Of a stretch of DNA of 64,000 nucleotides, positions 1 through 64,000 are shown piece after piece; positions within the stretch are counted from its first letter, which is position 1; each line of letters starts with the position of its first letter. The DNA is from Candidatus Limnocylindrales bacterium (lineage in GTDB: Bacteria > Chloroflexota > Limnocylindria > Limnocylindrales > CSP1-4), in assembly GCA_036274475.1 (NCBI GenBank), contig DASUFO010000035.1, positions 6,655 to 70,654 on the forward strand, given 5' to 3'. The position numbers and the translations under genes were made by a program. The notes beneath the pieces were generated by a model. That model made no database searches. It had not been told where the DNA came from and worked only from the letters and a program-made list of their open reading frames with translations.

Positions 1-383
1 TCGGTCGCGATCGCGTTGCCCATGATGTCGAGCGTGGGCCCGCTCCACTTGAAGGGGATGACCCCGGCGAGGTTCCAGGTCGTGATCTCCTCGCCCGTCG
101 ACGCCAGTGCGCTGATCGCCATCGTCGAGGGGATCACCTTGATCGCCTGCATCTGGAGCCACATCGCCAGCCACTGCGAGTTCGAATCGACGGGCCGCGA
201 GAGTCGCAGGTTCGTGTACTTGATCGGGCCGAGGAGCTTGTGCGTGAAGAGGTTGACCCCGCCCTCCTTGTACTCCTTGATGTCGTACTCGAAGCCGAGG
301 CCCTCGATCTTCGTCCAGACGCCGAGCGGCAGCACGCCGTCGATCGTGCAGCGGTAGACGATGCTCAGGGCCGGGTCGCTCAT
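1..383 (-). CDS. CIS tube-family protein (second tube, Afp5-like position). Only the N-terminal 127 codons are in the window; the gene runs off the left edge.
   Basis: Not in the ORF track because it is truncated. Reverse-strand ATG at 383..381 is preceded by AGGAG. Translation: MSDPALSIVYRCTIDGVLPLGVWTKIEGLGFEYDIKEYKEGGVNLFTHKLLGPIKYTNLRLSRPV... This shows the conserved phage tail tube (T4 gp19-like) signature: EGL..E..v.EYkEGG ... y.NL.L.R. Confidence 0.75.
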   Translation of the reverse strand, partial: MSDPALSIVYRCTIDGVLPLGVWTKIEGLGFEYDIKEYKEGGVNLFTHKLLGPIKYTNLRLSRPVDSNSQWLAMWLQMQAIKVIPSTMAISALASTGEEITTWNLAGVIPFKWSGPTLDIMGNAIAT

Positions 384-392
384 TCGTCGCTC

Positions 393-2369
393 CTAGATGT
401 CGAACGGCAGGCCGCGGGCCTCCCGCTCGTGGACGTATTCCATCCGCAGCTGGCGCTGGAACCGCGGGAACAGCGCCTTGGCGAGCTCCTCGAGCTCGCC
501 CTCCGATTGCCCGCCGCCGTCGTCCGGCGGCGGCGGCGCAGAGCCGTCGATGCGCTGCACGACGGGGCCCGACGCCTGGCCGCTCGCACCGAACGGGCCT
601 CCCGGCGTCGCCTGGACGATCGGGCCGAAGGCGCCGCTCGCGGCCGGCCCGACGATCGAGCCGCCGAGGATCGAGCCGCCCGCGCCGCCGGAGGCTGCCG
701 GAAAGTGGATGGTCGTCGTCGCCGGCGCGGCCGGAGCCGGCGTCGGCGGCCGGGCGAGCGTCATCGACGGCGCGTCGTGGCGACTCGTCTGGACCGTTCG
801 AGGGGAAGCGGCCGCTGGCGCCGAAGCGGGCATCGTCGCGAACAGGCTGGGCGCGGCGTCCAGGAACGTGCTCGACGATCCGCCGCCGGAGCCGGCAGCT
901 GGCACGGCCGTTGACGCGGCCCCGTCTGGCGCCGACCGCTGGACGGTCGCATCGTCGGCCGGGAGTGCGGCCGGTCCGACCGACGGTCGCAGCGATCGTG
1001 CGCCGACGAGGGGTCGTGGCTCGCTCGCTCGCGTGGACGGGGCGGCGGTCTGACGCTGGACCGGCGCAGCGTGCGCGGCGGCTGCCGCCGGGGATGTCGG
1101 GCGGTTGGCTTGTGAGCGTGCCACCGGCATCGACGCGGCGCCCGCGCCGGCGGACGCGGCCGGCGACGAAGGGGCGACGCGCGATCCGCCCGTCGCCGCC
1201 TCGACGTCGTGCCAGTGGCCAGGGCCACCTCCTTCGTCTGGGCCGCCTCCCGCCGCGGACCTCGAGACGACCGGCAGCTGGGGGAATCCGGCTGCCAACG
1301 GCCGGCCGACGTAGGGCGCCTGCGGTGAGCCGGGTCGCTCTGGGACTGGCAAGAGCGCGTCGTCGGCGTCGGCGGGCGAGACGCTCCGGGCGCCCTGCCC
1401 GCGCCGCTGGACCGTCGCGAAGATCGGTCGCGAGCCGGCGATCGGGGCGGCGCCAGGCGGACCGACGGCCGGCGACCGCGGGGCACCCGTCAGCACCGGT
1501 CCCGCCGCCGGAGTTCGCTGCAGCGTCGGCGGGTGAGCGCCGCGCAGCGGCGCGCCGAGGCCCGGCCGTCGGGGACCCGCTGGGCTGCTCGACGGGACCG
1601 CCGCATCCGGCGATCCGGATGGCAGCAACGGCGTGGTGCTCGGACCCGCCGCCCGGGTTGTCGCCTGAGGAGCGCCGGGCGCGGCCGGAGCGGTCGCCGA
1701 CGACGATGCCGTCGTGTCATCGGGCGAGGTCTGGACGTTCGTCCTTCGAGCGGCCGGCCGGTCGACGGGCCGCGGCGCGGCGATCGCGGCACTCGTCAGC
1801 GACCGCGTTGGGGCCTCGGCCCCGGAGCCTGGCGCGACCACCGGCAGCTGACGCGAGGGGGCCGTCGGCGCCGCCGCCGGCGAGACGGCTCCACCTTCAC
1901 CCGAGGCGGGTCCCCCGAGCGATGCACCCGCCGGCGCGGCCACCGGACCTGAATCGACAGTGACGGGGGCCGACAAGGCCCCGGCATCGGTCTCGGCCGT
2001 CCGGCGCTGGACGGGCCGGTCGACGAGCGATGCGTGGGACGTCAGCGAATCGACGGCGTGGACCGGAGCCGCAACCAGGCCGGCGGGCGCCAGCGGCGTC
2101 ACGTCATGACCCAGGGCGCCGACGATCGGCGGCAACGGCCGGGCGCCGGGAACCTCCGCGAGGAACGTTCGCGCGGACGCCACCACCGGCGGCTCGCCGC
2201 TGACGCGCTGGATCGGCGGCAACCCCGCCCAGGCGCCCGTGGGCGGCGCGTCGGGTGCCGGCCCGCGCGCTTCCGAGAGGCTCGGCAGCGTCGGGCCATC
2301 GCTCGTCGGCTCGGTCTCCGCCCGCGCCCCCTCCGAGCGGCCGAACGGCCACGGCAGGCGCACGATCAC
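393..2369 (-). CDS. Pro/Ala-rich CIS protein in the tape-measure position (function inferred from position only).
   Basis: 658 codons. The GTG start overlaps the upstream stop (GTGA at 2369-2366). The TAG stop lies 9 nt upstream of the next ATG, with AGGAG between them. Composition is low-complexity P/A/S/G, punctuated by seven (V/I/L)QR and two VQTS motifs. The C-terminus looks ordered: GELEELAKALFPRFQRQLRMEYVHEREARGLPFDI. Confidence 0.6.
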   Translation of the reverse strand: MIVRLPWPFGRSEGARAETEPTSDGPTLPSLSEARGPAPDAPPTGAWAGLPPIQRVSGEPPVVASARTFLAEVPGARPLPPIVGALGHDVTPLAPAGLVAAPVHAVDSLTSHASLVDRPVQRRTAETDAGALSAPVTVDSGPVAAPAGASLGGPASGEGGAVSPAAAPTAPSRQLPVVAPGSGAEAPTRSLTSAAIAAPRPVDRPAARRTNVQTSPDDTTASSSATAPAAPGAPQATTRAAGPSTTPLLPSGSPDAAVPSSSPAGPRRPGLGAPLRGAHPPTLQRTPAAGPVLTGAPRSPAVGPPGAAPIAGSRPIFATVQRRGQGARSVSPADADDALLPVPERPGSPQAPYVGRPLAAGFPQLPVVSRSAAGGGPDEGGGPGHWHDVEAATGGSRVAPSSPAASAGAGAASMPVARSQANRPTSPAAAAAHAAPVQRQTAAPSTRASEPRPLVGARSLRPSVGPAALPADDATVQRSAPDGAASTAVPAAGSGGGSSSTFLDAAPSLFATMPASAPAAASPRTVQTSRHDAPSMTLARPPTPAPAAPATTTIHFPAASGGAGGSILGGSIVGPAASGAFGPIVQATPGGPFGASGQASGPVVQRIDGSAPPPPDDGGGQSEGELEELAKALFPRFQRQLRMEYVHEREARGLPFDI

Positions 2370-2524
2370 GCCTCCTCGGACAGCCGCTTGTTGATCCGGC
2401 CGATCTCGTCAACGAAGCGCAGCCGGAGCGGATGCTCGAGGTCGAGAATCGTGTCCATCGGCCAGTGGAAGTGATAGGCGACGTACGCGACCTCTTCGAA
2501 CAGTCGATCCGTCGCGTACGTCAC
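2366..2524 (-). CDS. Small conserved CIS-associated protein, 52 aa (DUF6760-like; name from memory).
   Basis: Below the ORF-track length cutoff. GTG at 2524..2522 overlaps the upstream TGA (GTGA), and its own TGA (2368..2366) overlaps the next GTG. Translation: VTYATDRLFEEVAYVAYHFHWPMDTILDLEHPLRLRFVDEIGRINKRLSEEA. It is not low-complexity and looks helical. Confidence 0.6.
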   Translation of the reverse strand: MTYATDRLFEEVAYVAYHFHWPMDTILDLEHPLRLRFVDEIGRINKRLSEEA

Positions 2525-3015
2525 GATTCCCCCAGGCGCTGCTCACCCGCCACGTCCACTGTGAACCCGTGGTTGCAGGCCGGACAGGTCACGGACGCCT
2601 GGGTATGGCCCTCCTGGTTGATCCGTCGGTACAGGTCCTGGAGGAACGCGAGGTCCGACGCGAACAGGCCCTCGATGACCCCGGTGTGGACCTGCGGCAC
2701 GCTGCCGAGCCGGGTGACGACCCGTGACAGCAGGAGGATCGTCAGGTACGCCTCGTTCTCGCGGACCCGTGGATCGCGCTGCGGAATGATCTCGTCCCGG
2801 GCGGTGGCGAGGCGCATCACGCCCTCGCGGTGGACGGCGCCGGAGCCGTCGACGTAGCCGCGTGGCAGGACAAACGCGTACTCCGTGTGGAGCCCGTCCG
2901 CTCCGGCCGTCGGGACGGCGCCGGCGAGCCCGGCCGATCCGATCGCCGGGAGCCCCGGCCCGAGGCCGGCGGCCCCGGGCATGCTCAGTCCGTCGGGCCG
3001 CGTCGCGATCGTCAT
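2521..3015 (-). CDS. Phage tail assembly chaperone-like protein (Afp6 / gpE-gpG position).
   Basis: 164 aa. ATG at 3015 lies 7 nt after the tube stop. The N-terminus is Gly/Ala-rich. The core reads VMRLATARDEIIPQRDP...AYLTILLLSRVVTRLGS...LFASDLAFLQDLYRRIN, resembling the gpE/gpG-type chaperone pattern. C-terminal CPAC. The position between the tube gene and the putative tape measure supports the call. Confidence 0.55.
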   Translation of the reverse strand: MTIATRPDGLSMPGAAGLGPGLPAIGSAGLAGAVPTAGADGLHTEYAFVLPRGYVDGSGAVHREGVMRLATARDEIIPQRDPRVRENEAYLTILLLSRVVTRLGSVPQVHTGVIEGLFASDLAFLQDLYRRINQEGHTQASVTCPACNHGFTVDVAGEQRLGES

Positions 3016-3022
3016 CGGCCGC

Positions 3023-3457
3023 CTAGCCCTTCGCCAGCGTCTCGCACGACAGCGTGGCTTCCTCGATCTGGACCCCGCTGGCGGTCGCGCCGCCCTCCGA
3101 CAGGCTCAGCTTCGAGACCATCGCGTTCGTGAAGTTGTAGCGGACGACTTCCTCGCCGACCGTGTTCATGAGGATCGCCGAGCCGTTGCGGCGGTCCGGC
3201 GTGCCCTGCATGACGGCCAGGTGCCAGTCCCAGAGCTCCGTCGCGCCGGTGAGGCCGCGCTTCAGCGTGATCGTCGGCGTCTTCGGCTTGCCCGGCAACT
3301 TGCCGATCGTGATCTTGCCCTGTTCGTTCACGAACGGGTTGTCGACGATCTCGACCTCGCTGGCGACGCCGGAGACCGACGTGAAGTTCGCCACGACGCC
3401 CATGCCGTCGATGTCGAGCAGTACGTTGCCTTGCAGCAGGGGATCGGTTGTCGGCAC
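3023..3457 (-). CDS. CIS tail tube protein (T4 gp19-like / Afp1-Pvc1-like).
   Basis: 144 aa. GTG start with AAGGGAG about 7 nt upstream. Sequence: MPTTDPLLQGNVLLDIDGMGVVANFTSVSGVASEVEIVDN...ITLKRGLTGATELWDWH..., typical tube-family sequence. Confidence 0.85.
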   Translation of the reverse strand: MPTTDPLLQGNVLLDIDGMGVVANFTSVSGVASEVEIVDNPFVNEQGKITIGKLPGKPKTPTITLKRGLTGATELWDWHLAVMQGTPDRRNGSAILMNTVGEEVVRYNFTNAMVSKLSLSEGGATASGVQIEEATLSCETLAKG

Positions 3458-3537
3458 TGATGTCTCCCTTCGACCGTGCGGTCACTTGCCTGCGGTGCGG
3501 GCGGCGCCGGGTGGGGCCACGGCGCCGCCGCCGGGGA

Positions 3538-5064
3538 CTACTCCTCGACCGTTGCGCCGCCCGAGAACTGGGCGATGCGGAAGACGACGAACTCGGCTGG
3601 CTTGACCGGCGCGATGCCGATGTCGACGACGAGCTGGCCGGCGTCGCGGGACTCCGGCGGGTTGTTCTCCTCGTCGCACTTCACGAAGAACGCCTGGTCG
3701 GGCGTCGCGCCGAAGAGCGCGCCGTCGCGCCAGACGCGGAGCAGGAACGCGTTGACGGTCCGCTTCACGCGGCCCCAGAGGCGCATGTCGTTCGGCTCGA
3801 ACACCACCCACTGAGTGCCCTCGAAGATCGACTCCTCGACGAAGTTGAACAGCCGCCGGACGTTCAGGTACCGCCAGGCCGGATCGCTGGACAGCGTTCG
3901 TGCGCCCCAGACCCGGATGCCGCGGCCGGGGAACGCCCGGATGCAGTTGATCCCAGAGGGATTCAGTTGGTCGTGCTCGGCCTTGGTGATGTTCAGCTCG
4001 AGCGAGATCGCGCCCCGGATCACCTCGTTGGCCGGCGCCTTGTGGACGCCGCGGGTGTCGTCGCTCCGGGCCCAGATGCCGGCCATGTGGCCGCTCGGCG
4101 GGACGTGCGTCGCCTGGCCCGACAGTGGATCGAAGACCTTGATCCACGGCCAGTAGAGCGTCGCGTACTTGCTGTCGTAGCCGGCCTTGTCGACCCGCCA
4201 CTCCTTGATCTGCTGAGCGTTGAGACCGGGCGGCGCGTCGAGGATCGCGACGCGGTCGCCCATCAGCTCGCAGTGGGCGATCATCGCGAGCTGGACGGCC
4301 TGCAGGCCCTCGAGGTCGATGTTGCCCGCCTGGTAGACGGCCATGAGATCCGGGACGCTGAGCATCGTGATCTCGTCGACCGCCTCGAGCCCGGCGAACC
4401 CGGTCCGGTCGGCGCTGTTGCCGACGTAGTCGTCGGGGGTCACGCGGACCGGGACGCTCGTTCCGCCGCCACTGAGCGAGACGGAGCCGGTCGCGGGTAC
4501 GCGCTCGGCGACCGCCGCGCTGCCGACTTCCTCGATCGCGATGAGCTTGGACTCGGCCTTCACGACCGTGACGACGTTCTGCTTGCCCTTGCCGGTGGTG
4601 AGGTTGTCGAACGTCTCGACCGGCCGGCCGCCCTGGTTCACCGTGATCTTGAAGGTGTTCTCGGCGGTCTCGGATGACGGGCCGATGTCGACGGTGATGT
4701 CGTTCCCGCCGGGGCCGGCCTCCAGAGCCGAGACCCGGTACGTCGGGCTGTCCTTCTCCTTGGCGCTCGTCAGCTGGCCGGTCGCGGTCGGCATCGCGCC
4801 GTCAGCGCCGATGCGGACGATGTACGCAGCGCCGCCGCCGTTCAGGAAGTAGCCGTAGACGGCGTGGGCGAGATACGAGCCCTCGATGAAGTCACCGAAC
4901 GTCTGGGTGAACTGGCTCCAGTTCGTGACGAGCGTCGGCGTGTTCGCGGGTCCGCGCGCGGCGAGCCCGACGAACGCGGCTACGGCCGTTCCGACGCCCT
5001 CGATCGGACGCGAACCAGCCTCTACCTCCTCGATGTAGACGCCTGGGGACAGGTAGTTCGGCAT
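3538..5064 (-). CDS. Contractile tail sheath protein.
   Basis: The track ORF 3538..5547 is over-extended. The internal ATG at 5064..5062 gives MPNYLSPGVYIEEVEAGSRPIEGVGTAVAAFVGLA..., the canonical sheath N-terminus. The C-terminus ...IGIAPVKPAEFVVFRIAQF is also sheath-like. 508 aa. Confidence 0.9.
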   Translation of the reverse strand: MPNYLSPGVYIEEVEAGSRPIEGVGTAVAAFVGLAARGPANTPTLVTNWSQFTQTFGDFIEGSYLAHAVYGYFLNGGGAAYIVRIGADGAMPTATGQLTSAKEKDSPTYRVSALEAGPGGNDITVDIGPSSETAENTFKITVNQGGRPVETFDNLTTGKGKQNVVTVVKAESKLIAIEEVGSAAVAERVPATGSVSLSGGGTSVPVRVTPDDYVGNSADRTGFAGLEAVDEITMLSVPDLMAVYQAGNIDLEGLQAVQLAMIAHCELMGDRVAILDAPPGLNAQQIKEWRVDKAGYDSKYATLYWPWIKVFDPLSGQATHVPPSGHMAGIWARSDDTRGVHKAPANEVIRGAISLELNITKAEHDQLNPSGINCIRAFPGRGIRVWGARTLSSDPAWRYLNVRRLFNFVEESIFEGTQWVVFEPNDMRLWGRVKRTVNAFLLRVWRDGALFGATPDQAFFVKCDEENNPPESRDAGQLVVDIGIAPVKPAEFVVFRIAQFSGGATVEE

Positions 5065-5250
5065 GCGGGGCCCCTTCGCTGCGGAGGACAACCGGATACC
5101 GCCGACGCTCCCACCGCGCGCGGTCCCGGACAAGGACCGACCGGTCACGCGCCGGGGCCGGGATGTTGCCCGAAGGGGCGATCGGGCCTGCCCCGACGGC
5201 TGCCCGTCGGCGGCTGGTCGGCGCCGCCCATCGATTGGACGATCGCGCGG
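5065..5250. promoter_or_regulatory. Divergent intergenic (promoter) region between the sheath arm and the cap/ATPase arm.
   Basis: 186 nt between the two start codons. It contains perfect dyads CGGTCC-N7-GGACCG (5121-5139) and CCGACGG-N4-CCGTCGG (5193-5210). No -35/-10 hexamers are recognisable by eye. Confidence 0.4.
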
Positions 5251-5979
5251 ATGATCCATGAAGTCGACCAGCTGCTCGAGAAGCTGGTGAAGAAGGACGC
5301 GCTCAACGGCTCGTCCGTCGAGCTCGTGTTCGACGCGCCGACCAAGGACTGGGTCGCCCGACGGAGCGGCCCCGCCGTCGACCTGTACCTCTACGACATC
5401 CGCGAGGATCTCGAGCGGCGGGTGCCGGCCTGGGAGGACAAGAAGGACGCCGCCGGCGAGCGGACGACGGATCGCCGCCTCCCGCCCCGGCGCTACCGTC
5501 TCGCGTACCTCGTGACCGCGTGGACCCAGCGTCCGGAGGACGAGCACCGCCTGCTGTCGGCGCTCCTCGGCTGCTTCATCCGGAACGCCATGCTCAAGCC
5601 CGACGAACTCGAGGGAGCGCTCGCCGAGCCCGACCTGCCGATCTACATCGACGTCGCCCAGCCGCCGTCGCAGGACCGCTCGCTCGCGGACGTCTGGTCG
5701 GCGCTCGGCGGCGAGCTGAAGCCGTCGCTCGACGTGATCGTGACGGCGCCGATGGTCGTCTCCCGCAGCGCGCCGTACGGACCGCCGGTCCTCATCGGCC
5801 CGTCGCTCGGGATCGCAGCCGTGGGCGGGCCCAACGAAATCATCGAGGCGACGTCACGGGGCAAGCCCAGGCGGACGAACCGGCGGCTCGAGCCGCTGCC
5901 CGAAGAGACCGTCCCGAAACACGCGAAGGACGACGACCCGGGCCTGAGGCTCCGCGTTCGCGGCCTGCGCGCGGGCTGA
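5251..5979 (+). CDS. DUF4255 (Pvc16/Afp16-like) tail terminator/cap protein.
   Basis: The ATG at 5251 lies inside track ORF 4864..5979. Sequence: MIHEVDQLLEKLVKKDALNGSSVELVFDAPTKDWVARRSGPAVDLYLYDIREDLERR..., the typical DUF4255 N-domain motif (vdLyLYdi.E...R). Confidence 0.85.
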   Translation: MIHEVDQLLEKLVKKDALNGSSVELVFDAPTKDWVARRSGPAVDLYLYDIREDLERRVPAWEDKKDAAGERTTDRRLPPRRYRLAYLVTAWTQRPEDEHRLLSALLGCFIRNAMLKPDELEGALAEPDLPIYIDVAQPPSQDRSLADVWSALGGELKPSLDVIVTAPMVVSRSAPYGPPVLIGPSLGIAAVGGPNEIIEATSRGKPRRTNRRLEPLPEETVPKHAKDDDPGLRLRVRGLRAG

Positions 5980-5991
5980 CGGCGGGCCGGC

Positions 5992-8175
5992 ATGGCGGCG
6001 GCCAAGGCGCCCACGGCTCGATCTCAGACGGACGCAGGGCCGGCGAGGGACGGCGTTGCGCCTGCCCGCTCAGCCAGTGCGCCGGCGTCCTCCTCGGCGT
6101 CGTCGTCGGCCGAGGCGTCGCTCGCCTATCTGTTCGCCAGGCTGGAGATCGTCGAGGCGCGCGTCCGGGCTGCGGTCGATCGGCGCCGCGCCGACGACGT
6201 GGACCCGACCGATCGGTTCCGCGGCCTCTACATCTCCGATGCCCAGGTCGACGGGCTGCTCGCCGGCGCCACCGGGCCGTGGCTTCCGGACGAGGTCGAC
6301 GCCGCGACCACGGCGGCGCTCGCCTCGATCGAGGCCAACGCTGCGGCCGCCGAGCGGACCGGGGCGGATCTCCGCCTGCGACGCCTCGCGCGGTCGTTCG
6401 GCCTCGACGCATACGACGTCGAGCTGCTGCTGATCGCGCTCGCCCCGGACCTCGAGCCGCGCTTCGAACGGCTCTACGGCTATCTCCACGACGACGTCTC
6501 GCGGCGTCGAGCGAGCGCCGGTCTCGCGCTCGAGCTGTGCGGCTCGGGAGCTAGTCCCGGCACGGCTCCCGGCCGGGCGCGCCTGGGGCCCTCGGCGCCA
6601 CTCGTCGCGCGCGGCCTGATCGTCGTCGAAGACCCGGAGCGACCGTTCCTGACGCGCTCGCTGCGGGTCCCGGACCGAGTTGCCGCCCACCTGCTCGGCG
6701 ACGACACTCCGGATCCCGCGATCGAGCAGCTCCTCGTGGATTCGGTGGCGGCAGAGATCGGCGACGTCGACATGCTCGTTCGGGCGCTCGCGTCAGAGGT
6801 CCCGCTCGTCTACATCCGGGAGCGGCCGGGCGCGTCCGGCGGGTCGCTGGCCCGCGCGGCCCTCGCCCGCGTCGGCCGGCCGGTCGTCGAGCTCGACCTG
6901 AACCGGCTCGCGCCGACCGACGAGCCACGGACGATCGCCGCCGCCGCGGCGCGCGAGGCCGGGCTGCTCGGCGCGGGCCTCGTCGTCGGACCGCTGGAAC
7001 CGCTCGTCGACCAGGGCCCGGCGGCCGTGCGGGTGTTCGCGGAGTCGCGTCCCGGCATCGTGCTCATCGGCAATCGCGCGTGGGACCCGGCGTGGTCCCT
7101 CGAACCGCCGCTCCTGCTCGACGCGCCCGTGGCGACCGTCAAGGAACGCCACGAGATGTGGCTGGCGTCGCTCAACGGCGCGACGCCGACCGGCTTCGAC
7201 CCGGCGATCGTGACGCTCGCGTTCCGCCTCGCTCCGGGCCAGATCCGGCGCGCCGCCCAGGCTGCCCATCGGGCGTCCGATGCCGCGGACCGGCGGATGA
7301 CCGTCGACGACATTTCGGCCGGGGCGCGTGCTCAGAACGCGGCCGGCCTGGAGCGGCTCGCCCGGCGCATCGAACCGATGGTCGAGTGGGCGGACCTGGT
7401 CCTGCCACCGGTCGTCGACGCCCAGCTCCACGAGCTGACCGCGCGGGCCCGACATCGCGAGACTGTCGTCGGCGCGTGGGGAATGGGCCAGCGATCGCGC
7501 TCCCGGGGCATCACCGCGCTGTTCGCCGGCGACTCCGGCACGGGCAAGACGATGTCAGCCGAGGTCCTCGCCCATGACCTCGACTTCGACCTGTACGTGA
7601 TCGATCTCTCGACCGTCGTCGACAAGTACATCGGCGAGACCGAGAAGAACCTCGACCGGATCTTCACGGAGGCGGACCGGGTCAACGGCGTCCTCCTCTT
7701 CGACGAGGCCGATGCGCTGTTCGGCAAGCGGAGCGAGGTGAAGGACGCCCGCGATCGATATGCGAACGTGGAGGTCGCGTACCTCCTCCAGCGGATGGAG
7801 TCGTTCGACGGGGTGGCAATCCTCACGACGAATCTCCGGACGAACGTCGACGAGGCGTTCACCCGGCGGCTCGACGCGATCGTCGACTTCCCGATGCCCG
7901 AGGAGGAGGACCGCCGCCGGCTGTGGATGGCGAACCTGCCGGCGTCGCTGCCCCGCGACGGCGACCTCGACCTCGACTTCCTCGCCCGCCAGTTCCGCGT
8001 GTCGGGCGGCAACATCAAGAACATCTGCGTCACCGCGGCCTATCTCGCCGCCGCGGATGGCCGGCGCGTGTCGATGGCGGACCTGATCCGCGGCACGGAT
8101 CGCGAATACCGCAAGCTCGGCCGGCTCACGGTCGAGGCCGAGTTCGGCCCGTACTTCGAGCTGGTCTCGACATGA
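5992..8175 (+). CDS. CIS-associated AAA+ ATPase (Afp15/Pvc15-like).
   Basis: 727 aa. Walker A GDSGTGKT, Walker B VLLFDEADALF, and the sensor region ILTTNLRTNVDEAFTRRLD in the C-terminal third. It has the long N-terminal extension characteristic of eCIS ATPases. It starts 12 nt after the DUF4255 stop. Confidence 0.9.
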   Translation: MAAAKAPTARSQTDAGPARDGVAPARSASAPASSSASSSAEASLAYLFARLEIVEARVRAAVDRRRADDVDPTDRFRGLYISDAQVDGLLAGATGPWLPDEVDAATTAALASIEANAAAAERTGADLRLRRLARSFGLDAYDVELLLIALAPDLEPRFERLYGYLHDDVSRRRASAGLALELCGSGASPGTAPGRARLGPSAPLVARGLIVVEDPERPFLTRSLRVPDRVAAHLLGDDTPDPAIEQLLVDSVAAEIGDVDMLVRALASEVPLVYIRERPGASGGSLARAALARVGRPVVELDLNRLAPTDEPRTIAAAAAREAGLLGAGLVVGPLEPLVDQGPAAVRVFAESRPGIVLIGNRAWDPAWSLEPPLLLDAPVATVKERHEMWLASLNGATPTGFDPAIVTLAFRLAPGQIRRAAQAAHRASDAADRRMTVDDISAGARAQNAAGLERLARRIEPMVEWADLVLPPVVDAQLHELTARARHRETVVGAWGMGQRSRSRGITALFAGDSGTGKTMSAEVLAHDLDFDLYVIDLSTVVDKYIGETEKNLDRIFTEADRVNGVLLFDEADALFGKRSEVKDARDRYANVEVAYLLQRMESFDGVAILTTNLRTNVDEAFTRRLDAIVDFPMPEEEDRRRLWMANLPASLPRDGDLDLDFLARQFRVSGGNIKNICVTAAYLAAADGRRVSMADLIRGTDREYRKLGRLTVEAEFGPYFELVST

Positions 8176-8286
8176 GCCCGCCTCGCCGATGCCCGATCGG
8201 GCAGATGTGGCTGCGCGGCGTACCGGATGCCTTGTCCGGCCGCCCCCGAAGGGTGATGCTGGGACGACCACGTCGGAGGACGACCG

Positions 8287-8964
8287 ATGCATGAGTTCGA
8301 AACCGGGGAACGAACCCACCGGCGCAATCCGCCGGCCGCGCCCGGGACGGGGACGCCGGGTCCCGCGCGACCGGATGCCTCGCGAACTGGCGATCAGCGG
8401 ATGCCGCTGAGCCCTGCGTCGATCCTCGGGTTGCAGCGGACGGCCGGCAACGCGTCCGTCGTCCAGCTGCTCGGCGCCGACGAGGAACAGACGTCGCCGG
8501 TTCACGACGTCGTCGGCAAGGGCGGCGGCGCGCCCCTCGACGACGGAGTCCGGAGCGACATGGAGGGTCGGTTCGGCCAGAGCTTCTCGGATGTTCGGGT
8601 GCACACCGACGCGAAGGCCTCCGAATCGGCCGAGTCGGTCGGGGCGAATGCCTACACCGTCGGCAACGACATCGTCTTCCGGTCCGGGCACTTCGACGCA
8701 TCATCGCCCGTCGGCCAGCGGACGCTCGCCCACGAGCTGACCCACGTCGTCCAGCAGCGAAGCGGTCCGGTCGACGGCTCGCCCGCGCCGGGTGGGATCT
8801 CGCTGAGCAACCCGACGGATCGGTTCGAGCAGGCCGCCGACCGACACGCGGACCAGGTGATGTCGGGCGCGGCACCGGCCGGTTTGGAGGAATCCGAGGA
8901 CAGCATCCAGCGCGTCGTCCAGCGCGACGCCGCGGAGGACGAGCTGGAGGACGAGGCCGTCTAG
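8287..8964 (+). CDS. DUF4157 zincin-like (HExxH) protein, a putative CIS payload or payload adaptor.
   Basis: 225 aa. GGAGGA lies 6 nt upstream of the ATG. Sequence: PLDDGVRSDMEGRFGQSFSDVRVHTD...ANAYTVGNDIVFRSG...LAHELTHVVQQ (an HExxH motif) is the DUF4157 signature. It sits immediately downstream of the ATPase. Confidence 0.85.
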   Translation: MHEFETGERTHRRNPPAAPGTGTPGPARPDASRTGDQRMPLSPASILGLQRTAGNASVVQLLGADEEQTSPVHDVVGKGGGAPLDDGVRSDMEGRFGQSFSDVRVHTDAKASESAESVGANAYTVGNDIVFRSGHFDASSPVGQRTLAHELTHVVQQRSGPVDGSPAPGGISLSNPTDRFEQAADRHADQVMSGAAPAGLEESEDSIQRVVQRDAAEDELEDEAV

Positions 8965-9120
8965 GCCCGCGTCTCTGGTCGTGGCCGGCTCGACCGCCCG
9001 CTAGCCCGCCCGCCGTGGGCTCTCATCCCTGCATCGGACGATCTGGCGAGGTGGTTCAGGCGTTTGGGCTCGGATTCGTGGGGTGTCAGCGACCGCCGGA
9101 AACGGACGGCGCGCTCCGTT

Positions 9121-9768
9121 CTAGATGAGCCCCTCGCGAATCGCGTATGCGACGGCGTGCGCCCGGTTGCGGAGCTCCAGCCGCGACGTGATGTCGTGGA
9201 TGATGTTCTTGACCGTCCGCTCCGAGTAGAAGAGCTGCCGCCCCACCTCGGCCGTGTCGTGGCCCTGGGCGAGCAGTCGGAGCACGGCGGTCTCGCGCTC
9301 CGTGAGGCCCGAGAACGTAAGGCCGCGCGGCGTCAGCACCTGGCGCTGGAGCTGGCCGACCTGGCGAAGCAGCCGCCCGAGGAGATCTGGCGACAGGGTG
9401 CCCTCGCCGGCCGCCGCGGATCGAATCGCCGCGGCCATGTTGCCGGCCGTCGCCTCGGAGCGGCGAATCACGCCGGACGCTCCGGCCTCGACCGCGGCCA
9501 GCAGGTCGCGATCGTCGACGCGCGCCACGAGCAACACGACCCGGTTCACGCCGCGCCCGCGAAGCGCCCGGAATTCGGCGACCACGTCGTCGCTCATCGC
9601 ATCGGCGACGACGAGCGCGACCGAGTCGTCGGTGGCGTCCTCGAGGCCCACGATCGTGAAGCCGTGCACCCGTCGCAGCTGGCTCGTGATCCCTGCCCGG
9701 GACAGCGGATCCGCCGCGCAGACGACGACCGGGATCTGCTCCTTGAACAGGATCGTTTCGGCAACCAT
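9121..9768 (-). CDS. LuxR/NarL-family response-regulator-like transcription factor with a degenerate receiver domain (orphan).
   Basis: The track ORF is over-extended. ATG at 9768 has GGAGGG upstream. C-terminal HTH: LTERETAVLRLLAQGHDTAEVGRQLFYSERTVKNIIHDITSRLELRNRAHAV. The receiver has CAAD instead of the DD pocket, retains an Asp in VVADAM, has Ala where T/S is expected, and reads GVIRR instead of the conserved Lys. No kinase gene is adjacent. Confidence 0.8.
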   Translation of the reverse strand: MVAETILFKEQIPVVVCAADPLSRAGITSQLRRVHGFTIVGLEDATDDSVALVVADAMSDDVVAEFRALRGRGVNRVVLLVARVDDRDLLAAVEAGASGVIRRSEATAGNMAAAIRSAAAGEGTLSPDLLGRLLRQVGQLQRQVLTPRGLTFSGLTERETAVLRLLAQGHDTAEVGRQLFYSERTVKNIIHDITSRLELRNRAHAVAYAIREGLI

Positions 9769-9905
9769 CGAGTGCCCTCCGGGCATCGCCGCGGCGTGTG
9801 ACGGGTCCCCCCGATGGGCTCCCTGAAGGCCCTCCGACGGCGTTGCGAGGGACGCTAGCGCCGGCCCTTTTCGTCCGCTCAACGTCCGCTCAACCGACGC
9901 TGCGC

Positions 9906-9925
9906 CGGGCACGGAACTGTGCCCG
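9906..9925. promoter_or_regulatory. 20-bp perfect dyad CGGGCAC-N6-GTGCCCG, a candidate operator.
   Basis: Read directly from the sequence. It lies in the 234-nt divergent region between the LuxR-type gene (start 9768) and the envelope operon (start 10003, or alternatively 9919). Confidence 0.35.
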
Positions 9926-10002
9926 AACGGGCAGCCGGGCCGCCCGGCCGGCGGCGCAGGACGGCGTGGTTCGGCGCTCCGGCGGCCGTTACACTCGCGC
10001 CC

Positions 10003-11274
10003 GTGGGTGCATCCGTCACGCTGACCGCCCCGGCGGTCGCCGTCGAGCCCGGCGCCGAGGCAACCGTCGAGTTCAAGCTGCGCAACACGGGCGCGGTCGT
10101 CGACGAGTTCACGCTCGGGATCCTCGGTGACGCCGCGGGCTGGACGGCGGTCGTTCCGCCGACGATCTCGCTCTTCCCCGGCGCCGAGGAGACCGGCCGG
10201 ATCGTGTTCCGGCCGCCGCGCAGCGCGCAGGTCCCGGCAGGGCCGATGCCGTTCGCGCTTCATGCCGTCTCGCGCGAGGATGCGGCGGGGTCCGCGGTCG
10301 AGGAGGGGACGGTCACCGTCGGCGCGTTCAACGACCCCTTCGCCGAGCTCGTTCCGCGGACGTCCCGGGGCAGCCGGTCAGCGAGTCACGACCTCGCCGT
10401 CGACAACCGCGGCAACGTCCGCCTGAATGCCGAGGTCGAGGCCGCCGACGTCGACCGTCAGCTCGAGTTCGACGTCAACCCGCCGGGTGTTGTCGTCGAG
10501 CCCGGGATGGCGCAGTTCGCCAAGGTCCGGGTCAAGCCGGTCAAACGCTTCTGGCGTGGCTCGCCGAAGACGCGGCCGTTCCAGCTCGTCGTCCGATCGG
10601 AGGGCGCGCCCCCGGTGACGCTCGACGGGGCGCTGCTCCAGGAGGCGATCCTGCCGCCCTGGTTCGGGCGGGCACTCATCGCGCTGGTCGCGCTGCTGAT
10701 CGCGCTGGTCATCCTCTGGCTGTTCGTGTTGAAGCCGTCGATCCAGAGCGCCGCCTCGGAGGCCGTCGCCTCGCCGCTTGGCGACCTCCGGAGCGATGTC
10801 AACGAGGCCCTCGAGAACGCCGGATTGCCCACCATGGGTCCGGGCGAGCCGAGCGCGGCCCCGCCGACGACACCGCCGGCGAGCGGCGGCCCCGGCGGCA
10901 GCGGTGCCCCGGGCGGTTCCGGGGCGCCGGCGACGCCAGCGGCACCGACGCCCGGCGGGCCGTTCATCCCGGGGCTCGGCAACCCGGTCGACGGACGCCT
11001 TGCCCAGGGCTCCGGATCGGTCAAGCCGGCCGGGACGCTGTTCCTCACCGACATCGTGTTCTCGAACCCGAACGCTCGCGAAGGAGCCATCTCCCTGCTC
11101 CGCGACGGCAACCCGCTCATCGAGGAGCGGCTCGAGAACTTCCGGAGCCTCGACTACCACTGGGTCACGCCGATCGTCATCGAGGCCGGCCACGAGCTGG
11201 CCCTGTCGCTGACCTGCACCGCGGGTGCCGAATGCGATCCGTCCGTCCTCTATTCCGGCTACCTCCGGCCGTAG
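10003..11274 (+). CDS. Bitopic membrane protein: N-terminal tandem beta-sandwich-like region, one TM segment, Pro/Gly linker, ~110-aa C-terminal domain.
   Basis: The start is uncertain: GTG at 10003 is preferred, GTG at 9919 is the track start. There is no signal peptide. The N-terminal region reads VTLTAPAVAVEPGAEATVEFKLRNTGAVVDEFTL... (CARDB/NEW3-like). The TM segment is WFGRALIALVALLIALVILWLFVL. The linker is TPPASGGPGGSGAPGGSGAP. The C-terminal domain ends CTAGAECDPSVLYSGYLRP. Confidence 0.7.
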   Translation: MGASVTLTAPAVAVEPGAEATVEFKLRNTGAVVDEFTLGILGDAAGWTAVVPPTISLFPGAEETGRIVFRPPRSAQVPAGPMPFALHAVSREDAAGSAVEEGTVTVGAFNDPFAELVPRTSRGSRSASHDLAVDNRGNVRLNAEVEAADVDRQLEFDVNPPGVVVEPGMAQFAKVRVKPVKRFWRGSPKTRPFQLVVRSEGAPPVTLDGALLQEAILPPWFGRALIALVALLIALVILWLFVLKPSIQSAASEAVASPLGDLRSDVNEALENAGLPTMGPGEPSAAPPTTPPASGGPGGSGAPGGSGAPATPAAPTPGGPFIPGLGNPVDGRLAQGSGSVKPAGTLFLTDIVFSNPNAREGAISLLRDGNPLIEERLENFRSLDYHWVTPIVIEAGHELALSLTCTAGAECDPSVLYSGYLRP

Positions 11275-13472
11275 TCCGCGCCGCTCGCCGCTCCTCGCCG
11301 CGACGTCAGCGACCGGCCGGGGTCGCCGTCGCGCTCGGGCTCGTCCTCGTGGGAGTTGGCTCGGCGTCCGGCGGTCACCCGATGGAACCGCCCGGCGATG
11401 CCAGCGGCTCCGCTGTCGTCGGGCCCGCGATTGCCCGCGCGAATCCGCTCACGCCCGATACGGCCGCTGCGGCGCCACCCGGATCGAGCGGCCTCGTCTC
11501 GCCGGCGCGGAACGGCGGCTTCGCGAACGGTCCCTCGAGCGTGCCGTCGATCTCCGAGAACGGCCGCTGGGTCGCGTTCACGTCGCTCGCGAACAACCTC
11601 GTCCAGGGCGATTCGAACGATACCCAGGATGTCTTCCTCCGCGACCGAAGCGACGGCACGACCGTCCGGCTGCCGCTGCCCGGCGGTGGTGCGGTTCCGG
11701 CCGGAGGCACTGCGTCGGAGCCCGCGATCTCCGCCGACGGGTCGGTCGTCGCCTTCACCTACACGCCGCCCGCGCCTGCGCCACCGCCATCGGCGACGCC
11801 GACACCGACACCGGCGATCATCCTGCTCGCGGTCGCCCCGTGCTCCGGCTCGCTCGTGATCGCCTGGCACCGGGATACCGGGGCGTCCGAGATCGCCTCG
11901 ATCACGGCGGACGACACGATCGCCTGCCGGAGCAGCGGGCCGTCCGTGTCGGGCGACGGGACCCGCATCGCGTTCGTCCAGCTCGTCAATCTTGGCGCCG
12001 CGGGCGTCGCGTTCAGCCAGGTGTTCGTTCGCGACGTGGCCGCCGGCACGACGACGTACGTCTCGGGCAACCCCGGCGCGGTCGGCAACGCCAACAGCCG
12101 GAACCCGGCGATTTCCGGGGACGGTCGCGTGGTCGCCTTTGATTCCGACGCGAGCAACCTCGTCGCGGGCGACGCGGCGGGCGCGAGCGACGTCTTCGCC
12201 CGGCGCCTGCCGGACGGCCCCATCGAGCTGATCAGCCGTCGCCAGGGCGGCAGCGCGAACGGGCCCAGCCTCGCCCCATCCGTGTCCGCCGACGGTTCCG
12301 TGATCGCGTTCGAGTCCAACGCGACGAATCTCGCGCCCGGTGCCGCGGCCGCTCGCAACGTCTACGTCCGTGATCGGTCAGCCGGGGTGACGAGCCTCGC
12401 TTCGGTCGACTCCGGGGGCACGGCGGCCGCGGGCGACAGTGGTCAGGCGTCGATCAGCGGCGACGGGTCGATCGTCGCGTTCGCCTCGGTCGCCGCCGAC
12501 CTCGCCCTGTTCGGCCCGCCGCTGACGGTCTCCGGACCGAACGCCGACCTGGCCGCGGTCGCTCCTCCCAAACCCACCGAGGTCTACGCCCACGACCTCG
12601 TCACCGGCCACACGATCCGTGTGTCCGAGGCGCGGGGCGGAGGGGCGGCCGGCGGCGTGAATCTCCAGCCGTCGGTCGGCGGCAACGGTCGGTACGTTGC
12701 GTTCACTTCCACGTCGCCGAACATCGTCCGTGGCGACGGCAACCAGGTCGCGGACGTGTTCGTGCGCGATTTCCCGGCCGCGCCGGCGATCGCGCCCGAT
12801 CCCCTCGAATTCGGCCCATGGGCGCTCGGCATCGTGGGCCCGCCACTGCCGGCGACCGTGTCGAACGCCGGCTGGGCGCCGGTCACGATCACTGCGGCGG
12901 ACGTCGGCGGATCGGCCGCCGGCGACTTCTCGATCGCCGTCAATGACTGCCAGGATCGCGTCCTCAGGTTCAGCCAGACGTGCCAGGTGTCGCTGACGTT
13001 CGCGGCCGGCAAGGCCGGCGAGCGCAACGCGACGCTCGAGGTCGAGCACTCCGGCCCGAAGCCGCCCGCGGTCGTCGCGATCCACGGCGTCGGCATCGAG
13101 ATTCCGGGCGTCACGCCGGGCGACACGACGCTCGAGATCAAGCCGCCGGTCGGGCGGCCGGGGATCGTCGTCATCGTCACGGGTTCCGGGCTCCCGGGAA
13201 ACACCGACCTGACGCTCGCCTGGAGCCGCGGCATCACGCCCAAGCTGCCACCGATCCGGACCGACGTTCGGGGCAACTTCCGGGTCCAGGTGCTCGTGTT
13301 CCACAACGACGTCATCGGTCCCCGTGACCTGGTCGCCACGACCGTCGGCCCCGTCGCGTTCCCGCCGATCAGTGCGCGGTTCCTCGTCGTCGAGCCGCCG
13401 AGCGAGCCGCCGCGTTTCGAGCCGGGTGATCCGTCGGTGACCCGCCCGCAGTCGATCATCTTCCGCCGCTAG
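11232..13472 (+). CDS. Secreted seven-bladed PD40/TolB-like beta-propeller protein with C-terminal choice-of-anchor-D / Ig-like domains.
   Basis: Signal-like N-terminus: RPAGVAVALGLVLVGVGSASG. Seven repeats of P(S/A)(I/V)S.(D/N)G..(V/I)AF.S.A.NLV.GD.N...DVF.RD. Then LEFGPWALGIVGPPLPATVSNAGWAPVTITAADVGG...FSIAVNDC (choice-of-anchor-D-like). It overlaps the previous gene by 43 nt. Confidence 0.8.
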   Translation: MRSVRPLFRLPPAVVRAARRSSPRRQRPAGVAVALGLVLVGVGSASGGHPMEPPGDASGSAVVGPAIARANPLTPDTAAAAPPGSSGLVSPARNGGFANGPSSVPSISENGRWVAFTSLANNLVQGDSNDTQDVFLRDRSDGTTVRLPLPGGGAVPAGGTASEPAISADGSVVAFTYTPPAPAPPPSATPTPTPAIILLAVAPCSGSLVIAWHRDTGASEIASITADDTIACRSSGPSVSGDGTRIAFVQLVNLGAAGVAFSQVFVRDVAAGTTTYVSGNPGAVGNANSRNPAISGDGRVVAFDSDASNLVAGDAAGASDVFARRLPDGPIELISRRQGGSANGPSLAPSVSADGSVIAFESNATNLAPGAAAARNVYVRDRSAGVTSLASVDSGGTAAAGDSGQASISGDGSIVAFASVAADLALFGPPLTVSGPNADLAAVAPPKPTEVYAHDLVTGHTIRVSEARGGGAAGGVNLQPSVGGNGRYVAFTSTSPNIVRGDGNQVADVFVRDFPAAPAIAPDPLEFGPWALGIVGPPLPATVSNAGWAPVTITAADVGGSAAGDFSIAVNDCQDRVLRFSQTCQVSLTFAAGKAGERNATLEVEHSGPKPPAVVAIHGVGIEIPGVTPGDTTLEIKPPVGRPGIVVIVTGSGLPGNTDLTLAWSRGITPKLPPIRTDVRGNFRVQVLVFHNDVIGPRDLVATTVGPVAFPPISARFLVVEPPSEPPRFEPGDPSVTRPQSIIFRR

Positions 13473-13474
13473 CG

Positions 13475-14575
13475 ATGGCGTCCGAGACGGTCATCTGTCG
13501 CCGCTGCGGCGTCGCGAACCCCGCCGGCGATCAGTTCTGCGGATCGTGCGGCGCGTTTCTCGAGTGGGAATCGGACGCGGCGCCGGAGGCGGATACGGCC
13601 GCCGGCCCGCCACCCGGCGGTCCGCTCCCGGCACAGGATCCCGTCACGGAGGACTGGAGCGGCCGCACGTTCCCCTCGCCGCCGATCACGGCAGAGCCGC
13701 CACCGCCGCCACCGCCGCCACCGCCGGTCCCGGCGCCGGATGCGCCGCAGCCCATGCCGGGCTTCACGGTCTGCCCGACGTGCGGCTCGGGCAACCCGCC
13801 GGGCCGGACGTTCTGCCATTCCTGCGGCAACGTCCTCGCGAAGGCACCGACGAGCGCGGCCGGGACGGGTCCCAAGCAGACACACGACCGCGAGCCCCGG
13901 CGGATCCCCGGCTGGCTGCCGCTCGCGATCGCCGCCGGGCTCGTCGTCGGCGTCGTCGTCATCCTCGTGACGGTTGTCCTCAAGCCCAGCGCGCCGCCGT
14001 CGGTCGCCCTCCCGAGCGCGACGCTCACGCCGACGCTCGAAGTCCCGCCCTCGATCACCGTCCCGCCGCCAGCGTCCGGCGGCGCAACGACCGCCGCCGG
14101 TTCAAGTGCGCCGGGCTCGACCGTCCAGCTGACGCTGGCAGGGGCGAGCGCGTCCTCGGTTGCCGCCGACACGCCCGACATGGCCGCTGCCAACGTGATC
14201 GACGGCCGCCTCGACACGCGCTGGCAGGAGGCCGTCGGCTCGGCGCCGGGCGAGTGGGTCGAGGTCACGTTCGCGACGGCCCGGCTCGACTACCTCGTCG
14301 TGTACTCCGGCTTCCAGCTGAGCCACGACTCGTTCGTCGCGACGAAGCGGCCACAGAACGTCGTCGTCACGGTGAACGGCGGCTCTCCGGTGGGCTTCGT
14401 CCTCCAGGACTCGGAGCTCCCGCAGCGCATCGATATCGCCGACACTCCCGGCGCGACCGTCGTCCGCATCCAGACCGCGTCGACGTACCCGGCCGCCGCG
14501 AGCGCTTACCCGGGCAGCCCGATCGATGCCGCGACGATCAGCGAGATCCGTGCGTTCGGGGCGGCCGGCGGGTGA
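13475..14575 (+). CDS. Double zinc-ribbon, poly-Pro, TM, discoidin (F5/8 type C-like) domain protein.
   Basis: Two zinc ribbons: CRRCGVANPAGDQFCGSCG and CPTCGSGNPPGRTFCHSCG. A run of ten Pro residues. TM segment WLPLAIAAGLVVGVVVILVTVVL. C-terminal NVIDGRLDTRWQEAVGSAPGEWVEVTF...ISEIRAF is discoidin-like. It starts 2 nt after the previous stop. Confidence 0.75.
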   Translation: MASETVICRRCGVANPAGDQFCGSCGAFLEWESDAAPEADTAAGPPPGGPLPAQDPVTEDWSGRTFPSPPITAEPPPPPPPPPPVPAPDAPQPMPGFTVCPTCGSGNPPGRTFCHSCGNVLAKAPTSAAGTGPKQTHDREPRRIPGWLPLAIAAGLVVGVVVILVTVVLKPSAPPSVALPSATLTPTLEVPPSITVPPPASGGATTAAGSSAPGSTVQLTLAGASASSVAADTPDMAAANVIDGRLDTRWQEAVGSAPGEWVEVTFATARLDYLVVYSGFQLSHDSFVATKRPQNVVVTVNGGSPVGFVLQDSELPQRIDIADTPGATVVRIQTASTYPAAASAYPGSPIDAATISEIRAFGAAGG

Positions 14576-14690
14576 GGATCGCTGACCGCTCGCACGTCGC
14601 TACCCCGTTCCCGCCGCTCGAGCTCGCGTCGTATCCTGCCGATCTGGGCACGCCGGCGAGGGTCGATGCCGACGGGCACGAGGGCAGCGA

Positions 14691-15671
14691 ATGAGCCTGG
14701 TCGGGGTTTGGTTCGCCAAGTTCGCCTCAGCCATGGGTGGAGCCCTGCCCGCGGGCGCGATCGTCGGCGGCGGCCTCGTCATCGGCATCCTCGTTGGCGC
14801 CGCTACCGGTGGCGGGCTCGGCGGCGGTGGCGGCGCTCCGGCACCCAGCATCCAGACGAGCGACGTCCTGCCGTGTCCGGACATGGGCCCGCCGGTTCTC
14901 TCGGTGAAGAGCGGCCAGCACGTCTGGATCACCGGCAAGACGGCCGACGGCAAGTACCTCCGGGTTCACGTCGGCGGGCCTGGCGTGCAGGAGGGCTTCG
15001 TCCCAGCCGCGGCCTACTCACTCCTGGGCTCGCTCGACGACGTCCCGGTTGTCAGCTGTACTCAGCAGGCGCTGATCGCATTCGCACCGTCGCCCGGGGA
15101 ATCCGAGACGACGACTGGCAGTTTCGAGCCCTCGGCGTCGCCAAGCCCGTCGCTGTCGCCGCCTCCCAGCGCGACCGCGAGCCCCGCGCCATCGTCGACG
15201 CCTCGAGCGACCGCGACGCCGCGCGGGACACCCAGGGCCACGCCCCGCGTGACGCCTGCGCCCACGAAGGTGCCGACGCCAAAGCCCACCCCGAAACCCA
15301 CGCCCAAGCCGACCCCGACGCCGGATACGACCAAGCCAAGTGTTGGCGCCCCCGATGCGAATCCGGGCCAGATCGCGTCGTGCAGCGGCGCCCAGTCCTC
15401 ATCGATCAGTACGGAAGCCTTCGACAATCCGGGAGGATCCGGGATCAGCAGGGTCACGCTGAAAGTCTTCGACGCCAGCGGCACGCAGCTGTTCACAAAA
15501 CGGATGACGACCGCCGGCTCCGGCCTGTGGGAGACCACGCTGTCTGTCGGCGATCCATTCCCGGGCGGCCAGAGCACGTACCCGATCCGGGCAACCGCGG
15601 TCGACAAGGCCGGGAACAGCGCCACGTCGAGCGCAGGCCGGATCACCGTGATCAAGTCTGACTTCTGCTGA
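14691..15671 (+). CDS. Membrane-anchored protein with an SH3-like domain, Pro/Thr linker and C-terminal Ig-like domain.
   Basis: N-terminal TM segment (GGALPAGAIVGGGLVIGILVGAATGG). SH3-like stretch: SVKSGQHVWITGKTADGKYLRVHVGGPGVQEGFVP. Linker: TPKPTPKPTPKPTPTP. Ig-like C-terminus: ISRVTLKVFDASG...YPIRATAVDKAGN. Confidence 0.65.
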   Translation: MSLVGVWFAKFASAMGGALPAGAIVGGGLVIGILVGAATGGGLGGGGGAPAPSIQTSDVLPCPDMGPPVLSVKSGQHVWITGKTADGKYLRVHVGGPGVQEGFVPAAAYSLLGSLDDVPVVSCTQQALIAFAPSPGESETTTGSFEPSASPSPSLSPPPSATASPAPSSTPRATATPRGTPRATPRVTPAPTKVPTPKPTPKPTPKPTPTPDTTKPSVGAPDANPGQIASCSGAQSSSISTEAFDNPGGSGISRVTLKVFDASGTQLFTKRMTTAGSGLWETTLSVGDPFPGGQSTYPIRATAVDKAGNSATSSAGRITVIKSDFC

Positions 15672-17572
15672 TGGCCAAGCTGAGCGCCATCCTCCCCAAG
15701 CTCGGCGTCTTCCTCGTCGCGACGATCGTCGGCGCCTCGATCGCGTACGTCGTGGCGGCCGCGGCCAACCGGCCGCAGCTCGAGCCGACCGCCGGAACCG
15801 CCCCCGAGTACGTCCTCACCGCCGAAAACGGAGCGGGGCCGGGCCAGATCGCCGCGTTCGACCTGATCGACGCCCAACAGGACCCGACGTTGATCACCGG
15901 GATCTCGGACGACGACCTCGGCGCCGCGTCCGAGGCGCTCCTCGACGACTCCCCGCCGCCCGGGACGACGCCGCTGGGCTTCCCGCGCGTCCCGCTCGTG
16001 AGCCAGTTCGACGGCGGCCCGTTCCAGAACGCCAACTGCACGCTCGCGTCGGGCGCGATGCTGGCACGACTCGCGTTCGGGATCGTCACGAGCGGTTCGA
16101 TCCTGCGGACGCTCCAGTTCGACCAGGACGGCGGCACGGACCTCCACGACCTCAACACCGCGGTATTCCGGGGCTATGGCGTGAAGTTCAACCTCGGCGC
16201 GTTGCTGCCGGACCAGATGATGGGGCTGAGCCTGAAGGGCTACGGGATCGTGATCCAGGGCAACACGAAGGCGCTCAACGCGAAGGTGCGGTTCGGCTCG
16301 TTCCAGGGACCCCATGCCGTCTACATCGACGGTGCCTGGGAGGGCGATGCCGACTCGCCGGCCGCGTACTGGGTGATCGACCCCCAGGGCCGCGGCAACT
16401 ACAACGGTGGCTGGTGGCCCGCCGACGAGGTCGAGAAGTTCGCCCGGTCGTTCAGCGGGTCCGATCGGATCGCGGCTGCCTGGGCGTTCCCGCCCGGTGG
16501 CGTGCCGCCCGAGGTCGTGCCACCGGACCTGCCGCCGCTGCCGGGGGGCGAGCCCGAGGACTCCCCGCCGCCCGCGGCGGCCTCGCCGACGCCGATCCCG
16601 AGCGGCGGCCTCGACGAGGGCGTCGAGCCCGGTGACGAGCCCGAGACGCCGCCGCCGGTCGTTGGCGACCCGCCGGTCCTCGAGCCGACGGAGGTCGGCG
16701 GCGTCGACGTCGACCCGGACCTGACGGTATGCCTCGTGGACCCGCCGCCGGACGGCTGTCCCGACGGAATCGAAGGCGTGTTCGACAAGGACCCACCGAT
16801 TCTTCAAATCGACTTCGGGCCTGACATCGAGGTGATCGGCGTCGATTCGAGCGCCTTCAACGTGGCCCTCGTCGCGTTCCGGATCGACCATCCCGCACCG
16901 GTCGACGTGAAGTACTGGCAGTCGGACGGTTCGCCGCCGGTGATCACCGGCGCCTCGTCAATCGCCGCGCTCGACATCGGCGGGCAGCCCGGCTTTGTCG
17001 CGCGCCTCGACGTCCTCGCCGGGACGGAGTACCACTTCCAGGTCGCCGCCGGCGACGGTCTGTTCGTGAGCACGAGCGACGTGGGCACGTTCACGACGGG
17101 CTCGGGCGTGAGCGCCTTCGAGGTCACGCTCGCGTCGAATGCCAGCCCGAAGTTCGGGACCGTCACCGGGTTCACGCCGTATCTTCAGCTCGCCCCGGAC
17201 AGCGTCGCGCCGCCGCTCATGAAGTTCACCGACGTGACGCCCGACATCTGCCTGATCGTCATCGACTTCGGCGGCGACGACTACTGCGAGACGAAGGAGC
17301 CACCGCCGGACGCCGCCTGCGTGAGTGCCCACGTCACGTACGAGCTGCAGGGCATCACCAACACGAGCGTCCTCGTGACCGCGTTCCCGACCGAGTCGGG
17401 CGTGTCCGACGGCGCGCCAACGGTCGATGGCATCCTCGAGGCGGAGGGTCCGGCCGACACCGGCGCGGTCACCGTCGGCTGCCTCGCATCCGGGCTCACG
17501 TACACGATCGCGCTCCAGGCGATCGGTCACGACGGCGGCATCCTCGCGAGCAAGCAGGTCGACGTGCCGTAG
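15671..17572 (+). CDS. Membrane-anchored protein with a C39-like (papain-fold) cysteine peptidase-like domain, Pro-rich linker and C-terminal beta-rich domains.
   Basis: Its ATG shares one nt with the previous TGA (TGATG). N-terminal TM segment: LGVFLVATIVGASIAYVVAAAA. Candidate catalytic residues: VSQFDGGPFQNANCTLASGAMLARL (Cys) and FQGPHAVYIDG (His), by motif resemblance only. Confidence 0.6.
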   Translation: MAKLSAILPKLGVFLVATIVGASIAYVVAAAANRPQLEPTAGTAPEYVLTAENGAGPGQIAAFDLIDAQQDPTLITGISDDDLGAASEALLDDSPPPGTTPLGFPRVPLVSQFDGGPFQNANCTLASGAMLARLAFGIVTSGSILRTLQFDQDGGTDLHDLNTAVFRGYGVKFNLGALLPDQMMGLSLKGYGIVIQGNTKALNAKVRFGSFQGPHAVYIDGAWEGDADSPAAYWVIDPQGRGNYNGGWWPADEVEKFARSFSGSDRIAAAWAFPPGGVPPEVVPPDLPPLPGGEPEDSPPPAAASPTPIPSGGLDEGVEPGDEPETPPPVVGDPPVLEPTEVGGVDVDPDLTVCLVDPPPDGCPDGIEGVFDKDPPILQIDFGPDIEVIGVDSSAFNVALVAFRIDHPAPVDVKYWQSDGSPPVITGASSIAALDIGGQPGFVARLDVLAGTEYHFQVAAGDGLFVSTSDVGTFTTGSGVSAFEVTLASNASPKFGTVTGFTPYLQLAPDSVAPPLMKFTDVTPDICLIVIDFGGDDYCETKEPPPDAACVSAHVTYELQGITNTSVLVTAFPTESGVSDGAPTVDGILEAEGPADTGAVTVGCLASGLTYTIALQAIGHDGGILASKQVDVP

Positions 17573-17600
17573 CGGCCCGCCCCGCCGTCGGGCGCCCTCC

Positions 17601-19007
17601 ATGGGCTTCGACCGGCCGCAGCGAATAGACTGGTCGAAGATGCCACCGCTGCCCGATCCCGCGCCCGAGGGTCGGCATCGCGTGCTCATCGTCGGCGGCG
17701 GGTTTGGCGGCCTGTATGCCGCCAAGACGCTGAGTCGCGACAAGCGGATCGAGCTGACGCTCGTCGACCGGCGCAACTTCCACCTCTTCCAGCCGCTGCT
17801 GTACCAGGTCGCAACCGGTGCCCTGAGCCCGGGCGAGATCGCGCAGCCGCTGCGCTCGGTCTTCCGGCGTCAGAAGCACACGACCGTGCTGCTCGGCGAG
17901 GCGATCGGCCTCGATCCCGACAAGCGCGAGGTCCAGATGTCGGACGGCGGCCCGATCCCGTACGACACGCTGATCGTCGCCGCCGGCGCGCACTTCGCCT
18001 ATTTCGGTCACGACGACTGGGCCAACAACGCGCCCGGATTGAAGTCGCTCGACGACGCGCTCGAGATCCGGCGGCGAATCCTGATCGCGTTCGAGGCGGC
18101 CGAACGCGAGCACGACCCCGGGCGTCGGCAGGAATGGATGACGTTCGTCGTCGTCGGCGGCGGTCCCACGGGCGTGGAGCTGGCCGGCGCTCTCGGCGAG
18201 ATCGCAAACGACACGTTGAAGCGCGACTTCCGCTCGATCGACCCCTCGCAAGCGCGGATCGTCCTCGTCGAGGCGATGGACCGGATCCTGCCGCCGTACC
18301 CGCCGGATCGATCGGCGTCGGCGAAGCGGCAGCTGGAGCGGCTCGGCGTCGACGTCCGGACCGGAACGAGGGTCGTCCACATCGACGAGCTCTGCGTCAA
18401 GGTCGCGATCGGGGACCGCGAAGAGCGCTGGCCCGCACGGACGGTCCTGTGGGCCGCCGGCGTCGAGGTAGCGATCTTCGTGTCAGCGGTGGCCAGGGCG
18501 ACCGGCGCCGAGCAGGATCGGGCCGGTCGGGTCCGTGTCGGGCCGGACCTCACGATCCCGGGCCATCCCGAGATCTTCGTCGTGGGCGATGCCGCGGTCC
18601 AGCCCTGGCAGCCCGACCGACCGACACCCGGCGTCGCGCAGGGCGCGATCCAGGGCGGCTCGTACGCGTCGTGGGTGATCCGACGACGGCTGTCGGGGCG
18701 CCCCACGCAGCCGTTCCGCTATTCGAATCACGGCGACGTCGCGATCATCGGCCGGCTCGCCGGCGTGACCGACATCCCGTGGCTGGGTCCATTCGGCCGC
18801 CAGGGTGGCTTCCTGGCCTGGGCGCTGTGGCTGCTGATCCACATCGCGTTCCTGATCGGCTACGCGAACCGGGTCGTCGTCGTCACCCGGTGGGCCTGGT
18901 CGTTCTTCACCCACGGCCGCGGCTCGCGGCTGATCACGGGCGATCCGCTCCTGCCCCCGATCGAGGAGCCGGAGCCGCCCGCCTCGGGCCATCACGGGCA
19001 CACCTGA
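17601..19007 (+). CDS. ndh: Type II NADH:quinone oxidoreductase (NDH-2).
   Basis: The track ORF is over-extended; ATG at 17601 (alternative 17640). Dinucleotide-binding motifs [17 protein letters not shown] and [15 protein letters not shown], plus IFVVGDAA, are typical of NDH-2. Confidence 0.9.
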
Positions 19008-19084
19008 CCCGCGACGACGCTCAGTCCGTCTTCCGTGCAGCCGGCTCGGCGCCCGCGGTCGTCCCGGGGCTATGCTCGTCCGCG

Positions 19085-19936
19085 ATGGCTGAGCGCGCGG
19101 AGCGGCCGGATGCGGACCGCGAGTACCTCGACTACGCGACGTACCTCGGCCTCGACACGCTGCTCGCCGCTCAGCGGCCGCTCAGCGATCCACCGCACCA
19201 CGACGAGCTGCTGTTCATCGTTCAGCACCAGACGACGGAGCTCTGGTTCAAGCTGATGCTCCACGAGCTGCGGGCGGCGACGAGGCTCGTTCGCGACGAC
19301 GATCTCGAGGGCAGCTTCAAGATCCTCGCCCGGGTCAAGCACATCCAGACCCAGCTGCTGACCCAGTGGAGCGTTCTCGAGACGCTCACGCCCACCGAGT
19401 ACGCCCAGTTCCGCTACGTCCTCGGCCCGGCGTCCGGGTTCCAGTCCCACCAGAACCGCCTGATCGAGATCGCCCTCGGCAAGCGCGACCGTCGCACCCT
19501 CGAGAGCTTTCGCCACGCGCCCGCGATCCGCGACGAGCTGGAACACGCGCTCCACGAGCCAAGCCTCTACGACGAGTTCCTGCGCTGGCTGGCGCGGCGC
19601 GGCTTCGCGGTGCCCGCGGACGTCCTCGAGCGGGACGTCGCGGAGCCGTACGTTTCCAACGCGGCCGTCACCGGGGTGATGGTCGAGATCTACGAAGCGC
19701 CGGCCGGCTCCTGGGACGCCTACGAGATGGCCGAGAAGCTCGTGGACGTCGACGAGACGTACTCGCTCTGGCGGTACCGGCATCTCAAGGTCGTGATGCG
19801 GATCATCGGCCAGAAGCGCGGGACCGGCGGGACGGCCGGCGCGGGCTACCTCCGGGGCCTGATCGACGAGGTCTTCTTCCCGGAGCTGTGGGAGGCCCGG
19901 ACGGCGCTCCGCGAGCGGCAGGCCGCTCGTCGGTGA
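19085..19936 (+). CDS. kynA: Tryptophan 2,3-dioxygenase.
   Basis: The ATG at 19085 lies within over-extended track ORF 18134..19936. Sequence: [48 protein letters not shown]...[22 protein letters not shown] is the TDO signature. Confidence 0.9.
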
Positions 19937-20391
19937 CCGACGCCCCGCCGCTCCGTCCGACATGGGCGGGAATCCTCAAGTTCGCGCTGTTCTACGCGTC
20001 GTTCATCGCGATCCCGATCGGGATCACGTTCCTCGCGATCGAGGGCGTGTCCGCCCAGGTCCTGGTCGGTGTCGTGGGTGGGTACCTCGTCGCCGCCGTC
20101 GCCTTTGCCGCGCTGGTCGCCTCGGGTCTTTACGGCCTGACGCCTACGGACGCCGGCCTCCGATCTGGACGGCGCCGGTCCCGCGTGCTGGCGTGGTCGG
20201 AGATCGACCGCATCGAGACCGGCACGTTCCTCGGCCGGGAGATCTGGGTCCGCGTCCTCGGCCATCCCGACGGACGCGGAAAGCCAGCCGTGCTCGCCGT
20301 CTTCCCGGGGTTCCTGTACGGCATGTCGCCGTCGGAGTTTCGCGATTATCTCCTCACGTACCGGAGCCGCCGAACCGGATCACCGACCTGA
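19933..20391 (+). CDS. Small membrane protein (2-3 TM segments plus a PH-like C-terminal region), hypothetical.
   Basis: GTG at 19933 overlaps the kynA TGA (GTGA). Sequence: [57 protein letters not shown]. Its 3' end overlaps the convergent ADH gene by 38 nt. Confidence 0.55.
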
Positions 20392-21514
20392 CGCCTTCGC
20401 CCCGTCGCATCCGGTCGAAGGCGTCCTCGAGTCCGTCGAGCCCGATCGACGCGGTGACCAGGCGATCGATCGGCAGCCGGCCCTCGAGGAACAGCGCCGC
20501 GTAGCGCGGGAAGTCAACTGCCGGTTCCGCTGAGCCGTAATTCGAGCCGACGATCCGCCGCGCACCGTCGACGAAGGGGAATACCTCGAACGACGCCCGC
20601 GCCCCGACGGGCGTCATCCCGACGAGCAGCGCCGTTCCGCCGGTCGGCAGGCCGGCGATCGCGATCTCGACGGTCGCAGGCAGCCCGATCGCCTCGACGC
20701 AGACATCGGGCCCACCGTCCGTGGCGGCGCGGATTGCGGCGACGGTCCTCGCCACGTCGTCGCCGGCGAGGACACTGTCGGTCGCGCCCACCGCCCTTGC
20801 CAGCTCGAGCTTGGCCGGGACGCGGTCGACCGCGACGACCCGCCCTGCGCCCGCGAGCGCGGCGCCCATGACGGCCGACAGCCCCACGCCGCCGAGCCCG
20901 ATGACGGCCACGCTCGACCCGGGCTCCACGGGGAGCGTCTTCGTCACCGCTCCGACGCCCGTCGCAACGCAGCAGCCGATGAGCGCCGCGACCTCCGGCG
21001 GCGTGCCCTCCGGCATCGCGATCGCGGCTGCGGCCGGGACGACCTGGGCCGACGCCATCGTCCCGATCGCGCAGTAGCTGAGGACGTCGCCGCCGCTCGC
21101 CCGCGCCAGCCGCGACGTCCCGTCGAGCATGCGGTGGCGGTACGACGGCGACTCGGCGCACTCCCAGACGCGCCCGGAAAGGCAGGCGCGACACGAGCCG
21201 CAGGGAATGAGCCACGAGAGCGCGACCAGCCGACCCACGTCGAGCCCGGTCGCCGCCGCGTCCACCCCCGGCCCAATCGCCTCCACCCAGCCCGCGCCCT
21301 CGTGGCCCATCACGATCGGGCCCGGCCGATCCCACTCGCCGTCGCGGACGTGGAGATCGGAGTGGCAGACGCCGGACGCGGCCATCCGAACGAGGACTTC
21401 GCCCTCGCGTGGTCCATCGAGCGTCAGCTCTTCGATCCGCGGCGCGCTCCCCGGTCGCTCCAGCACGGCAGCTCGGATCGTCCGGGGGAGGGTTGACGAC
21501 ACGGCAGCGAGCAT
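20354..21514 (-). CDS. Zn-dependent alcohol dehydrogenase (MDR family, class III-like).
   Basis: Motifs GVCHSDLHVRDG, MGHEGAGWVEAIG, CGSCRAC and VIGLGGVGLS. Confidence 0.9.
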   Translation of the reverse strand: MLAAVSSTLPRTIRAAVLERPGSAPRIEELTLDGPREGEVLVRMAASGVCHSDLHVRDGEWDRPGPIVMGHEGAGWVEAIGPGVDAAATGLDVGRLVALSWLIPCGSCRACLSGRVWECAESPSYRHRMLDGTSRLARASGGDVLSYCAIGTMASAQVVPAAAAIAMPEGTPPEVAALIGCCVATGVGAVTKTLPVEPGSSVAVIGLGGVGLSAVMGAALAGAGRVVAVDRVPAKLELARAVGATDSVLAGDDVARTVAAIRAATDGGPDVCVEAIGLPATVEIAIAGLPTGGTALLVGMTPVGARASFEVFPFVDGARRIVGSNYGSAEPAVDFPRYAALFLEGRLPIDRLVTASIGLDGLEDAFDRMRRGEGVRSVIRFGGSGT

Positions 21515-21711
21515 ACCGGCGAGGCCGCCCCAATGGACAACCGGATATCACGCCGGAAACACCCGGGTGATTCCGTGCGAAAACGAGATACATCGGCGAT
21601 ATGGGCGCTGTACAGTGCGGGTCCTGCCGCTTCGTCGTGGTACGCCCGGTCGCCCAGAGGGTCCAACAGGAGGGACGGTCGACCGGTTCGTCAGTCAGGA
21701 GGGTTCTGGCG

Positions 21712-24700
21712 ATGCCTCGTCGCGCGCTCGCGGTCGTTGCCGCGATTCTGTTGGTGGTGGGTCAGGCCCAGTCCGCCCTTGCCGGCGCGGCGGCCGCCCG
21801 CGGAACCGGAGGACCGGCGGCATCCGCGCCGATCGGCAAGGGCCTCCTCGAAGCGCTCGACGCGAAGACCGCCGACAAGTTCGTCGTCGAGTTCGCGTCG
21901 AAGGCGGATCTCCGCGCGCCTTCGAAGGTCACCGGTCACGCCGCTCGCGGCAAGGCGGTCATGGATGCGCTCAAGACGAACGCCGGCCGGGCGCAGGCCG
22001 AGGGCCTGGCGCTCGCCAAGCGGAACGGCGCCAGGGCGACCAGCTTCTGGCTCGTCAACGAGATGGTCGTTCAGGGCGATTCCAGGCTCGCTAAGGCCTT
22101 TGCCCAGCTCCGGGGCGTGACGAGCGTCCGGGCGGTCAAGGAATACCCGCTCGTCAAGCCCGTGGAGATGAAGCCCGCGGACACGACGCCGCCGGGCGGC
22201 GGCTCCGAGTGGGGCATCGAGAAGATCCGGGCGCCCGAGGCGTGGGACGAGGGGATCCTCGGCCAGGGCGTGGTCGTCGGCAGCGTCGACACCGGTGTCG
22301 ACTTCACCCACCCGGCGATCGTGAACCAGTACCGGGGCAACAACGGCGACGGTTCGTTCTCCCATGACTACAACTGGTGGGACCCGACCGGCATCTGCGG
22401 CGACGAGCCGTGCGACAACGCCGGCCACGGCACGCACACGATGGGCACGATGGTCGGCGGCGACGGTCCCGGCCCGTTCACGCCCGACGTCGGCGTCGCC
22501 CCGGGCGCACGCTGGATCTCGGCCAAGGGCTGCGAGGACTTCGGCTGTTCCGAGGACGCGCTCCTCTCGTCCGGCCAGTGGATCCTCGCCCCGACGGATC
22601 TGGAGGGCAACAATCCCGATCCGTCGATGCGCCCCGATGTCGTGAACAACTCGTGGGGCAGCGGCCCGGGCGATCCGTTCTACCTCGACATCGTCCAGGG
22701 CTGGCGAGCCGCCGGAATCATCCCGGTCTTCTCGTCGGGCAACCCCGGCCCGTTCTGCGGCGAGGGCGGCTCGCCCGGCGACTTCCTCGAAGTGTTCAGC
22801 GCCGGCGCGACCGACATCGACGACAACATCGCCGACTTCTCCGGCCGCGGCCCGTCGGTCTACGGCAAGGTCAACCCGGACATCAGCGCCCCGGGCGTCG
22901 ACGTCGTTTCGAGCGTCCCCGGAGGCGGCTACGAATCGTTCTCCGGGACGTCGATGGCGGCGCCCCACACGAGCGGCACGATCGCCCTGATCCTGTCCGG
23001 CAAGCCGGTCCTGATCGGCGACCCCAACAACTACACCCCGATCACCGACGCGATCCGCGTTACCGCGGTCGACCGCCTCGACGACTCGTGCGGCGGCGAC
23101 GAGGACGGCGATCCGAACAACGTCTACGGCGACGGCCGGATCGACGCCAAGGAAGCAGTCGACCTGATCGCCTCCGGCGGGACGCTCGCCGGGACCGTCA
23201 CCGACGATGGGACGGACGCCCCGGTCCCGGGCGCCCAGGTCACCGCCCACGGCGGCTTCCGTGACTTCACGGTCACCACGGACAACGACGGCGAGTACCA
23301 GATGTTCCTGGCCGCCGGCACCTACAACGTCAGCGCCGACGCGTTCGGCTACGCGTCCGACATCGCTTCGGACGTCGAGATCGCCGCGGACGAGACCACG
23401 ACCCAGGACTTCGCGCTCGTCGCGCTGCCCCGGTTCAAGGTCCGCGGCCACGTCCGGAACGCCGAGACGGCGGCCGTGATCCGGTACGCGACCGTGACAG
23501 CGATCGGAACGCCGGTCCCGGCAGCGGTCGCCGACACCGGCGGCTTCTATCAGCTGACGCTGCCCGTCGGTACGTACACCCTTCGGGCGAACGCCGGCGG
23601 GTGCACCGAGAGCGGCGTCGTCGACGGCGTGCAGATCGTGAACAAGAACGTCACCCAGGACTTCGCCCTGGGACGCAAGCTTGATGCGTTCGGTCACGGC
23701 TGCCGCCCAATTGCATTCAACTGGACGGACGCGAAGACCGACACGGCGCTCTTCGGCGACGACTTCGCCGGGCGGCTCAAGCTGCCCTTCGCGTTCAAGT
23801 TCTACGGCGAGTCGTACACCCAGCTCTTCATCTCCGACAACGGCTACCTCACGTTCGGTGGACCCGACCAGTTCAACCCGTTCCCGACGTCGATTCCGTC
23901 GGACGATCCGCCGAACGCCGCGATCTATCCGCTCTGGCGCGACCTGTTCCTCGGCGACACGAGTCAGGTCGCCTACAACCTCACGGGCCTCGTGGGTGCC
24001 CGCAAATACACCGTCGAGTTCACGGACGTCGGCGTTCGCGGCAGCAAGGACACGGTCGATTTCGAGGTCAAGCTCTACGAGACGGGCGAGCGCCTCGACA
24101 TCCTCTATGGCAATAACCCGGCAAATCCCGGCGACGGCCGGGGGGCCACGATCGGAATCGAGAACGCCGACGGCACGGACGCCCTCGAGTTCTCGTTCTC
24201 CGACTCGCTCCTGACGCCCAACAGTGCGTTCCGCTACGAACCGATGCCGTCGGGCATCATCCGCGGCACGATCCGCGACGAGAACGACCTCGAGCCGATC
24301 AAGGGCGCGACCGTGAAAGCCGTGCCTGGCCTCGCATCGACGACGACGGCCGCCGACGGCACGTACTCGCTGCGCGTCTACCCGGGCACCTACCAGGTCT
24401 CGTACCAGGCCCAGGGCTACAAGTCCGAAACCATCTCCGTCCCCGTCCCCGATGGCGTTGTGCGCGTTCGAAACCGGACGCTCGCAGCACCGATTCCCAC
24501 GGCCGATCCGCCATCGGTCGAGGTCGAGCTCGACTACGGTGCCGATCCGGTCACCCGGGCGCTGACGCTCGGCAATGACGGCGGTGCACCCCTTGTCTTC
24601 GAGGCCAAGGAACGCAGCCGCGGCTCGTCGGCACCGCCGCTCCCCGGCGGCGAGGTCGCCGGGACGGGTGTCTTCAGCCAGGACGTCAAGGCATCGGTCG

Positions 24701-27552
24701 AGATGTCCGTGAACGGCGGCGGCACGAAGATCGCCCACCCCAGGGCGTACACCTGGACCGCCGCCCATCCTGCGGCCGACATGTCGGTCCTCGTCTACGT
24801 GGACGACCCGATCCATGCGGCGCCGGACACGTACGTCGATCAGGCCCTCCAGCGCCTGGGCCTCTCGTACACCGCCCACTACGAAGGCGACTTCGACGGG
24901 TTCCAGGCAGACCTGACGTCAGGCGAATGGGACCTCGTCATCTTCGACGACGAGAACTACCTGCCGTTCGACTTCAGCATCTTCGACGACCTCAACGCGT
25001 ACGTCGAGAACGGCGGCCGCCTTGTGTTTGCAACATGGGTCGTCGACTTCGAACCGGACCACCCGCTGTTCACGAATCTCGGGTTCGGGTTCTCCGACGA
25101 CATCTTCGAGCAGCCCCAGCCGGTCTTCTGGTGGCAGCCCGATCATCCGGCATTCACCTTCCCCGAGGAGGCGCCGGAACAGACCGACGTCCAGGCGATC
25201 GGATTCGGAATCAACGGCCAGCGCGGCGACCCGCTCGAGGGCGCCACTGCGATCGGCGGCTACACGACGCCTGGACCCGATGACGGTCAGGCGACGCTCA
25301 TCCTCGCGAACGAGGAGCGAACGGCGTTCCGCGGCTTCTTCGATGCCGTGAACGACGCCGACCTCGACGGCGACGACATTCCCGACGGTGTCGAGCTCTG
25401 GGAGAACCTCGCGTTCGGCATCGGCCAGGGCTTCTTCACGGACGTGCCATGGCTCTCCGAGAGTCCGCAGGCGGGGACGGTCGGCAGCCACAAGACGAAG
25501 CCAATCACGCTGACGATCGGCGATGCCAGCCTCGCCCCCGGCGAGTACCGCGGCACCGTCGTGTTCCAGACCAACGCCCCGAAGCCGCGCACGGTCTCGG
25601 TCGACGTGACGCTGACGGTCACGCTGCCCGAATCGTGGGGTGGCCTGACCGGTGTCGTGACCGACGCCCACACCGATGAGCCCATCGGCGGCGTCGACGT
25701 CACGCTCCACAGCGAATGGAACGGCTCGCCGCTCGACCAGACAGCGACGACCGACGCCGACGGCGGCTACACGCTGCTCGGTCCGAGCGGGACGTGGTCG
25801 CTCGAGTTCGCGAAGGGCGGCTACGTCGGCGAGACCCGCGACGAGGAGGTCGAGGCCGGAGCCACCCGGAACGACGTCAACGCTGCCCTCCACCAGGATG
25901 TGCCGCACGGCGTCGTCGAGGGCGGTCCGTTCCACTTCGTCCTCACCGACGGCCGGACGGGCTCCGGCACGATCACGCTCACGAACCCTGCCGGCCACGA
26001 GGACCTCACGTTCGAGGTCGGCGAGGTCAATCTCGATCCACAGGAGTCGGCGGTGATCGCCGGCGTCACAAAGCGGACGCTCGCCGTGCCATCGGCATCG
26101 GCGAAGCCGGCAACCTCGACGAAGGGCCTCAGTCGGCCGTCCGTCAAGGTTCCGCCCTCCATCCACGCCGACGGCGACGTCCTTGCCAGCTGGCCGGCGG
26201 AAGGCGTCAACACGCCGTGGGGCGTCGGGTTCACCGGCAACGTCTGGCTCAGCAACGCCTTCGGCGACGAAGACCTCTGCGGGTTCTCGCCGCCGTGCAT
26301 GTCGACCGAGTTCCAGACCGACGGCACGCCCACGGGCAACTCGTTCGAGTCCGACTGGATCGAGGCGTTCGGTGGGGACATGGCCTACGACGCCGGCCGG
26401 GACCTCCTCTGGCAGGTGAACGTCGGCGGCGACAACGGCATCTATGGCCTCGACCCGTCCGACGGCTCGGTCCAGGACGTGATCACCGGCAGTCCGTGGG
26501 ACAACGTCGACCAGCGCGGCCTGGCGTACGACCCGGGCACCGACACGTTCTACATCGGCGGCTGGAACGAGGGCGTCGTCTACCACATCGCCGGCCTCGG
26601 CTGGCCGACCCCGGGCGAGACGCTCGATCAGTGCAACCCCGCCGATCCGAACATCTCCGGTCTCGCCTGGAACAGCTCGTTCGGGCTGCTCTGGGAGGCC
26701 ACGAACAGTGACACCGACACGATCTATCTCCTCGATCCGGCGAACTGCGACACGCTCCGCGCGATCGACCATCCGTCGCCGGGCTTCAACGGCGCGGGCC
26801 TCGAGCTCGACGCCCAAGGCAACCTGTGGACGGTCTCGCAGAACGACGGCCTGGCCTACAACATCGAGTCCGGGCTGCCGACCTTCAGCGACGTGCCGTG
26901 GATGACCGTCGAGCCCGAGTCCGGCTCGGTCGCGCCCGACAGTCAGCAGGATCTGACGGTCACCGTCGACGCGACCGGTCTCGAGCCGGGCGTCCACCGC
27001 GGGATCGTCATCCTCCAGACGAACGATCCGGCTCTGGGCAACGTCCAGGTCCCGGTCGTGCTCACCGTCCCGGCCTACCAGCAGGGCATCAACGCCGGCG
27101 GCGCCGAGTACACGGATCCCGCTACCGGCGTCGTGTACGCCACCGACCAGTCGTTCTTCCTCGGCAGCTTCGGCTACGCGGGCGGTTCCACCGGATCCAC
27201 CGCCACCGATATCGCCGGCACCACGCGTGACGCCCTGTACCAGGACCAGCGGCTCGACATGTCCGCCTATCGGTTCACGGTCCCGAACGGCATCTATCAG
27301 GTCGACCTGAACTTTGCCGAGATCGAGGGCGCCGACGAAGGTGATCGTGTCTTCAGCGTCTGGCTCGAAGGCACCGGCGTCATGCGCAATCTCGACGTCG
27401 TCGAAGCGTCGGGCGGTCCGAACATCGCCTACGACCGGACGTTCCTGATCGAGGTCACGGACGGCCGGCTCGACATCTCGTTCGACGACGTGAGCGGCCT
27501 GCCGATCGTCAACGCCATCCTCGTGACGGAGGTTCCGACCGGCAGTCCGTAA
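21712..27552 (+). CDS. Giant secreted subtilisin-like (S8) serine protease with multiple beta-sandwich domains and a C-terminal malectin-like carbohydrate-binding domain.
   Basis: ATG at 21712 with AGGAGGG upstream. Signal peptide MPRRALAVVAAILLVVGQAQSALAGA, followed by an I9-like propeptide. Catalytic residues: D (VVVGSVDTGVD), H (AGHGTHTMGT), N (NNSWG), S (SGTSMAAPHTSG). Repeated CarboxypepD_reg-like modules (GTVTDDGTDAPVPGAQV...YNVSADAFGY). The C-terminus GINAGGAEYTD...YRFTVPNGIYQVDLNFAE...FSVWLEG is malectin-like. 1946 aa. Confidence 0.9.
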   Translation: MPRRALAVVAAILLVVGQAQSALAGAAAARGTGGPAASAPIGKGLLEALDAKTADKFVVEFASKADLRAPSKVTGHAARGKAVMDALKTNAGRAQAEGLALAKRNGARATSFWLVNEMVVQGDSRLAKAFAQLRGVTSVRAVKEYPLVKPVEMKPADTTPPGGGSEWGIEKIRAPEAWDEGILGQGVVVGSVDTGVDFTHPAIVNQYRGNNGDGSFSHDYNWWDPTGICGDEPCDNAGHGTHTMGTMVGGDGPGPFTPDVGVAPGARWISAKGCEDFGCSEDALLSSGQWILAPTDLEGNNPDPSMRPDVVNNSWGSGPGDPFYLDIVQGWRAAGIIPVFSSGNPGPFCGEGGSPGDFLEVFSAGATDIDDNIADFSGRGPSVYGKVNPDISAPGVDVVSSVPGGGYESFSGTSMAAPHTSGTIALILSGKPVLIGDPNNYTPITDAIRVTAVDRLDDSCGGDEDGDPNNVYGDGRIDAKEAVDLIASGGTLAGTVTDDGTDAPVPGAQVTAHGGFRDFTVTTDNDGEYQMFLAAGTYNVSADAFGYASDIASDVEIAADETTTQDFALVALPRFKVRGHVRNAETAAVIRYATVTAIGTPVPAAVADTGGFYQLTLPVGTYTLRANAGGCTESGVVDGVQIVNKNVTQDFALGRKLDAFGHGCRPIAFNWTDAKTDTALFGDDFAGRLKLPFAFKFYGESYTQLFISDNGYLTFGGPDQFNPFPTSIPSDDPPNAAIYPLWRDLFLGDTSQVAYNLTGLVGARKYTVEFTDVGVRGSKDTVDFEVKLYETGERLDILYGNNPANPGDGRGATIGIENADGTDALEFSFSDSLLTPNSAFRYEPMPSGIIRGTIRDENDLEPIKGATVKAVPGLASTTTAADGTYSLRVYPGTYQVSYQAQGYKSETISVPVPDGVVRVRNRTLAAPIPTADPPSVEVELDYGADPVTRALTLGNDGGAPLVFEAKERSRGSSAPPLPGGEVAGTGVFSQDVKASVEMSVNGGGTKIAHPRAYTWTAAHPAADMSVLVYVDDPIHAAPDTYVDQALQRLGLSYTAHYEGDFDGFQADLTSGEWDLVIFDDENYLPFDFSIFDDLNAYVENGGRLVFATWVVDFEPDHPLFTNLGFGFSDDIFEQPQPVFWWQPDHPAFTFPEEAPEQTDVQAIGFGINGQRGDPLEGATAIGGYTTPGPDDGQATLILANEERTAFRGFFDAVNDADLDGDDIPDGVELWENLAFGIGQGFFTDVPWLSESPQAGTVGSHKTKPITLTIGDASLAPGEYRGTVVFQTNAPKPRTVSVDVTLTVTLPESWGGLTGVVTDAHTDEPIGGVDVTLHSEWNGSPLDQTATTDADGGYTLLGPSGTWSLEFAKGGYVGETRDEEVEAGATRNDVNAALHQDVPHGVVEGGPFHFVLTDGRTGSGTITLTNPAGHEDLTFEVGEVNLDPQESAVIAGVTKRTLAVPSASAKPATSTKGLSRPSVKVPPSIHADGDVLASWPAEGVNTPWGVGFTGNVWLSNAFGDEDLCGFSPPCMSTEFQTDGTPTGNSFESDWIEAFGGDMAYDAGRDLLWQVNVGGDNGIYGLDPSDGSVQDVITGSPWDNVDQRGLAYDPGTDTFYIGGWNEGVVYHIAGLGWPTPGETLDQCNPADPNISGLAWNSSFGLLWEATNSDTDTIYLLDPANCDTLRAIDHPSPGFNGAGLELDAQGNLWTVSQNDGLAYNIESGLPTFSDVPWMTVEPESGSVAPDSQQDLTVTVDATGLEPGVHRGIVILQTNDPALGNVQVPVVLTVPAYQQGINAGGAEYTDPATGVVYATDQSFFLGSFGYAGGSTGSTATDIAGTTRDALYQDQRLDMSAYRFTVPNGIYQVDLNFAEIEGADEGDRVFSVWLEGTGVMRNLDVVEASGGPNIAYDRTFLIEVTDGRLDISFDDVSGLPIVNAILVTEVPTGSP

Positions 27553-27578
27553 TCAGCTCGACGTTCATCGGCGAATCA

Positions 27579-27607
27579 GAACGGCCCCGCCTCCGGCGGG
27601 GCCGTTC
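27579..27607. terminator. Bidirectional intrinsic-terminator-like hairpin between convergent genes.
   Basis: Perfect 13-bp stem GAACGGCCCCGCC / GGCGGGGCCGTTC with a 3-nt loop. It lies 27 nt after the protease stop and 24 nt after the SRPBCC stop. There is no U-tract, which is common in high-GC genomes. Confidence 0.65.
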
Positions 27608-27630
27608 GCGTACCCGTTCTCGTCGGGTGG

Positions 27631-28053
27631 CTACGCCGATTCTGCTGCCCGCTTCATCCCCTCGGCCTCGAGCGTGATGTACCGGTTCGTCAGGTCCTTG
27701 TAGAACCGGCCGACGATCGTGATCAGGATCCCGCGCATCTCGAGGGTCAGCGTCAGCCGGGCGCGGTCCGGCCCGAGCGGTGTGACGCGGTGTCCCGCGA
27801 CGTTCGTGGCGCCGGTCGATTTCTGCGTCCATTCGAAGTACGACGGCGCATCCCAGACGGTGACTTCCCACGTCCCCTCGGGGAGCTTTGGCTGCTTGAG
27901 CCGGACACGACTGCCCGTGGTCATCGGCGCCGGCGTCAGAAGTTCCACGGACTCGACCGTCTCGACCACCCGCGGCCAGGTCTCGATGGCACTGAGGACC
28001 TCCCAGACGCGCTCCTGGGGGGCATCGATCTCGATCGACGTCTCGAACCGCAT
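27631..28053 (-). CDS. SRPBCC-superfamily (polyketide cyclase/dehydrase-like) protein.
   Basis: The ATG at 28053 lies inside over-extended track ORF 27631..28734. Sequence: MRFETSIEIDAPQERVWEVLSAIETWPRVV... is the typical SRPBCC N-terminus. 140 aa. Confidence 0.8.
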   Translation of the reverse strand: MRFETSIEIDAPQERVWEVLSAIETWPRVVETVESVELLTPAPMTTGSRVRLKQPKLPEGTWEVTVWDAPSYFEWTQKSTGATNVAGHRVTPLGPDRARLTLTLEMRGILITIVGRFYKDLTNRYITLEAEGMKRAAESA

Positions 28054-28114
28054 CGGCCGAGTGTAGCGGGAGGGAAGCCCGCCTCCCCGCCTCGCCGCCT
28101 CCCCACCAGCCGCG

Positions 28115-28540
28115 TCAGCCGCCGGTGACGACGAGGCTCCCCACCATTCCGTACGCCTCATGGCCCGGCAGGTGGCAGATGTAGGTGAGCGTTCCGGGAC
28201 TCGTGAACGTGACGGTCGTCCGGATCTCGCGTCCGGCGTCGATCGAGACTTCGGTTGGGCGGGCGTTGTGGACGGGCTCCGTGCCGGTGCGGTGGCGCTC
28301 GTGGAGCGCCTCGTCTCCGACGATCCACTCGTGGTCGATCGGGTCCGTGTTCGTGATGACGAACGTGATCGGCCGGCCGGCTGGGACGCGGAGCGCCGCC
28401 GGCGCGAAGTGCGAGTAGTGGATCTCGATCGGAACGACGAGCGGTTCCTGATCGTGGTCGACCGCCCCGGCCACGACCGCCGCGCCGAGCGCGGCGGCCA
28501 GGCCGAGTCCGAGAGCCGCGACGATCCGGTCGAGCGACAC
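28115..28540 (-). CDS. Membrane-anchored or secreted cupredoxin (type-1 copper) protein.
   Basis: Copper ligands in DHEW ... YICHLPGHEAYGM (H, C, H, M). N-terminal hydrophobic segment. GTG start 3 nt after the DUF2330 stop. Confidence 0.8.
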   Translation of the reverse strand: MSLDRIVAALGLGLAAALGAAVVAGAVDHDQEPLVVPIEIHYSHFAPAALRVPAGRPITFVITNTDPIDHEWIVGDEALHERHRTGTEPVHNARPTEVSIDAGREIRTTVTFTSPGTLTYICHLPGHEAYGMVGSLVVTGG

Positions 28541-28543
28541 TGG

Positions 28544-29605
28544 TCAGCGGGTCTCGCCGCCGGGGCGATACCACGTGGCGAGCCAGATCCCGAAGATGCC
28601 CACCACGGAGAACAGGACCGCGAGGAGCAGGCGGCCCGGATCGATGCCCTGGGCGACTTCGCCGGCCGTCTGGACGACCTGGGCGACCCCGGGCATCTCG
28701 AACCCAGCGTCGACGCGCGACGGTGCATTTGCACCCGAGGCGTCGATCGCGAGGTCGTACGACAGCCCGGCCGCTGACGAGTCGACCGCGACCTTCGTCA
28801 GCCACGCCGCCCGCGGCACCCACTCCATCCCGCGATCCGCGCGCAGGTCGTCGAGCAGCGATGCCGTCGCCCAGGCGCTGTAGTCGAGGCGGATGCCGTT
28901 ATCGCCCGTCGGCGTCGGCAGCAGGGCTGGGGAGCGGTCGGTCATGAGATAGACATCGGCCTCAACCCGTTCCTCTCCGGTCTTGCCGAGCGCCAGGATC
29001 CGCAGCGGCACCCAGGGGTTGTCGGTCGGGATCGTGATGTGGACCGGCGTTCCGTCACCGACCTGCTGGCCACGCTCTGCGGCCGCGTCGGCATCGAACG
29101 CCGCCGCGAGGAAGATCTGCGAGCGCTCGGCGTAGAAGTCGAGGACCTCGGGCGCATCGGGCGGGAGGCGGAAGCCGTGATCCTTGGCCCACTGGCCGAT
29201 GTCCTTCGCCCCGCCCTTGAGGACCGTGACGTCGAGCGCATCGATCTTGACCTTCATGAGCTCCTCGGCCCCGGCGGCGGACGCCGCTGCCTCGAATCGG
29301 AAGGCCGCGGGCACGGGCGGGTTCGTCTCGCGAACGAGCCGTTGGAGCGTCCAGTCGCCACCCTTCACGACGCTCGAGGGGACGCCCGGCAACGGTGTGA
29401 TCGAGCCGAATGCGCCGCCACCGCCGGCGAACTGGAACGCGGTGACGTAGTGCTCCTCGCCGTCGTGGTAGCCGGCGAAGGTCGTTGTTCGGAGCAGGTT
29501 GACGGCCCCGTTCGGGCCGATCAGTCCCCCGCAGGCGAGTGCCGGCGCTGCGGTGAGGAGGAGTCCCAGCACCGCGGCCGGGAGGATGACGCCGAGTCGT
29601 CGCAT
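28544..29605 (-). CDS. DUF2330-family secreted protein with a C-terminal membrane anchor.
   Basis: Signal peptide ending in ALACGG. C-terminal TM segment LLLAVLFSVVGIFGIWLATWY. The overall pattern matches DUF2330 as I remember it. Confidence 0.7.
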   Translation of the reverse strand: MRRLGVILPAAVLGLLLTAAPALACGGLIGPNGAVNLLRTTTFAGYHDGEEHYVTAFQFAGGGGAFGSITPLPGVPSSVVKGGDWTLQRLVRETNPPVPAAFRFEAAASAAGAEELMKVKIDALDVTVLKGGAKDIGQWAKDHGFRLPPDAPEVLDFYAERSQIFLAAAFDADAAAERGQQVGDGTPVHITIPTDNPWVPLRILALGKTGEERVEADVYLMTDRSPALLPTPTGDNGIRLDYSAWATASLLDDLRADRGMEWVPRAAWLTKVAVDSSAAGLSYDLAIDASGANAPSRVDAGFEMPGVAQVVQTAGEVAQGIDPGRLLLAVLFSVVGIFGIWLATWYRPGGETR

Positions 29606-29719
29606 CGGTCAATCTCCTGGGCGGGCGGACGAGGTAGGTCCGCGATGCCGCCCCTGACGCCGATGCGTTGCACGGGGTTCCCCGCTGAGCGGGCGCGCTC
29701 GCCGGGCGGGTTCGGGCGC

Positions 29720-31366
29720 CTACGGCATTTCGACGTGGACGTCGTCGACGCCCACCTCGACGAGGCTGTCGGGCCCGCCATCGGTCGCGACGATGACGAT
29801 TCGGATCGTCTTGCCGCCCCACGCGGCGAGTGGCGCCCCGGCCTTTGCCCACTTCGCCCGATCGACGAACGCGGTGCCGTATTCGCGGAAGACCCGCGTC
29901 CTGACTCCGCCCGCTTCGACGTAGACGAGGAAGGAGTCGGCTTTGGAGCTGTTCGCCCCGTGGGCGAAGTAGTAGCGGAACGTCAGGGAGCCGGCCGTCG
30001 CCGGGAGCGTGATCGGCCCGGACCGGATCGTCGTCGACCCGCCGTCGAGGTCGTTCGCGTTGGCGCTGCCTTCGGCCTTGCCGCCGGTCACCATCGCGAA
30101 CCGGCCGGAATATGCGGTACCCAGCTGGATCGGCACGCCGCCGCTCGACGTGGGTTCGGGGTCCCGCGGCGCGAACGTCCCCGACGTCGCGGTATCGGTC
30201 CCGTACGGGTCGTGGGTCCAGCCACGAGCGATCTCGAAGTCGTCGTTGTACGGCCCGCAATGCGTCGTTGCCTTGCCGATCGCCCGGTACGGGCATCCCG
30301 CGATATCGAGGAAGTAGAGCAGCGCACCGCGGTTGCGAGCCGTCTGCGTCGCGATGTTCTCATCGGCCGGATAGTGGTCGCCCCAGACGGTCGACGTCTC
30401 GGGCGGGTAGAGCTCCCACGTGAACGAGAAGATCCGGTGGACTCCGTAGAGCCAGTCGATCTGATCGCCATCGGTGATGTAGAGATCACTCGACTGCTCG
30501 GCCTTGTAGCCGTTGAGCTTGGCCATCGCCTTGCCCATCGTCACGAACGCGGCGTGGTCGTCGACCGACATGTCGGTCGGGATGTCCGTCTTCGTGTAGC
30601 CGTACGGCCAGAGGATCAGCTGGCCATTCGTGTGGAACGTGATGTGCGCCTTGATCTGCTGGATGCCGTTCTTCACGCGACTGTTGACGAAGTCACGGAA
30701 CCGGCGGGTCTCGACCGTCGAGAAGGGCCCGGAGCCGCGGTAGGTCTCGGACGACGTGCTGCCGGACGATCCACCGCAACATCCCCAGCGGTAACCGTAA
30801 TTCCGGTTCAGATCCGTTCCCACCTGACAGCCACTGCAGTTGGGCTGCACGTTCTTGCGCCACGCGCAGTACGGGGCATGGGCACCGCCGCACGTCAGGT
30901 CGCGCTCGGCGCCGTCCGGATTGACCATGAAGATGATCCAGATCTCGCGCGTGTTCACGAGGTTGGTGATCGTCGAATCCGAGCCGTAGTTGTCGGCGAG
31001 GAGATGCAGCAGGTAGAGCGCCTGCTCGACGGTCATGTGCTCTCGGGCGTGGTGAAGCGCGTCGAACAGGACCTCGGGCTCGTCCTCGTCGGTCCCGACG
31101 TTGTCGCTGATCTTGGCCATCCAGATGTCGCGGCCCTGGTAGCTCTTGCCGATCGTCAGGGCGTCGACGATGCCCGGCCTGGCGGCCTCGACGGCTTTCA
31201 GGTCGGCGACCATCTCGGCGTAGTTGTGATAGCGCGAATCCCGCGGCGGGAAGTCCGCCGCCGCGGCCGGGGACACGGTCCCGCCAAGCGCCGTCACGGC
31301 GAGCGCTCCCGCGACGAGGAGTCGGTGGGGGATCGACAGGTGGGGGCGGCGAGGTCGTCCTGCCAT
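29720..31366 (-). CDS. Secreted M14-family zinc carboxypeptidase with a C-terminal extra domain.
   Basis: Sequence: [45 protein letters not shown]...[17 protein letters not shown]...FMVNPDGAE. The start is taken at ATG 31366, ahead of the signal peptide (track start 31402). Confidence 0.85.
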
Positions 31367-31437
31367 GGCCCTAGGGTGAGGGCCCGCGGTGCACCGGCGC
31401 AACCCGACCCTCGGCCGGACCGGGCGGTACGAACCTC

Positions 31438-32652
31438 TCAGGCCGAACTGGTTCCGTCCGGTGATCCCACGGGAAGCGTGAACCGGAACGTGGCGCCCGC
31501 GCCCGGCTGGCTCTCGACCGAGATTCTGCCGCCGTGGGCTTCCACGAGGCCGCGGGCGATCGCGAGACCCAGCCCGGAGCCACGCGAGTCGGCGGACTTT
31601 GCGAACCGATCGAAGACGTTGGGCAGCAGCGCCGGGTCGATGCCCCCGCCGGTGTCGCGGACGGCGATCTCCACGCGGCGATCGGCGTCTTCGCCAGCGA
31701 CCGCGCCCGTCAGCGTCACGCTGCCCCCGCTCGGCGTGTGGCGCAGCGCGTTGGCGACGAGGTTCGAGACGACCTCCCGGATGCGGACCGGGTCGAGGTC
31801 GAGGATCGGCAGGTCGTCGGGGACCTCCACGGTCAGCGTGACGCCGGCGGTCGCGGCGGCTGCCCCGAATGCCGAGGCAGCCTCCGAGACGAGGACATCG
31901 AGGTCGGTCGGCTCGGCGTGGAGCGGTAGTCGGCCGGCGTCGGAGAGCGCGAGCGTCCGGACATCGTCGACGAGCCGACCGAGGACCCGGGTTTCCTCGA
32001 GGATCGCCCCGAGGTGCTCCGCGTCGGCCGGGTGGACACCGTCGAGGATCGCTTCGACGTTGCCCTGGACGACGGCGAGCGGGGTTCGCAGCTCGTGGCT
32101 CACGTCGGCGAGCAGCGTCCGTCGCTGCATCTCACTCGCTTCGAGCCGTCCGGCCATCGCATTGAAGCCTTCGACGAGGTCGCGGACCGGCCGCGGGGCA
32201 CGGCCCGGAACCCTGACACGGGCCGAGTAGTCGCCGGCCTCGACGCGCTCGGTGGCCTCGAGGAGGTCGTCGAGCGAGGCTGCGCTCCGCCGGAACCGGC
32301 GGCCGGCGCTCATGATCCCGGCGAGCCCCAGGAGGAGGACGATGAGGCCGAGGATTCGCGCGACGTCCCCGAGTGGCCCCGCGGCGACGACGACGCTCGT
32401 GACCGCGACGAGCAGCCCCACCGCGCCAACGACGAAGACGAGGCCGAACAGGCAGCCGAATCCGCCCATGAACGGACCGCGACGGCGGGCCCAGGGGGGC
32501 CCCATCCGGCGCGGCGGCCACGGCTCGCCGTCGGGCCACCATTCGGGGCGTTCCTTCGGTGGGCCGCCGGCCTCCCACCAGGCTCGCCGCTCGCGGCGCC
32601 AGCGATGCCAGTCGTCCGGCGGGCGGCGACCATCGGCCGGGGTCGGGCTCAC
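31438..32652 (-). CDS. Sensor histidine kinase (2 TM segments with a minimal external loop, HAMP, HisKA, HATPase_c).
   Basis: H-box [16 protein letters not shown]; N and G boxes [30 protein letters not shown]. The N-terminal tail is Trp/Arg/Pro-rich: [35 protein letters not shown]. Confidence 0.9.
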
Positions 32653-33347
32653 GCCCGTTCGTCCGCGAACCGATAGCCGACGCCGTACACCGTGAGGATG
32701 TACCGAGGCGTTCGAGGGTCCGGCTCGAGCTTGCGGCGGATGTTCTTGATGTGGGTGTCGATCGCCCGCTCGTACGACTCGAACGCGACGCCGTGGACCG
32801 CATCGAGGAGCTGGCCCCGGGTGAAGATCCGCCCGGGTTGGGCGGCGAGCGTCGCGAGCAGCTGGAACTCGGTCGGCGTCAGTTCGATCGCGCGGCCGCC
32901 CGCGTCGACGCGCATCCGCGCCACGTCAAGCGTCACGTCTCCGGCGCGAATCATGTCGCGCGCCGCGCCGGCGGGCGCCGCCGCCGCGTCGGCTCGGCGG
33001 AGCACGGCCTTTACTCGCGCGACGAGCTCGCGCGGACTGAACGGCTTCGTCAGGTAATCGTCCGCACCCAGCTCCAGGCCCAGGAGCTTGTCGAGCTCGT
33101 CGTCGCGTGCCGTCAGCATCACGATCGGCAGCGTCGATTGCCGGCGGATCTCGCGGGTGACATCCAGGCCGTCCAGTTCCGGCAGGCCGAGGTCGAGGAC
33201 GACGAGGTCCGGTCGCTCCCGGCCGACCGCCTCGAGCGCTGACCGGCCGTCGGCCGCGATCGCGACCTTGTAGCCGGCATGTTCGAGATAGTCGCGCGCA
33301 AGGTCGGCGATCTTCGGCTCGTCGTCGACGACGAGGATGGTCTTCAT
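32649..33347 (-). CDS. OmpR-family response regulator.
   Basis: Sequence: MKTILVVDDEPKIADL...DLVVLDLGLPELDG...DDYLTKPF, with the winged HTH ...YILTVYGVGYRF. ATGA overlap with the kinase gene. Confidence 0.92.
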   Translation of the reverse strand: MKTILVVDDEPKIADLARDYLEHAGYKVAIAADGRSALEAVGRERPDLVVLDLGLPELDGLDVTREIRRQSTLPIVMLTARDDELDKLLGLELGADDYLTKPFSPRELVARVKAVLRRADAAAAPAGAARDMIRAGDVTLDVARMRVDAGGRAIELTPTEFQLLATLAAQPGRIFTRGQLLDAVHGVAFESYERAIDTHIKNIRRKLEPDPRTPRYILTVYGVGYRFADERA

Positions 33348-33460
33348 GGCGTGCGCATCGTAGAGGCGTTCATGGCACCGGCGGGGAGTTGGAAGCGCCG
33401 GCCTCCTGGCGGAGGCCGGCGCGGGAAGCGGGGGAGCGGGCGCGGCTCGCCGCGGCGTGG

Positions 33461-33916
33461 TCAGCTTCGGGGCGAGGAGGCGTCGCTCGAGGACGCTGCC
33501 GCGGAGGCCGCATCACCGCTTCGGTGGAGCTCGTCGTGGACCTCGCGGACTCGATCGTTCCAGGCGTCGTGGCGGCCGCCCGGGCCGCGTCCGTAGCCGG
33601 GACCCCAGCCACCCGGTCCGTAGCCTCGGCCCCAGCCGCGACCCCAGCCAAAGGCGGCCCGGATCAGACCGAGCACGAGGAACAGGAACAGCAGGAAGCC
33701 GAAGAACCAGAAGAATCCGAATCCGTGACCCCAGCCCCAGCCGACGTACGGAGCGGCCGCGTAGCCGGGAGCGATCACGACGCCGCCGTCGGCGTCGGCG
33801 ACGTTCTGGGCGAGGCCAGCAGAGACGCCGGCGTTGTACGCGGTGACGCCGAGCGCGACGGCGCCGACACCGAGGATGATCACGAGCAGGATCGAGGCGA
33901 TGGTTCGACCAGACAT
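33461..33916 (-). CDS. Small Gly/Trp/Phe-rich membrane protein, hypothetical.
   Basis: ATG at 33916 (GGAGA upstream) lies inside the over-extended track ORF. TM segment IASILLVIILGVGAVALGV, then YVGWGWGHGFGFFWFFGFLLFLFLVLGLI and GWGRGWGRGYGPGGWGPGYGRGPGG. It lies 113 nt upstream of the response-regulator gene. Confidence 0.6.
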   Translation of the reverse strand: MSGRTIASILLVIILGVGAVALGVTAYNAGVSAGLAQNVADADGGVVIAPGYAAAPYVGWGWGHGFGFFWFFGFLLFLFLVLGLIRAAFGWGRGWGRGYGPGGWGPGYGRGPGGRHDAWNDRVREVHDELHRSGDAASAAASSSDASSPRS

Positions 33917-34112
33917 GGCGGTGCAGATCTCCGATTGCTTGCGGCGGCCGCTGCGTGGGCCGCCCGTCTGGGCACGATCCTCGCGGTGGAATGTGTGCTG
34001 AATGTGGAGGCCGCGCGGAGGTTCCGTGCACGTCACGACGGCGCGCCGGACGGCCGGGCGGCCGGGCGCTCGAGGTGAGCGACGGGTGAGCGGCCGCTGC
34101 TAGCCTTCGGGC

Positions 34113-36161
34113 GTGGCCCTTGTCGCCGAGCCGGACCGGCTTCTCGCGGATCTCAACGACGCCCAGCTGGAGGCCGTCCGCGCGGTCGAGGGACCGCTCG
34201 CGATCATCGCCGGCGCAGGCACGGGCAAGACCCGCGTGATCAGCCGCCGCACCGCGTTTGCGATCGCGACCGGGGCGATTCCCGCGGACCAGGTCCTGGT
34301 CGTCACGTTCACGGACAAGGCTGCGGGCGAGATGGCGGATCGACTGCGCCGGCTGGGGCTGGCCGGGGTCACGGCCCGCACGTTCCACGCCCACGCGCTC
34401 AGCCAGCTGCGGTTCTTCTGGCCACTCCACCACGACGGCGCGCCGTTGCCGGCGCTGCTGGATTCGAAGCTGCCGCTGCTCGGCCGCATCGTTCGCCGCC
34501 TCCCTGGCCACTACCGGTTCACACCGGCGAAGGATCTCGCGGACGAGATCGAGTGGGCGAAGAGCCGGCGCGTCGGGCCGGGGACCTACGAGCGCGCCGC
34601 GGCGGAGGCGCGCCGGGAGCCGCCGATCCCGGTCGACCTCTTCGTCCGGGCGTTCGGCGATTACGAACGGGCGAAGGTCCGGGCCGGCCGGATGGACTTC
34701 GACGACCTTCTGACCGAGACGATCGAGCTGCTCGCCGGCGACCCCGAAGCCGCCGCCACGGTTCGGGCGAGGAAGCGCTGGTTCAGCGTCGACGAGTACC
34801 AGGACACGAACCCGCTCCAGGAGCGGCTCCTCGAGCTGTGGGCCGGCGACTCGTCCGATGTCTGCGTGGTGGGCGACGCCGACCAGACGATCTACACGTT
34901 CGCCGGCGCGTCACCGGCATTCCTCGAGACGTTCGCGGACCGCCACCCCGGCGCCCGGGTCGTGGAGCTGACGGAGAACTACCGCTCGACGCCCGAAGTC
35001 CTGGACATCGCAAACCGGCTGCTCTGGAATGCCGGCCGGCCCAAAACGCTCCAGGCGACGCGGCCGCCGGGCCCCGTGCCGGAGATCGTTCGCCATCCCG
35101 GCGACGACGCGGAGCTCGCCTGGCTGGTCAGCCGGGTGGGCCGGCTGCACCACGAGGGAACGCGACTCGCCGAGATCGCCGTGCTCGTTCGGACGAACGC
35201 TCAGATCGAGCCGGTCGAGGCGGCCCTGACGAGGGCCGGGATCCCGTTCCGTGTTCGCGGCCTCGCGTTCTTCCGGCGACCGGACGTCCGGGCGGCGATC
35301 GACGTCATCCGCAGGTCCGTGCCCGTCGGCGGAGCGAGCGGACGGGCGCTCGCGACCGCGGTCCGCGCGGCGTGGACGCGGGAGCTCGGGTTCGAGGACG
35401 GCGTCGAGGATCGAGGCAACGAAGCCCGCGAGCGTGCGGCGGCGCTGGGCACGCTCTCTGCGATCGTCGACGATCTGGTCGCCGCGTCGCCGGCTCTCTC
35501 GCGCGACGACCTGCTCGCGGAGCTCGGCCGACGCGCCGCGATGGAGCAGGCGGCGGTCGAGGCCGATGACGCGAGCGGCGGCGTCGAGCTTGCCACGTAC
35601 CACCGGGCGAAGGGTCTCGAATGGGACGCCGTCTTCCTGCCGATGCTCGAGGAGGGCTCGCTGCCCATCCGCCAGGCGTTCGACGACGATGCGGCACTCG
35701 ACGAGGAGCGACGTCTGCTCTACGTCGGGATCACGCGAGCCCGGCTCCACCTCGCGCTGTCCTGGGCCGAGCGGCGCGACGGGCGTGGCGCGGCCGGACG
35801 AGGCGGTCCCCGACGGCCGTCGCGGTTCCTCGCCGGGCTGCTTCCGGCGGCTCGCCGCGAGCCCAGCTCGGCGTCGCCGGTGGCTGTCGGGCCGGGCCGC
35901 CCCGCGCGAGCCGCGCGACCATCCCGTGCGTCCCGCGAGCCGGACACGCCGGTGATGGCGGCGCTCCGCGAATGGCGCTGGCGCCGCGCCCAGGACGACG
36001 GCGTGGCAGCCTTCGTCGTCGCCCACGACGCGACCCTTCGCGCGATCGCCGAGGCTCGGCCGTCGTCGCTCACCGGCCTCGCCCGGGTGAAGGGCATGGG
36101 GCCGACGAAGCTCGAGCGCTACGGCGCCGAGATCCTGGTCGCCATCGCGTCGGTCGAATGA
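34113..36161 (+). CDS. UvrD/PcrA-family ATP-dependent DNA helicase with a C-terminal HRDC domain (UvrD2-like).
   Basis: GTG start. Motifs: AGAGTGKT, VDEYQDTN, TYHRAKGLEWDAVF, YVGITRAR. C-terminal LREWRWRRAQDDGVAAFVVAHDATLRAIAEARP...LARVKGMGPTKLERYG is HRDC-like. Confidence 0.88.
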   Translation: MALVAEPDRLLADLNDAQLEAVRAVEGPLAIIAGAGTGKTRVISRRTAFAIATGAIPADQVLVVTFTDKAAGEMADRLRRLGLAGVTARTFHAHALSQLRFFWPLHHDGAPLPALLDSKLPLLGRIVRRLPGHYRFTPAKDLADEIEWAKSRRVGPGTYERAAAEARREPPIPVDLFVRAFGDYERAKVRAGRMDFDDLLTETIELLAGDPEAAATVRARKRWFSVDEYQDTNPLQERLLELWAGDSSDVCVVGDADQTIYTFAGASPAFLETFADRHPGARVVELTENYRSTPEVLDIANRLLWNAGRPKTLQATRPPGPVPEIVRHPGDDAELAWLVSRVGRLHHEGTRLAEIAVLVRTNAQIEPVEAALTRAGIPFRVRGLAFFRRPDVRAAIDVIRRSVPVGGASGRALATAVRAAWTRELGFEDGVEDRGNEARERAAALGTLSAIVDDLVAASPALSRDDLLAELGRRAAMEQAAVEADDASGGVELATYHRAKGLEWDAVFLPMLEEGSLPIRQAFDDDAALDEERRLLYVGITRARLHLALSWAERRDGRGAAGRGGPRRPSRFLAGLLPAARREPSSASPVAVGPGRPARAARPSRASREPDTPVMAALREWRWRRAQDDGVAAFVVAHDATLRAIAEARPSSLTGLARVKGMGPTKLERYGAEILVAIASVE

Positions 36162-36516
36162 GGGACGCGGTGGCCCGCCCGAGATCGCAGTCGATCCGAG
36201 CGCTGCGGTGAATCCCTGACGGTCGCGTCGATCGGGCCACGCTCGCGTGGTCCATACGGGGGATGCACAGCGCCGTCGCAACGGGCATACTCCCCGTTGA
36301 CACGGATCTGCAACACGGGGCTCGAACAACCTCAGACGCCGCTCCGGCAGCCCAACCGACCCCCGTCTCGGGTCTCTGATCACGGTCGCTCACCGACCGC
36401 GCCCCCATCCCGCGCTCGCGGCATCCGTCGTCCCAGCCGCCCCAGTCTGCCGTGCGGCCCATCCAACCGTCGTCCGCGCGTGCGCGCGGCCGTCAGGCAG
36501 GGAGGAGGCACGAATC

Positions 36517-37185
36517 TTGCTCGGTTCCGCCAACGGCGCCCAGAGGGCGTCCCTCAGGGACTCGAACGTCCCGCCCGCGACTCGCTCGCGGTCCCTCGTC
36601 ATCGCGACCATCGCGGCCGCACTGCTCGTATCGCTGATCGCGGCCCCCGCGGCGGCCTCCGTTCGCACGACGGTCCGGATCCCGAACCAGGTCACCCCAC
36701 AGGTGACGACAGCGCCCGCGTACTGGCTCCCCGAAGAGCTCTACTACACGGGCCTCGTGAACTGCAACCGCACCGGCGGGTGGGTCCTGTCAAACGGCTC
36801 GTGCAAGGGCTACGGCAGCGGCCGGTACAGCAGGTACGTCGCGCCGGTGAAGTATGCGAACGGCATGGCCGATATGGTCTCGCGGCCGTACGCGAGACTG
36901 CTCGTCGTCCGCAACCAGTGCAGCCACTTCTACACGAGCACGCCGCTCGAGCGGATGCGGGCCGCCGGCTACACCTCCGTCCGCAACTGGGGCGAGAACA
37001 TCGGTTGCCGGTCTGCGTCACTGGCGAAGACCGCCGTGCTCCAGTCGCACCTGTTCTTCCAGTCCGAGAAATCCACCAACGGCGGGCATTGGCGGAACAT
37101 CAGGAATCCCGACTTCCACTGGATCGGGGTTGGGATCTGGAAGCAGGGAACGCGCGTTCGCCTCGTGACGGACTTCGTCGCGTGA
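36517..37185 (+). CDS. Secreted CAP-domain (SCP/PR-1-like) protein.
   Basis: TTG start with GGAGGAGG 8 nt upstream. Signal-like LVIATIAAALLVSLIAAPAAAS. C-terminal ...GENIGC...AVLQSHLFFQSEKSTNGGHWRNIRNPDFHWIGVGIW is the CAP signature. Confidence 0.75.
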   Translation: MLGSANGAQRASLRDSNVPPATRSRSLVIATIAAALLVSLIAAPAAASVRTTVRIPNQVTPQVTTAPAYWLPEELYYTGLVNCNRTGGWVLSNGSCKGYGSGRYSRYVAPVKYANGMADMVSRPYARLLVVRNQCSHFYTSTPLERMRAAGYTSVRNWGENIGCRSASLAKTAVLQSHLFFQSEKSTNGGHWRNIRNPDFHWIGVGIWKQGTRVRLVTDFVA

Positions 37186-37585
37186 CCTGATCTTCAGGCC
37201 GCAGCCACTTGCCGACGATGGCCCGGCCGCGCTGGAGCGCGACCGGGCCGATCGTTCCCCCCGGCTACATTTGCGCCGCGGATCCGGGTTCGCGGCGCGG
37301 GAGAATCACAGCCTCCGTTACGGTGTGTTGGAGGCCGCGCCAATCCGTGGCGGCGGGGAGCGGCCGGCGAATCAGGCGCGCGGCGCGGCCGAGCCATCTC
37401 GCACCGATCGTACCGCCGCCGCGGCGCGGGCAGGTGGACCGGAAGTGTTGCAGTTGCATTACAGCCCGGCTTCGTCGCGCGCATGAACGATCGGGGCATC
37501 CGCGCCGAGACGTTCGGGCCATGGGGCCGCTGGGTCGTTCCTCCTAGGCTCGCCGGACCCAACCATTGGTCAGGACTGTCGCGCC

Positions 37586-39412
37586 GTGTTTGGAACCTCA
37601 CCTCGGCCCCGCCGCCCGCTGCTGCTCGTCCTCGTCTACGGCGCGTTCCTGGCGCTCGTGGGCATCACCGCGACGGCCCAGGCGGTCATGGTCTCGGCCC
37701 ATTTCTCTGCTGCGACGCTGAACGACGTCGTCGGCAGCGACGCGGCAACGACGCGGGCGTTCGTGAACGCCAACCTGCTTGCGAGCGACCTTGAAGCACC
37801 GTCACTGCCGGCCGACCGCGTTGCCGCGCTCGAGCGCGGCCTCGCTTCCCTGACCGCAACCGGCGAGATTCTGCGCGTCGAGCTGCGGCGGCCCGACGGC
37901 ACCGTGGTCGCCGCGAGCGTGCCCGGCCTGGCCGGCGCGGCGGCGGGCGGCGAACCCGCGTTCGCCGACGCCGCGGCCGGTTCTCCGCGCGCCGCGATCG
38001 TGCCGCTCGCCGAGGCTGCGACCGCCCCCGGATCGGTAGTCCTGCCGGCCGAAACGCTGATCCGCGAAGACCTTCCGATCGAGACCGACGACGTCGTCCG
38101 CGGCGTCGTCGTCATGTGGCGCGACGCCGCGCCCGTCCTCGTTCGGCTGGCCGACGTCCGGCGCGATGTCGTCCTCGTGACGCTGAGCGCCGGCCTGATC
38201 GCAGCCGCGCTGCTGTTCCTGATCTTCCGGACGGCCCAGGGGCGAATCTCACGCCAGACCGCGGAGCTCGTGGAGTCGACCCGGCGCGATTCGCTGACCG
38301 CGTCGCTCAACCACGGCGCGCTCGTCGCGCACCTCGCCGACGAGATCGAGCGCGCCAGGGCGTCCGGCAACCCGCTCGGCGTCGCACTCGTCGACCTCGA
38401 CAACTTCCGGCTGCTCAACGACAACCACGGTCACGACGCCGGCGACCGGGCGCTGCTCGCCGTTCACGGCCAGCTTGCCGGCCAACTCCCGGCCGATGTG
38501 GTGATCGGCCGCTACGGCCCCGACGAGTTCCTGCTGATCGCGCCCTCCCGAGCGGTCGGCGACCTCGAGCCCGCGATTGATCGCGTCCGGGTCGCGCTGG
38601 CCGATCTCAGCCTGCAGTTCGAGGCGACGGAGCGGCTGCCGGTGACGATCAGCGCAGGGTTGGCGACCTACCCCGACCACGGCGAATCGGTCACGGTGCT
38701 GCTGGCGGTCGCCGCCCGGACGCTCCAGGAGGCGAAGGCGAGCGGTGGCGACGCCGTCCGGATCACCGACGCCGAGGCCGCCTCGACCCCGACGCACGCG
38801 ACGTTCGACGTCCTGCAGGGGCTCGTCCACGCCGTCGACACGAAGGACCGCTACACGAAACGTCACTCCGAGGATGTCGCTCGCTACGGCGTCTTCCTCG
38901 CCCGACAGGTCGACGCCGACCCGGACCTCGTCAACACGATCCGCGTCGCGGGACTGCTCCACGACGTCGGCAAGATCGGGATCCCCGACGGCATCCTCCG
39001 CAAGCCCGGCAAGCTGACGGACGCCGAGTTCGCGATCGTCCAGCAGCACGTCGCCCTGGGCGACGCGATCGTCCGCGACCTGCCCGACATCGACCTGGTC
39101 CGGGCCGGGATCCGCCACCACCACGAACGCTGGGACGGCGACGGCTACCTCGACCATCTCACCGGAGAGGAGATTCCGCTCATTGCCCGGATCCTCGCGG
39201 TCGGGGATGCCTTCTCGGCGATGACCACGACCCGGCCGTACCGCAAGGCGCTCGACGTTCGCGAGGCGCTCCGGCGGCTGGAGGACGCGGCCGGGAGCCA
39301 GCTGGACGCGGCCCTGGTGAAGGCCTTTGTCGCCGGCATCGAAACGGCGGCGGATGCGCCGCTCCCGGGCGCGCCGACGCTGCCCGCGCTGTGGACGCCG
39401 CGGGTCGCGTGA
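37586..39412 (+). CDS. Membrane sensor protein with a degenerate GGDEF domain (GPDEF) and an HD-GYP-type phosphodiesterase domain.
   Basis: N-terminal TM segment, periplasmic-like region, second TM segment. GGDEF domain: LVDLDNFRLLNDNHGHDAGD...IGRYGPDEFLLIAP. HD domain: HSEDVARYG...GLLHDVGKIGIPD...HHERWDGDGYLD (GYL in place of GYP). Confidence 0.85.
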   Translation: MFGTSPRPRRPLLLVLVYGAFLALVGITATAQAVMVSAHFSAATLNDVVGSDAATTRAFVNANLLASDLEAPSLPADRVAALERGLASLTATGEILRVELRRPDGTVVAASVPGLAGAAAGGEPAFADAAAGSPRAAIVPLAEAATAPGSVVLPAETLIREDLPIETDDVVRGVVVMWRDAAPVLVRLADVRRDVVLVTLSAGLIAAALLFLIFRTAQGRISRQTAELVESTRRDSLTASLNHGALVAHLADEIERARASGNPLGVALVDLDNFRLLNDNHGHDAGDRALLAVHGQLAGQLPADVVIGRYGPDEFLLIAPSRAVGDLEPAIDRVRVALADLSLQFEATERLPVTISAGLATYPDHGESVTVLLAVAARTLQEAKASGGDAVRITDAEAASTPTHATFDVLQGLVHAVDTKDRYTKRHSEDVARYGVFLARQVDADPDLVNTIRVAGLLHDVGKIGIPDGILRKPGKLTDAEFAIVQQHVALGDAIVRDLPDIDLVRAGIRHHHERWDGDGYLDHLTGEEIPLIARILAVGDAFSAMTTTRPYRKALDVREALRRLEDAAGSQLDAALVKAFVAGIETAADAPLPGAPTLPALWTPRVA

Positions 39413-40743
39413 CCGCCAACCGGTCGCAGCGCCGTCTCGCCGCGACGCTCGCCGCGGGCCTCCTGTTCGCAGCGACGATCGGCGGCAGGGGTCCGGCGTC
39501 GCCGGCGGCAGCACTCTCGCTGGTCGCGGTGCCCGACACCCTCACCGTCACCCACGACCGCACGACGGCGGTCCCGGCTCCCGGCGTGCTCAAGAACGAC
39601 ATCACGGTCCTCGGGACGACTGCCGTTCTCGACACCCAGCCAGGCCACGGATCCGTCGTGCTGAAGCCGAACGGCAGCTACACCTACGACCCCGACCCGC
39701 TCTACGTCGGCGCCGACGTGTTCAAGTACCACGACTTCGACGGGCTGCTGCCGACGAACACGACGACCGTCACGATCACGGTGCTGAACCGCGCGCCGAC
39801 GGCCCGGGACGATCGCGAGTCCGCCAACGCCGGCCGGAAGGAGGTCGTCGAGGCGCCGGGCGTCCTCGAGAACGACGACGACGCCGACGGCGACGAGCTC
39901 CAGGCGACGCTCGTGTCGGGCCCATCGCATGGGGCGGTAGTGCTCCGGTCCGACGGATCGTTCGACTACACGGCCGATCCGGGATTCGACGGCGACGACG
40001 TCTTCACCTACGTCGCGACCGACGGCATTGCCAGCTCCTCGCCGGCCGAGGTCACGATGAACGTGTCGGCCTCCGGTTCGACGCCGCGACCCAGCTCGCC
40101 ACCACCGCCCACACCCACGCCGACGCCCACGCCGACGCCGATCCTGCCGCTGCCGAGCCTCACGCTGCCACCGTTGCCGCTCCCGACCTTGACGTTGCCG
40201 CCGCTGCCCCTGCCGACGCTCCTGGCGACCCCACGGCCTTCGCCGACACCCAGTCCACGACCCGGCGAGACGGCGCCGCCCTCGACGTCACCGGGCGCTC
40301 AGCCTGGCGCCAGCCCGTCGCCGGCCGATCCGGAGGCAAGCGAACGCCCCGGTGCGGTCGTCCCGCCCGGTCCTCGCGACAACGGGTCCGGCGGGAGCGG
40401 CGGCGAACGCGGGTCAGGCGGCGGCGCCGGCTCGGCTGGCTCGATCGCCCCCGGCGAACGTGGCTCGTCAGCGGGCGGCACGGATGCGGACGGTCCGGTG
40501 TTCAGGATTGCCGGCGACGGACCCGATCCGGTCGTTCCGATGATGAACGCCGAGTTCGCGGGCTTCGATGGCATCGACTGGGCGGTCCCGGCCCTCACGC
40601 TGAGCGTCCCGGGATTGCTCCTGATGCTCGCCGTCCTCGCCCAGCTGACTGCCAGCGCGATCTGGCTGCCGATGATCCGGCGCTGGCTCGGCGCGTTCGG
40701 CGTCGGGCGGCGACGGCGTGGGAGTGCCGGCAACCCGATCTGA
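39409..40743 (+). CDS. Surface protein with tandem cadherin/VCBS-like Ig domains, Pro-rich stalk and C-terminal membrane anchor.
   Basis: GTG at 39409 overlaps the upstream TGA (GTGA); the track start is 39391. Two repeats of the type APGVL.ND.D.....L.A.L...P.HG.V.L...GSF.Y..DP.F.G.D.F.Y. Stalk: TPTPTPTPTP and (LPLP[ST]LTLPP) x2.6. C-terminal TM segment plus RRRRG. Confidence 0.75.
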   Translation: MTANRSQRRLAATLAAGLLFAATIGGRGPASPAAALSLVAVPDTLTVTHDRTTAVPAPGVLKNDITVLGTTAVLDTQPGHGSVVLKPNGSYTYDPDPLYVGADVFKYHDFDGLLPTNTTTVTITVLNRAPTARDDRESANAGRKEVVEAPGVLENDDDADGDELQATLVSGPSHGAVVLRSDGSFDYTADPGFDGDDVFTYVATDGIASSSPAEVTMNVSASGSTPRPSSPPPPTPTPTPTPTPILPLPSLTLPPLPLPTLTLPPLPLPTLLATPRPSPTPSPRPGETAPPSTSPGAQPGASPSPADPEASERPGAVVPPGPRDNGSGGSGGERGSGGGAGSAGSIAPGERGSSAGGTDADGPVFRIAGDGPDPVVPMMNAEFAGFDGIDWAVPALTLSVPGLLLMLAVLAQLTASAIWLPMIRRWLGAFGVGRRRRGSAGNPI

Positions 40744-40800
40744 CGGCGTCAACGCTCTCGCCATTTGACCGCCGTCTCGGCCGGACGGCACCCTTCTCCC

Positions 40801-41994
40801 ATGACCCGACGCCCCGTCGCCGCCGTGGTCCTGTGCCTGCTGGCCTTCAGCATCGGCCTCGCGATCGCCGCTCCCCGCTCCGCCCCCGCGGACGGAGCCC
40901 GTGGGGGTGCGGCCGGGCAGCCGTCGAGCCGTGTCACCAACGCCCCGTCGCGCTCGCCGATCCCGATCCCCGGCCACGAGGTCTACGGCTTCGTTCCGTA
41001 CTGGGAGATGGACCCGGGCATCGCTGACCACCTCGCCGCGACGGAGCTCACGACGATCGGTCTCTTCTCCGTCACCCACGGCAAGAACGGCGCGCTGTCC
41101 GCCAACCAGAACGGCTACCGCCGGATCCTGGGCCCGACGGGCGAGCGGATCATCCGCGAGGCGCATGATCGAGGCGTCCGGACGGAGCTCGTGTACACGT
41201 CGTTCGGGGAGCGCAAGAACGACGCGTTCTTCGGGAACGACGAGGCCCGGGCGCGGACGATCGACGAGCTCGTCGCGCTCGCGAAGGACCTCGGCATGGA
41301 CGGCATCAACGTCGACGTCGAGCTGCTCGGCGTCGAGCACATTCCGGCCTATGGCGACTTCGTCGGCCGGCTCCGCGCGGCGGTGCGGGAGGCGATCGCG
41401 GATGGCGAGGTCTCGGTCGCGACGACGGCCAACCAGCGCGGCGCGGCGATGGCCCGCGCCGCGTCCCTCGCGGGCGCCGATCGGATCTTCATGATGGGCT
41501 ATGACTATCGCGTCGGCGGGTCCGAACCCGGCGCCTCTGCGCCGCTCGAGCGCCGCGATGGCAGCGACAAGGATCTCGGCTGGTCGCTCGACCTGTACCG
41601 CGATGCCGGCGTGCCGCCGGAGCGGACGATTCTCGGGCTGCCGCTGTATGGCATGGTCTGGCCGGTCACCGGGCCGGAGCTCGGTGCGGCGTCGACCGGT
41701 CGTGGCGAGATCTGGGTGCCGCGCCGGAACCTTGCGACGATCGAGTCACCGGAGGCGTCGCCGGCCTACGACGACGTCGAGGACGTGACGATGCTCGCAG
41801 TCCCCAACGGTGACTCGTGGCAGTCGGTCTATTACGACACGCCGGCCAGCCTCACGCCGAAGCTGGCGGCGGCCGATGAGCGTGGTCTCGCCGGCGCCGG
41901 GTTCTGGGCGGTCGGCTACGAGCGCGGGCTCCCCGAGTACACGCAGCTGATCGCGTCGTTCCGGGCGGGCCAGCTCGCGGCAACGGCGCCCTAG
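40801..41994 (+). CDS. Secreted glycoside hydrolase family 18 (chitinase/YaaH-like).
   Basis: ATG at 40801 lies before the signal peptide MTRRPVAAVVLCLLAFSIGLAIA. Catalytic motif LGMDGINVDVE (DxxDxDxE). Also VYGFVPYWE. Confidence 0.8.
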   Translation: MTRRPVAAVVLCLLAFSIGLAIAAPRSAPADGARGGAAGQPSSRVTNAPSRSPIPIPGHEVYGFVPYWEMDPGIADHLAATELTTIGLFSVTHGKNGALSANQNGYRRILGPTGERIIREAHDRGVRTELVYTSFGERKNDAFFGNDEARARTIDELVALAKDLGMDGINVDVELLGVEHIPAYGDFVGRLRAAVREAIADGEVSVATTANQRGAAMARAASLAGADRIFMMGYDYRVGGSEPGASAPLERRDGSDKDLGWSLDLYRDAGVPPERTILGLPLYGMVWPVTGPELGAASTGRGEIWVPRRNLATIESPEASPAYDDVEDVTMLAVPNGDSWQSVYYDTPASLTPKLAAADERGLAGAGFWAVGYERGLPEYTQLIASFRAGQLAATAP

Positions 41995-42413
41995 GCGGTT
42001 CGGCGCCGCGCGTCCGCGCCCGGGATTCCGCGGCGCGAGAGCTCGCCCGCAAGAGCGTCCAGGTCGTCGGCGCCGGCCCAGACCGCCGGCGCGCGGAACA
42101 GCCCCCAGCGGACCGGGTCCTTGAGATCGATCCGGACGGCGCCGTGAGCGCTGCCGCAGAAGGAGACATCGTGATGGCGGATACTCATCCGGACGCCGAT
42201 CGCCTTGATCCACGTGAACGGGCCCTCGATGCGATAGCGCTGAAGGTTCGAGACGGGCGTCCGAAAGCCGAACCGGCCGAAGCGGATCGTCAGGTCGTCG
42301 CCGAGCTCCGCGTAGGCAGTCCCGGGCGTCGCCCCGAACAGCCGGGCGACCGGCCGCGACCGGGGGCCGATCCGGATCGGGAATCGAACGGCGTCGTCGG
42401 CGACGGCAGTCAT
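41991..42413 (-). CDS. Hypothetical 140-aa protein.
   Basis: ATG at 42413 lies within the over-extended track ORF. Sequence MTAVADDAVRFPIRIGPRSRPVARLFG...YRIEGPFTWIKAIGVRMSIRHHDVSF has a non-biased composition. Its stop overlaps the GH18 stop (CTAG). Confidence 0.5.
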   Translation of the reverse strand: MTAVADDAVRFPIRIGPRSRPVARLFGATPGTAYAELGDDLTIRFGRFGFRTPVSNLQRYRIEGPFTWIKAIGVRMSIRHHDVSFCGSAHGAVRIDLKDPVRWGLFRAPAVWAGADDLDALAGELSRRGIPGADARRRTA

Positions 42414-42494
42414 CGTGGCAACGCTACATCCTTCCGCTGGGCGTGGTGTCCGCTGCCCCCGCACGTCGCCACACGCAGCCCATAGACTTCGGAG

Positions 42495-43202
42495 ATGCCG
42501 GCCGTCGAGATCGCGACCGCACTCCTCTTGATCATCGTCCCGCTCGCCTTCAACGCTGCCTTCTTCGCGCTCGGCTCGGCATTTGACTACCCAGACATCC
42601 TGCGTCGCGAGCCCGACGAGATCCTCCGGCGGTTCCATGCCGGCGGTGCCGGGTTGATCCTGCGCTGGGAGGCGCTCCTGCTGAGCGCGCTCGCGATGCT
42701 GCCGCTCGTGGCGCTCCTCGCGGTTGTCCTTGCCGCGCAGCCCGCGCTCACGGCGCTTGCCCTCGTCTTCGGATCCGTTGCCGCGCTCGTGCAGGGCCTG
42801 GGACTCGTGCGCTGGCCGTTCGCCGTCCCGGAGCTGGCTCGGCGATACGTCACGGCGGATACGCTGCCACCGGCCGAAGCCGCGGCCGCTCGACAGTCCG
42901 CCGAGACGACCTTCGCGACGCTCCATCGCCTGTTCGGGGTGGGAGTCGGCGAGCACCTCGGCTACCTGTTCACCGGCCTCTGGACACTCGTCGTCTCGGC
43001 GTCGATTCTCACGACGACCGCCGTTCCAAGCTGGCTCAGCGTCCCCGGCGTCGTGATCGGACTGGCGCTCCTCGTCGGCACGCTGGAGTTCGTCGGGCCG
43101 AACGAGCCCCAAGGCTGGAAGCTCGCCGGCGCGATCGTCCCGATCGCCTACATCGCGTGGTCGATCTGGCTGATCGTCCTGGGGATCGCGCTCGTCCTCT
43201 GA
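42495..43202 (+). CDS. Integral membrane protein (DUF4386-like).
   Basis: 235 aa with about 6 hydrophobic segments. Sequence: FDYPDILRREPDEILRRFHAGGAGLILRW. The family name is from memory. Confidence 0.6.
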   Translation: MPAVEIATALLLIIVPLAFNAAFFALGSAFDYPDILRREPDEILRRFHAGGAGLILRWEALLLSALAMLPLVALLAVVLAAQPALTALALVFGSVAALVQGLGLVRWPFAVPELARRYVTADTLPPAEAAAARQSAETTFATLHRLFGVGVGEHLGYLFTGLWTLVVSASILTTTAVPSWLSVPGVVIGLALLVGTLEFVGPNEPQGWKLAGAIVPIAYIAWSIWLIVLGIALVL

Positions 43203-43222
43203 CTTCGTTCGAGGTTTGAACC

Positions 43223-43308
43223 TGTCAATACCCGGTGGGGGTATTGACATCGAAGGAGGATCGCGGTGGTATCCTCCGTACGTCCGGCTTGTCAAGACTT
43301 GACAAGCC
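43223..43308 (+). promoter_or_regulatory. Three consecutive perfect inverted repeats in the dnaG leader / DUF4386 3' region.
   Basis: IR1: TGTCAATACCC-N5-GGGTATTGACA (43223-43249). IR2: GGAGGAT-N9-ATCCTCC (43255-43277). IR3: GGCTTGTCAAG-A-CTTGACAAGCC (43286-43308). All three were read directly from the sequence. IR1 and IR3 each contain TTGACA. Confidence 0.6.
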
Positions 43309-43360
43309 CATTCGCATGCCCGGGTGGCACTGCAGCCATGGGCGAGCGGGGAGGAGCGGT

Positions 43361-45253
43361 TTGGCGGTCGGCGTCGCAGCCGAAGTCAAGAGCAAGCTCA
43401 GCGTCGTCGACGTCGTCGGCGAGACGGTCCAGCTGAAGAAGGCCGGGACCACGTACAAGGGGCTGTGCCCGTTCCACGGCGAGAAGACGCCGTCGTTCAC
43501 CGTGACGCCCGGGCGGGAGTCGTGGAAGTGCTTCGGCTGCGGCGAGGGCGGCGACATCTTCAGCTTCGTCATGAAGCGCGACGGCCTGTCATTCCCCGAG
43601 GCGCTCAAGGTGCTCGCCGCGAAGGCGGGCGTCGAGCTCGACGAGCGAACCTCGCGCGAAGACGCCCGCAAGAAGCGCCTCCGCGACGTGATGGAGAGCG
43701 CGATCGCGTTCTACCACGCGGTCCTGACCTCCTCCAAGGTGGGTGCCGCGGCGCTCGAATATCTCCATGGACGGGGTTTCACCGACGAGACGATCGCGAA
43801 GCACCAGCTGGGATTTGCGCCGGGGGGCTGGGACACGCTCGCCCGACAGCTCGCCTCGCGCCGCGACGTTCGCGGTGAGGAGCTCGTGGAGGTCGGACTC
43901 GCCCAGCCTCGCCAGTCGGGCCGCGGCGGCGTCTACGACCGGTTCCGCGAGCGGGTGATCTTCCCGATCCGCGACGCGAACGGCTCGCCGGTCGGGCTCG
44001 GCGGGCGGCTGCTGACCGGGGAAGGCCCCAAGTATTTGAACTCCCCGGCGACGCCGCTCTTCGACAAGAGCCGGACGCTCTACCTCGTCGACAAGGCGAA
44101 GGGACCGATCCGGAAGGGCGGCCAGGCGGTGATCGTCGAGGGCTACACGGACGCGCTCATGGCCCACCAGGCGGGCTTCGACAACGTCGTCGCGTCGCTC
44201 GGCACGGCGCTCACGCCGGGCCAGGTCGCGCTGCTCACGCGCTACGCGAAGAAGATCGCGCTCGCGTACGACGTCGACGCGGCCGGCGAGAAGGCCGGGA
44301 CGTTCGGGGCCACGGCGCTCGAGGCGTTGATCGGTCAGCTGGCGGCGGCCGACACCGGCGTCGAGCTCGACGAGGTGCGGGTCGTTCGGCTGCCGGACGG
44401 GAAGGACCCCGACGAGGTCGTCCGCGAGACGCCCGACCTGTGGCGCGAGGAGGTCCGGACGGCGCAGCCGATCGTCGATTACCTGATCGATTTCCACGCT
44501 CGCCAGGTCGATCTCAAGACGCCGGGCGGAAAGGCCCGCTTCGTCGACGCCATCGCACCGACGCTTCGGGCGATCCCGAACCCGGTGATGCGCGACGCGT
44601 ATCTCCAGGCCATCCACGCCCGCTCGGGGATCGAGGAGCGGTCGATCCTCGAAGTCCTTCACCGCCGCCCCGCCGCTCTGGAGCACGCCCAAGGTCGAAT
44701 CACCGCGGACGCCGTCCTCGCCTCGGCCGACGCCCTGCCCGTCGATCAGATCCTGCGCTCGATCACCCCGGTCGAGGAGGAGCTCCTGCGGCTGCTGCTG
44801 CTCGCCCCGGAGCAGCAGCTCCGGGCGGTCGACGAGCTGGGGCCGGACCAGCTGCCCTCGACGCCGGCTCGCGAGCTGTTCCGGGCGATCGTCCTGCAGC
44901 GGGCGCCGAACGACCAGGGCATCCGGCCGCCGTTCTCGATGTCGGCGCTGATCGCCGGTCTCGACGACGAGACCCGGGCGACGGCCCAGGCGATCCTGGC
45001 CCGCGGCGGGCCGGACCTCAGCCAGGTGCCATCGGATCGCGTCGCCTACGCGGTCGATCGGTGCCTGCTCCAGCTCGAGCGGGCAAAGCTCGACGAGCGA
45101 GCCGACTGGGTCGCCGCGGAGCTGATCGCGGCCGAGAGCCGCGGCGACCGCGACGTCGTCGGCCAATTGCTCGTTCTTCAACGCCAGAACAACGAGGCTC
45201 GCCGATCGGTCGATCGGCAGATCGAACAAGCAACCGTGCTCGTCCGCGCATGA
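43361..45253 (+). CDS. dnaG: DNA primase.
   Basis: The preferred start is TTG at 43361 with GGAGGAG 4-5 nt upstream (alternatives: ATG 43316, or track start 43235). CHC2 zinc finger CPFHGEKTPSFTV...WKCFGCGEGGD. TOPRIM motifs VIVEGYTDAL and DVDAAGEKA. Confidence 0.9.
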   Translation: MAVGVAAEVKSKLSVVDVVGETVQLKKAGTTYKGLCPFHGEKTPSFTVTPGRESWKCFGCGEGGDIFSFVMKRDGLSFPEALKVLAAKAGVELDERTSREDARKKRLRDVMESAIAFYHAVLTSSKVGAAALEYLHGRGFTDETIAKHQLGFAPGGWDTLARQLASRRDVRGEELVEVGLAQPRQSGRGGVYDRFRERVIFPIRDANGSPVGLGGRLLTGEGPKYLNSPATPLFDKSRTLYLVDKAKGPIRKGGQAVIVEGYTDALMAHQAGFDNVVASLGTALTPGQVALLTRYAKKIALAYDVDAAGEKAGTFGATALEALIGQLAAADTGVELDEVRVVRLPDGKDPDEVVRETPDLWREEVRTAQPIVDYLIDFHARQVDLKTPGGKARFVDAIAPTLRAIPNPVMRDAYLQAIHARSGIEERSILEVLHRRPAALEHAQGRITADAVLASADALPVDQILRSITPVEEELLRLLLLAPEQQLRAVDELGPDQLPSTPARELFRAIVLQRAPNDQGIRPPFSMSALIAGLDDETRATAQAILARGGPDLSQVPSDRVAYAVDRCLLQLERAKLDERADWVAAELIAAESRGDRDVVGQLLVLQRQNNEARRSVDRQIEQATVLVRA

Positions 45254-45301
45254 CGCAGTTCATCCAGCACTCATCCATCGCCACCAGCCGAGGAGGTTCT
45301 C

Positions 45302-47026
<1,725 letters not shown>

Positions 47027-47223
47027 GGTGCGGCGCCGGCGCCCCGCCGCGGTCCGAGTTTCTTGACGCGAGCCGTACGACCGGCCGGACGGGCTCGTCA
47101 CGTCTGCCGCGGTCGTCTGGTTCGTTGCGCGAGCCACGCGACCGGCGCGAGGCCCAATTCTGGCCACCGGGGCAGGTTTACGGAGTACAAATCGGTTGTA
47201 AGTCTCGTCTGACAAGTCTCGGG

Positions 47224-47877
47224 TCAAAGGACGACGATGGCGTTCCCGCCGGGATCCTGGCCGCACCTGATCGCGGCGAGAGCAGCCCCGCCCGGGACCG
47301 GAAAGTTGGATCGCGCTCCCAGACCAAGCTCGCGTAGCGCTGCGCGATTCCCGCGCGTGTCGCCAACGAGCAGGACGACACGACGAACGCCGCTATCGCG
47401 CGCTTTCTGCATGACCCGCCGGTCGACAGCCTGAAAGTCGCGCAGCCGAGTCTCGGCATCGACGCCAATCGGGCAATTTGGCAGCCCGATCACAGCGTCC
47501 CACGCGCGCAGGTCGCCACGACCCCCGATTGGGACTTCCGTCCGCCACGGAACTCGTGCTGGAACGAATGTCCGAAGTCGATGGAGCAGCCGGATCTGGC
47601 CGCGGTCGCGGAGGCCACCTCCAACCGGATACGCCCGTGCCGACAGCTCCAGTCCGACGCAACTCAAGAGCTGGGAGACGACAACGAACGGGACATCGTC
47701 GTGCTCGCCTCGCTCGATCACCGAGATCCGCGCCTTCGAAAGGCCGACCGAGCGCCCGATCGCGGCCTGGGTCAGGCCCGCAGCCAGCCGCGCCTCCCTG
47801 AACTCATCGAGCAGCTCGCGAACAAGCCGATCACCTCGACGCCGGCCGCGATCTCCTGGAGACTCCCTGACTGCCAC
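47224..47877 (-). CDS. XRE-family HTH protein with an uncharacterised C-terminal domain (possibly PD-(D/E)xK-like).
   Basis: The track ORF is over-extended. The only in-frame start near the HTH is GTG at 47877. HTH: [29 protein letters not shown]-terminal domain: [34 protein letters not shown]. Confidence 0.65.
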
Positions 47878-47900
47878 GACTCCATCGTGGCAAGGAGCGC

Positions 47901-48770
47901 TTAGCTGCGACTCTCCGGTGGTTCGCCAGGTTCCGGGCCTGTGGCGACCGGCTCGCCGCTGCGCGACCAGTCGCTGTACGAGCCGACGTAGAGGATCGGG
48001 TCGGGGAGGCCGGCGAGGCGCATCGCGATCGCGTGATGCAGCGCCGACGTGCCGCTGCCGCACGAGGTGACCACGGGGCCGCTCGCGCCGTCCGCGCCCA
48101 GCTCGCGGAACCGCGCGGCGAGCTCCGGGGCGGGCCGGAACCGGCCGCTGACGAGGTTGCCCTCGACTGGGGCGTTGACCGCGGTGGGGATGTGGCCCGC
48201 GACCGGATCGACCGGCTCCGTCTCGCCGCGGTAGCGCGGCGCCGCGCGGGCATCGAGCACCACGACCGACCCGAGCCGGTCCTTGAGCTCTTCGCGCGAG
48301 ATCACGCCGGTCCACGTGTCGGCGAGGTGGAGCTCCGCACGGGACCACGCCGGGACGTCGGTCGTCAGCTCGCCGCCTGCCTCGGACCAGGCGGCGAGAC
48401 CGCCGTCGAGCACCGCGACCTCGCGATGGCCCAGGTTCTCGAGCATCCACCACAGCCGGGCAGCGACCCAGCCGCCGACGTCGTCGTAGGCGATGACGGC
48501 ATGGTCGTCGCCGATCCCGGCCGCGGCCAGGCGCTCGGCAAAGGCGGCGGGGGAGGGGAGCGGATGCCGGCCGGGCGCGCCGTAGCCGTCATCCGAGGCC
48601 AGGTCAGCGTCGAGGTCGAGGTGGATGGCGCCCGGGAGATGGCCGGCGTCGTAGGCGGCCCGACCGTCGCCCGGTCGGCCGAGATACCAGCGGCAGTCGA
48701 CGATGCGGAGGTTCGGGTCGCCGAGGCGGCCACGGAGCTCCGAGGCGGAAATGAGCGGTGAGCGGTGCAT
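47901..48770 (-). CDS. Tandem-rhodanese sulfurtransferase (SseA / 3-mercaptopyruvate type).
   Basis: ATG at 48770: MHRSPLISASELRGRLGDPNLRIVDCRW...GHLPGAIHLD...AGHIPTAVN. Active-site loop: VTSCGSGTSA. Confidence 0.85.
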   Translation of the reverse strand: MHRSPLISASELRGRLGDPNLRIVDCRWYLGRPGDGRAAYDAGHLPGAIHLDLDADLASDDGYGAPGRHPLPSPAAFAERLAAAGIGDDHAVIAYDDVGGWVAARLWWMLENLGHREVAVLDGGLAAWSEAGGELTTDVPAWSRAELHLADTWTGVISREELKDRLGSVVVLDARAAPRYRGETEPVDPVAGHIPTAVNAPVEGNLVSGRFRPAPELAARFRELGADGASGPVVTSCGSGTSALHHAIAMRLAGLPDPILYVGSYSDWSRSGEPVATGPEPGEPPESRS

Positions 48771-48875
48771 GCCCAAGTATCGGACGCAGCGGTTCGGGTC
48801 GCGCAAGGTGCTCTGCTATCCTGTCGCGCGGCGCCGCGATGGCGCCCGTCGGCGGCCTCGGCCGTGCGACCTCGC

Positions 48876-48950
48876 TCCGGCGTAGCTCAGTGGTAGAGCG
48901 GGCGGCTGTTAACCGCTTGGTCGTAGGTTCGAATCCTACCGCCGGAGCCA
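48876..48950 (+). tRNA. tRNA-Asn (anticodon GTT), CCA encoded.
   Basis: Folded by hand. Acceptor stem TCCGGCG/CGCCGGA; D stem GCTC/GAGC; anticodon stem GGCGG/CCGCT with loop CTGTTAA; T stem GTAGG/CCTAC with loop TTCGAAT; discriminator G plus CCA. Confidence 0.93.
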
Positions 48951-49217
48951 CTCGATTACTGATTCCAACCGGTCAACATCCTGATGGGTTGGCGCCCTCC
49001 AAAGGGCTACGCCAGCTGTTGGACGCCGTCCACGTCGATGTGCTCGAACAGGTCCCTGACCCAGCCACCGGGCGTTCCACGGGAGCGTGGTCGAGACGGC
49101 CCGTCTCTGGTCAACGACCTCCTGGATCAGTTTCGTCGTGATTCGGTCGATTACGTGCGGGCGTCCCCGGTGCGACGGTCAGCCGGACGTTCGCTCGGCC
49201 GATGATCGGTTCGACGA

Positions 49218-49499
49218 TCACGGCGCGACCTCGCCGATCCACTCAGTCCCGGCGAAGTGAGCTCCAATGCGACCAGTCAGCGCAGCCGCACCTTCCCTTC
49301 GGTCTGCGGGTTGGACCTCCCACCAGCCGATTGCCTGAAAGACCTCGATCAGGAGGATCGCCAGGATCCCGTTGATCAGGACGACGCCGCCGAAGACCGC
49401 CGCGACGAAGACCGAGTCGCGGAGCGCCTTCATCTCTACGGCACGCCGATCGATCTGCCCTCGACTGATCGGCTCTCCGTCGTGGTGCATCACATTCAC
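49218..49499 (-). CDS. Small membrane protein, hypothetical (93 aa).
   Basis: GTG at 49499 overlaps the upstream TGA (GTGA); the alternative is ATG at 49490. TM segment: VFVAAVFGGVVLINGILAILLIEVF. Confidence 0.5.
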   Translation of the reverse strand: MNVMHHDGEPISRGQIDRRAVEMKALRDSVFVAAVFGGVVLINGILAILLIEVFQAIGWWEVQPADRREGAAALTGRIGAHFAGTEWIGEVAP

Positions 49500-50761
49500 C
49501 CCAGGTAGCGGAGCCAGAGATATACGGTCGAGATCGAGAGGGATGCGATGACGACGCCCAGTCCGTAACGGAAGAACTGCATGAAGGTGATCGGGTGGCC
49601 GTCGCGGGCTGCGAGGTTGGTCACCACGATGTTGGCGGAGGCACCAACGATCGTGAGGTTCCCGCCGAGACACGCCCCGAGCGCCAGGGCCCACCACAAC
49701 GGGTCGTCGTCCAGCCCTGTCTCGATCATCCGCTCAACGATCGGGATCGCGGTCGCGGTATACGGGATGTTGTCGACGATCGCTGAACCCAACGCTGACA
49801 CCCAGAGGATCCCGATCGTAGCGACTTCCAGGCGTCCACCGACGACGCCGGCCAGGGTGTTGGCAACGCTGCCCACGATCCCGACGTGGACGACCGCCTC
49901 GACCAGCATGAACAGGCCGACGAAGAAGAACAGGGTGTTCCATTCGACGTCGCGCAGCGTGTCGTGTGGATCGAGCGGCCCGACGATCATCAGGACGGTC
50001 GCCCCGAGCAGGGCGATCGTGGCCGCCTCCACGCCGATGAGGGAGTGCAGGAGGAACCCGACGATCGTCAGGCCGAGGACGATCAGTGCCCGATACATAA
50101 GAGGCCAATTCGTGATCGCGGCGGCCGGGTCGACCGTGGCCAGGAGGTCGAGGCGGTCCTCGTCGTCGGCCATTGACCGCCCGAAGACGAACCGCATGAT
50201 CGCGAGGAAGAACACCATGATCGCGAGAACGACGGGCGCCAGGTTGACCAGGAAGTCGCCGAAGTCGAGCCCGGCCGCCGAGCCGATCATGATGTTGGGA
50301 GGGTCGCCGATCAGGGTGGCTGTGCCGCCTATGTTCGACGCGAAAATCTGGCTGATGAGATAGGGAAACGGCGAGACCTTCAGCGTGCGAGCGATCGACA
50401 GCGTGACCGGCGTGAGGAGGACGACGGTGGTGACGTTGTCGAGGAGCGCTGAAAGCACCGCCGTTGCCACGCAGAGGATCACCAGGAGGCGGAACGGCTC
50501 GCCTCGGGAGCGATGGATTGCGAGCCCCGCGACGTACTCGAAGAAGCCGGTCCGGCTGAGTCCTCCCGCCAGGATCATCATCCCGGCCAGCAGGAAGATG
50601 ACGTTGAAGTCGATGCCGCCGAATGCCTCTTCCTGGTCGATGATCCCGAGGACCACGACCAGCAGGCCGCCGAGGAGGGCCACGAGGGTCCTGTCGAATC
50701 GCTCCGACGCGATGAGCGCATAGGCGACCAGGAAGATGCCGCCGGCGAGGACGACGTCCAC
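49496..50761 (-). CDS. ArsB/NhaD-superfamily (SLC13-like) anion permease.
   Basis: 421 aa, polytopic. Sequence: LLDNVTTVVLLTPV...ASNIGGTATLIGDPPNIMI...GSAIVDNIPYTA...GGNLTIVGASANIV. Confidence 0.8.
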   Translation of the reverse strand: MDVVLAGGIFLVAYALIASERFDRTLVALLGGLLVVVLGIIDQEEAFGGIDFNVIFLLAGMMILAGGLSRTGFFEYVAGLAIHRSRGEPFRLLVILCVATAVLSALLDNVTTVVLLTPVTLSIARTLKVSPFPYLISQIFASNIGGTATLIGDPPNIMIGSAAGLDFGDFLVNLAPVVLAIMVFFLAIMRFVFGRSMADDEDRLDLLATVDPAAAITNWPLMYRALIVLGLTIVGFLLHSLIGVEAATIALLGATVLMIVGPLDPHDTLRDVEWNTLFFFVGLFMLVEAVVHVGIVGSVANTLAGVVGGRLEVATIGILWVSALGSAIVDNIPYTATAIPIVERMIETGLDDDPLWWALALGACLGGNLTIVGASANIVVTNLAARDGHPITFMQFFRYGLGVVIASLSISTVYLWLRYLG

Positions 50762-51199
50762 GGTCAGCGGGCCTCTGGCACGCGCGGAAGCGCGCCCAGA
50801 TGGGCCAGTGAGTCAGGTCCGTGGAGCCGGGTGAGTCGGGTTAGTTCGTAGTGATCCACGGGGGCCCGTCGCTGGCCGCCACCACCAGCAACGTGCGCCC
50901 GAGGCTCACGCTCATCGACTCAAGTGCATCCACGACCGTCAGAGGATACACCGAGCGCAGTCAGATTCCGGCCAGAACGGTCGCTGCAGAACGTCGGTAC
51001 CGACGCCAGTCTTCTAACGAGGCCGTCCGCTGATGACGAACAGCCTCTCGACTTCGATCTCGCTCTACTTCCCTCCGGATCAGCCCGGCGAGCGCTGACC
51101 TGGCGCGCCCGCAGGGCAGCGCCCAGCGGATCCGTCGTGCGTCCGGCCCAACCGCACGGAACACGACGGAGGCTCCAGGTCGTAGCGCCGGCAGCTATC

Positions 51200-51229
51200 T
51201 TGACATGTATCATATCAATCTGCTATATA
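51200..51229 (+). promoter_or_regulatory. Sigma-70-type promoter for hsp20-hspR.
   Basis: TTGACA (51200-51205), an 18-nt spacer, and an extended -10 TGcTATATA (51221-51229), all in a locally AT-rich patch. The imperfect dyad TTGACAT-N5-ATATCAA overlaps the -35 box. RBS AGGAGG at 51271-51276. Confidence 0.6.
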
Positions 51230-51287
51230 CGGCCCGTGATATAAAAGTTGGCCGCAAGGCCGCGCTTGCGAAAGGAGGTGATGTCGC

Positions 51288-51764
51288 ATGGCCATGACCG
51301 CTCTGAGCCCGCTAGGCGATTTCATGTCCCTGCGGGCGACGATGGACCGCCTCTTCGACGGCGCGCTGGTTCGTCGGGACAGCCGGCTGACGCTGGCGGG
51401 CACCGCACTGCCGTACTTGCCGCTCGACGTCTACGAGACGCCGGACGAATTCGTCGTCCGGGCGCTCGTGCCGGGCAGCAAGCCCGACGCGATCGACGCC
51501 CAGTATCACGACGGTGTCCTTACCCTTCGGACGAAGGTCGAGCTGTCCGGGGCGCCGGAGGGCGCGACCTGGCTGTTCCGGGAGATCGGCGCCGGCGAGG
51601 CGGTCCGGCGGATCAAGCTGCCGCGGGCGATCGATATCGACCACGCGACCACGAGCTTCGAGAACGGCGTCCTGACGCTCACCCTGCCGAAGGCGCCCGA
51701 GGCGAAGCCCAGGCAGATCAAGGTCGTCGCCGAGCCGCAGCTCGCCGCGCCGGTGACGTACTGA
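51288..51764 (+). CDS. Small heat-shock protein (Hsp20/alpha-crystallin).
   Basis: Sequence: LPLDVYETPDEFVVRALVPG...YHDGVLTLR...SFENGVLTLTLPKA. 158 aa. Confidence 0.9.
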   Translation: MAMTALSPLGDFMSLRATMDRLFDGALVRRDSRLTLAGTALPYLPLDVYETPDEFVVRALVPGSKPDAIDAQYHDGVLTLRTKVELSGAPEGATWLFREIGAGEAVRRIKLPRAIDIDHATTSFENGVLTLTLPKAPEAKPRQIKVVAEPQLAAPVTY

Positions 51765-51778
51765 TCGGGCAGCGGGCG

Positions 51779-52099
51779 ATGGACCAGCATGAGGGCCTCT
51801 ACACGATGGCTGTCGCCGCCCGCCTCACGCGGATGCACCCGCAAACGCTCCGCAAGTACGAGCGGGCAGGGCTGGTCCGGCCGTCCCGACCGTCGGGCAA
51901 CCAGCGCCTCTACTCCGAGGCGGACGTCCGGCGCCTCGACCGGATCCGCTACCTCGTCGATGTTCGCGGGCTCAACGTTGCCGGTCTGGAACTGGTCCTG
52001 GCGATGCTCGATCGCCTGGAGGCAGTCGGACCGGACGCCCCCCGCGGCGAATTGCGGGCCGCCATCGACGAGGCAATGGAGCTGAGCCGCGACCGATGA
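51779..52099 (+). CDS. hspR: MerR-family heat-shock regulator (HspR-like).
   Basis: ATG at 51779 lies within spurious track ORF 51248..52099. Sequence: YTMAVAARLTRMHPQTLRKYERAGLVRPSRPSGNQRLYSEADVRRLDRIRYLV. Confidence 0.8.
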   Translation: MDQHEGLYTMAVAARLTRMHPQTLRKYERAGLVRPSRPSGNQRLYSEADVRRLDRIRYLVDVRGLNVAGLELVLAMLDRLEAVGPDAPRGELRAAIDEAMELSRDR

Positions 52100-52163
52100 C
52101 GGGACGGCCGCCCGCCGCTCCGACCCACCACTGATAGCAGACATTCTGGGAGGTGACGCGATC

Positions 52164-52766
52164 ATGACTACGACGTTTGTGCTCGCGGCTCCCCGGATCG
52201 TGGTCGGCCTGCTCATGGCCGGCCACGGGCTCCAGAAGCTCGCCGGCTGGTTCGGCGGGCCTGGCCTCCAGGGAACCGCGGATTTCCTTGGCAGCCTTCA
52301 TGTCCGCGCCGGGTCGCGCTGGGCGATGGCGCTCGCCGTCGCCGAGACGATCGGCGGGGCCCTGATGGCGCTCGGATTCCTCCAGCCGCTCGGCCAGCTG
52401 GTCGTTGCGACGGTGCTCCTCGTCGCGATTGCGCTCGTCCACTGGCAGAAGGGGCTGTGGAATACGAACGGCGGCCTCGAGCACCCGCTGGTCCTGGCGA
52501 CGGTGGCGCTCGCCTCGGCGACCGCGCCGATCGGCTGGTCGCTCGACGGGACGCTCGGGATCGCTGTCCCGGCGTGGATCAGCCTCATCGCGGCCATCGC
52601 CATGGCGATCGTCGCGCTCGGCGTCGTCGTCGGACGATCGACGGCCGCGGGGGTGCCGGTCCCGGCCGAGACGGCGCCCGCGTCGAACGGCGAGACCGAA
52701 GGGTCCCGCCCGATGCCGCCCGTCCGATGGGCGATCTGGCGTCGTGATCTCCGGATCTGGCGCTGA
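52164..52766 (+). CDS. DoxX-family membrane protein.
   Basis: Sequence: RIVVGLLMAGHGLQKLAGWFGGPGLQGTADFL...AETIGGALMALGF. About 4 TM segments. Confidence 0.75.
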   Translation: MTTTFVLAAPRIVVGLLMAGHGLQKLAGWFGGPGLQGTADFLGSLHVRAGSRWAMALAVAETIGGALMALGFLQPLGQLVVATVLLVAIALVHWQKGLWNTNGGLEHPLVLATVALASATAPIGWSLDGTLGIAVPAWISLIAAIAMAIVALGVVVGRSTAAGVPVPAETAPASNGETEGSRPMPPVRWAIWRRDLRIWR

Positions 52767-52851
52767 TCGACCCGAACCCCACCCGAGCCCATCCCGACCG
52801 GTTCTGCCGCAACGCCGGATCGGTCGGGGTGGGCCCGACGCTGTCGACGAC

Positions 52852-53254
52852 TCAGCGGGAGGCCCGCGCGCTGACCCTGTCCAGGTGCTGGAGAAGGGTA
52901 TAGGCCGCAAGCTCGACGGCCTTGTGCCGCCACTCGGCCGCTCGATAGACGCAGGCGATCAAGCCGGTCCGATGGACCCGGCGAAAGTCGCCGTAGACGA
53001 ACGCGTATCGTGCCTTGGTCTCGTCCGCAGCCCCGTCCGTCAGGCCCAGGTGCCAGTCCGAGTACTCCTCCCATGAATGGGTCGCCAGGAACGAGTTCTT
53101 CCGTGGCGCGTGGCTGGACGTCGCCCCACTCGCTGGCGAGGACGAACTGCCCCGCGTCGATCAGCTGCCCGGCGCGAGCCACGGCGCGCCAGTTCACCAG
53201 GTAGGACGCCATCGGCTCCGGAGTGTTCACCTCGTTCAGGTCGGGCCGCAGCAT
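52852..53254 (-). pseudogene. Frameshifted paralogue of the 126-aa hypothetical gene at 55591-55971.
   Basis: Frame 1 from 53254 (or from the ATG at 53212) gives ...MASYLVNWRAVARAGQLIDAGQFVLASEWGDVQPRATEE. The frame offset by one nt then continues NSFLATHSWEEYSDWHLGLTDGAADETKARYAFVYGDFRRVHRTGLIACVYRAAEWRHKAVELAAYTLLQHLD and stops at 52854..52852. The two parts align, in order, with the paralogue: ...IAEGRAVIDERDDWSEHQPSAQQENDFIRDHGWKAYARWYLGINEEATEQTKERYEFPYGDFEKVHRCGV... Confidence 0.7.
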
Positions 53255-53430
53255 CGACCGCTACACCGGCGGCTCCGCGAGAGCCACGCCGGTGGGCGCG
53301 ACAGTGTGGATCGCGGCACTGAGCGAGCGCCCTTCCGAACAACCGCCGGGTAGCCGCCGCTACTGCGGCGGGCCGGCCGGCTGGCGAACGTGTGGGAGAG
53401 CCTGATCCGCAGCCGAGGTCACAGACCGCC

Positions 53431-53799
53431 ATGTTCCACGCGCAGCTCTACCTTGCGTCCGGCGCGACCGTCACCGCCGATCTCGATGCGCCGCTGGTCG
53501 ACAAGCTCATCGGGGACATGCTCGCGCTGCCGGGTGTCGTGCCGAGGTTGCTCCTCAAGCTCCCGACGCGCGATGAGCTCGAGGATCGAGCCGCGCGACT
53601 TCGCCTCGTCGCAGTCGCGCTCGGCGAACTGCTGTCCCACGAGGGGACGCTCCAGTTCCTGGCCCAGCACGCGCGGGCCGTGGTCGTCAACCGGACGGCC
53701 GTCGCCGCGATCGAGGTCAGCGACTCCGACCCCTCCGCGCCGAGCCGCGGCCAGGCACGGGCCGAGACACAGCCCAAGGCCGCGCAGCCCGTGGGCTGA
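53431..53799 (+). CDS. Hypothetical protein (122 aa).
   Basis: ATG at 53431: MFHAQLYLASGATVTADLDAPLVDKLIGDMLALPGVVPRLLLKLPTRDELEDRAARLRL... It has a non-biased N-terminal two-thirds. No family was recognised. Confidence 0.45.
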   Translation: MFHAQLYLASGATVTADLDAPLVDKLIGDMLALPGVVPRLLLKLPTRDELEDRAARLRLVAVALGELLSHEGTLQFLAQHARAVVVNRTAVAAIEVSDSDPSAPSRGQARAETQPKAAQPVG

Positions 53800-53848
53800 G
53801 GGAGCGCGAGGGGCGGACTCTCCGTGCCCGCGACGAGGCCGGCATCAC

Positions 53849-54532
53849 TCACGTGTCGGCGGCGGAAGCGAGGTACCTGACGAACCAGTGCCGGGCCAGG
53901 GCCGCGACCTGCTCGAGCGTCCCGGGCTCCTCGAAGAGATGGCTGGCGCCAGGGACGACGACCAGGCGCTTCCTGCCCGGTAGACGCGTGAGCGCCTGGC
54001 GGTTCAGCTCGAGGACGAGTGGGTCGTCACCGCCGACGATGAGCAGCGTGGGCGCGAGCACCCGCGAGAGGGCATCGCCTGCGAGGTCCGGCCGGCCGCC
54101 GCGCGAGACGATCGCGCCAACGTCGGCCGGCCTGGCGGCAGCGGCGACGAGGGCTGCGCCCGCCCCGGTGCTGGCGCCGAAATACCCGAGCGCGAGGCTG
54201 GCGGTAGAAGGGTCTCGGCGAAGCCAGTCGCTCACGGACACCAGTCGGCGCGCCAGCAGCGGGATGTCGAACCGGAGGTGCGCCGTTCGGTTGTCCACGG
54301 TCTCCTCGGCCTCGGTCAGCAGATCGACGAGCAGCGTGGCGAGCTGCGCCTCCTGCAGGACACGGGCGACGAAACGATTGCGCGGGCTGTGCCGGCTGCT
54401 GCCGCTGCCGTGGGCGAAGAGGACGACCCCGATCGCCTGGGCGGGGACGGACAGGTCGCCCGCGAGTCGGACGCCATCGACCGGGACGACCACGTCGAGT
54501 TCCTCGCCGGTGGCGGGACTGATGGGCCTCAT
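53849..54532 (-). CDS. Dienelactone hydrolase-family alpha/beta hydrolase.
   Basis: ATG at 54532 inside the over-extended track ORF. Sequence: VVLFAHGSGSSRHSPRN...LGYFGASTGAGAAL (nucleophile elbow)...LLIVGGDD...VPGASHLFEE. Confidence 0.8.
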   Translation of the reverse strand: MRPISPATGEELDVVVPVDGVRLAGDLSVPAQAIGVVLFAHGSGSSRHSPRNRFVARVLQEAQLATLLVDLLTEAEETVDNRTAHLRFDIPLLARRLVSVSDWLRRDPSTASLALGYFGASTGAGAALVAAAARPADVGAIVSRGGRPDLAGDALSRVLAPTLLIVGGDDPLVLELNRQALTRLPGRKRLVVVPGASHLFEEPGTLEQVAALARHWFVRYLASAADT

Positions 54533-55314
54533 GTCGAGACGCCCTTGCCGGCCGGCGCGCCGGTGGCATCGACGCGCCTGGTGGCCGGGCGGGTGGCCGG
54601 GCGGGTGGCCGCCGCCAGCAGCCGCCGGACCTCCTCGTCGTCCACGGGCCGGAAGTCCTCGTACCAGATCCCGACGGCGTGAAACGGCGAGGGCGTCAGG
54701 AGACAGATCACCTCGTCCGCTTCGTGCCGCAACCGCGCGCACGTGTCCGCAGCGGCGACGGGCACGGCGACGATGACGCGCGCGGGCTGTTCCTGTTTCA
54801 CGGCCGCGGCTGCGGCCAGCATGGTCGACCCGGTGGCAAGGCCATCGTCGACCAGGATGATCGTGCGACCACGCAGCTCCGGGGGTGGCAGGTCACGATA
54901 CGCACGTTCGCGTCTCGCGAGTTCGGCGGCCTCTCGGGCGATGACCCGCTCGATCGTCGCCCGCGAGATGCTCAACTGCCGGACGATGTCCCGGTCCAGG
55001 GCCACCAGGCCGCCGGAGGCGATCGCGCCGAAGGCCAGCTCCTCGTGCCCGGGGACACCGAGCTTGCGGACGAGGAAGACGTCGAGTGCGACGCGAAGCG
55101 CCGAGGCCACCTCGAACCCGACGGGAACACCGCCGCGCGGCAGGGCGAGCACGATCACGTCCTCACGGCCGCTATAGCCGCGGAGTCGCGCCGCGAGTGC
55201 CCGACCGGCATCTCGCCGGTCACGGTACCGGAAGGTGCTCGACGTCAGGAGGCCAGGGTTCAGCGTCCAGCCGACACCGCGCCGGTGCTCCTCCGGACCG
55301 CTCCTAGCCGACAC
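54529..55314 (-). CDS. Phosphoribosyltransferase-family protein.
   Basis: Sequence: FRYRDRRDAGRALAARL...VLALPRGGVPVG...TIILVDDGLATGSTM (PRPP loop). ATGA overlap with the hydrolase gene. The N-terminus is uncertain. Confidence 0.8.
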   Translation of the reverse strand: MSARSGPEEHRRGVGWTLNPGLLTSSTFRYRDRRDAGRALAARLRGYSGREDVIVLALPRGGVPVGFEVASALRVALDVFLVRKLGVPGHEELAFGAIASGGLVALDRDIVRQLSISRATIERVIAREAAELARRERAYRDLPPPELRGRTIILVDDGLATGSTMLAAAAAVKQEQPARVIVAVPVAAADTCARLRHEADEVICLLTPSPFHAVGIWYEDFRPVDDEEVRRLLAAATRPATRPATRRVDATGAPAGKGVST

Positions 55315-55369
55315 GCGCTCTCGTCTGGTGGACCGTCGCGTCGAGGATGGGATCGCGGACGTGATCGTC

Positions 55370-55552
55370 TTAGTCAGTCCAACGCTGCGAACGAGTGGGC
55401 CGGGCCGCTACCTCACGGAGCTCGTCGCCAACGAGCACCTCTCGAGGTACGGCACGGAAGGCCTCGAGGAGGTTCTCATCGCGGATGCCCCGTCGCCGGA
55501 GCTGGCCCTCGATCATCGAATCGCGATCGAGCGCCCGTTCTGTCAGGACCAC
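55370..55552 (-). pseudogene. N-terminal remnant of protein-L-isoaspartate O-methyltransferase (pcm).
   Basis: 60-codon ORF: MVLTERALDRDSMIEGQLRRRGIRDENLLEAFRAVPREVLVGDELREVAA... This matches only the first ~50 residues of PIMT enzymes (...QL..RGI.D..vL.Am..VPRE.Fv). The SAM-binding fold is absent, and the ORF ends in unrelated sequence. Confidence 0.6.
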
Positions 55553-55590
55553 GGCGGCCTACGGTGCGATGCCGGCGCGCTCGACGGCGG

Positions 55591-55971
55591 TCATCGCCTG
55601 GCGTTCAACTCGTCGAGCATGCCATGCAGGTGCGCCGCCGCGGCCTCGATGTCGGGATGGTCGTACTGGCCGGCGCGGGACTCGGCGGCGAGGACCCCGC
55701 AGCGATGGACCTTCTCGAAGTCGCCGTACGGGAATTCGTAGCGCTCCTTCGTCTGCTCGGTCGCTTCCTCGTTGATCCCGAGGTACCAGCGGGCATAGGC
55801 CTTCCAGCCATGGTCCCGAATGAAGTCGTTCTCCTGCTGTGCCGATGGCTGGTGTTCGCTCCAGTCATCGCGTTCATCGATCACGGCCCTGCCCTCGGCG
55901 ATCAGCTTCCTGGCATGCTCGTAGGCCGTCTCATTGCGTCGCACGCGACGCTGGGTCTTCGCTTGCTGCAT
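55591..55971 (-). CDS. Hypothetical 126-aa protein (intact paralogue of pseudogene 52852-53254).
   Basis: Sequence: MQQAKTQRRVRRNETAYEHARKLIAEGRAVIDERDDWSEHQPSAQQENDFIRDHGWKAYARWYLGINEEATEQTKERYEFPYGDFEKVHRCGVLAAESRAGQYDHPDIEAAAAHLHGMLDE. Composition is balanced. No family name recalled. Confidence 0.65.
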   Translation of the reverse strand: MQQAKTQRRVRRNETAYEHARKLIAEGRAVIDERDDWSEHQPSAQQENDFIRDHGWKAYARWYLGINEEATEQTKERYEFPYGDFEKVHRCGVLAAESRAGQYDHPDIEAAAAHLHGMLDELNARR

Positions 55972-56213
55972 GACTCGCCTCCCTGGCGTGTCGTCGGGAT
56001 TCGGCAGCGTACGGAGGAGACGAGTCGTCGGGCAGTAGCACCGGATGCACTGCGGCCCCGCGTTCGTGGCGATGATTCATCGGGACATCGATACGCCGTT
56101 GTCACCTCTCAGGTGCCTTGCGCGGGGCAACCCGACCTTGGCGACGCACATGCTGAGTTGCGACGCTTGCGCCGCGGACTTGGCGACCCGCGCGAGAAGG
56201 CAGGACACGCCCG

Positions 56214-57488
56214 ATGCACCTGGGAGACCCGATCGAGACTGACCCCGTTCCGAACGATGATCGATACCGCCTCGTGACGATCCCGGCGACGGACGGGTTG
56301 TTTCGTCACACCGTCGATCGACATGTCCGCCTGGCCCGGCGGCGCGGCACCACGCTCCGGGCCGTTCGGCGGGCGCTTCGTCAACGGTATCCGGACGCCG
56401 AGATGAGTCGCCAGCGTCACTGCCGCGTCCAGGATCAAACAGTCGAGTTGTGGTTCGCCTATCGCGATGGCCGAGCCGAGCCCGTTGCCCCAGCGCACGG
56501 CTGGTGGGACGACCCTGGCCTGGCCCGCGTCGTGCTCAATGCGTCGGGTCGACTGACCAGACCGAATGCCGCCTTTCGGCACCTCCTTGACTTGCCGCCC
56601 GGCAGCGGGCCGATGACCTTGCGCGGCCTGCTCTCGCCGGAGCTACTCGAGGAGCTGTTGCGGGAGTGGAAGCGGCGACGGCCCGGCGAGGCGTGGTCCG
56701 GATCCCTGCCGTTGCGTCATCCGAGGGGCGGCCGGCGCCTCGACGTCGAGTTCCATATCCAGTCCGACACGGAGCAGCGGTTCAAGGTGACGATCCGCAG
56801 CCTTGCCGATCGCGACCGCGCCAACGACTGGTTGGCGCTCCGGCACTCGGCGCTCGGGTTGGTGCCGACCGCGCTCCTGAGCGACCTCTATGAGAGTGGC
56901 ACACGGCGGAAGCTCGGGTCCGGAGAGCGCTTGGCGAAGTCATTGACGGACGACGCGTGGGTCGTTCTGGTTACCGCCGGGATCGTGCGACTGTACGTAG
57001 CCATGGATGGCTCCGAGCCCACGCTGGCGTACGGCAATCGCGGCTCGCTGTTCGGGACCCACGCGTTCGTGCCGGACCAGGTACTGCTGGTGGGTCTGCA
57101 GGCGGTCACCCCGAGCGTGGTGCTGCAGCTCAGCACGCGACGAGTGGACGAGCTGGCGATGTCGAACCCGGGGTTCCTGCGGGCGATCTTCGGCGATGTG
57201 CAACTCCAGCTCCGTGGAGTCATCCGGTCCTTCGCCGAGCACGCCGCCGGAGACCTGCGGCAGCGACTCGCCCGCGAGATCGTGGTCCTCTCGGATCTCC
57301 ACCCGGACGACGGGCTCGTGCCCGTCACGGAGCAGCAGCTTGCCGACGGGATCGGGAGCATCCGGGAATCGGTCGGACGCAGCATCGGCGATTTGCGTCG
57401 TGATGGATCCATCGCGACGACCCGTCACGGTCTCTTGATCCTGGACATGGGACGGCTTCGCAGCACCGGGCAGGTGGCGCTGGAATAG
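56214..57488 (+). CDS. Crp/Fnr-family transcriptional regulator with a ~190-aa N-terminal extension.
   Basis: The C-terminal half has a cNMP-binding-like barrel (VVLVTAGIVRLYVAMDGSEPTLAYGNRGSLFG) and an HTH (VTEQQLADGIGSIRESVGRSIGDLRRDGSI). The N-terminal part is PAS-like at best. Confidence 0.7.
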   Translation: MHLGDPIETDPVPNDDRYRLVTIPATDGLFRHTVDRHVRLARRRGTTLRAVRRALRQRYPDAEMSRQRHCRVQDQTVELWFAYRDGRAEPVAPAHGWWDDPGLARVVLNASGRLTRPNAAFRHLLDLPPGSGPMTLRGLLSPELLEELLREWKRRRPGEAWSGSLPLRHPRGGRRLDVEFHIQSDTEQRFKVTIRSLADRDRANDWLALRHSALGLVPTALLSDLYESGTRRKLGSGERLAKSLTDDAWVVLVTAGIVRLYVAMDGSEPTLAYGNRGSLFGTHAFVPDQVLLVGLQAVTPSVVLQLSTRRVDELAMSNPGFLRAIFGDVQLQLRGVIRSFAEHAAGDLRQRLAREIVVLSDLHPDDGLVPVTEQQLADGIGSIRESVGRSIGDLRRDGSIATTRHGLLILDMGRLRSTGQVALE

Positions 57489-57504
57489 AGCTCCAATGGG
57501 GCGG

Positions 57505-57993
57505 TCAATCGTCCTCCTGGACGCGAAGCATCCACGCGGCTTTGTCGAGCTCGCCCACGAGGTCGATCAGGATCGTCTCGGCGACATGATCGATGCCGCG
57601 AATCTCCTTGATGCGAATCAGGTTCGCCTGCGAGACGTGATCGATTCGGGCGAGGACCTCTTTCACCGCCGTTGGCCCGGAAAGCCATCCCACCGGGAAC
57701 GGCTCGAAAGGCGACTCGGAGACCGCGGCCAGGGTCCCGTCCGGGCTCACCTGGAGCGCAGCCAGTCGCTCCGCGATCGCGTCCGCCTTCAGGCGGGCCA
57801 TGTCGGTGATCTCATCGAATTGCGCGTGAAGCGACCGGAAATTCGGGCCGACCACGTTCCAGTGCGCCTGCTTCGCATGAAGACCAAGGTCGATCAGCTC
57901 GACCAGCGAATGCTGGAGACGGAAGGCGACTCCGTTCTCAACCGCGGGACTGAACGTCTTCCGCTTGGTCGCTATCTCGACCATCCTCGTCAC
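57505..57993 (-). CDS. dps: Dps (DNA protection during starvation, ferritin-like).
   Basis: Sequence: LQHSLVELIDLGLHAKQAHWNVVGPNFRSLHAQFDEI...DAIAERL. Confidence 0.88.
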   Translation of the reverse strand: MTRMVEIATKRKTFSPAVENGVAFRLQHSLVELIDLGLHAKQAHWNVVGPNFRSLHAQFDEITDMARLKADAIAERLAALQVSPDGTLAAVSESPFEPFPVGWLSGPTAVKEVLARIDHVSQANLIRIKEIRGIDHVAETILIDLVGELDKAAWMLRVQEDD

Positions 57994-58039
57994 CTCTCTC
58001 TGACGCTACGTCGCATCGCCGGAGACCCGAACGCTCCGC

Positions 58040-58615
58040 CTAGGACAGGGGCGACGGATACGCCGCCGACGTGCCGGTGCCCCGGGCCCGTCCTCGCAAT
58101 CGGAATGCGATCACGAGGAGGAGTGCGCCGGACACGATGGCGAAGGCGCCGATCAGCCAGACGACGGCCAGCGCTCCGGCGCCCGGAAACAGGATGAGCA
58201 CCACCCCGAAGAAGATGGAGACCAGGCCATCGAGCGCGAGCAGCCACTCGCGCCGCAGCACGTCGCGGAGCTGATAGGCCGCCATCAGTTCGATCCCGCC
58301 GGAGACGATCGCCCATGCCGCGATCAGGAGCAGAAGGGCGTACGCCGTGATGCCCGGCAGCGCGAATGCGATGACACCGGCCGCGATGCCGGCTACGCCG
58401 TGGACGACCCGCCACCAGTCGGGTCCGCCGTCAGCCCCGCGACGCAAGCCACGGATGAGCGCCAGGACGCCGTCGACGATCGCGAAGGCGGCGAACAGGA
58501 AGACCAGTGCCAGCAGCGTGATCCCCGGCCAGGCCAGGGCCAGGACGCCGAACACAACGGCGGCCACGCCCTGAAGGGCGATGATCCACCAATCCCGGGA
58601 CATTCGATCCAGCAT
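58040..58615 (-). CDS. HdeD/DUF308-family membrane protein.
   Basis: Sequence: WWIIALQGVAAVVFGVLALAWPGITLLALVFLFAAFAIVDGVLALI, with repeated DUF308 units. GAGGAG RBS. Confidence 0.75.
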   Translation of the reverse strand: MLDRMSRDWWIIALQGVAAVVFGVLALAWPGITLLALVFLFAAFAIVDGVLALIRGLRRGADGGPDWWRVVHGVAGIAAGVIAFALPGITAYALLLLIAAWAIVSGGIELMAAYQLRDVLRREWLLALDGLVSIFFGVVLILFPGAGALAVVWLIGAFAIVSGALLLVIAFRLRGRARGTGTSAAYPSPLS

Positions 58616-58973
58616 GTCGCTCCTCGAGCTGTGTCTGGGGTCCGCAGGATGGATCAGCCGGTCCGTGGGGCGCAGTAACCGGCGATACGTGACTTGAAGG
58701 GCGGCGCCACGGCGTACGGCTGCGCGACCTGCGCGCTGCGCGCCCGCGCGTGCGAGTAGCGCCGGTTACTGCCGGACCCGCCGTCCGGCACGTACGGTCC
58801 ACTTGGAAGGAACGCACCGCCACGGCGCCAGCACCCGACGCCGGATATCGGCATAGGTGAGATGACCTGGGAGCGCCCCCAGCACCCGGCGCGACCAGGT
58901 CCCGACCTCAGCCCGGTCCGTCAGTCATCGCCTCTGCGCGCTGGAAGAAAGGAGGCATGTCCCGATCGACCTC

Positions 58974-59813
58974 TTGTGGCTGTTCATCATCATCACGACG
59001 CTCCAGCCCGTGGTCCGCCAGCGCCTGCTCGAGGCCCAGCGGATGTGGCTGTTCCGGAAGTTCGAGGAACAGCGCAAGAGCCGGACGATCGGTCTCATCC
59101 ACCGCCAGGAAACGATGAGCTTCCTCGGCTTCCCGATCGCCCGCTACATCGACATCGAGGATTCGGAGCGCGTGCTTCGGGCGATCCAGCTCACCGATCC
59201 GACCGTCCCGATCGACTTGATCCTCCACACGCCCGGCGGCCTCGTTTTGGCCGCAGATCAGATCGCCCATGCCCTGCGGCGTCACCGCGCCAGGATCACC
59301 GTGTTCGTGCCGCACTACGCGATGAGCGGCGGAACGCTCATCGCGCTCGCTGCCGACGAGATCGTCATGGCCGAGAACGCCGTGCTCGGTCCGCTCGATC
59401 CGCAGCTCGGCCAGTCGCCGGCCGCATCCATCCTGAAGGTCGTCGAGCGCAAACCGGTCGCACGGATCGACGACTCGACGCTCATTCAGGCGGACATGGC
59501 CGGAAAGGCGCTCCGGCAGGTCGAGGCGTCTGTCCGCAGCCTCCTCGCGGCGCGCATGACCGAGGACCGCGCGGCGGCCGTCGCCGAGCAACTCAGCTGT
59601 GGGACGTGGACGCACGACTACCCGATCTCGGTCAGCGAAGCGCGCGACCTGGGGCTGCCGATCAGCACCGACATGCCGGTCCTGATCTTCGACCTGATGC
59701 AGCTCTACCGGCAGACCAGTCAGCGCCGGCCGTCCGTCGAGTTCATCCCGCAGCCCTACGGACCGGAGCCGCGTGACGGCGGGAAGCCGGCGGGCGGGGG
59801 ACGAGACCGATGA
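58974..59813 (+). CDS. ClpP-fold serine protease of the SDH (serine dehydrogenase proteinase / SppA-like) family.
   Basis: TTG start per the track (AAAGGAGG lies 18 nt upstream, so the exact start is uncertain). Sequence: WLFIIITTLQPVVRQRLL...IDLILHTPGGLVLAADQIA...VPHYAMSGGTLIALAADEIVM. ATGA overlap with grpE. Confidence 0.75.
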   Translation: MWLFIIITTLQPVVRQRLLEAQRMWLFRKFEEQRKSRTIGLIHRQETMSFLGFPIARYIDIEDSERVLRAIQLTDPTVPIDLILHTPGGLVLAADQIAHALRRHRARITVFVPHYAMSGGTLIALAADEIVMAENAVLGPLDPQLGQSPAASILKVVERKPVARIDDSTLIQADMAGKALRQVEASVRSLLAARMTEDRAAAVAEQLSCGTWTHDYPISVSEARDLGLPISTDMPVLIFDLMQLYRQTSQRRPSVEFIPQPYGPEPRDGGKPAGGGRDR

Positions 59814-60403
59814 CCGATCCGGCTCAGAAGGAACGGCCGCAGACCGACGGGGCGGCCGGACCGTCGACCGACGAGCTGCTCGACCTGCTGCGTCGGGAGC
59901 GAGCCGACTTCCGCAACTATCAGCGGCGCGTCGCCGAACAGCGGGCGGCCGACGCGGAAGGCGCCCGTGGCCGCGTTCTCGAACCGCTCTTCCCGCTGCT
60001 CGACGACCTGCGGCGCGCATTCGCCGAGGTCCCGCCCGACCTCGCGGACGACCCGTGGGCCCAGGGCATCGCGATGCTCCGCTCGCAGCTCGACACGACG
60101 CTCGCCGGGCTGGGGCTCGAGCCAGTCGGGACGGTTGGTGAGCCGTTCGACCCGACGCGCCACGAGGCCGTCCACCACGAACCGGACCCGACGGCAGACG
60201 GCCAGGTCGTTGACCTCGTGATCCGCCCGGGCTATCGCCTCGGCGGGCGGCTGCTGCGACCCGCCGAGGTCGTCGTCCGGGGCCCCCTCGTCGAGGGTGG
60301 CCGCGGATCGGCCTCGGAATCGACAGGCCCGTCGGACGACGCCCGGCGTCCAGAACCGACCCGACATGGACGTTCCGACGACGTCCCCAACGCTGGAGGC
60401 TGA
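59810..60403 (+). CDS. grpE: Nucleotide exchange factor GrpE.
   Basis: Sequence: LLRRERADFRNYQRRV...LLDDLRRA...GEPFDPTRHEAV...VIRPGYRLGGRLLRPAEVVV. Confidence 0.9.
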   Translation: MTDPAQKERPQTDGAAGPSTDELLDLLRRERADFRNYQRRVAEQRAADAEGARGRVLEPLFPLLDDLRRAFAEVPPDLADDPWAQGIAMLRSQLDTTLAGLGLEPVGTVGEPFDPTRHEAVHHEPDPTADGQVVDLVIRPGYRLGGRLLRPAEVVVRGPLVEGGRGSASESTGPSDDARRPEPTRHGRSDDVPNAGG

Positions 60404-60406
60404 ATC

Positions 60407-62311
60407 ATGGCAAAGGTCATCGGAATCGACCTCGGAACGACCAACTCCGCGATGGCGGTCCTCGAAGCGGGCCAGCCGACGATTCTCGAGAACGCCGAGG
60501 GCAGCCGCATCACGCCGTCCGTGGTCGCGATCGACCCGAAGACAGGCCAGCGCCTGGTCGGGACGCTCGCCCGGCGGCAGGCGGTCACGAACCCCGAGAA
60601 CACGATCTTCTCGATCAAACGCTTCATGGGCCGCAAGTTCGACGATCCGATCGTGCAGGAGGCGATCAAGCGCGTCCCCTACAAGGTGGCCAGGGCGGCC
60701 AACGGGGACGTCCGCGTCGTCATGGGCGGCAAGGAGTATTCGCCGCCCGAGATCTCGGCGATGATCCTCCAGAAGCTGCGCGAGGACGCCGAGGCCAAGC
60801 TTGGCGACAAGGTCAAGCAGGCCGTCATCACCGTGCCGGCCTACTTCAACGATGCCCAGCGCCAGGCGACCAAGGATGCCGGCCAGATCGCCGGGCTCGA
60901 GGTCCTCCGCATCGTCAACGAGCCGACGGCGGCGTCGCTCGCGTATGGCCTCGACAAGGTCGGGCGGGACGAGGAGATCGCCGTCTACGACCTGGGCGGC
61001 GGCACGTTCGACATCTCCGTGCTGCGCGTCGGCGAAGGGGTCATCGAGGTGCTCGCGACCAACGGCGACACCTTCCTCGGCGGCGACGACTTCGACCGCG
61101 CGATCATGGATTGGCTGATCGCCGAGTTCAAGAAGGACCAGGCCGTCGATCTGAGCGCTGACCGTGTCGCGCTTCAACGCGTCCGCGAAGCAGCCGAGAA
61201 GGCGAAGATCGAACTCTCGTCGACCCAGTCGACCGAGATCAACCTGCCGTTCATCAGCGCGAACGCCTCGGGCCCCATCCACCTCCAGATCACGCTCACC
61301 CGGTCCAAGCTCGAGCAGCTGACCGAGGGGCTCATCCAGCGCACTCGTGACCCGGTCGAGAAGGCACTCGCCGATGCGAAGGTCACGGCGTCCGATATCG
61401 ATGAGGTGGTGCTCGTCGGCGGCCAGACGCGCATGCCGGCGGTCCAGGAGCTGGTGAAGAAGCTGTTCGCCGGGAAGGAGCCGCACAAGGGCGTCAACCC
61501 CGACGAGGTGGTCGCCGCCGGGGCGGCAGTCCAGGCCGGCGTCCTGCAGGGCGACGTCAAGGACGTGCTCCTGCTCGACGTGACGCCGCTGTCCCTCGGC
61601 GTGGAGACGAAGGGCGGCGTCATGACCGTCCTGATCCCGCGCAACACGACGATCCCGACGCGCAAGAGCGAGATCTTCTCGACCGCGGAGGACAACCAGA
61701 GCCAGGTCGAGATCCACGTCCTCCAGGGCGAGCGGCCGGTGGCCTCGGAGAACAAGAGCCTCGGTCGGTTCATCCTCGACGGCATTCCCCCGGCCCCGCG
61801 CGGGACACCGCAGATCGAGGTCACATTCGACATCGACGCCAACGGGATCCTCCACGTCTCCGCCAGGGAGACCGCGAGCGGCAAAGAGCAGAAGGTCGTC
61901 ATCGAGCCGGCGAGCGGCCTATCGCAGGCCGAGATCGACCGGATGGTCAAGGAAGCCGAGCAGCATGCGTCCGAAGATGCCCGGCGGCGCGAGGAGGTCG
62001 AACTCAAGAACCGGGCCGACAACCTGGCCTACGCGGCCGAAAAGCTCCTTCGTGAGAACGGGGATCGGCTGCCGAGCGAGCTGAAGCTCGAGCTCGACGA
62101 CGGGGCGCAGGCCGTGCGCCGGGCGCTGGATCAGAACGACGTTGCGGAGCTCCGGTCCAGGGTCCCGGCGCTGGAGACCGCGATGCAACGAGCTGAATCG
62201 GCCGCGACCCGTGAGCCAGTCGGCGCGGCAGCCGGGGGCGGCCGTGGCGACGGTGGCGGCGGCGAGGAGCCACCGCCCGGAACGGTCGAAGGCGAGTTCC
62301 GGGAGATGTGA
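60407..62311 (+). CDS. dnaK: Hsp70 chaperone DnaK.
   Basis: Sequence: [14 protein letters not shown]...[10 protein letters not shown]...[10 protein letters not shown]...[13 protein letters not shown]. 634 aa. Confidence 0.97.
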
Positions 62312-62469
62312 TTGATCGCGGCGCTCCCCAGGCGGCGGCGGACATCCAGCCGAATGCCAGCAGGAGGATCCCCTGACTGAGAGACAAGCGCAGGACCGAG
62401 GCGGCATTCGTCCGGGTCGAGAGCCGGATCATGGTGCCGCCATCGCCCTGGTGATGCCGCCTTCACCAC

Positions 62470-62519
62470 GGGCCGCGAGACAGCCCCCCGGGTGCTCGGT
62501 GCGGCATGTCTCGCGGCCC
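62470..62519 (+). promoter_or_regulatory. Strong stem-loop between dnaK and the downstream gene (attenuator/terminator or processing site).
   Basis: Perfect 13-bp stem GGGCCGCGAGACA / TGTCTCGCGGCCC, paired base by base. The 24-nt loop can add 3 more G-C pairs. It lies 159 nt after the dnaK stop and 38 nt before the ATG at 62558. Confidence 0.55.
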
Positions 62520-62557
62520 ACTCACCGAGCGGCCCGGCGGTCAGCGGGCACCCCGCG

Positions 62558-63715
62558 ATGACCGTCGCGAGCCGTGCCGCACCGCCGGTCAGCCGCGCCG
62601 ACGTGGAGCGACTGGTCAGATTCGACGGCCGAGGCGCTCGCGTCCTCAGCGTCTACCTCGACATCCACCCGGAGCGGCAGGTCACGCGCTCCTATCGGAT
62701 CGTGCTCGAGGATCTCGCGAGGGCCGCCCGCGACCGGCTGGACGAACAGGCTCGCCTCGAGCTCGATGCGGAGGTCGCCAGGGTCCAGGCGTGGCTGGAG
62801 AAGGAGGAACCACCTCGCGCACGCGGACTGGCGATCTTCTCCTCATCGGCGACGGATCTGTGGGAAACCTATCGCCTGCCCGCGCCGGTTCCCGACCGCC
62901 TGTCGTTCGAGACCCACCCGGTCATCATCCCGCTGCTCAGCCTGATCGAGGACTACGAGCGCTACGTCGTCGCGCTCGTTGACAAGGAATCGGCCCGCCT
63001 GTTGACGGTCTTCGAGGGCCGGATCGAGTCGGTCGAGACGTTCAGCGACGACGTCCCGGCCAAGCACGATACGGGTGGCCCGGCCCAGGCGCGGCTGCAG
63101 CGGCACCACGAGGACCATGTGCTCAGGCACGTGAAGCGTGTCGTGCAGCGGCTGGCCGAGCGGCTGCGCGACGCCGAGTTCGACCGCCTCATCCTCGCCG
63201 GGCCCGAGGAGGCGACCACCGAGGTCCGGCATCACCTGCCCCATGAGCTGGCTCGTCGCCTCGTCGCCACAGTCCCGGCCGAGATGTTCGCCACCGATGA
63301 CGAGATCCTCCGGATCACGCTCGAGATCGAGCAGCGGGCCGAACGCGAGAGCGAGGACGCGATCGTCACGGCAGTGATTGATGCGTCGCGCTCGAACGGC
63401 CCGGGCGCCTGCGGGATGTTCTCAACGCTGGAGGCAGTCTGGCTGCGCCAGGTCCGGACCCTGGTCCTCGCCGATGGGCTCAGTGCGTCGGGCAGCGAGT
63501 GCCCAGTGGACGAGGGGCTGTACCCGGACCCGCCCGGGCCGTGCCCGATGTGCGGCGCCGAGACGGTCGCGGTCGCCGACATCGTCGACCGGGCCGCCCA
63601 GCTGACGATCGAACAGGACGGCGACGTCGAGATCGTCCACGAGCGGGCAGCGCAGCGGTTGCGCGATGCCTGCGACGGCATGGGCGCCGTCCTCCGCTTC
63701 CGGCTGCATGCCTGA
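62558..63715 (+). CDS. Archaeo-eukaryotic release factor (eRF1/Pelota/Vms1)-like protein, bacterial aeRF-type.
   Basis: ATG at 62558 (track start 62492 lies inside the hairpin). Sequence: [12 protein letters not shown]...GLAIFSS...LWETYRLP...[14 protein letters not shown], then the loop [24 protein letters not shown] where eRF1 carries GGQ. C-terminal domain with ECPVD...CPMCG. The overall pattern matches bacterial eRF1-like families as I remember them. Confidence 0.65.
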
Positions 63716-64000
63716 TGGAATTCCAGGACTACTACGCCGTGCTAGGGGTGCCCAAGACCGCCACCGAGAAGCAGATCCGGACCGCCTACCGCAAGCTCGC
63801 GAGGCAGCACCATCCGGACGTCAATCCAGGGAACAAGGAGGCCGAGGAGCGCTTCAAGCAGATCAACGAGGCGTACGAGGTCCTGTCCGACCCCGACAAG
63901 CGCAAGAAGTACGACGAGGTGGGATCGCGCTGGCGCGAGTACGAGCAGTGGCAGCGGACCCAGGGCGCCGCCGGCGCGGCGCAGCCGTTCGAATGGGAAG
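63715..64000 (+). CDS. J-domain co-chaperone (DnaJ/CbpA-like); only the N-terminal 95 codons are in the window.
   Basis: Its ATG shares one nt with the previous TGA (TGATG). Sequence: [68 protein letters not shown] (HPD motif). The gene is truncated by the window edge. Confidence 0.9.

Follow-up and report, generated by a model that had tools for sequence, protein, structure and literature searches.

A probable subtype IId contractile injection system locus in an uncultured Limnocylindrales-like member of the Chloroflexota

Identity and extent of the locus

Positions 1 to approximately 14575 of the window, by which we mean the entire 64,000-nucleotide stretch of DNA, very probably hold one half, the sheath-proximal one, of a contractile injection system (CIS) of subtype IId. 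This system belongs to the lineage known from the cytoplasmic CIS of Streptomyces (CIS-Sc/SLP) and from the intracellular ones lately imaged in Chloroflexota and Deinococcota, and its host is an uncultured Limnocylindrales-like member of the Chloroflexota. The CIS cluster is real and seemingly undamaged, and it is an ordinary member of this already known lineage (Streptomyces, Chloroflexota). All nine genes that a preliminary description had listed, namely those for the sheath, two tube proteins, a chaperone-like protein, a small protein, a 658-aa protein, a DUF4255 protein, an ATPase and a DUF4157 protein, were indeed present at the places given for them. Seven of the nine proteins had Pfam matches far over the curated cut-offs, including those for sheath, tube, Pvc16_N, AAA and DUF4157 that the preliminary description had proposed to check with profile HMMs, and an eighth had a PHROG chaperone match.

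The assignment to subtype IId follows from the matches of the sheath to Streptomyces Cis2 structures, of the cap to Cis16 and of the second tube protein, together with the tblastn identities of the sheath (58-66% to Streptomycetaceae, against 47-49% for Deinococcus and 37-44% for cyanobacteria). The best PDB matches for the sheath, the cap and the tube initiator all point to the CIS of Streptomyces coelicolor and S. lividans (CIS-Sc, SLP; IId). Moreover, the subtype IId traits described by Chen 2019 (PMC6899500) were found in the relatives of the locus: a single contiguous afp8, a single afp11, a PAAR gene, and neither afp13 nor afp14. As had been supposed, the host is not a classical model for such systems; a Candidatus Limnocylindrales protein shares 91% identity with its DnaK, and all of the nearest loci belong to Chloroflexota metagenome-assembled genomes (MAGs).

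The sheath-led operon

Judged from its sequence, the minus-strand arm is an operon led by the sheath gene and continuing with genes for a tube protein, a tail-assembly-chaperone-like protein, a DUF6760 protein, a 658-aa disordered protein and a tube initiator. From the sheath gene onward, these genes are separated by an 80-nt gap, a 7-nt gap, two 4-nt overlaps and a 9-nt gap. The Cis2-like contractile sheath (3538-5064, minus strand), which starts with MPNYLSPGVYIEEV, matched Phage_sheath_1 (1.8e-24) and Phage_sheath_1C (3.6e-20), and matched the solved Streptomyces sheaths with E-values of 1e-203 (8bky/9gtp) and 1.4e-200 (8bl4/9gts). The inner tube protein (Cis1a/Afp1-like; 3023-3457, minus strand) matched Phage_T4_gp19 (1.9e-21), and its PDB matches were Pvc1, Afp1 and Streptomyces tube chains. 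The second tube gene (Cis1b/Afp5-like tube initiator; 1-383, minus strand) starts at position 383 and leaves the window at position 1, so that only its 5' part is included and its 3' end lies outside; this part matched Phage_T4_gp19 (1.3e-19), and the best solved structure was 9gtp_a, a 140-aa chain present in six copies in a Streptomyces CIS entry (E 3.4e-18). At full length, its homologue in the related locus L002 has 158 aa.

The 164-aa chaperone-like protein (2521-3015, minus strand) matched PHROG 508, 'tail assembly chaperone' (best E 6.7e-08), and this match was common to all 40 aligned members of the family, i.e. the protein itself and 39 homologues. The family alignment contains about 60 invariant columns. 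No Pfam match was obtained for the protein, and no Pfam domain was found among the at least 7999 homologues listed. The DUF6760 protein (52 aa; 2366-2524, minus strand; PF20546, 1.6e-12), whose gene overlaps each neighbour by 4 nt, is 98-100% identical to its counterparts in the Chloroflexota relatives, and 62-69% identical to those in Streptomycetaceae and Dormibacterota.

The sequence of sheath, tube, chaperone, tape-measure-slot protein and baseplate is also that of a contractile phage tail module (sheath, tube, G/GT chaperones, tape measure, hub), and the PHROG match of the 164-aa protein is a further point in common. This might suggest a defective prophage tail or an R-type tailocin module, an explanation that we regard as highly improbable. 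Unlike in a phage tail, the DUF6760 gene in the second chaperone slot has its own GTG start, which overlaps the preceding stop codon, and no obvious slippery heptamer, while the protein in the tape-measure slot is Pro/Ala-rich and non-helical. In addition, the Pvc16_N cap, the dedicated WHD+AAA+ ATPase and the DUF4157 protein are distinguishing marks of extracellular CIS (eCIS) (Vladimirov et al.; Geller et al.), and the cassette is found in the same form across distant phyla. Searching 9-27.5 kb of the window with Pfam, and the 10 kb on either side of the related loci, revealed none of the capsid, portal, terminase, integrase or lysis families, which agrees with the earlier statement that no capsid, terminase or lysis genes lie to the right.

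The cap, ATPase and DUF4157 arm

By the same type of evidence, the opposite operon encodes a Cis16 cap, a Cis15 AAA+ ATPase and a small DUF4157 protein, and it is separated from the sheath-led operon by a conserved region of 186 nt. The tail terminator or cap (Cis16/Afp16-like, DUF4255; 5251-5979, plus strand) matched Pvc16_N (2.3e-38) and 9gts_0A, the Pvc16-N protein of a Streptomyces CIS entry (E 5.9e-56). The 727-aa ATPase (Cis15/Afp15-like; 5992-8175, plus strand) combines an N-terminal winged-helix domain (WHD 1e-32) with an AAA domain (2.1e-23) that is Cdc48/p97 D2-like and carries the Walker A motif GDSGTGKT and the Walker B motif LLFDEAD.

A contractile sheath, a tube and an AAA+ ATPase would also be expected of a type VI secretion system, but the probability of this reading is next to nil. 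There is one Phage_sheath_1 protein instead of TssB/TssC, the tube is gp19-like instead of Hcp-like, and the ATPase is Cdc48-like with a WHD instead of ClpV. No TssJLM-type family was present among the scanned proteins of the window and L002 or among the recorded families of the related loci L009-L011. The earlier view that the window holds the edge of a CIS locus and neither a prophage tail nor a type VI system is borne out.

The DUF4157 protein (225 aa; 8287-8964, plus strand; eCIS_core 3.1e-33) has a HELTH motif; its N-terminal part is disordered and contains an LQR motif, and its tail is acidic. It may start at 8401 instead of 8287. Orthologues of 231-241 aa directly follow the ATPase in L009-L011, and in L002 and L005-L007 the corresponding position is taken by homologues that could be aligned. 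The protein had been labelled a payload. This is an over-reading, since it lacks an effector domain and is akin to the small, Sle2-type DUF4157 partner that in S. lividans attaches to the tube initiator (PMC13277306). It would be a Sle2-like adaptor or cargo-type protein.

The divergent region and its conservation

The region between the sheath and DUF4255 genes (5065-5250, exactly 186 nt) is presumably a bidirectional promoter and regulatory region. In an alignment of six loci, the region, extended by about 30 nt into the coding sequence at either end, had a mean column identity of 80%. The invariant blocks of the region in these loci were CCAGCCG, three copies of GGGCA, and CCTTGT, and a GTGGGAG(C/G)GTC element was near-invariant, with a single base differing in L002. 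No sigma-70 consensus, Rfam match or covariation was found in the 186 nt.

A cassette of 16-17 genes with the same orientation is present in Chloroflexota and Dormibacterota MAGs, and the whole layout is identical in seven more loci (L002, L005-L007, L009, L010 and, from Ca. Dormibacter, L011). In these seven, eCIS_core, AAA and Pvc16_N point away from the sheath arm, whose order is sheath, tube, chaperone, DUF6760, a 633-667-aa protein, tube, CIS_tube, VgrG, PAAR, gp25, J, P2_I and zinc-ribbon protein. The divergence of cap and sheath genes was also seen on a Kitasatospora plasmid. Accordingly, the divergent layout had rightly been noted to differ from Afp/PVC, but it is not unusual, being the conserved arrangement of its own lineage. 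The proposal that the baseplate, spike and PAAR genes lie beyond position 1 agrees with the relatives as well, in every syntenic one of which these genes come after the second tube gene. Judging from this synteny, the operon probably goes on past position 1 with genes for a Cis7-like LysM tube protein, VgrG, PAAR, gp25, baseplate J and P2_I.

The Streptomyces CIS have the same operon order, from sheath, tube, chaperone-like protein, DUF6760, Pro/Ala-rich protein and tube initiator to LysM tube protein, VgrG, gp25, J, P2_I and zinc-ribbon membrane protein. They likewise share the LuxR regulator, the Sco4256-8-type (RICIN-type) N-domain, the small DUF4157 protein and divergent promoters (PMC10020575; PMC13277306), with two divergent promoter regions in the S. 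coelicolor cluster (PMC10020575). Of the shared features, the chaperone-like, DUF6760, Pro/Ala-rich and LuxR genes and the RICIN-type N-domain are specific to the lineage. However, in the Streptomyces loci L014 and L016 the regulator, DUF4255 and AAA genes are co-directional with the sheath operon, whereas in the window DUF4255, AAA and DUF4157 read directly away from it. In these two Streptomyces loci, a block of opposite orientation lies between those genes and the sheath operon; it holds DUF4157 and RICIN genes in L014, and genes for a BTAD regulator and a hydrolase in L016. Other differences are the PAAR gene, which is present in the Chloroflexota relatives but not in S. coelicolor, and the absence of a Sle1-type coiled-coil effector adjoining DUF4157 in the window.

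Afp and PVC, the subtype I eCIS of Serratia and Photorhabdus, share the core of sheath, gp19-like tubes, DUF4255 cap and AAA+ ATPase, and PDB matches to their chains ranged from 1e-50 to 1e-05. In contrast, they have three sheath paralogues, co-directional afp1-16 genes, Afp13 fibres, a helical Afp14 tape measure and 3' toxins. The present locus and its relatives lack all of these features (PMC6899500).

Genes beyond position 8964

The right boundary of 8964 given previously is too tight, as a LuxR regulator, a Sco4256-8-type protein and a protein of CisA-like architecture follow further right. The LuxR/GerE-family cluster regulator (9121-10263, minus strand; GerE 2.4e-13), whose true start is probably internal, near 9880-9945, is 75% identical to the cluster-flanking LuxR of L002 and L009 and 45% identical to that of Streptomyces L014. 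The protein encoded at 9919-11274 (plus strand; true start probably near 9950-10000) is, by sequence, a homologue of the Sco4256-4258 effector family. It is a predicted single-pass membrane protein with an Ig/PapD-like N-domain (Cep192_D3 and fn3_5 matches), a transmembrane segment (residues 225-243, numbered from a start at 10003) and a variable C-domain. Over residues 19-283 it shares 37% identity (E 6.6e-51) with a RICIN-domain protein of the Streptomyces cluster L014, and it is 69% identical to the LuxR-adjoining gene product in L009.

The third protein (13475-14575, plus strand) has two zinc ribbons, a Pro-rich linker, one transmembrane segment (150-168) and an extracytoplasmic NADase-type glycan-binding (discoidin) domain, with Pfam matches to Zn_Ribbon_1, DZR and NADase_transloc, and an NADase_discoid match of 2.2e-19. 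The discoidin-type glycan binder distinguishes it from the zinc-ribbon protein of the Streptomyces CIS. Two ribbons, a transmembrane segment and a C-terminal domain are likewise found at the CisA position in L011 and L014, whereas in L002 the ribbons are divided between two adjoining genes. Its similarity to actinobacterial CisA-position proteins is limited to the ribbon: only ribbon motifs match in Kitasatospora L013, and there was no sequence match to the L014 protein.

Mode of action

By analogy with characterised homologues (PMC10066040, PMC10020575, PMC12237407, PMC12998442), the particle would assemble free in the cytoplasm upon a baseplate/spike hub, tube and sheath would polymerise to a fixed length, and the DUF4255 hexamer would then cap them. 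The ATPase may aid cargo loading or unfolding, a role in cargo loading having been described (bioRxiv 10.64898/2026.05.27.728243), and the small DUF4157 protein may join cargo to the tube initiator. Under stress, the particle would dock at the membrane via the zinc-ribbon membrane protein and fire, and, if Streptomyces and Roseiflexus are a guide, firing would kill or lyse the producer cell, not a foreign target.

The same machine might instead act as a classical extracellular CIS that is released by lysis, uses the zinc-ribbon/discoidin protein as a fibre to other cells and injects DUF4157-associated cargo. This seems unlikely to us, although DUF4157 marks eCIS toxins or cargo (PMC8213781) and a glycan-binding domain is carried by the protein in the fibre position. 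Vladimirov et al. (PMC10020575) read the protein at this position, Sco4242, as a putative fibre, which would suit an extracellular mode, and reported contracted sheaths in the culture medium. However, the fibre-position proteins have a single transmembrane segment with the zinc ribbons on its N-terminal side, and CisA is a bitopic membrane protein outside the particle (PMC12237407). No fibre gene follows the baseplate genes in the relatives, where zinc-ribbon/transmembrane proteins occupy the CisA position. Furthermore, the cytoplasm of Streptomyces, Roseiflexus and Deinococcota contains IId particles that are unattached, with contracted ones in dead cells (PMC10066040, PMC12998442), and Pfam scans of the core proteins and of 9-27.5 kb revealed no recognisable toxin domain in the locus.

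For intracellular action, the closest parallel by phylum is the Chloroflexota-Deinococcota clade that includes Roseiflexus; the imaging of IId particles in Chloroflexota dates from 2026 (Gaisin et al. 2026, PMC12998442). By its published description, that clade shares phylum, subtype IId and fibre-less clusters with the present locus, and its particles lie unattached in the cytoplasm. It was described from thermophiles and extremophiles, while the MAGs behind the present locus and its relatives carry the labels Limnocylindrales or Chloroflexia. The sheath is nearer to Streptomycetaceae than to Deinococcus. Roseiflexus is reported to have no close cisA homologues, in contrast to the zinc-ribbon/transmembrane proteins at the CisA position in the group described here.

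The protein in the tape-measure slot

The 658-aa protein (393-2369, minus strand) is rich in Pro (16%), Ala (20%), Gly (12%) and Ser (10%) and has conserved termini. It had no match in Pfam, PHROG, NCBIfam or PDB. It contains seven [VIL]QR motifs where 0.21 would be expected, a number reached in none of 20000 shuffles. In S. davawensis, the tape-measure-related effector Tme (PMC11126660) is similarly a large, mostly disordered protein, its gene lying immediately before those of the tube initiator and the baseplate. However, the protein of the window has no DUF4157, transmembrane or nuclease domain, DUF4157 being encoded by the separate 225-aa gene. A 1243-aa DUF4157-containing protein occupies this slot in Kitasatospora L013; an RR.GLGAPL motif and a C-terminal helix are common to both by eye, and BLAST aligned only 11 residues (E 0.17).

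The only mildly new lead is that this Pro/Ala-rich protein keeps its length while its sequence drifts. Among 42 homologues of full length, the size is 678 +/- 31 aa and the identity does not exceed 45%. The protein is about half as long as its Streptomyces counterparts of 1244 and 1383 aa. It occupies the tape-measure slot in a lineage that is said to be without a tape measure.

Gene content of the locus

Listing and translation of the ORFs reproduced exactly the nine genes of the preliminary description, with the same strands and spacings. The minus-strand arm begins with the sheath gene (3538-5064), the product of which starts with MPNYLSPGVYIEEV and matches Phage_sheath_1 (E 1.8e-24) and Phage_sheath_1C (E 3.6e-20). 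After a gap of 80 nt it is followed by a tube gene (3023-3457; Phage_T4_gp19, E 1.9e-21) and, 7 nt further on, by a gene for a 164-aa chaperone-like protein (2521-3015). Two successive 4-nt overlaps then connect this gene to a 52-aa ORF (2366-2524; DUF6760, E 1.6e-12) and the latter to a 658-aa Pro/Ala-rich ORF (393-2369), beyond which, after 9 nt, a second tube gene runs from 383 past position 1 (Phage_T4_gp19, E 1.3e-19). An intergenic spacer of 186 nt (5065-5250) separates the sheath gene from the plus-strand arm, which consists of genes for a DUF4255 cap protein (5251-5979; Pvc16_N, E 2.3e-38), a 727-aa ATPase (5992-8175; WHD, E 1e-32, and AAA, E 2.1e-23) and a DUF4157 protein with the motif HELTH (8287-8964; eCIS_core, E 3.1e-33). 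The ATPase carries the sequences GDSGTGKT and LLFDEAD, and its Walker A and Walker B motifs are both intact. All of these Pfam matches were far over the curated cut-offs, and in the profile-HMM check the sheath, tube, Pvc16_N, AAA and DUF4157 families were all significant. The G+C content is about 70% over the whole window.

The hallmarks of an extracellular-type contractile injection system (eCIS/CIS) are thus present, namely a two-domain sheath, two gp19-like tubes, a Pvc16_N terminator and an Afp15-type AAA+ ATPase. It is the Pvc16_N (DUF4255) terminator that separates eCIS from phage tails (PMC10020575). A prophage contractile tail or an R-type tailocin was rejected, as DUF4255, AAA+ and DUF4157 are all present and no head or lysis genes occur on the visible side. 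The earlier observation that capsid, terminase and lysis genes are missing on the right side was borne out by a Pfam scan of 9-27.5 kb, in which no capsid, portal, terminase or lysis genes were detected; the flanks of the related loci contained no head genes either. A type VI secretion system was likewise rejected, the sheath and tube belonging to phage-type families and the ATPase being Cdc48-like. No Tss families were found among the scanned proteins of the window and of L002, the closest related locus, or among the families recorded for three further related loci (L009-L011).

Relationship to the Streptomyces systems

As judged from its sequence, the composition of the locus is that of eCIS subtype IId. 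In comparisons with PDB, the sheath matched the Streptomyces CIS over nearly its full length (8bky/9gtp, E 1e-203; 8bl4/9gts, E 1.4e-200), the values for Pvc2 and Afp2 being about 1e-50, and the cap matched the Pvc16-N chain of 9gts (Cis16) with an E-value of 5.9e-56, as compared to 2e-05 for Afp16. By these E-values, rather than by a tree, the sheath and cap group with Cis2 and Cis16 of Streptomyces and not with Afp/PVC. The best match of the partial second tube protein was the six-copy 140-aa chain of 9gtp (E 3.4e-18), which fits the tube initiator Cis1b. When plasmids were searched by tblastn, sheath identities amounted to 66% for Kitasatospora, 58-59% for Streptomyces, 47-49% for Deinococcus and 37-44% for filamentous cyanobacteria. 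The chaperone-like protein and the DUF6760 protein are 60-71% and 62-63% identical, respectively, to their counterparts in Streptomycetaceae, and these two genes sit, together with that for the long Pro/Ala-rich protein, as lineage-specific genes between the tube and tube initiator genes.

The cytoplasmic CIS described in S. coelicolor, S. venezuelae and S. lividans (PMC10066040, PMC10020575, PMC10286715) belong to subtype IId, and so do intracellular CIS of Roseiflexus, other Chloroflexota and Deinococcota that have been seen by cryo-tomography (PMC12998442). Its traits are a single contiguous afp8, a single afp11, the presence of afp10 and the lack of afp13 and afp14 (PMC6899500). These traits are found in the syntenic relatives L002 and L009-L011; the genes concerned lie outside the window. 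The locus is real and rightly named, and it is an ordinary further representative of a lineage that is already known and has lately been studied well: IId systems are catalogued in dbeCIS, Streptomyces members have been solved atomically, and imaging in cells followed for Chloroflexota members in 2026. The value of the locus is comparative, and by itself it adds little. Compact versions such as this one isolate the minimal uncharacterised parts of the lineage, namely the chaperone-like protein, DUF6760, a short Pro/Ala-rich protein, a small DUF4157 protein and a zinc-ribbon membrane protein.

Synteny and the region beyond position 1

Related loci were sought by scanning species-representative genomes with the partial second tube protein, which gave eight loci, all in Chloroflexota MAGs. 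In the closest of these, L002, the sheath is 92% identical to that of the window, and the LuxR and NDH-2 genes at its flanks each share 75% identity with their counterparts in the window. The second tube gene of L002 is followed by genes for CIS_tube plus LysM, a single VgrG (GPD plus base_V), PAAR, gp25, baseplate J and Tail_P2_I, then by two genes for zinc-ribbon proteins and, in the opposite orientation, a BTAD regulator. The gene order after the tube is repeated in L009 and L010, which are located on metagenomic contigs of more than 1.8 Mb, and in L011 of Candidatus Dormibacter. None of these four loci contains an Afp13 fibre, a large Afp12, Afp14 or head genes. The view that the baseplate, spike and PAAR genes of the present system would lie beyond position 1 is thus well supported by synteny, from which we infer their presence in this genome. 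Altogether, one rigid cassette of 16-17 genes, head-to-head arms included, spans Chloroflexota and Dormibacterota, and the structural operon is also present in Actinomycetota.

The head-to-head arrangement and its spacer

The divergent layout had been described as unusual. While it does differ from that of Afp/PVC, it is in fact the norm in this lineage, as the DUF4255-AAA-DUF4157 block diverges from the sheath operon over a short spacer in seven relatives' loci (L002, L005-L007 and L009-L011), just as in the window. The layout in itself consequently gives no ground for special interest. DUF4255 is also divergent from the sheath on a Kitasatospora plasmid (L013). Two Streptomyces plasmid clusters differ in that the regulator, DUF4255 and AAA genes are co-directional with the sheath operon, with a block of the opposite orientation in between that contains DUF4157 and a RICIN protein in the one (L014) and a BTAD regulator and a hydrolase in the other (L016). 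This arrangement agrees with the S. coelicolor cluster, which has been drawn with two divergent promoter regions (PMC10020575). The IId cluster on plasmid pDATS01 of Deinococcus aquaticus (L015) has yet another arrangement: the genes that diverge from its sheath operon are those for DUF4255, gp25 and baseplate J, for an FHA protein and a protein kinase of 1596 aa, and for VgrG, and about 4.3 kb without a listed gene precede a DUF4157 gene.

Across six loci, the spacer, aligned together with some 30 nt of the coding sequence at either end, showed a mean column identity of 80%, and the DUF4255 proteins of the same loci are only 63-78% identical. The blocks CCAGCCG, three GGGCA and CCTTGT are invariant, and GTGGGAG(C/G)GTC is near-invariant, with one base differing in L002. 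Within the 186 nt, no sigma-70-like promoter, terminator or Rfam family was detected. A structured RNA was rejected as an explanation of this conservation because, besides the absence of an Rfam family, RNAalifold returned a positive, and hence unfavourable, covariation term. We therefore read positions 5065-5250 as conserved, putatively regulatory DNA that would serve both operons.

The chaperone-like gene and its junction with DUF6760

The 164-aa protein (2521-3015, minus) and all 39 of its aligned homologues match PHROG 508, 'tail assembly chaperone', so that the label 'chaperone-like' holds; the protein had no Pfam family and no usable sequence match in PDB. Its AlphaFold2 model was poor (mean pLDDT 56.6, pTM 0.39). 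The family is highly abundant and conserved: it has at least 7999 homologues, some 60 columns are invariant in a set of 40 sequences, and a single CPxC stands close to the C-terminus.

The overlap between the stop codon of this gene and the start of DUF6760 is spanned by CTGGGGGAATCGTGACGTACGC (about 2512-2536, minus). When 10 loci from three phyla were aligned over 480 nt, the 30 nt at this place were the most conserved (column identity 0.98 and 0.94). One of the codons, for Glu, ends in A (GAA), the third positions in the gene set being about 90% G+C. In Kitasatospora, the start codon of DUF6760 is CTG in place of GTG. It might be that the chaperone-like protein and DUF6760 are partly expressed as a G/GT-like fusion via the very conserved CTGGGGGAATCGTGA junction. 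A canonical -1 frameshift was rejected, since an X XXY YYZ heptamer is lacking and the reading frame of DUF6760 stays open for no more than 7 codons upstream. A Shine-Dalgarno sequence combined with dual coding would be the simpler explanation of the conserved junction.

The 658-aa protein as a candidate length ruler

The 658-aa protein (393-2369, minus) matched nothing in Pfam, PHROGs, NCBIfam or PDB. Its gene occupies the position of a phage tape-measure gene, between the chaperone pair and the tube initiator. Conserved segments are found at the N-terminus (RLPWPFGR...WAxLPPIQR) and the C-terminus (...LFxRxxxxLRxExxxEREARGLxFD), and the interior is rich in Pro, Ala, Gly and Ser and devoid of TM segments. 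The protein contains seven [VIL]QR motifs versus 0.21 expected, a number that none of 20000 shuffles reached; the motif also occurs in the DUF4157 protein. Its 66 homologues (P0121-P0186) are all at most 45% identical to it, and the 42 with both termini have a length of 678 +/- 31 aa.

The Pro/Ala-rich ORFs in the same slot of the two Streptomyces clusters carry the same motifs and a similar C-terminal helix, but are about twice as long, with 1244 aa and 9 motifs in L014 (15766-19500) and 1383 aa and 20 motifs in L016 (14786-18937). Both are missing from the plasmid gene tables. Since position and length are conserved while the sequence drifts, the family can be put forward, with considerable doubt, as a possible ruler of particle length and protein of the tube lumen in subtype IId systems that has so far gone unrecognised. 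Its composition, which is unlike that of helical tape measures, argues against a ruler. The structure paper on the S. coelicolor particle (CIS-Sc) reported a uniform particle length, yet no tape-measure gene (PMC12237407). Should the Pro/Ala-rich protein set particle length, this would answer that open point. Published particle lengths are 233 nm for S. coelicolor, 217 nm for Roseiflexus, 238 nm for C. chliarophilus and 365 nm for D. aquatilis.

The DUF4157 protein

In the DUF4157 protein (8287-8964, plus), the HExxH domain is preceded by an N-terminal part of about 80 residues (...LGLQRTAGN...) and followed by a short acidic tail, and a small DUF4157 gene directly follows that for the ATPase in all relatives. 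DUF4157 marks both the core and the cargo of eCIS (PMC8213781). For loading in AlgoCIS it was dispensable, the disordered N-terminus and the AAA+ ATPase being required (bioRxiv 10.64898/2026.05.27.728243), and the small DUF4157 protein Sle2 of S. lividans binds the tube initiator and stabilises a partner effector (PMC13277306). In view of these reports, and because no effector domain was found in the protein, 'adaptor or cargo-type protein' is a more fitting label than the term 'payload' used in the preliminary description.

The right flank

The right boundary had been set at 8964, but the locus extends further to the right. A LuxR/GerE regulator is encoded at 9121-10263 (minus), with a true start that is probably internal. 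It shares 75% identity with its equally placed counterparts in L002 and L009, the value for LuxR in the Streptomyces cluster being 45%. The next gene, at 9919-11274 (plus), encodes a protein of the Sco4256-4258 family with one TM segment, the N-terminal ~265 residues of which are 69% identical to the product of the gene beside LuxR in L009 and 37% identical (E 6.6e-51) to the N-terminal part of a Streptomyces RICIN-domain CIS-cluster protein. Members of this family have been described as CIS-associated effectors with a common N-domain, one TM segment and a variable C-domain (PMC10066040, PMC10020575).

The product of a further gene of this flank (13475-14575, plus) combines two zinc ribbons and a Pro-rich linker with a single TM segment (residues 150-168) and a glycan-binding domain of the NADase type. 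This architecture fits the published description of CisA/Sco4242, a bitopic membrane adaptor of Streptomyces CIS with a Cys-rich zinc-binding region in the cytoplasm, a TM segment and an extracytoplasmic domain (PMC10020575, PMC12237407), and the CisA-position proteins of L011 and of Streptomyces L014 likewise have two ribbons, a TM segment and a C-terminal domain; in L002 the ribbons are divided between two adjacent genes. Sequence similarity to the actinobacterial proteins at the CisA position is confined to the zinc ribbons, and we therefore call the protein CisA-like in architecture only.

The Sco4256-4258-type and CisA-like-architecture genes form part of a five-gene plus-strand block (9919-17572) that also encodes a 746-aa PD40 beta-propeller protein and two unknown proteins of 326 and 633 aa with N-terminal hydrophobic segments. 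In L002 this block is missing and LuxR directly adjoins NDH-2, for which reason it probably represents a variable module of the CIS with an accessory or effector role.

Possible mode of action

In the following model, particle behaviour is transferred from homologues onto the observed parts list and gene order. A hub of baseplate and spike would nucleate the polymerisation of tube and sheath in the cytoplasm, with the chaperone-like protein and DUF6760 helping the protein of the tape-measure slot. A DUF4255 hexamer would cap the particle, the ATPase may participate in the loading of cargo, and LuxR may control both divergent operons. Under stress, the zinc-ribbon bitopic protein would recruit the particle to the membrane, leading to firing and the killing of the producer cell. 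Such cytoplasmic, freely floating particles, which fire within the producer and cause its death, are known from Streptomyces, and they have also been observed in Roseiflexus and Deinococcota (PMC10066040, PMC12998442). The main rival to such an intracellular role, an extracellular mode in which particles are released by lysis and attack other cells, appears unlikely to us.

Genomic context

The window also contains a tRNA-Asn(GTT) gene (48876-48950, plus), a DnaK gene (60407-62311, plus) and the first part of a DnaJ-like gene (from 63715, plus), an ordinary setting for a chromosome, which speaks for a cellular rather than a viral origin. The DnaK protein shares 91% identity with one of Candidatus Limnocylindrales and 81% with one labelled Chloroflexota bacterium. 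Where homologues of the CIS proteins carry a name, they belong to MAGs of Limnocylindrales, Chloroflexi, Dormibacter and Aeromicrobium. The gene at 21601-27552 (plus) encodes an S8 subtilase of the secreted type with a length of 1983 aa, which has several CarboxypepD_reg repeats, a BACON-like domain and, at the C-terminus, a malectin domain; no link to the CIS was seen for it. Lastly, exact-protein searches yielded no match for the sheath and the 658-aa protein, and exact copies of the chaperone-like and DUF4255 proteins were found only in sequencing run SRR25158403, on contigs of 1.1 and 3.4 kb.

Follow-up and report, generated by a model that had tools for sequence, protein, structure and literature searches.

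The five-gene cluster g1-g5 is likely to be an accessory arm of a type IId (Streptomyces-like) CIS island in an uncultured soil bacterium of the Chloroflexota. The cluster lies in a 64,000-nucleotide stretch of Candidatus Limnocylindrales DNA (hereafter, the window), whose sequence was recovered solely in soil DNA metagenomes. The argument is carried by gene order and domain content, by the families to which g1, g2 and g3 are linked, and by the fact that the cluster is inherited together with the CIS, which itself probably acts in the cytoplasm. By sequence comparison, three of the five proteins (g1, g2 and g3) have counterparts at actinobacterial CIS loci, and g4 and g5 appear to be lineage-specific, wall-facing proteins confined to the Chloroflexota lineage Limnocylindrales. 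The first-pass annotation had recognized no described system of such composition, a view that we revise given that g1 falls into the published Sco4256-4258 family and g3 shows the architecture found at the CisA position. A trans-envelope role is the best reading of the cluster, with membrane topology and protein-protein contacts predicted rather than observed. In this role, the zinc ribbons of g3 would face the cytoplasmic CIS and its discoidin domain the wall, while g2 (PD40), g4 (SH3b/Ig) and g5 (an anchored papain-like cysteine hydrolase) would be wholly extracytoplasmic and might act on the wall, by binding, sensing or cutting it, at the point of CIS docking and firing.

Table 1. Features of the CIS island and the g1-g5 cluster; coordinates refer to the window unless a contig is given.
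Feature	Position	Strand	Basis or remark
CIS tube	3023-3457	-	Pfam match
CIS sheath	3538-5853	-	Pfam match
CIS AAA ATPase	5992-8175	+	Pfam match
DUF4157/eCIS-core protein	8287-8964	+	Pfam match
LuxR/GerE-family regulator	9121..9768	-	GerE domain E 9.8e-14; ATG start at 9768
Perfect dyad GGGCAC-N6-GTGCCC	9907..9924		LuxR-g1 intergenic region
g1	10003-11274	+	ORF call
g2	11232-13472	+	ORF call
g3	13475-14575	+	ORF call
g4	14691-15671	+	ORF call
g5	15671-17572	+	ORF call
Zinc ribbon-discoidin protein, CisA-position gene of the window's genome	C35:2-409 + C92:3-1532		

The baseplate genes are located upstream of the CIS genes of the window on the same contig, and the island reads g1' (a g1 paralogue) / zinc ribbon-TM-PD40 / SARP-STAND regulator / zinc ribbon-TM-discoidin / baseplate...sheath / AAA / DUF4157 / LuxR / g1-g5 / ndh in three genomes (G035, G012 and G004). 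Paralogues of g1 and g3 both reside at the opposite island end, and the island encodes three zinc ribbon/TM proteins, whose ectodomain is a discoidin in two cases and PD40 in the third. Within the same genus, four genomes without a CIS are devoid of the entire ~40 kb block, which starts at the g1 paralogue, takes in the CIS and the LuxR gene, ends with g1-g5 and is missing as a single unit; here, the gene on the island's left flank lies 0.4-1.2 kb from ndh. g1-g5 are part of the same insertion/deletion block as the CIS, and their adjacency is not accidental. The first-pass annotation had considered that this position may or may not be meaningful; the doubt can be dropped, and the co-occurrence that it proposed to examine is evident across the genus. 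An orthologous sheath is present in 10 of 41 genomes, and a g1 orthologue in 8 of these 10 vs none of the 31 sheath-negative ones; the g1-g5 cluster, too, was found in 0 of the 31 CIS-less genomes. Two natural variants refine this picture. In G004, the CIS appears intact and the LuxR gene is still present, and g1-g5 have been lost save the last 43 codons of g5; G065 retains LuxR-g1-g2 at the CIS with g3-g5 missing there, a copy of g5 residing on a separate contig, split into two frames amid housekeeping genes. These variants indicate that a CIS can be kept without g3-g5 and, in one case, without any of the five genes, and they help to tell a conserved core (LuxR, g1, g2) from the optional g3-g5.

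Within the cluster, all five genes are co-directional, and the ORFs reproduce exactly the junctions of -43, +2, +115 and -1 nt that had been annotated at first pass; likewise, the domain architectures given there were broadly confirmed by Pfam/NCBIfam profile searches, alignments and models, and the gene order holds across relatives. Among 43 related g5-bearing loci with an upstream flank of at least 6.8 kb, 41 have g1-g2-g3 upstream of g5, and median junctions over the related loci are -43, +7, +72 and +1 nt. Amino-acid identity among the orthologues is merely 27-70%, and the conservation of order and spacing is far beyond chance expectation. Terminator-like sites show no excess within the cluster (2 seen vs 2.2 expected). 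Tight, conserved junctions and a dyad upstream of g1 constitute operon signals; the data support an operon-like arrangement, compact and conserved, of genes for envelope proteins that are single-pass or secreted, probably expressed as one transcription unit from a promoter region that also serves the divergent LuxR gene.

This regulator gene is transcribed divergently from g1 in the window and from the g1 homologue in 40 of 43 Limnocylindrales loci, and the divergent pair is also found in Flindersiella, an Actinomycetota MAG, pSCATT and a Streptomyces plasmid. Rather than being an orphan, as initially annotated, the regulator resembles SCO4263, a LuxR-family protein encoded near the S. coelicolor CIS genes and controlling the sheath operon (PMC2000904); the two are alike in family and CIS adjacency, by description only. 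When 41 orthologous LuxR-g1 spacers were scanned with up to 2 mismatches tolerated, most contained a GGGCA-N6-9-TGCCC dyad at a comparable position, usually 70-115 nt into the extracted spacer. The exact pattern has only 27 matches in the 3.6 Mb genome, 1 of them within the first 26 kb of contig C35, and a genome-wide scan gave no match on contig C92. We regard the dyad as a candidate operator, and we infer that the LuxR protein controls g1-g5.

The first family link is that of g1. Its start at GTG 10003 is supported by the sequence MGASVTL, with which 28 of 28 aligned orthologues open, and by the fact that some orthologues leave no space for an extended N-terminus. The protein contains PapD/ASH-like beta-sandwiches (residues 1-212; two Ig-like domains, Cep192_D3 at 30 bits and a weak choice_anch_T), a TM segment (~219-245, the hydrophobic stretch falling within helix 219-273 of the AF2 model), a Pro/Gly linker and a small C-terminal beta-sandwich (326-422) with invariant C405 and C411; residues 1-212 are predicted to be cytoplasmic and residues 326-422 external. 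Foldseek with the AF2 model (mean pLDDT 82) returned FimC/PapD, CEP192 SPD-2 and HYDIN-type folds (E 1e-10 to 1e-6), and mean column identity is 73% over the 28 orthologues. The C-terminal domain of the paralogue g1' is unlike that of g1. BLASTP, aligning over residues 1-255 (N-domain and TM), identified a RICIN-domain protein of Streptomyces sp. NBC_01426 (37% identity, 2e-54), whose gene, within a CIS, is flanked by DUF4157 on one side and AAA on the other, and tblastn reached 20+ Streptomycetaceae plasmids (E 1e-27 to 1e-48). Homologues adjoin CIS genes in Flindersiella, an Actinomycetota MAG, pSCATT, a Kitasatospora plasmid and two Streptomyces plasmids; some Streptomyces homologues are encoded outside CIS regions. 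The N-domain/TM/RICIN architecture has been published for Sco4257/4258 (PMC10066040), and Sco4256-4258 form a CIS effector family of S. coelicolor (PMC10066040, PMC10020575) with a PapD-chaperone-like N-domain (Vladimirov 2023, PMC10020575). These proteins are toxic on expression and required for tube-lumen filling and CIS-dependent cell death, and their mutants phenocopy CIS mutants (Casu et al. 2023, PMC10066040). Via the Streptomyces homologue and this published architecture, we assign g1 to the Sco4256-4258 family: it combines N-domain similarity, a PapD-like fold, a single TM helix followed by a variable C-terminus, and location in a type IId CIS cluster.

[quoted passage not shown] Its C-terminal domain (~625-730) is 38-45% identical to the C-termini of PD40/CLIPPER/PKD proteins that adjoin LuxR/g1 homologues at three actinobacterial CIS loci, and a PD40+DUF11 protein occupies the equivalent place on a Streptomyces plasmid. 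A LuxR regulator, a Sco4256-like protein and a PD40 propeller form a trio that recurs at IId loci of two phyla. Assignment of g2 to TolB of the Tol-Pal system was rejected (TIGR02800 at 18 bits vs a cut-off of 343), the PD40 repeat type alone being in common.

The third protein, g3, comprises two zinc ribbons (Pfam E 5e-11), a Pro run, a TM helix and a NADase_discoid domain (NF047619, 69.8 bits; cut-off 38). It has no signal peptide and basic residues precede the TM, and the zinc ribbons are predicted to be cytoplasmic and the NADase-type (glycan-binding) discoidin domain external. Zinc ribbon/TM/ectodomain proteins are also common away from CIS loci. Proteins of this architecture are encoded directly downstream of the baseplate genes (the CisA position) in pSCATT, a Kitasatospora plasmid, a Streptomyces plasmid and the window's genome; NADase_discoid scores 54.5, 64.6 and 43.3 bits in the proteins of pSCATT, Kitasatospora and the window's genome, respectively, and the Streptomyces plasmid protein carries NADase_transloc/F5_F8_type_C. 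g3 itself is encoded on the other arm of the island, away from the position that directly follows the baseplate wedge genes. The CisA-position protein of pSCATT probably corresponds to AEW99545.1, a Sco4242 homologue listed by Vladimirov (PMC10020575). Sco4242, originally read as a fibre, was described as having a Cys-rich Zn-binding region ahead of its TM and, at the C-terminus, a carbohydrate-related domain of ~150 aa (Vladimirov et al., PMC10020575). Now known as CisA, it is a membrane protein needed for firing and contraction of CIS-Sc in situ (Casu et al. 2025, PMC12237407), and its C-terminal domain was likened to solute-binding domains, not discoidin (PMC12237407). Set beside Sco4242 by published description, g3 appears to be a second copy of the CisA-type architecture, which would place such proteins in Chloroflexota in three copies with differing ectodomains.

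The remaining two proteins share an N-terminal TM anchor. In g4, it is followed by an SH3b-like domain that is bracketed by invariant Cys62/Cys123 in the alignment, a Pro/Thr linker and Ig-like domain(s). SH3_3 was detected in 3/16 orthologues (best E 7.6e-4) and Big_7/Big_3_2/Big_13, weakly, in 4-6/16; most relatives have a g4 of ~500 aa, longer than the window's copy. In g5, the anchor precedes an alpha/beta domain (~100-280), a Pro-rich linker and three beta-sandwiches (386-631). No substitution of Q112, C123, H215, D220 or D237 occurs among 32 homologues (41-70% identical to g5), and in the AF2 model (mean pLDDT 72) Cys123 lies at the N-terminus of helix 123-136, His215 opens a strand, and the strands after the Cys helix bear first the His and then the Asp. 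Foldseek with the whole model retrieved FN3/Ig tandems only, from the C-terminal half. A C39-like identity is plausible, and Cys-His-Asp likely forms a catalytic triad. None of the 120 listed homologues, out of ~186, has a Pfam domain on record; those with a source name come from Limnocylindrales, and the genome loci from Chloroflexota MAGs bar one Verrucomicrobiia-labelled contig. No counterpart of g4 or g5 was present in the actinobacterial CIS loci examined, so their link to the CIS is one of synteny alone; on this basis, both are candidate CIS partners, one with a likely catalytic triad.

It might be argued that g5 is not an enzyme, its papain-like domain serving for binding or its Cys and His being otherwise used, and that the cluster is purely structural or sensory. 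Consistent with this, no Pfam or NCBIfam family exceeded threshold in the profile search of g5 (Peptidase_C39_2, PF13529, gave E 0.008 in 3/12 members, below the gathering threshold), a PDB profile search had no match, and AF2 confidence is low about residues 114-121 and 141-170. The invariance of Gln112, Cys123, His215 and Asp237, together with modelled positions of Cys at the N-terminal end of a helix and of His where a strand begins, which would match canonical papain-fold geometry, makes this reading unlikely. A broader objection holds that g1-g5 are an autonomous, LuxR-controlled envelope operon for wall maintenance or sensing, which shares the island with the CIS and is functionally unconnected to it. 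The variants G004 and G065, the absence of g4 and g5 from actinobacterial CIS loci, the Streptomyces g1 homologues outside CIS regions, and a g5-type domain fused to zinc ribbons in a non-CIS setting (locus L071) can all be cited in its favour. We nonetheless consider it rather improbable, given that g1, g2-like and g3-like proteins and LuxR regulators occur in differing gene orders at CIS loci of another phylum, that Sco4256-4258 mutants phenocopy CIS mutants (PMC10066040), and that the cluster is confined to CIS-bearing genomes of the genus.

Even less credence is due to the proposal that g1-g5 serve an extracellular or cell-to-cell CIS, instead of intracellular firing, as a targeting and exit apparatus in which g2-g5 breach the wall of the producer or attach to a target surface, in the manner of fibre-like receptor binders with a lysis peptidase. 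The glycan- or ligand-binding modules (discoidin, SH3b, Ig/FN3, PD40), the wall-facing candidate hydrolase g5 and the initial interpretation of Sco4242 would fit. However, the nearest studied CIS, those of Streptomyces and Roseiflexus, are cytoplasmic and not released (PMC10066040, PMC12998442). Moreover, the g1-g5 proteins are membrane-anchored rather than baseplate-attached, and g1 is unusually conserved, unlike arms-race receptor binders.

To our knowledge, CisA is the sole factor known in Streptomyces to take part in bringing cytoplasmic CIS to the membrane and triggering them, and a single study has dealt with cytoplasmic CIS of Chloroflexota (PMC12998442). Going beyond an accessory arm, g1-g5 and the paralogues at the other island end could form a dedicated station that spans the envelope of a monoderm-type bacterium and at which a cytoplasmic CIS docks and fires, a conjecture with a small chance of being correct. 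On the cytoplasmic side, zinc ribbons and PapD-like domains would catch the baseplate or tube; outside, PD40, discoidin and SH3b modules would monitor the condition of the wall, and cleavage of the wall or a partner ectodomain by the papain-like hydrolase would license firing. If true, such a station would be functionally analogous to the T6SS membrane complex, though made of unrelated parts. The island proteins are concrete candidates for interaction tests.

Compared to known systems, g1 resembles Sco4256-4258 in its PapD-like N-terminal domain, single TM helix and variable C-terminal domain, a gene location beside a LuxR regulator on that flank of a IId CIS where the ATPase is encoded, and the presence of paralogues within a single island, as in Streptomyces and Roseiflexus. 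It differs in carrying a disulfide-bearing beta-sandwich of ~100 aa in place of the RICIN lectin, and in being the first gene of a five-gene cluster. Similar to CisA, g3 and the baseplate-side zinc ribbon-discoidin protein are predicted to be bitopic, the TM following a cytoplasmic Cys-rich Zn-binding region and leading to an external carbohydrate-related domain of ~130-150 aa. g3 shares NADase_discoid with the CisA-position proteins of the pSCATT and Kitasatospora plasmid CIS loci; it lacks the PW(W/Y)RR motif that the positional homologues have in common, and its identity to them is ~25-35%, in patches only. The Gln...Cys...His...Asp order of g5, with Cys at a helix N-terminus, is that of the C39-like/papain fold (PF13529), whereas the TM anchor, the three following beta-sandwich domains and a neighbourhood without ABC transporter or bacteriocin genes set it apart from C39 peptidases. 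Sco4256-like paralogues have been noted in IId clusters of Chloroflexota and Deinococcota (PMC10020575 supplement), and no close cisA homologue was reported for the type IId CIS of Roseiflexus (ISME J 2026, PMC12998442). The Limnocylindrales island belongs to the same CIS lineage and phylum as the latter and likewise encodes Sco4256-like paralogues; in contrast to Roseiflexus, it also carries three zinc ribbon/TM proteins and the g4-g5 pair.

The five envelope genes g1-g5 form the accessory arm of an already described kind of system, the Streptomyces-like type IId contractile injection system (CIS). Their reading frames bear out the co-directional arrangement described in the first-pass annotation, with junctions of -43, +2, +115 and -1 nt, and domain scans broadly matched the modular architectures claimed there for the five products. 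The source metagenome-assembled genome (MAG), G000, comprises 3.6 Mb in 92 contigs, with the window on contig C35; records of related sequences give its lineage as Candidatus Limnocylindrales (phylum Chloroflexota). The start of C35 cuts through a zinc-ribbon gene that lies downstream of the baseplate genes, and the same gene resumes on contig C92, which holds the other end of the ~40 kb island, including the g1 paralogue g1'.

Genes and neighbouring features of the island in genome G000 (C35 positions are those of the window)
Feature	Position	Strand	Description
g1 ORF	10003-11274	+	Ig-like sandwiches / TM segment / small domain (domain scans)
g2 ORF	11232-13472	+	PD40 repeats and choice-of-anchor D (domain scans)
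g3 ORF	13475-14575	+	two zinc ribbons / Pro run / TM segment / NADase-type discoidin domain
g4 ORF	14691-15671	+	weak Ig; SH3_3 in some orthologues
g5 ORF	15671-17572	+	no family match in domain scans
CIS genes	upstream of g1-g5	-	sheath, tube, tape-measure-slot protein, VgrG, PAAR, gp25, baseplate J, P2_I
AAA ATPase and DUF4157/eCIS-core protein			divergent from sheath
LuxR/GerE regulator	after DUF4157/eCIS-core gene	-	divergent from g1
Other island end	C92 (locus L073) 3-7605		four genes
C92 gene 1			second zinc ribbon / TM / NADase-type discoidin; C-terminal part of the CisA-position protein cut at the C35 start
C92 gene 2			SARP/STAND regulator, 1021 aa (AAA_22, Trans_reg_C, BTAD)
C92 gene 3			zinc ribbon / TM / PD40 protein
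C92 gene 4			g1'; N-domain as in g1, C-terminal domain different

Gene order is conserved in relatives, a check that the first-pass annotation had proposed. The genes g1, g2, g3 and g5 are colinear in six genomes of the same genus (G035, G012, G023, G001, G021 and G020), and g4 was found between g3 and g5 within the genus. A scan with one genome per species yielded 53 g5 loci; their labels read Chloroflexota or Limnocylindrales almost throughout, and one contig is labelled Verrucomicrobiia. Of the 43 loci with 6.8 kb or more of sequence upstream, 41 contain g1, g2 and g3 and 40 a divergent LuxR gene; median junctions across loci were -43, +7, +72 and +1 nt. All genomes compared are MAGs, many of them long-read assemblies with frameshifts. 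Sequence matches came from soil DNA metagenomes only. In nearly all cases across species, the g1/g2 overlap (11232-11274 in the window, and the orthologous junctions) measures either 43 nt or ~58-67 nt, with 61 the commonest length in the latter range, which is unusually long and fixed for coupled genes.

Co-occurrence with the CIS, likewise proposed as a check, was tallied within the genus: an orthologous sheath is encoded in 10 of 41 genomes, 8 of these 10 have a g1 orthologue, and the remaining 31 genomes lack one. G035, G012 and G004 share one island layout from g1' to g5, except that G004 has lost g1-g5. In four genomes without the CIS, 0.4-1.2 kb separates the left-hand neighbour of the island from ndh, which elsewhere lies to the right of g5. 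Given this shared layout and these empty sites, the block from g1' to g5 is gained or lost as one unit of ~40 kb. Two variants subdivide the cluster. In G004 (C6:290001-304000, locus L076, about 8252-9286), g1-g5 are cleanly deleted, leaving the last 43 codons of g5 as the sole remnant between LuxR and ndh; the CIS is apparently intact, and DUF4157 and LuxR are kept. In G065 (C4:480001-499000, L090), the CIS arm consists of LuxR-g1-g2 followed directly by adh, without g3-g5 there, and a copy of g5, divided between two frames, lies on another contig (L063:10001-11888) with urocanase, DAO and MFS genes as neighbours. On the strength of these variants, LuxR-g1-g2 is the conserved core and g3-g5 are optional. 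Five genomes (G003:C67, G015:C4:22560-25253, G020:C72, G021:C280 and G029:C3) carry an additional sheath gene, divergent at 40-50% identity, which indicates another CIS or prophage-tail type, unlinked to the five-gene cluster.

In S. coelicolor, the LuxR-family regulator SCO4263 is encoded near the CIS genes, and transcription of the sheath operon depends on it (PMC2000904). Allowing up to two mismatches, a GGGCA-N6-9-TGCCC dyad, at 9907-9924 in the window, recurs at about the same point of the LuxR-g1 spacer in most loci. The exact pattern is rare, with 27 matches in the genome, and the sheath-AAA spacer holds only a weak match with two mismatches. As a shared operator of the island the dyad was rejected, since no exact copy was found elsewhere in the available part of this genome's island. 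The AAA-DUF4157 spacer contains a perfect 14-bp palindrome, TGCCCGATCGGGCA (window 8190-8203), whose half-sites are those of the g1 dyad in inverted arrangement. Terminator and promoter scans were uninformative in this DNA, which has a GC content of 71%.

For g4 and g5, no match was found in the actinobacterial CIS loci compared. About 186 full-length relatives of g5 were recovered, and none of the 120 listed carries a Pfam domain; Gln112, Cys123, His215, Asp220 and Asp237 are invariant. The AF2 model consists of a TM helix, an alpha/beta domain, a disordered linker and three beta-sandwiches, with a helix beginning at Cys123 and a strand at His215. Foldseek searches with this model returned FN3/Ig matches only, and the catalytic domain was therefore not placed by fold; a PDB profile search and Pfam/NCBIfam scans of individual members at permissive E-values likewise gave nothing solid for it. 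The protein fits a putative papain-like hydrolase facing the wall, which no HMM or fold match confirms. Elsewhere in Ca. Limnocylindrales, a 641-aa protein (L071:9218-11143, + strand, DATFHO010000106.1) begins with a g3-like double zinc ribbon and TM segment and continues with a papain-like domain of the g5 type and a beta domain; its gene adjoins an MFS transporter gene, and the 10 kb upstream contain no CIS genes. The fusion is evidence that ectodomains of this kind and the zinc-ribbon module have been shuffled between the g3 and g5 families.

The profile search with g1 retrieved 5893 representative relatives, 1010 of these below 1e-30, and those bearing names are Actinomycetota proteins. 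Homologues adjoin CIS genes at six actinobacterial loci (Flindersiella, an Actinomycetota MAG, pSCATT, a Kitasatospora plasmid and two Streptomyces plasmids), at four of which a LuxR gene neighbours the homologue or diverges from it. Residues 1-255 of g1 align from Met1 with a Streptomyces N-domain/TM/RICIN protein (37% identity, 2e-54), encoded between DUF4157 and AAA. This is also the published architecture of Sco4257/4258, to which g1 is likened via this match rather than via SCO4256. The S. coelicolor CIS effectors Sco4256-4258 have a common N-terminus and a single TM segment; they fill the tube lumen, prove toxic in E. coli, and their deletions phenocopy CIS mutants (PMC10066040). Vladimirov et al. 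described their N-domain as PapD-like, with homologues in Chloroflexi (PMC10020575), and the AF2 model of g1 agrees with such a domain. A reading of g1 as the counterpart of CisA (Sco4242), a membrane protein required for CIS firing, was dropped in favour of the Sco4256-4258 family; the CisA-type architecture sits in g3 and in the baseplate-proximal zinc ribbon-discoidin protein. A longer g1 starting at GTG 9919, with a Tat-like RRRR signal, was also rejected, as orthologues begin MGASVTL and some frames are too short to extend. In Flindersiella endophytica (L081:1385-2881, - strand), a 498-aa protein with an N-terminal zinc ribbon and a g1-type N-domain adjoins the CIS ATPase and is followed by a further g1-like gene.

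PD40 proteins adjoining the LuxR/g1 pair carry a g2-like C-terminal domain in Flindersiella, pSCATT and the Actinomycetota MAG (PKD-type in the MAG protein), and a Streptomyces plasmid encodes a PD40+DUF11 protein next to this pair; a PD40 gene beside a LuxR/Sco4256-like pair is seen in Streptomyces NBC_01324. The Flindersiella endophytica protein (L081) is a PD40/CLIPPER protein of 1422 aa, g2-like at its C-terminus. Identity of g2 with TolB was discarded (18 bits versus a cut-off of 343).

CisA was described by Vladimirov et al. as a Cys-rich Zn-binding region and a TM segment followed by a ~150-aa carbohydrate-related domain (PMC10020575). The CisA-position proteins of pSCATT (probably AEW99545.1, assigned by position only), of the Kitasatospora and Streptomyces plasmid CIS loci and of this genome consist of zinc ribbon(s), a TM segment and an NADase-type discoidin domain. 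The g3 protein shares this architecture, Sco4242 itself being compared by its published description only, and is a divergent paralogue, not the positional homologue. How the cluster might act we infer from the work on Streptomyces. The earlier statement that no described system has such a composition does not hold, given that g1, g2 and g3 types and the LuxR gene are found at actinobacterial CIS loci. What the cluster adds to the type IId CIS is a lineage-specific extension, g4 and g5, together with extra CisA-type and Sco4256-type copies.

Follow-up and report, generated by a model that had tools for sequence, protein, structure and literature searches.

A Balon-related release-factor homologue encoded between dnaK and a J-protein gene in a Limnocylindrales bacterium

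Why would a bacterium keep a homologue of the archaeal and eukaryotic release factors between dnaK and the gene of a J-protein? The question is raised by a stretch of 64,000 nt from a Candidatus Limnocylindrales bacterium (the window), for which a sequence-only reading had proposed an eRF1-like factor that frees stalled nascent chains and hands them to chaperones or proteases. Here we give our reasons for favoring a different function. With a probability of roughly 0.55, the protein is a Balon-type A-site factor of the heat-shock regulon that pauses or protects ribosomes. The genes concerned are the following.

56214–57488, + strand: Crp-like regulator, upstream stress gene (Pfam)
57505–57993, − strand: Dps, upstream stress gene (Pfam)
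58040–58615, − strand: HdeD/DUF308, upstream stress gene (Pfam)
58974–59813, + strand: SDH-family ClpP-fold serine protease, first gene of the operon (PF01972, 7e-109; NF047768, 411 bits against a cut-off of 250)
59810–60403, + strand: grpE (Pfam GrpE, 1.5e-29)
60407–62311, + strand: dnaK (Hsp70), 634 aa (translation; 90% identical to the gene of relative L001)
62312–62557, + strand: dnaK-baeRF10 spacer, 246 nt, the scar of a lost BON (OsmY-like) gene (comparison of relatives)
62558–63715, + strand: baeRF-1 family 10 gene (baeRF10), Balon-related and aeRF1-like, 385 aa (ORF call, Pfam PF18854, AF2 fold, Foldseek)
63715–64000, + strand: class-B (CbpA-like) J-protein gene, 5′ part, truncated by the window end (Pfam DnaJ, 8e-31; HPD present)

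The baeRF10 ORF extends from an ATG at 62558 to a TGA at 63713–63715 (385 codons and the stop), and its stop shares one base with the ATG of the J-protein ORF (TGATG; ATG at 63715–63717). The coordinates and the overlap had been read correctly from the sequence, as had the translational coupling to the J-protein gene that the 1-nt overlap implies. The ORF is a genuine gene and not a chance ORF of a GC-rich genome (70% GC), since its GC3 is 0.88, it has 186 homologues (identity up to 87%) and it matches Pfam baeRF_family10 with 110.6 bits. A GTG start at 62492, which would give 407 aa, was ruled out: the homologues are 384–385 aa long and start at the position equivalent to the ATG.

The surrounding genes are closely packed. 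The SDH protease gene and grpE overlap by 4 nt, and 3 nt separate grpE from dnaK, whose orthologues in L082 and L089 match Pfam HSP70. The order of the Crp-like, Dps and HdeD genes is unchanged in L001 and L082, and the Crp-like and HdeD genes are also upstream in L089. On L081, a 2.8-kb copy of the same sequence, the J-protein gene runs into DnaJ_C without a Zn-finger domain. As this copy of the window's contig is only 2.8 kb long, the genes 3′ of dnaJ were deduced from the relatives L082 and L089.

What kind of protein does the gene encode? The AF2 model (pLDDT 90.8) has the three-domain aeRF1 fold. By E-value its top Foldseek match is the archaeal release factor aRF1 (4af1, 5e-23), followed by Balon (9e-23) and eRF1 (1e-21), over about 390 aligned columns. 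Of the baeRF models in Pfam, baeRF_family10 (PF18854) scores best (1e-31; 110.6 bits against a cut-off of 27.1), with family 2 second at 44.3 bits; Pfam eRF1_2 also matches (5e-8). Judged from these sequence and structure comparisons, the protein is a member of the aeRF1 superfamily with a predicted N/M/C architecture, and the earlier suggestion of an eRF1 fold is thereby borne out. The predicted domains and motifs are as follows.

62558–62917, + strand: N-terminal domain, aa 1–120 (alignments to 4af1 and Msmeg1130; conservation)
62918–63334, + strand: middle domain (eRF1_2/RNase-H-like), aa 121–259 (covered by Pfam baeRF_family10, aa 121–259)
63074–63088, + strand: GGPAQ loop, G173–Q177, at the GGQ position of aRF1 (alignment; conservation)
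63098–63130, + strand: His-rich helix, Q181-R-H183-H184-E-D-H187-V-L-R-H191, near invariant in the subfamily
63335–63712, + strand: C-terminal domain (eRF1_3/Pelota-like), aa 260–385 (TIGR03676 alignment, aa 15–382; Foldseek matches to eRF1 C-domains)
63500–63553, + strand: zinc-ribbon insert, C315-P-V-D318...C329-P-M-C332 (ECPVD...CPMCG; alignment and conservation)

Within the superfamily, the nearest characterized proteins are hibernation factors. Ribosome-bound Balon structures are available for Msmeg1130 of M. smegmatis (8v9j and 8v9l), for Rv2629 (8v9k) and for P. urativorans Balon (8rd8), and the TM values of our model are 0.74–0.78, 0.65–0.68 and 0.69–0.73, respectively, against about 0.5 for eRF1. 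Msmeg1130 itself scores 126 bits on the Pfam baeRF_family10 model. A profile of 38 homologues searched against the PDB found Msmeg1130 best (E 1e-21, full length) and then aRF1 (1.5e-16), and hhalign against the Msmeg1130 subfamily gave 99.4% probability over aa 29–381. By these sequence criteria, the protein is a member of baeRF-1 family 10, a family that also holds Balon/Msmeg1130. On this point the sequence-only reading is unsupported or outdated. A Balon-type factor sits in the A site, where it keeps the nascent chain instead of releasing it (PMC10901736).

The relationship is nevertheless a distant one. Identity to Msmeg1130 is only about 17–20%, and the NCBIfam equivalog cut-offs for hibernation factors are missed by a wide margin: 75 against 480 bits for NF052288 (MSMEG_1130), 58 against 320 for NF052289 (Rv2629) and about 33 against 330 for NF052287 (AOC03_06830).

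The N domain bears on whether the protein could decode stop codons. A bacterial aRF1 terminating translation under stress would fit the alignment of TIGR03676 (aRF1/eRF1) over aa 15–382, the first place of 4af1 in Foldseek, the zinc ribbon and the aRF1-like VP-x-KH-x-x-GG context of the loop. The TIGR03676 score, however, is 76.7 bits, far below the cut-off of 234.7. NIKS is absent from the N domain, the position of the 4af1 NIKS being R-D-R-L-D here and R-[ED]-x-L-D in the family, and GGQ is lost as well. The baeRF-1 proteins have also never displaced RF1/RF2 (Burroughs and Aravind, 2019; PMC6514570). With the decoding motif missing, stop-codon-dependent termination is very improbable. Unlike aRF1/eRF1, moreover, the protein is bacterial and encoded in a heat-shock cluster. 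The N domain has a family motif of its own, LSVYLD-x-x-P-E-R-Q..RSYRI. Among the features described for Balon are an HP motif at the decoding centre, a bL27-trap loop and an EF-Tu-binding β-hairpin in the C domain (PMC10901736); the window protein has H37-P38, and the family consensus at these residues is [DE]-P.

The loop of the middle domain is the crux of the matter. The loop region is encoded at 63068–63097, and its GGP aligns with the GGQ of the aRF1 stretch VPGKHKMGGQSQRRYER, so that the sequence-only reading had placed it correctly. Among 111 aligned relatives, from which all our conservation counts for the subfamily derive, G173 and G174 are kept in 109 and Q177 in 105, with almost no length variation. 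Residue 175, which aligns with the catalytic Gln, varies (P in 56, W in 25, L in 11, V in 7) and is Pro in the window protein. The subfamily pattern is thus GG-x-S-Q or GG-x-A-Q; GGQ was found in 1 of 120 homologues among the matches listed. The His-rich helix that follows is absent from aRF1/eRF1 and from the Msmeg1130 subfamily.

Does such a loop release peptides? The rescue proposed by the sequence-only reading supposes that the loop reaches the peptidyl-transferase centre and frees the nascent chain. The substrates would be heat-stalled 70S or dissociated 50S-peptidyl-tRNA, and the reaction either ester hydrolysis or tRNA 3′-CCA cleavage of the Vms1/ANKZF1 kind; the freed chain would go to the co-expressed J-protein with DnaK, to ClpB, to Lon or to the SDH protease. 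Both glycines, the Gln and the nearly constant loop length speak for it. The motif is that of aVLRF-1 and acVLRF-1 (GGxSQ), the GG-x-S/A-Q pattern is considered catalytically competent in VLRF-1 families, and family 10, with its well-conserved Gln in the catalytic-loop region, was singled out as possibly catalytic (PMC6514570). The Pfam acVLRF1 match is above its cut-off (35.8 vs. 27.1 bits), the family-10 score being three times higher.

On the other hand, canonical GGQ catalysis uses the backbone amide of the Gln, and Pro has no backbone NH (PMC6742477); Pro after GG thus argues against canonical chemistry, as does the variability of this position in the family. Msmeg1130, the closest characterized relative, is reported to be a hibernation factor that does not release the chain, yet its subfamily conserves A-G-Q in the loop (G174 in 119/119, Q175 in 104/119), mostly lengthened by a Gly-rich insert. 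Loop conservation alone does not therefore imply hydrolysis, and we discarded it as proof of catalysis. The architecture, too, is that of a three-domain tRNA mimic, resembling Balon and aRF1 on the 70S ribosome. In acVLRF-1 the stop-codon-binding N domain is lost, leaving a short N-terminal extension, and aVLRF-1 is without the Pelota domain (PMC6514570). The window protein keeps both and has neither the VLRF-1 N-terminal extension nor ankyrin repeats or VIM parts. PGAP has named a 51%-identical homologue (P0071) a "Vms1/Ankzf1 family peptidyl-tRNA hydrolase." "Vms1-like" accordingly suits the loop motif and a conceptual tie to protein quality control, but not the architecture. We regard active rescue as a real but minor possibility.

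In the C domain, the Cys insert appears to be an intact zinc ribbon, as predicted from its residues. C315 and C329 are kept in all 111 relatives and C332 in 109; at position 318, 66 relatives have C and 43 have D. The insert, which had been noticed before, aligns with the zinc-ribbon insert of Halobacterium aRF1 (4af1, CPND...CSDCG) and with a hairpin of Msmeg1130 that has no Cys. At the site where Balon and Msmeg1130 have their EF-Tu-binding hairpin, the window protein thus resembles aRF1.

How general is the setting? It is not peculiar to this genome: in several lineages and phyla, baeRF10 is likewise linked with genes for Hsp70, J-proteins, ClpB, Lon, Hsp20 and the SDH protease. Two orders are found repeatedly, in several lineages: dnaK-(BON)-baeRF10-dnaJ-merR-clpB and Hsp20-Lon-baeRF10-dnaJ-merR-clpB. 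Heat-shock genes are within 6 kb in 17 of 34 core-subfamily loci and in 29 of 53 distant loci. Neighbors of the homologues include DnaK, DnaJ, Hsp20, HdeD, BON/OsmY, a sigma-like gene, MarC and RtcB. The 2024 Balon paper gives DnaK, DnaJ, Hsp20, HdeD, OsmY, RtcB and MarC as Balon neighbors (PMC10901736). The arrangement of baeRF10 with chaperone genes is therefore real and recurrent, yet largely anticipated by published work. The earlier remark that no such module was known to have been described experimentally is half true: Balon genes beside DnaK, DnaJ, Hsp20 and HdeD are in Fig. 2c of that paper, as a matter of gene order.

Coupling to the Hsp70 genes, also claimed earlier, applies to the J-protein gene, through the overlap; dnaK is linked by proximity only, across the 246-nt spacer. 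At the spacer position a BON gene of 223 aa is found in L001, L002 and L089, and a 44-aa remnant in L082. The spacer has a 13-nt perfect inverted repeat (62470–62482/62507–62519), kept in L001 and L082; its stem-loop fits no known RNA family, an Rfam search having returned tRNA only. Consensus searches for HAIR (the HspR operator) and CIRCE found nothing beyond chance in the window. A scan for sigma-70 promoters and intrinsic terminators found no promoter and no + strand terminator in 58400–64000, which is neutral on co-transcription. Of the findings that the sequence-only reading had named as fatal to it, none was made.

The 1-nt overlap of baeRF10 with the J-protein gene recurs in L001, L082 and L089 and agrees with the rescue idea. 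It is also in keeping, in the window lineage and L089, with a third possibility: a ribosome-docking adaptor that, once bound at the A site or the factor site, would recruit the coupled CbpA-type J-protein and, through it, DnaK to stressed ribosomes, by functional analogy with ribosome-associated Hsp70/J systems. Such a role would be compatible with either pausing or rescue. The J-protein gene adjoins the homologue in at least six arrangements, among them baeRF10-dnaJ-merR-clpB, dnaJ-merR-baeRF10 and dnaJ-htrA-baeRF (Anaerolineae), in Chloroflexota MAGs, one Acidiferrales MAG (L053) and unclassified metagenome contigs. Against this, a J-protein gene is within 6 kb in only 8 of 34 core-subfamily loci, where Hsp20, BON, Usp, ArsA-like or RtcB neighbors are equally common. 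The sole fused protein, of 668 aa (P0061, baeRF10 and DnaJ), was set aside as an assembly frameshift because grpE, dnaK and baeRF10 are likewise broken into shifted pieces on its contig (L002). An adaptor is thus quite unlikely.

Two other pairings would suit rescue or repair better than storage. An ArfB-like gene follows the homologue in one relative (L086), and RtcB neighbors five relatives, three of these with archease; ANKZF1 leaves a 2′,3′-cyclic phosphate, which is an RtcB-type end (PMC7026593). Even so, it is unlikely that the zinc-ribbon GG-x-[A/S]-Q subfamily is a catalytically active heat-shock-regulon factor, freeing chains to the J-protein and DnaK, ClpB and proteases.

Release-factor-like or rescue proteins encoded with stress or repair genes have precedents in PrfH-RtcB and in the heat-shock ribosome-rescue protein Hsp15. 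The RtcB loci invite comparison with the former as a functional analogy only. The folds of PrfH (a bacterial RF-1 domain) and Hsp15 (an S4 domain) are unrelated to the aeRF1 fold, and no homology is expected.

We thus prefer a Balon-type A-site factor. It is favored by the baeRF_family10 score, by Msmeg1130 as the best profile match in the PDB, by the best TM values being to Balon structures, by the absence of NIKS, by Pro at the position of the catalytic Gln and by neighbors that match the Balon operon list. It is weakened by the missed equivalog-level scores and low identity, by the retention of both glycines, of the Gln that follows two residues later (95% conserved) and of a short loop of fixed length, and by the zinc ribbon in place of the EF-Tu-binding hairpin. 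The His ladder on the helix after the loop also sets the subfamily apart from the described Balon proteins.

The Balon-type factor would work as follows. The gene would be expressed within a heat-shock cluster that, in relatives, comprises SDH protease, grpE, dnaK, BON (lost here), baeRF10, a cbpA-like dnaJ, merR (HspR/CbpM-like) and clpB; we infer induction by heat. The protein would mimic a tRNA, enter the ribosomal A site and act there non-catalytically. Its N domain would lie at the decoding centre, leaving the stop codon unread, the GG-x-[A/S]-Q loop and the His-rich helix of its middle domain in or close to the peptidyl-transferase centre, and its C domain and zinc ribbon towards the factor-binding site, possibly contacting EF-Tu. 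Binding would pause and shield ribosomes, translating ones included, under proteotoxic stress. Fewer new unfolded chains would then be added to the damage that DnaK, the J-protein, ClpB and the proteases are clearing.

If the protein is Balon-like, the classical heat-shock regulon of Chloroflexota and other phyla would include A-site hibernation factors, and translational pausing would be tied directly to chaperone induction; this would add detail to the 2024 mechanism and open no new one. If instead the rescue reading is true, the protein would provide bacteria with an equivalent of Vms1-type ribosome quality control, connected directly to Hsp70. The puzzle is that the subfamily retains the two glycines, a conserved Gln, the His ladder and an ancestral zinc ribbon. 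No other bacterial homologues are as aRF1-like, which makes the subfamily the best place to ask whether bacterial eRF1 relatives still release peptides, as was predicted in 2019.

The sequence-only reading had placed a release-factor-like ORF between dnaK and a J-protein gene, and both the gene row and the TGATG overlap are borne out; the peptide features quoted for it are present at their positions. The row reads as follows.

58974-59813, plus strand: SDH-family ClpP-fold serine protease (PF01972, 7e-109; NF047768, 411 bits)
59810-60403, plus strand: grpE, overlapping the protease gene by 4 nt
60407-62311, plus strand: dnaK, after a 3-nt gap
62312-62557, plus strand: spacer between dnaK and baeRF10, 246 nt
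62558 (ATG) to 63715 (TGA), plus strand: baeRF10 ORF, 385 aa
63715-63717 (ATG), plus strand: start of the J-domain ORF, its A shared with the baeRF10 TGA (TGATG)

The baeRF10 ORF is a real gene, given its GC3 (0.88; window GC, 70%), its 186 homologues (identity up to 87%) and an above-threshold Pfam match. The J-protein gene runs off the window end. On an identical 2.8-kb public contig (L081) the protein extends into DnaJ_C without a zinc-finger domain, and it is therefore class B, CbpA-like. Coupling of baeRF10 to dnaJ is direct, and co-transcription with dnaK is plausible. A scan of the operon region revealed no promoter-like site and no plus-strand terminator, and a search for HAIR and CIRCE operators across the window gave none above chance. 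The divergent intergenic region between HdeD and the SDH protease holds a 17-nt inverted repeat (58672-58688 / 58756-58772; 94% complementary, arms 67 nt apart), a candidate operator (e.g., for the adjacent Crp-like regulator) or RNA structure.

Since a dnaG primase gene followed by an rpoD-like sigma-70 gene (43235-47026) and a tRNA gene (48876-48947) lie in the window, the heat-shock cluster sits in an ordinary chromosomal context, without an obvious mobile element. Elsewhere, 21601-27552 encodes an S8 subtilase of secreted type (1983 aa) that carries multiple CarboxypepD_reg repeats and, at its C terminus, a malectin domain, and 1-8175 holds a contractile-tail-like gene cluster resembling either the remnant of a prophage tail or an extracellular contractile injection system:

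1-383, minus strand: possible second tube gene, judged from sequence alone
3023-3457, minus strand: T4 gp19-type tube
3538-5547, minus strand: sheath
5992-8175, plus strand: WHD+AAA ATPase

The proposed eRF1-type assignment proved right at the superfamily level. Pfam baeRF_family10 matches aa 121-259 at 110.6 bits (cut-off 27.1), with weaker matches to other baeRF families, acVLRF1 and eRF1_2. Two NCBIfam models span the whole protein far under their cut-offs: aRF1/eRF1 (76.7 bits) and 'MSMEG_1130 family ribosome hibernation factor' (75 bits). An AlphaFold2 model built with 38 homologues is confident (pLDDT 90.8, pTM 0.84), and Foldseek compared it with the PDB.

Foldseek matches of the baeRF10 model
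Balon/Msmeg1130, 8v9j: E 9e-23, TM 0.74-0.78
P. urativorans Balon, 8rd8: E 2e-20, TM 0.69-0.73
Rv2629, 8v9k: E 4.8e-17, TM 0.65-0.68
aRF1, 4af1: E 5e-23, TM 0.49-0.52
eRF1: TM about 0.5
Pelota: TM 0.2-0.4

With a subfamily sequence profile, the best solved-structure sequence was Msmeg1130 (E 1e-21, full length), aRF1 being next (1.5e-16). Msmeg1130, its sequence reassembled from profile alignments, itself scores 126 bits on baeRF_family10, and profile-profile comparison with 20 Msmeg1130-type proteins gave a probability of 99.4% across aa 29-381, with 20% identity. The shared Pfam family and the profile matches make baeRF10 a distant member of the Pfam family to which an experimentally characterized Balon also belongs. 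Public naming is inconsistent: the JGI label is 'peptide chain release factor subunit 1', one homologue appears in PGAP as 'Vms1/Ankzf1 family peptidyl-tRNA hydrolase', and Msmeg1130-type proteins go by 'VLRF1 family aeRF1-type release factor' as well as 'ribosome hibernation factor'.

Conservation was counted over 111 full-length relatives. The N domain has R-D-R-L-D at the NIKS position of aRF1 and no stop-codon motif. In the M domain, where the loop aligns with aRF1 VPGKHKMGGQSQRRYER, GGP falls on GGQ. G173 and G174 are kept in 109/111 and Q177 in 105/111; position 176 is A or S, residue 175 varies (P in 56, W in 25, L in 11, V in 7), and loop length is nearly constant. The helix that follows bears a near-invariant ladder, Q181-R-H183-H184-E-x-H187-V-x-x-H191, which aRF1/eRF1 and the Msmeg1130 subfamily both lack. 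A Thermodesulfovibrio/Nitrospirota subgroup (L024-L045) has the loop KKGGWFALAEKRYERH, without the Gln, and keeps the ladder. About 20 distant relatives from Anaerolineae (L047-L079; 27-31% identity) have a longer, different loop, RGGxSxxGRRGGxAGQT, with the zinc ribbon intact.

That ribbon is the Cys insert of the C domain. C315 and C329 are invariant and C332 is kept in 109/111; as second ligand, 66 relatives have C and 43, the window protein among them, have D. At this site Halobacterium aRF1 has CPND...CSDCG, whereas Msmeg1130 has a Cys-less hairpin, which in Balon is the EF-Tu-binding element (PMC10901736). Three of these points are already described: Burroughs and Aravind (PMC6514570) reported that baeRF-1 families have either a two-strand insert or a zinc ribbon here, proposed the former as a possible degenerate ribbon, and singled out family 10, which keeps a conserved Gln, as possibly catalytic.

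The conserved GG-x-[A/S]-Q loop favors the original proposal, in which a stalled peptide is released and handed to chaperone or protease. A conserved loop does not necessarily imply catalysis, since the loop of the Msmeg1130 subfamily (A-P-H-E-R-A-G-Q; G174 119/119, Q175 104/119) is conserved as strongly, yet Msmeg1130 is reported to be an A-site hibernation factor without functional GGQ (PMC10901736). The majority of that subfamily carry an additional Gly-rich loop insert. In canonical release factors, according to a passage in PMC6742477 (citing Korostelev 2008 and Santos 2013), the catalytic group is the backbone amide of the GGQ Gln; the Pro aligned with it in baeRF10 offers no such NH. 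Vms1/ANKZF1 uses a different register and is able to cut off the tRNA CCA end (PMC7026593).

The chaperone linkage recurs and is real. All of the closest relatives come from soil metagenomes or MAGs of Chloroflexota, and the same supercluster occurs on L001 (79% identity), L002 (71%) and L082 (79%). The longest of these, L082, reads: Crp-like regulator, Dps (minus), HdeD (minus); SDH protease, grpE, dnaK; baeRF10, dnaJ, merR (96 aa, HspR/CbpM-like), clpB; Hsp20, Lon, Hsp20, HtrA, BON.

Gene order at further loci (identity in brackets)
L089 (52%): Crp, HdeD, Hsp20, Hsp70, BON, baeRF10, dnaJ (1-nt overlap), merR, clpB
L084, L088 (51-52%): Hsp20, Lon, baeRF10, dnaJ, merR, clpB ... SDH protease
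L083 (53%): thioredoxin, baeRF10, Hsp70
L087 (49%): Hsp20, BON, baeRF10, Usp, Usp, Hsp20
L086, 7001-8606 (49%): baeRF10, then 5 nt on a 143-aa RF-1-domain (ArfB-like) gene

On L086 an aeRF1-type protein is thus paired with a GGQ rescue protein of bacterial type. By tblastn within 6 kb, one or more heat-shock or proteostasis genes accompany 17 of 34 core GG-x-[A/S]-Q loci (DnaK or J-protein, 9; DnaK, 5) and 29 of 53 more distant ones. Among the latter, the Anaerolineae relatives show a conserved trio of CbpA-like J-protein, HtrA and baeRF, some 2.2 kb upstream of the match. RtcB adjoins five loci, three with archease, and an ArsA-like ATPase adjoins four actinobacterial loci. The L024-L045 loci lie beside a uvrA-like gene in a conserved operon of unrelated content, with amidase-like, amidohydrolase-like, glutamine-amidotransferase-like and permease-like genes (named by eye from sequence). 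The SDH-type protease recurs at either end of heat-shock clusters (window 58974-59813, L084, L088, L053, L065), which suggests that it is a regular, little-studied member of the proteostasis regulon. A 668-aa baeRF10+DnaJ 'fusion' in the protein database (P0061; L002 7995-10001), from a long-read MAG, most likely reflects frameshift errors, as L002 also breaks up grpE, dnaK and baeRF10.

A 223-aa BON (OsmY-like) gene lies between dnaK and baeRF10 in L001, L002 and L089. Compared with these loci, the window has lost this gene, and the 246-nt spacer is its scar. L082 retains a 44-aa BON remnant plus a 253-aa Sigma70_r4_2 protein (8511-9272) overlapping the baeRF10 start. Such a Sigma70_r4_2-only protein immediately precedes baeRF10 in six loci (L082, L004, L010, L013, L020, L021), a conserved two-gene pair missing in the window. 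About 115 nt of the window spacer are conserved and include a perfect inverted repeat with arms of 13 nt (62470-62482 / 62507-62519). This stretch, which matched no family in an Rfam search, may act as an RNA element or as an internal regulatory one.

According to the Balon paper (PMC10901736), bacterial aeRF1-like proteins sit with EF-Tu-GDP in the A site, on vacant as well as translating ribosomes, and keep the catalytic center inert. The neighbors listed in that paper (DnaK, DnaJ, Hsp20, HdeD, OsmY, RtcB) are almost exactly those found here. The sequence-only reading was aware of no experimental description of such a module; this stands for experiments on DnaK-linked members, but the neighborhood had already been shown schematically (PMC10901736). 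A literature search turned up no later paper dealing with a Balon subfamily that has a zinc ribbon or retains GG, nor one linking Balon functionally to Hsp70. Release and hand-off draw support from the ArfB and RtcB neighbors of some relatives and from the close coupling to the J-protein; the Pro at the catalytic-Gln position and the behavior of Msmeg1130, the closest characterized homologue, speak against this reading, and we consider it unlikely. A chaperone-recruiting adaptor role, which would not exclude the other readings, seems quite improbable. We favor, with a probability of about 0.55, a Balon-type, stress-induced A-site factor that would pause ribosomes and protect them during the action of the chaperones and proteases encoded alongside. 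baeRF10 represents a distinct, more aRF1-like subfamily within the already known Balon/aeRF1-like kind.
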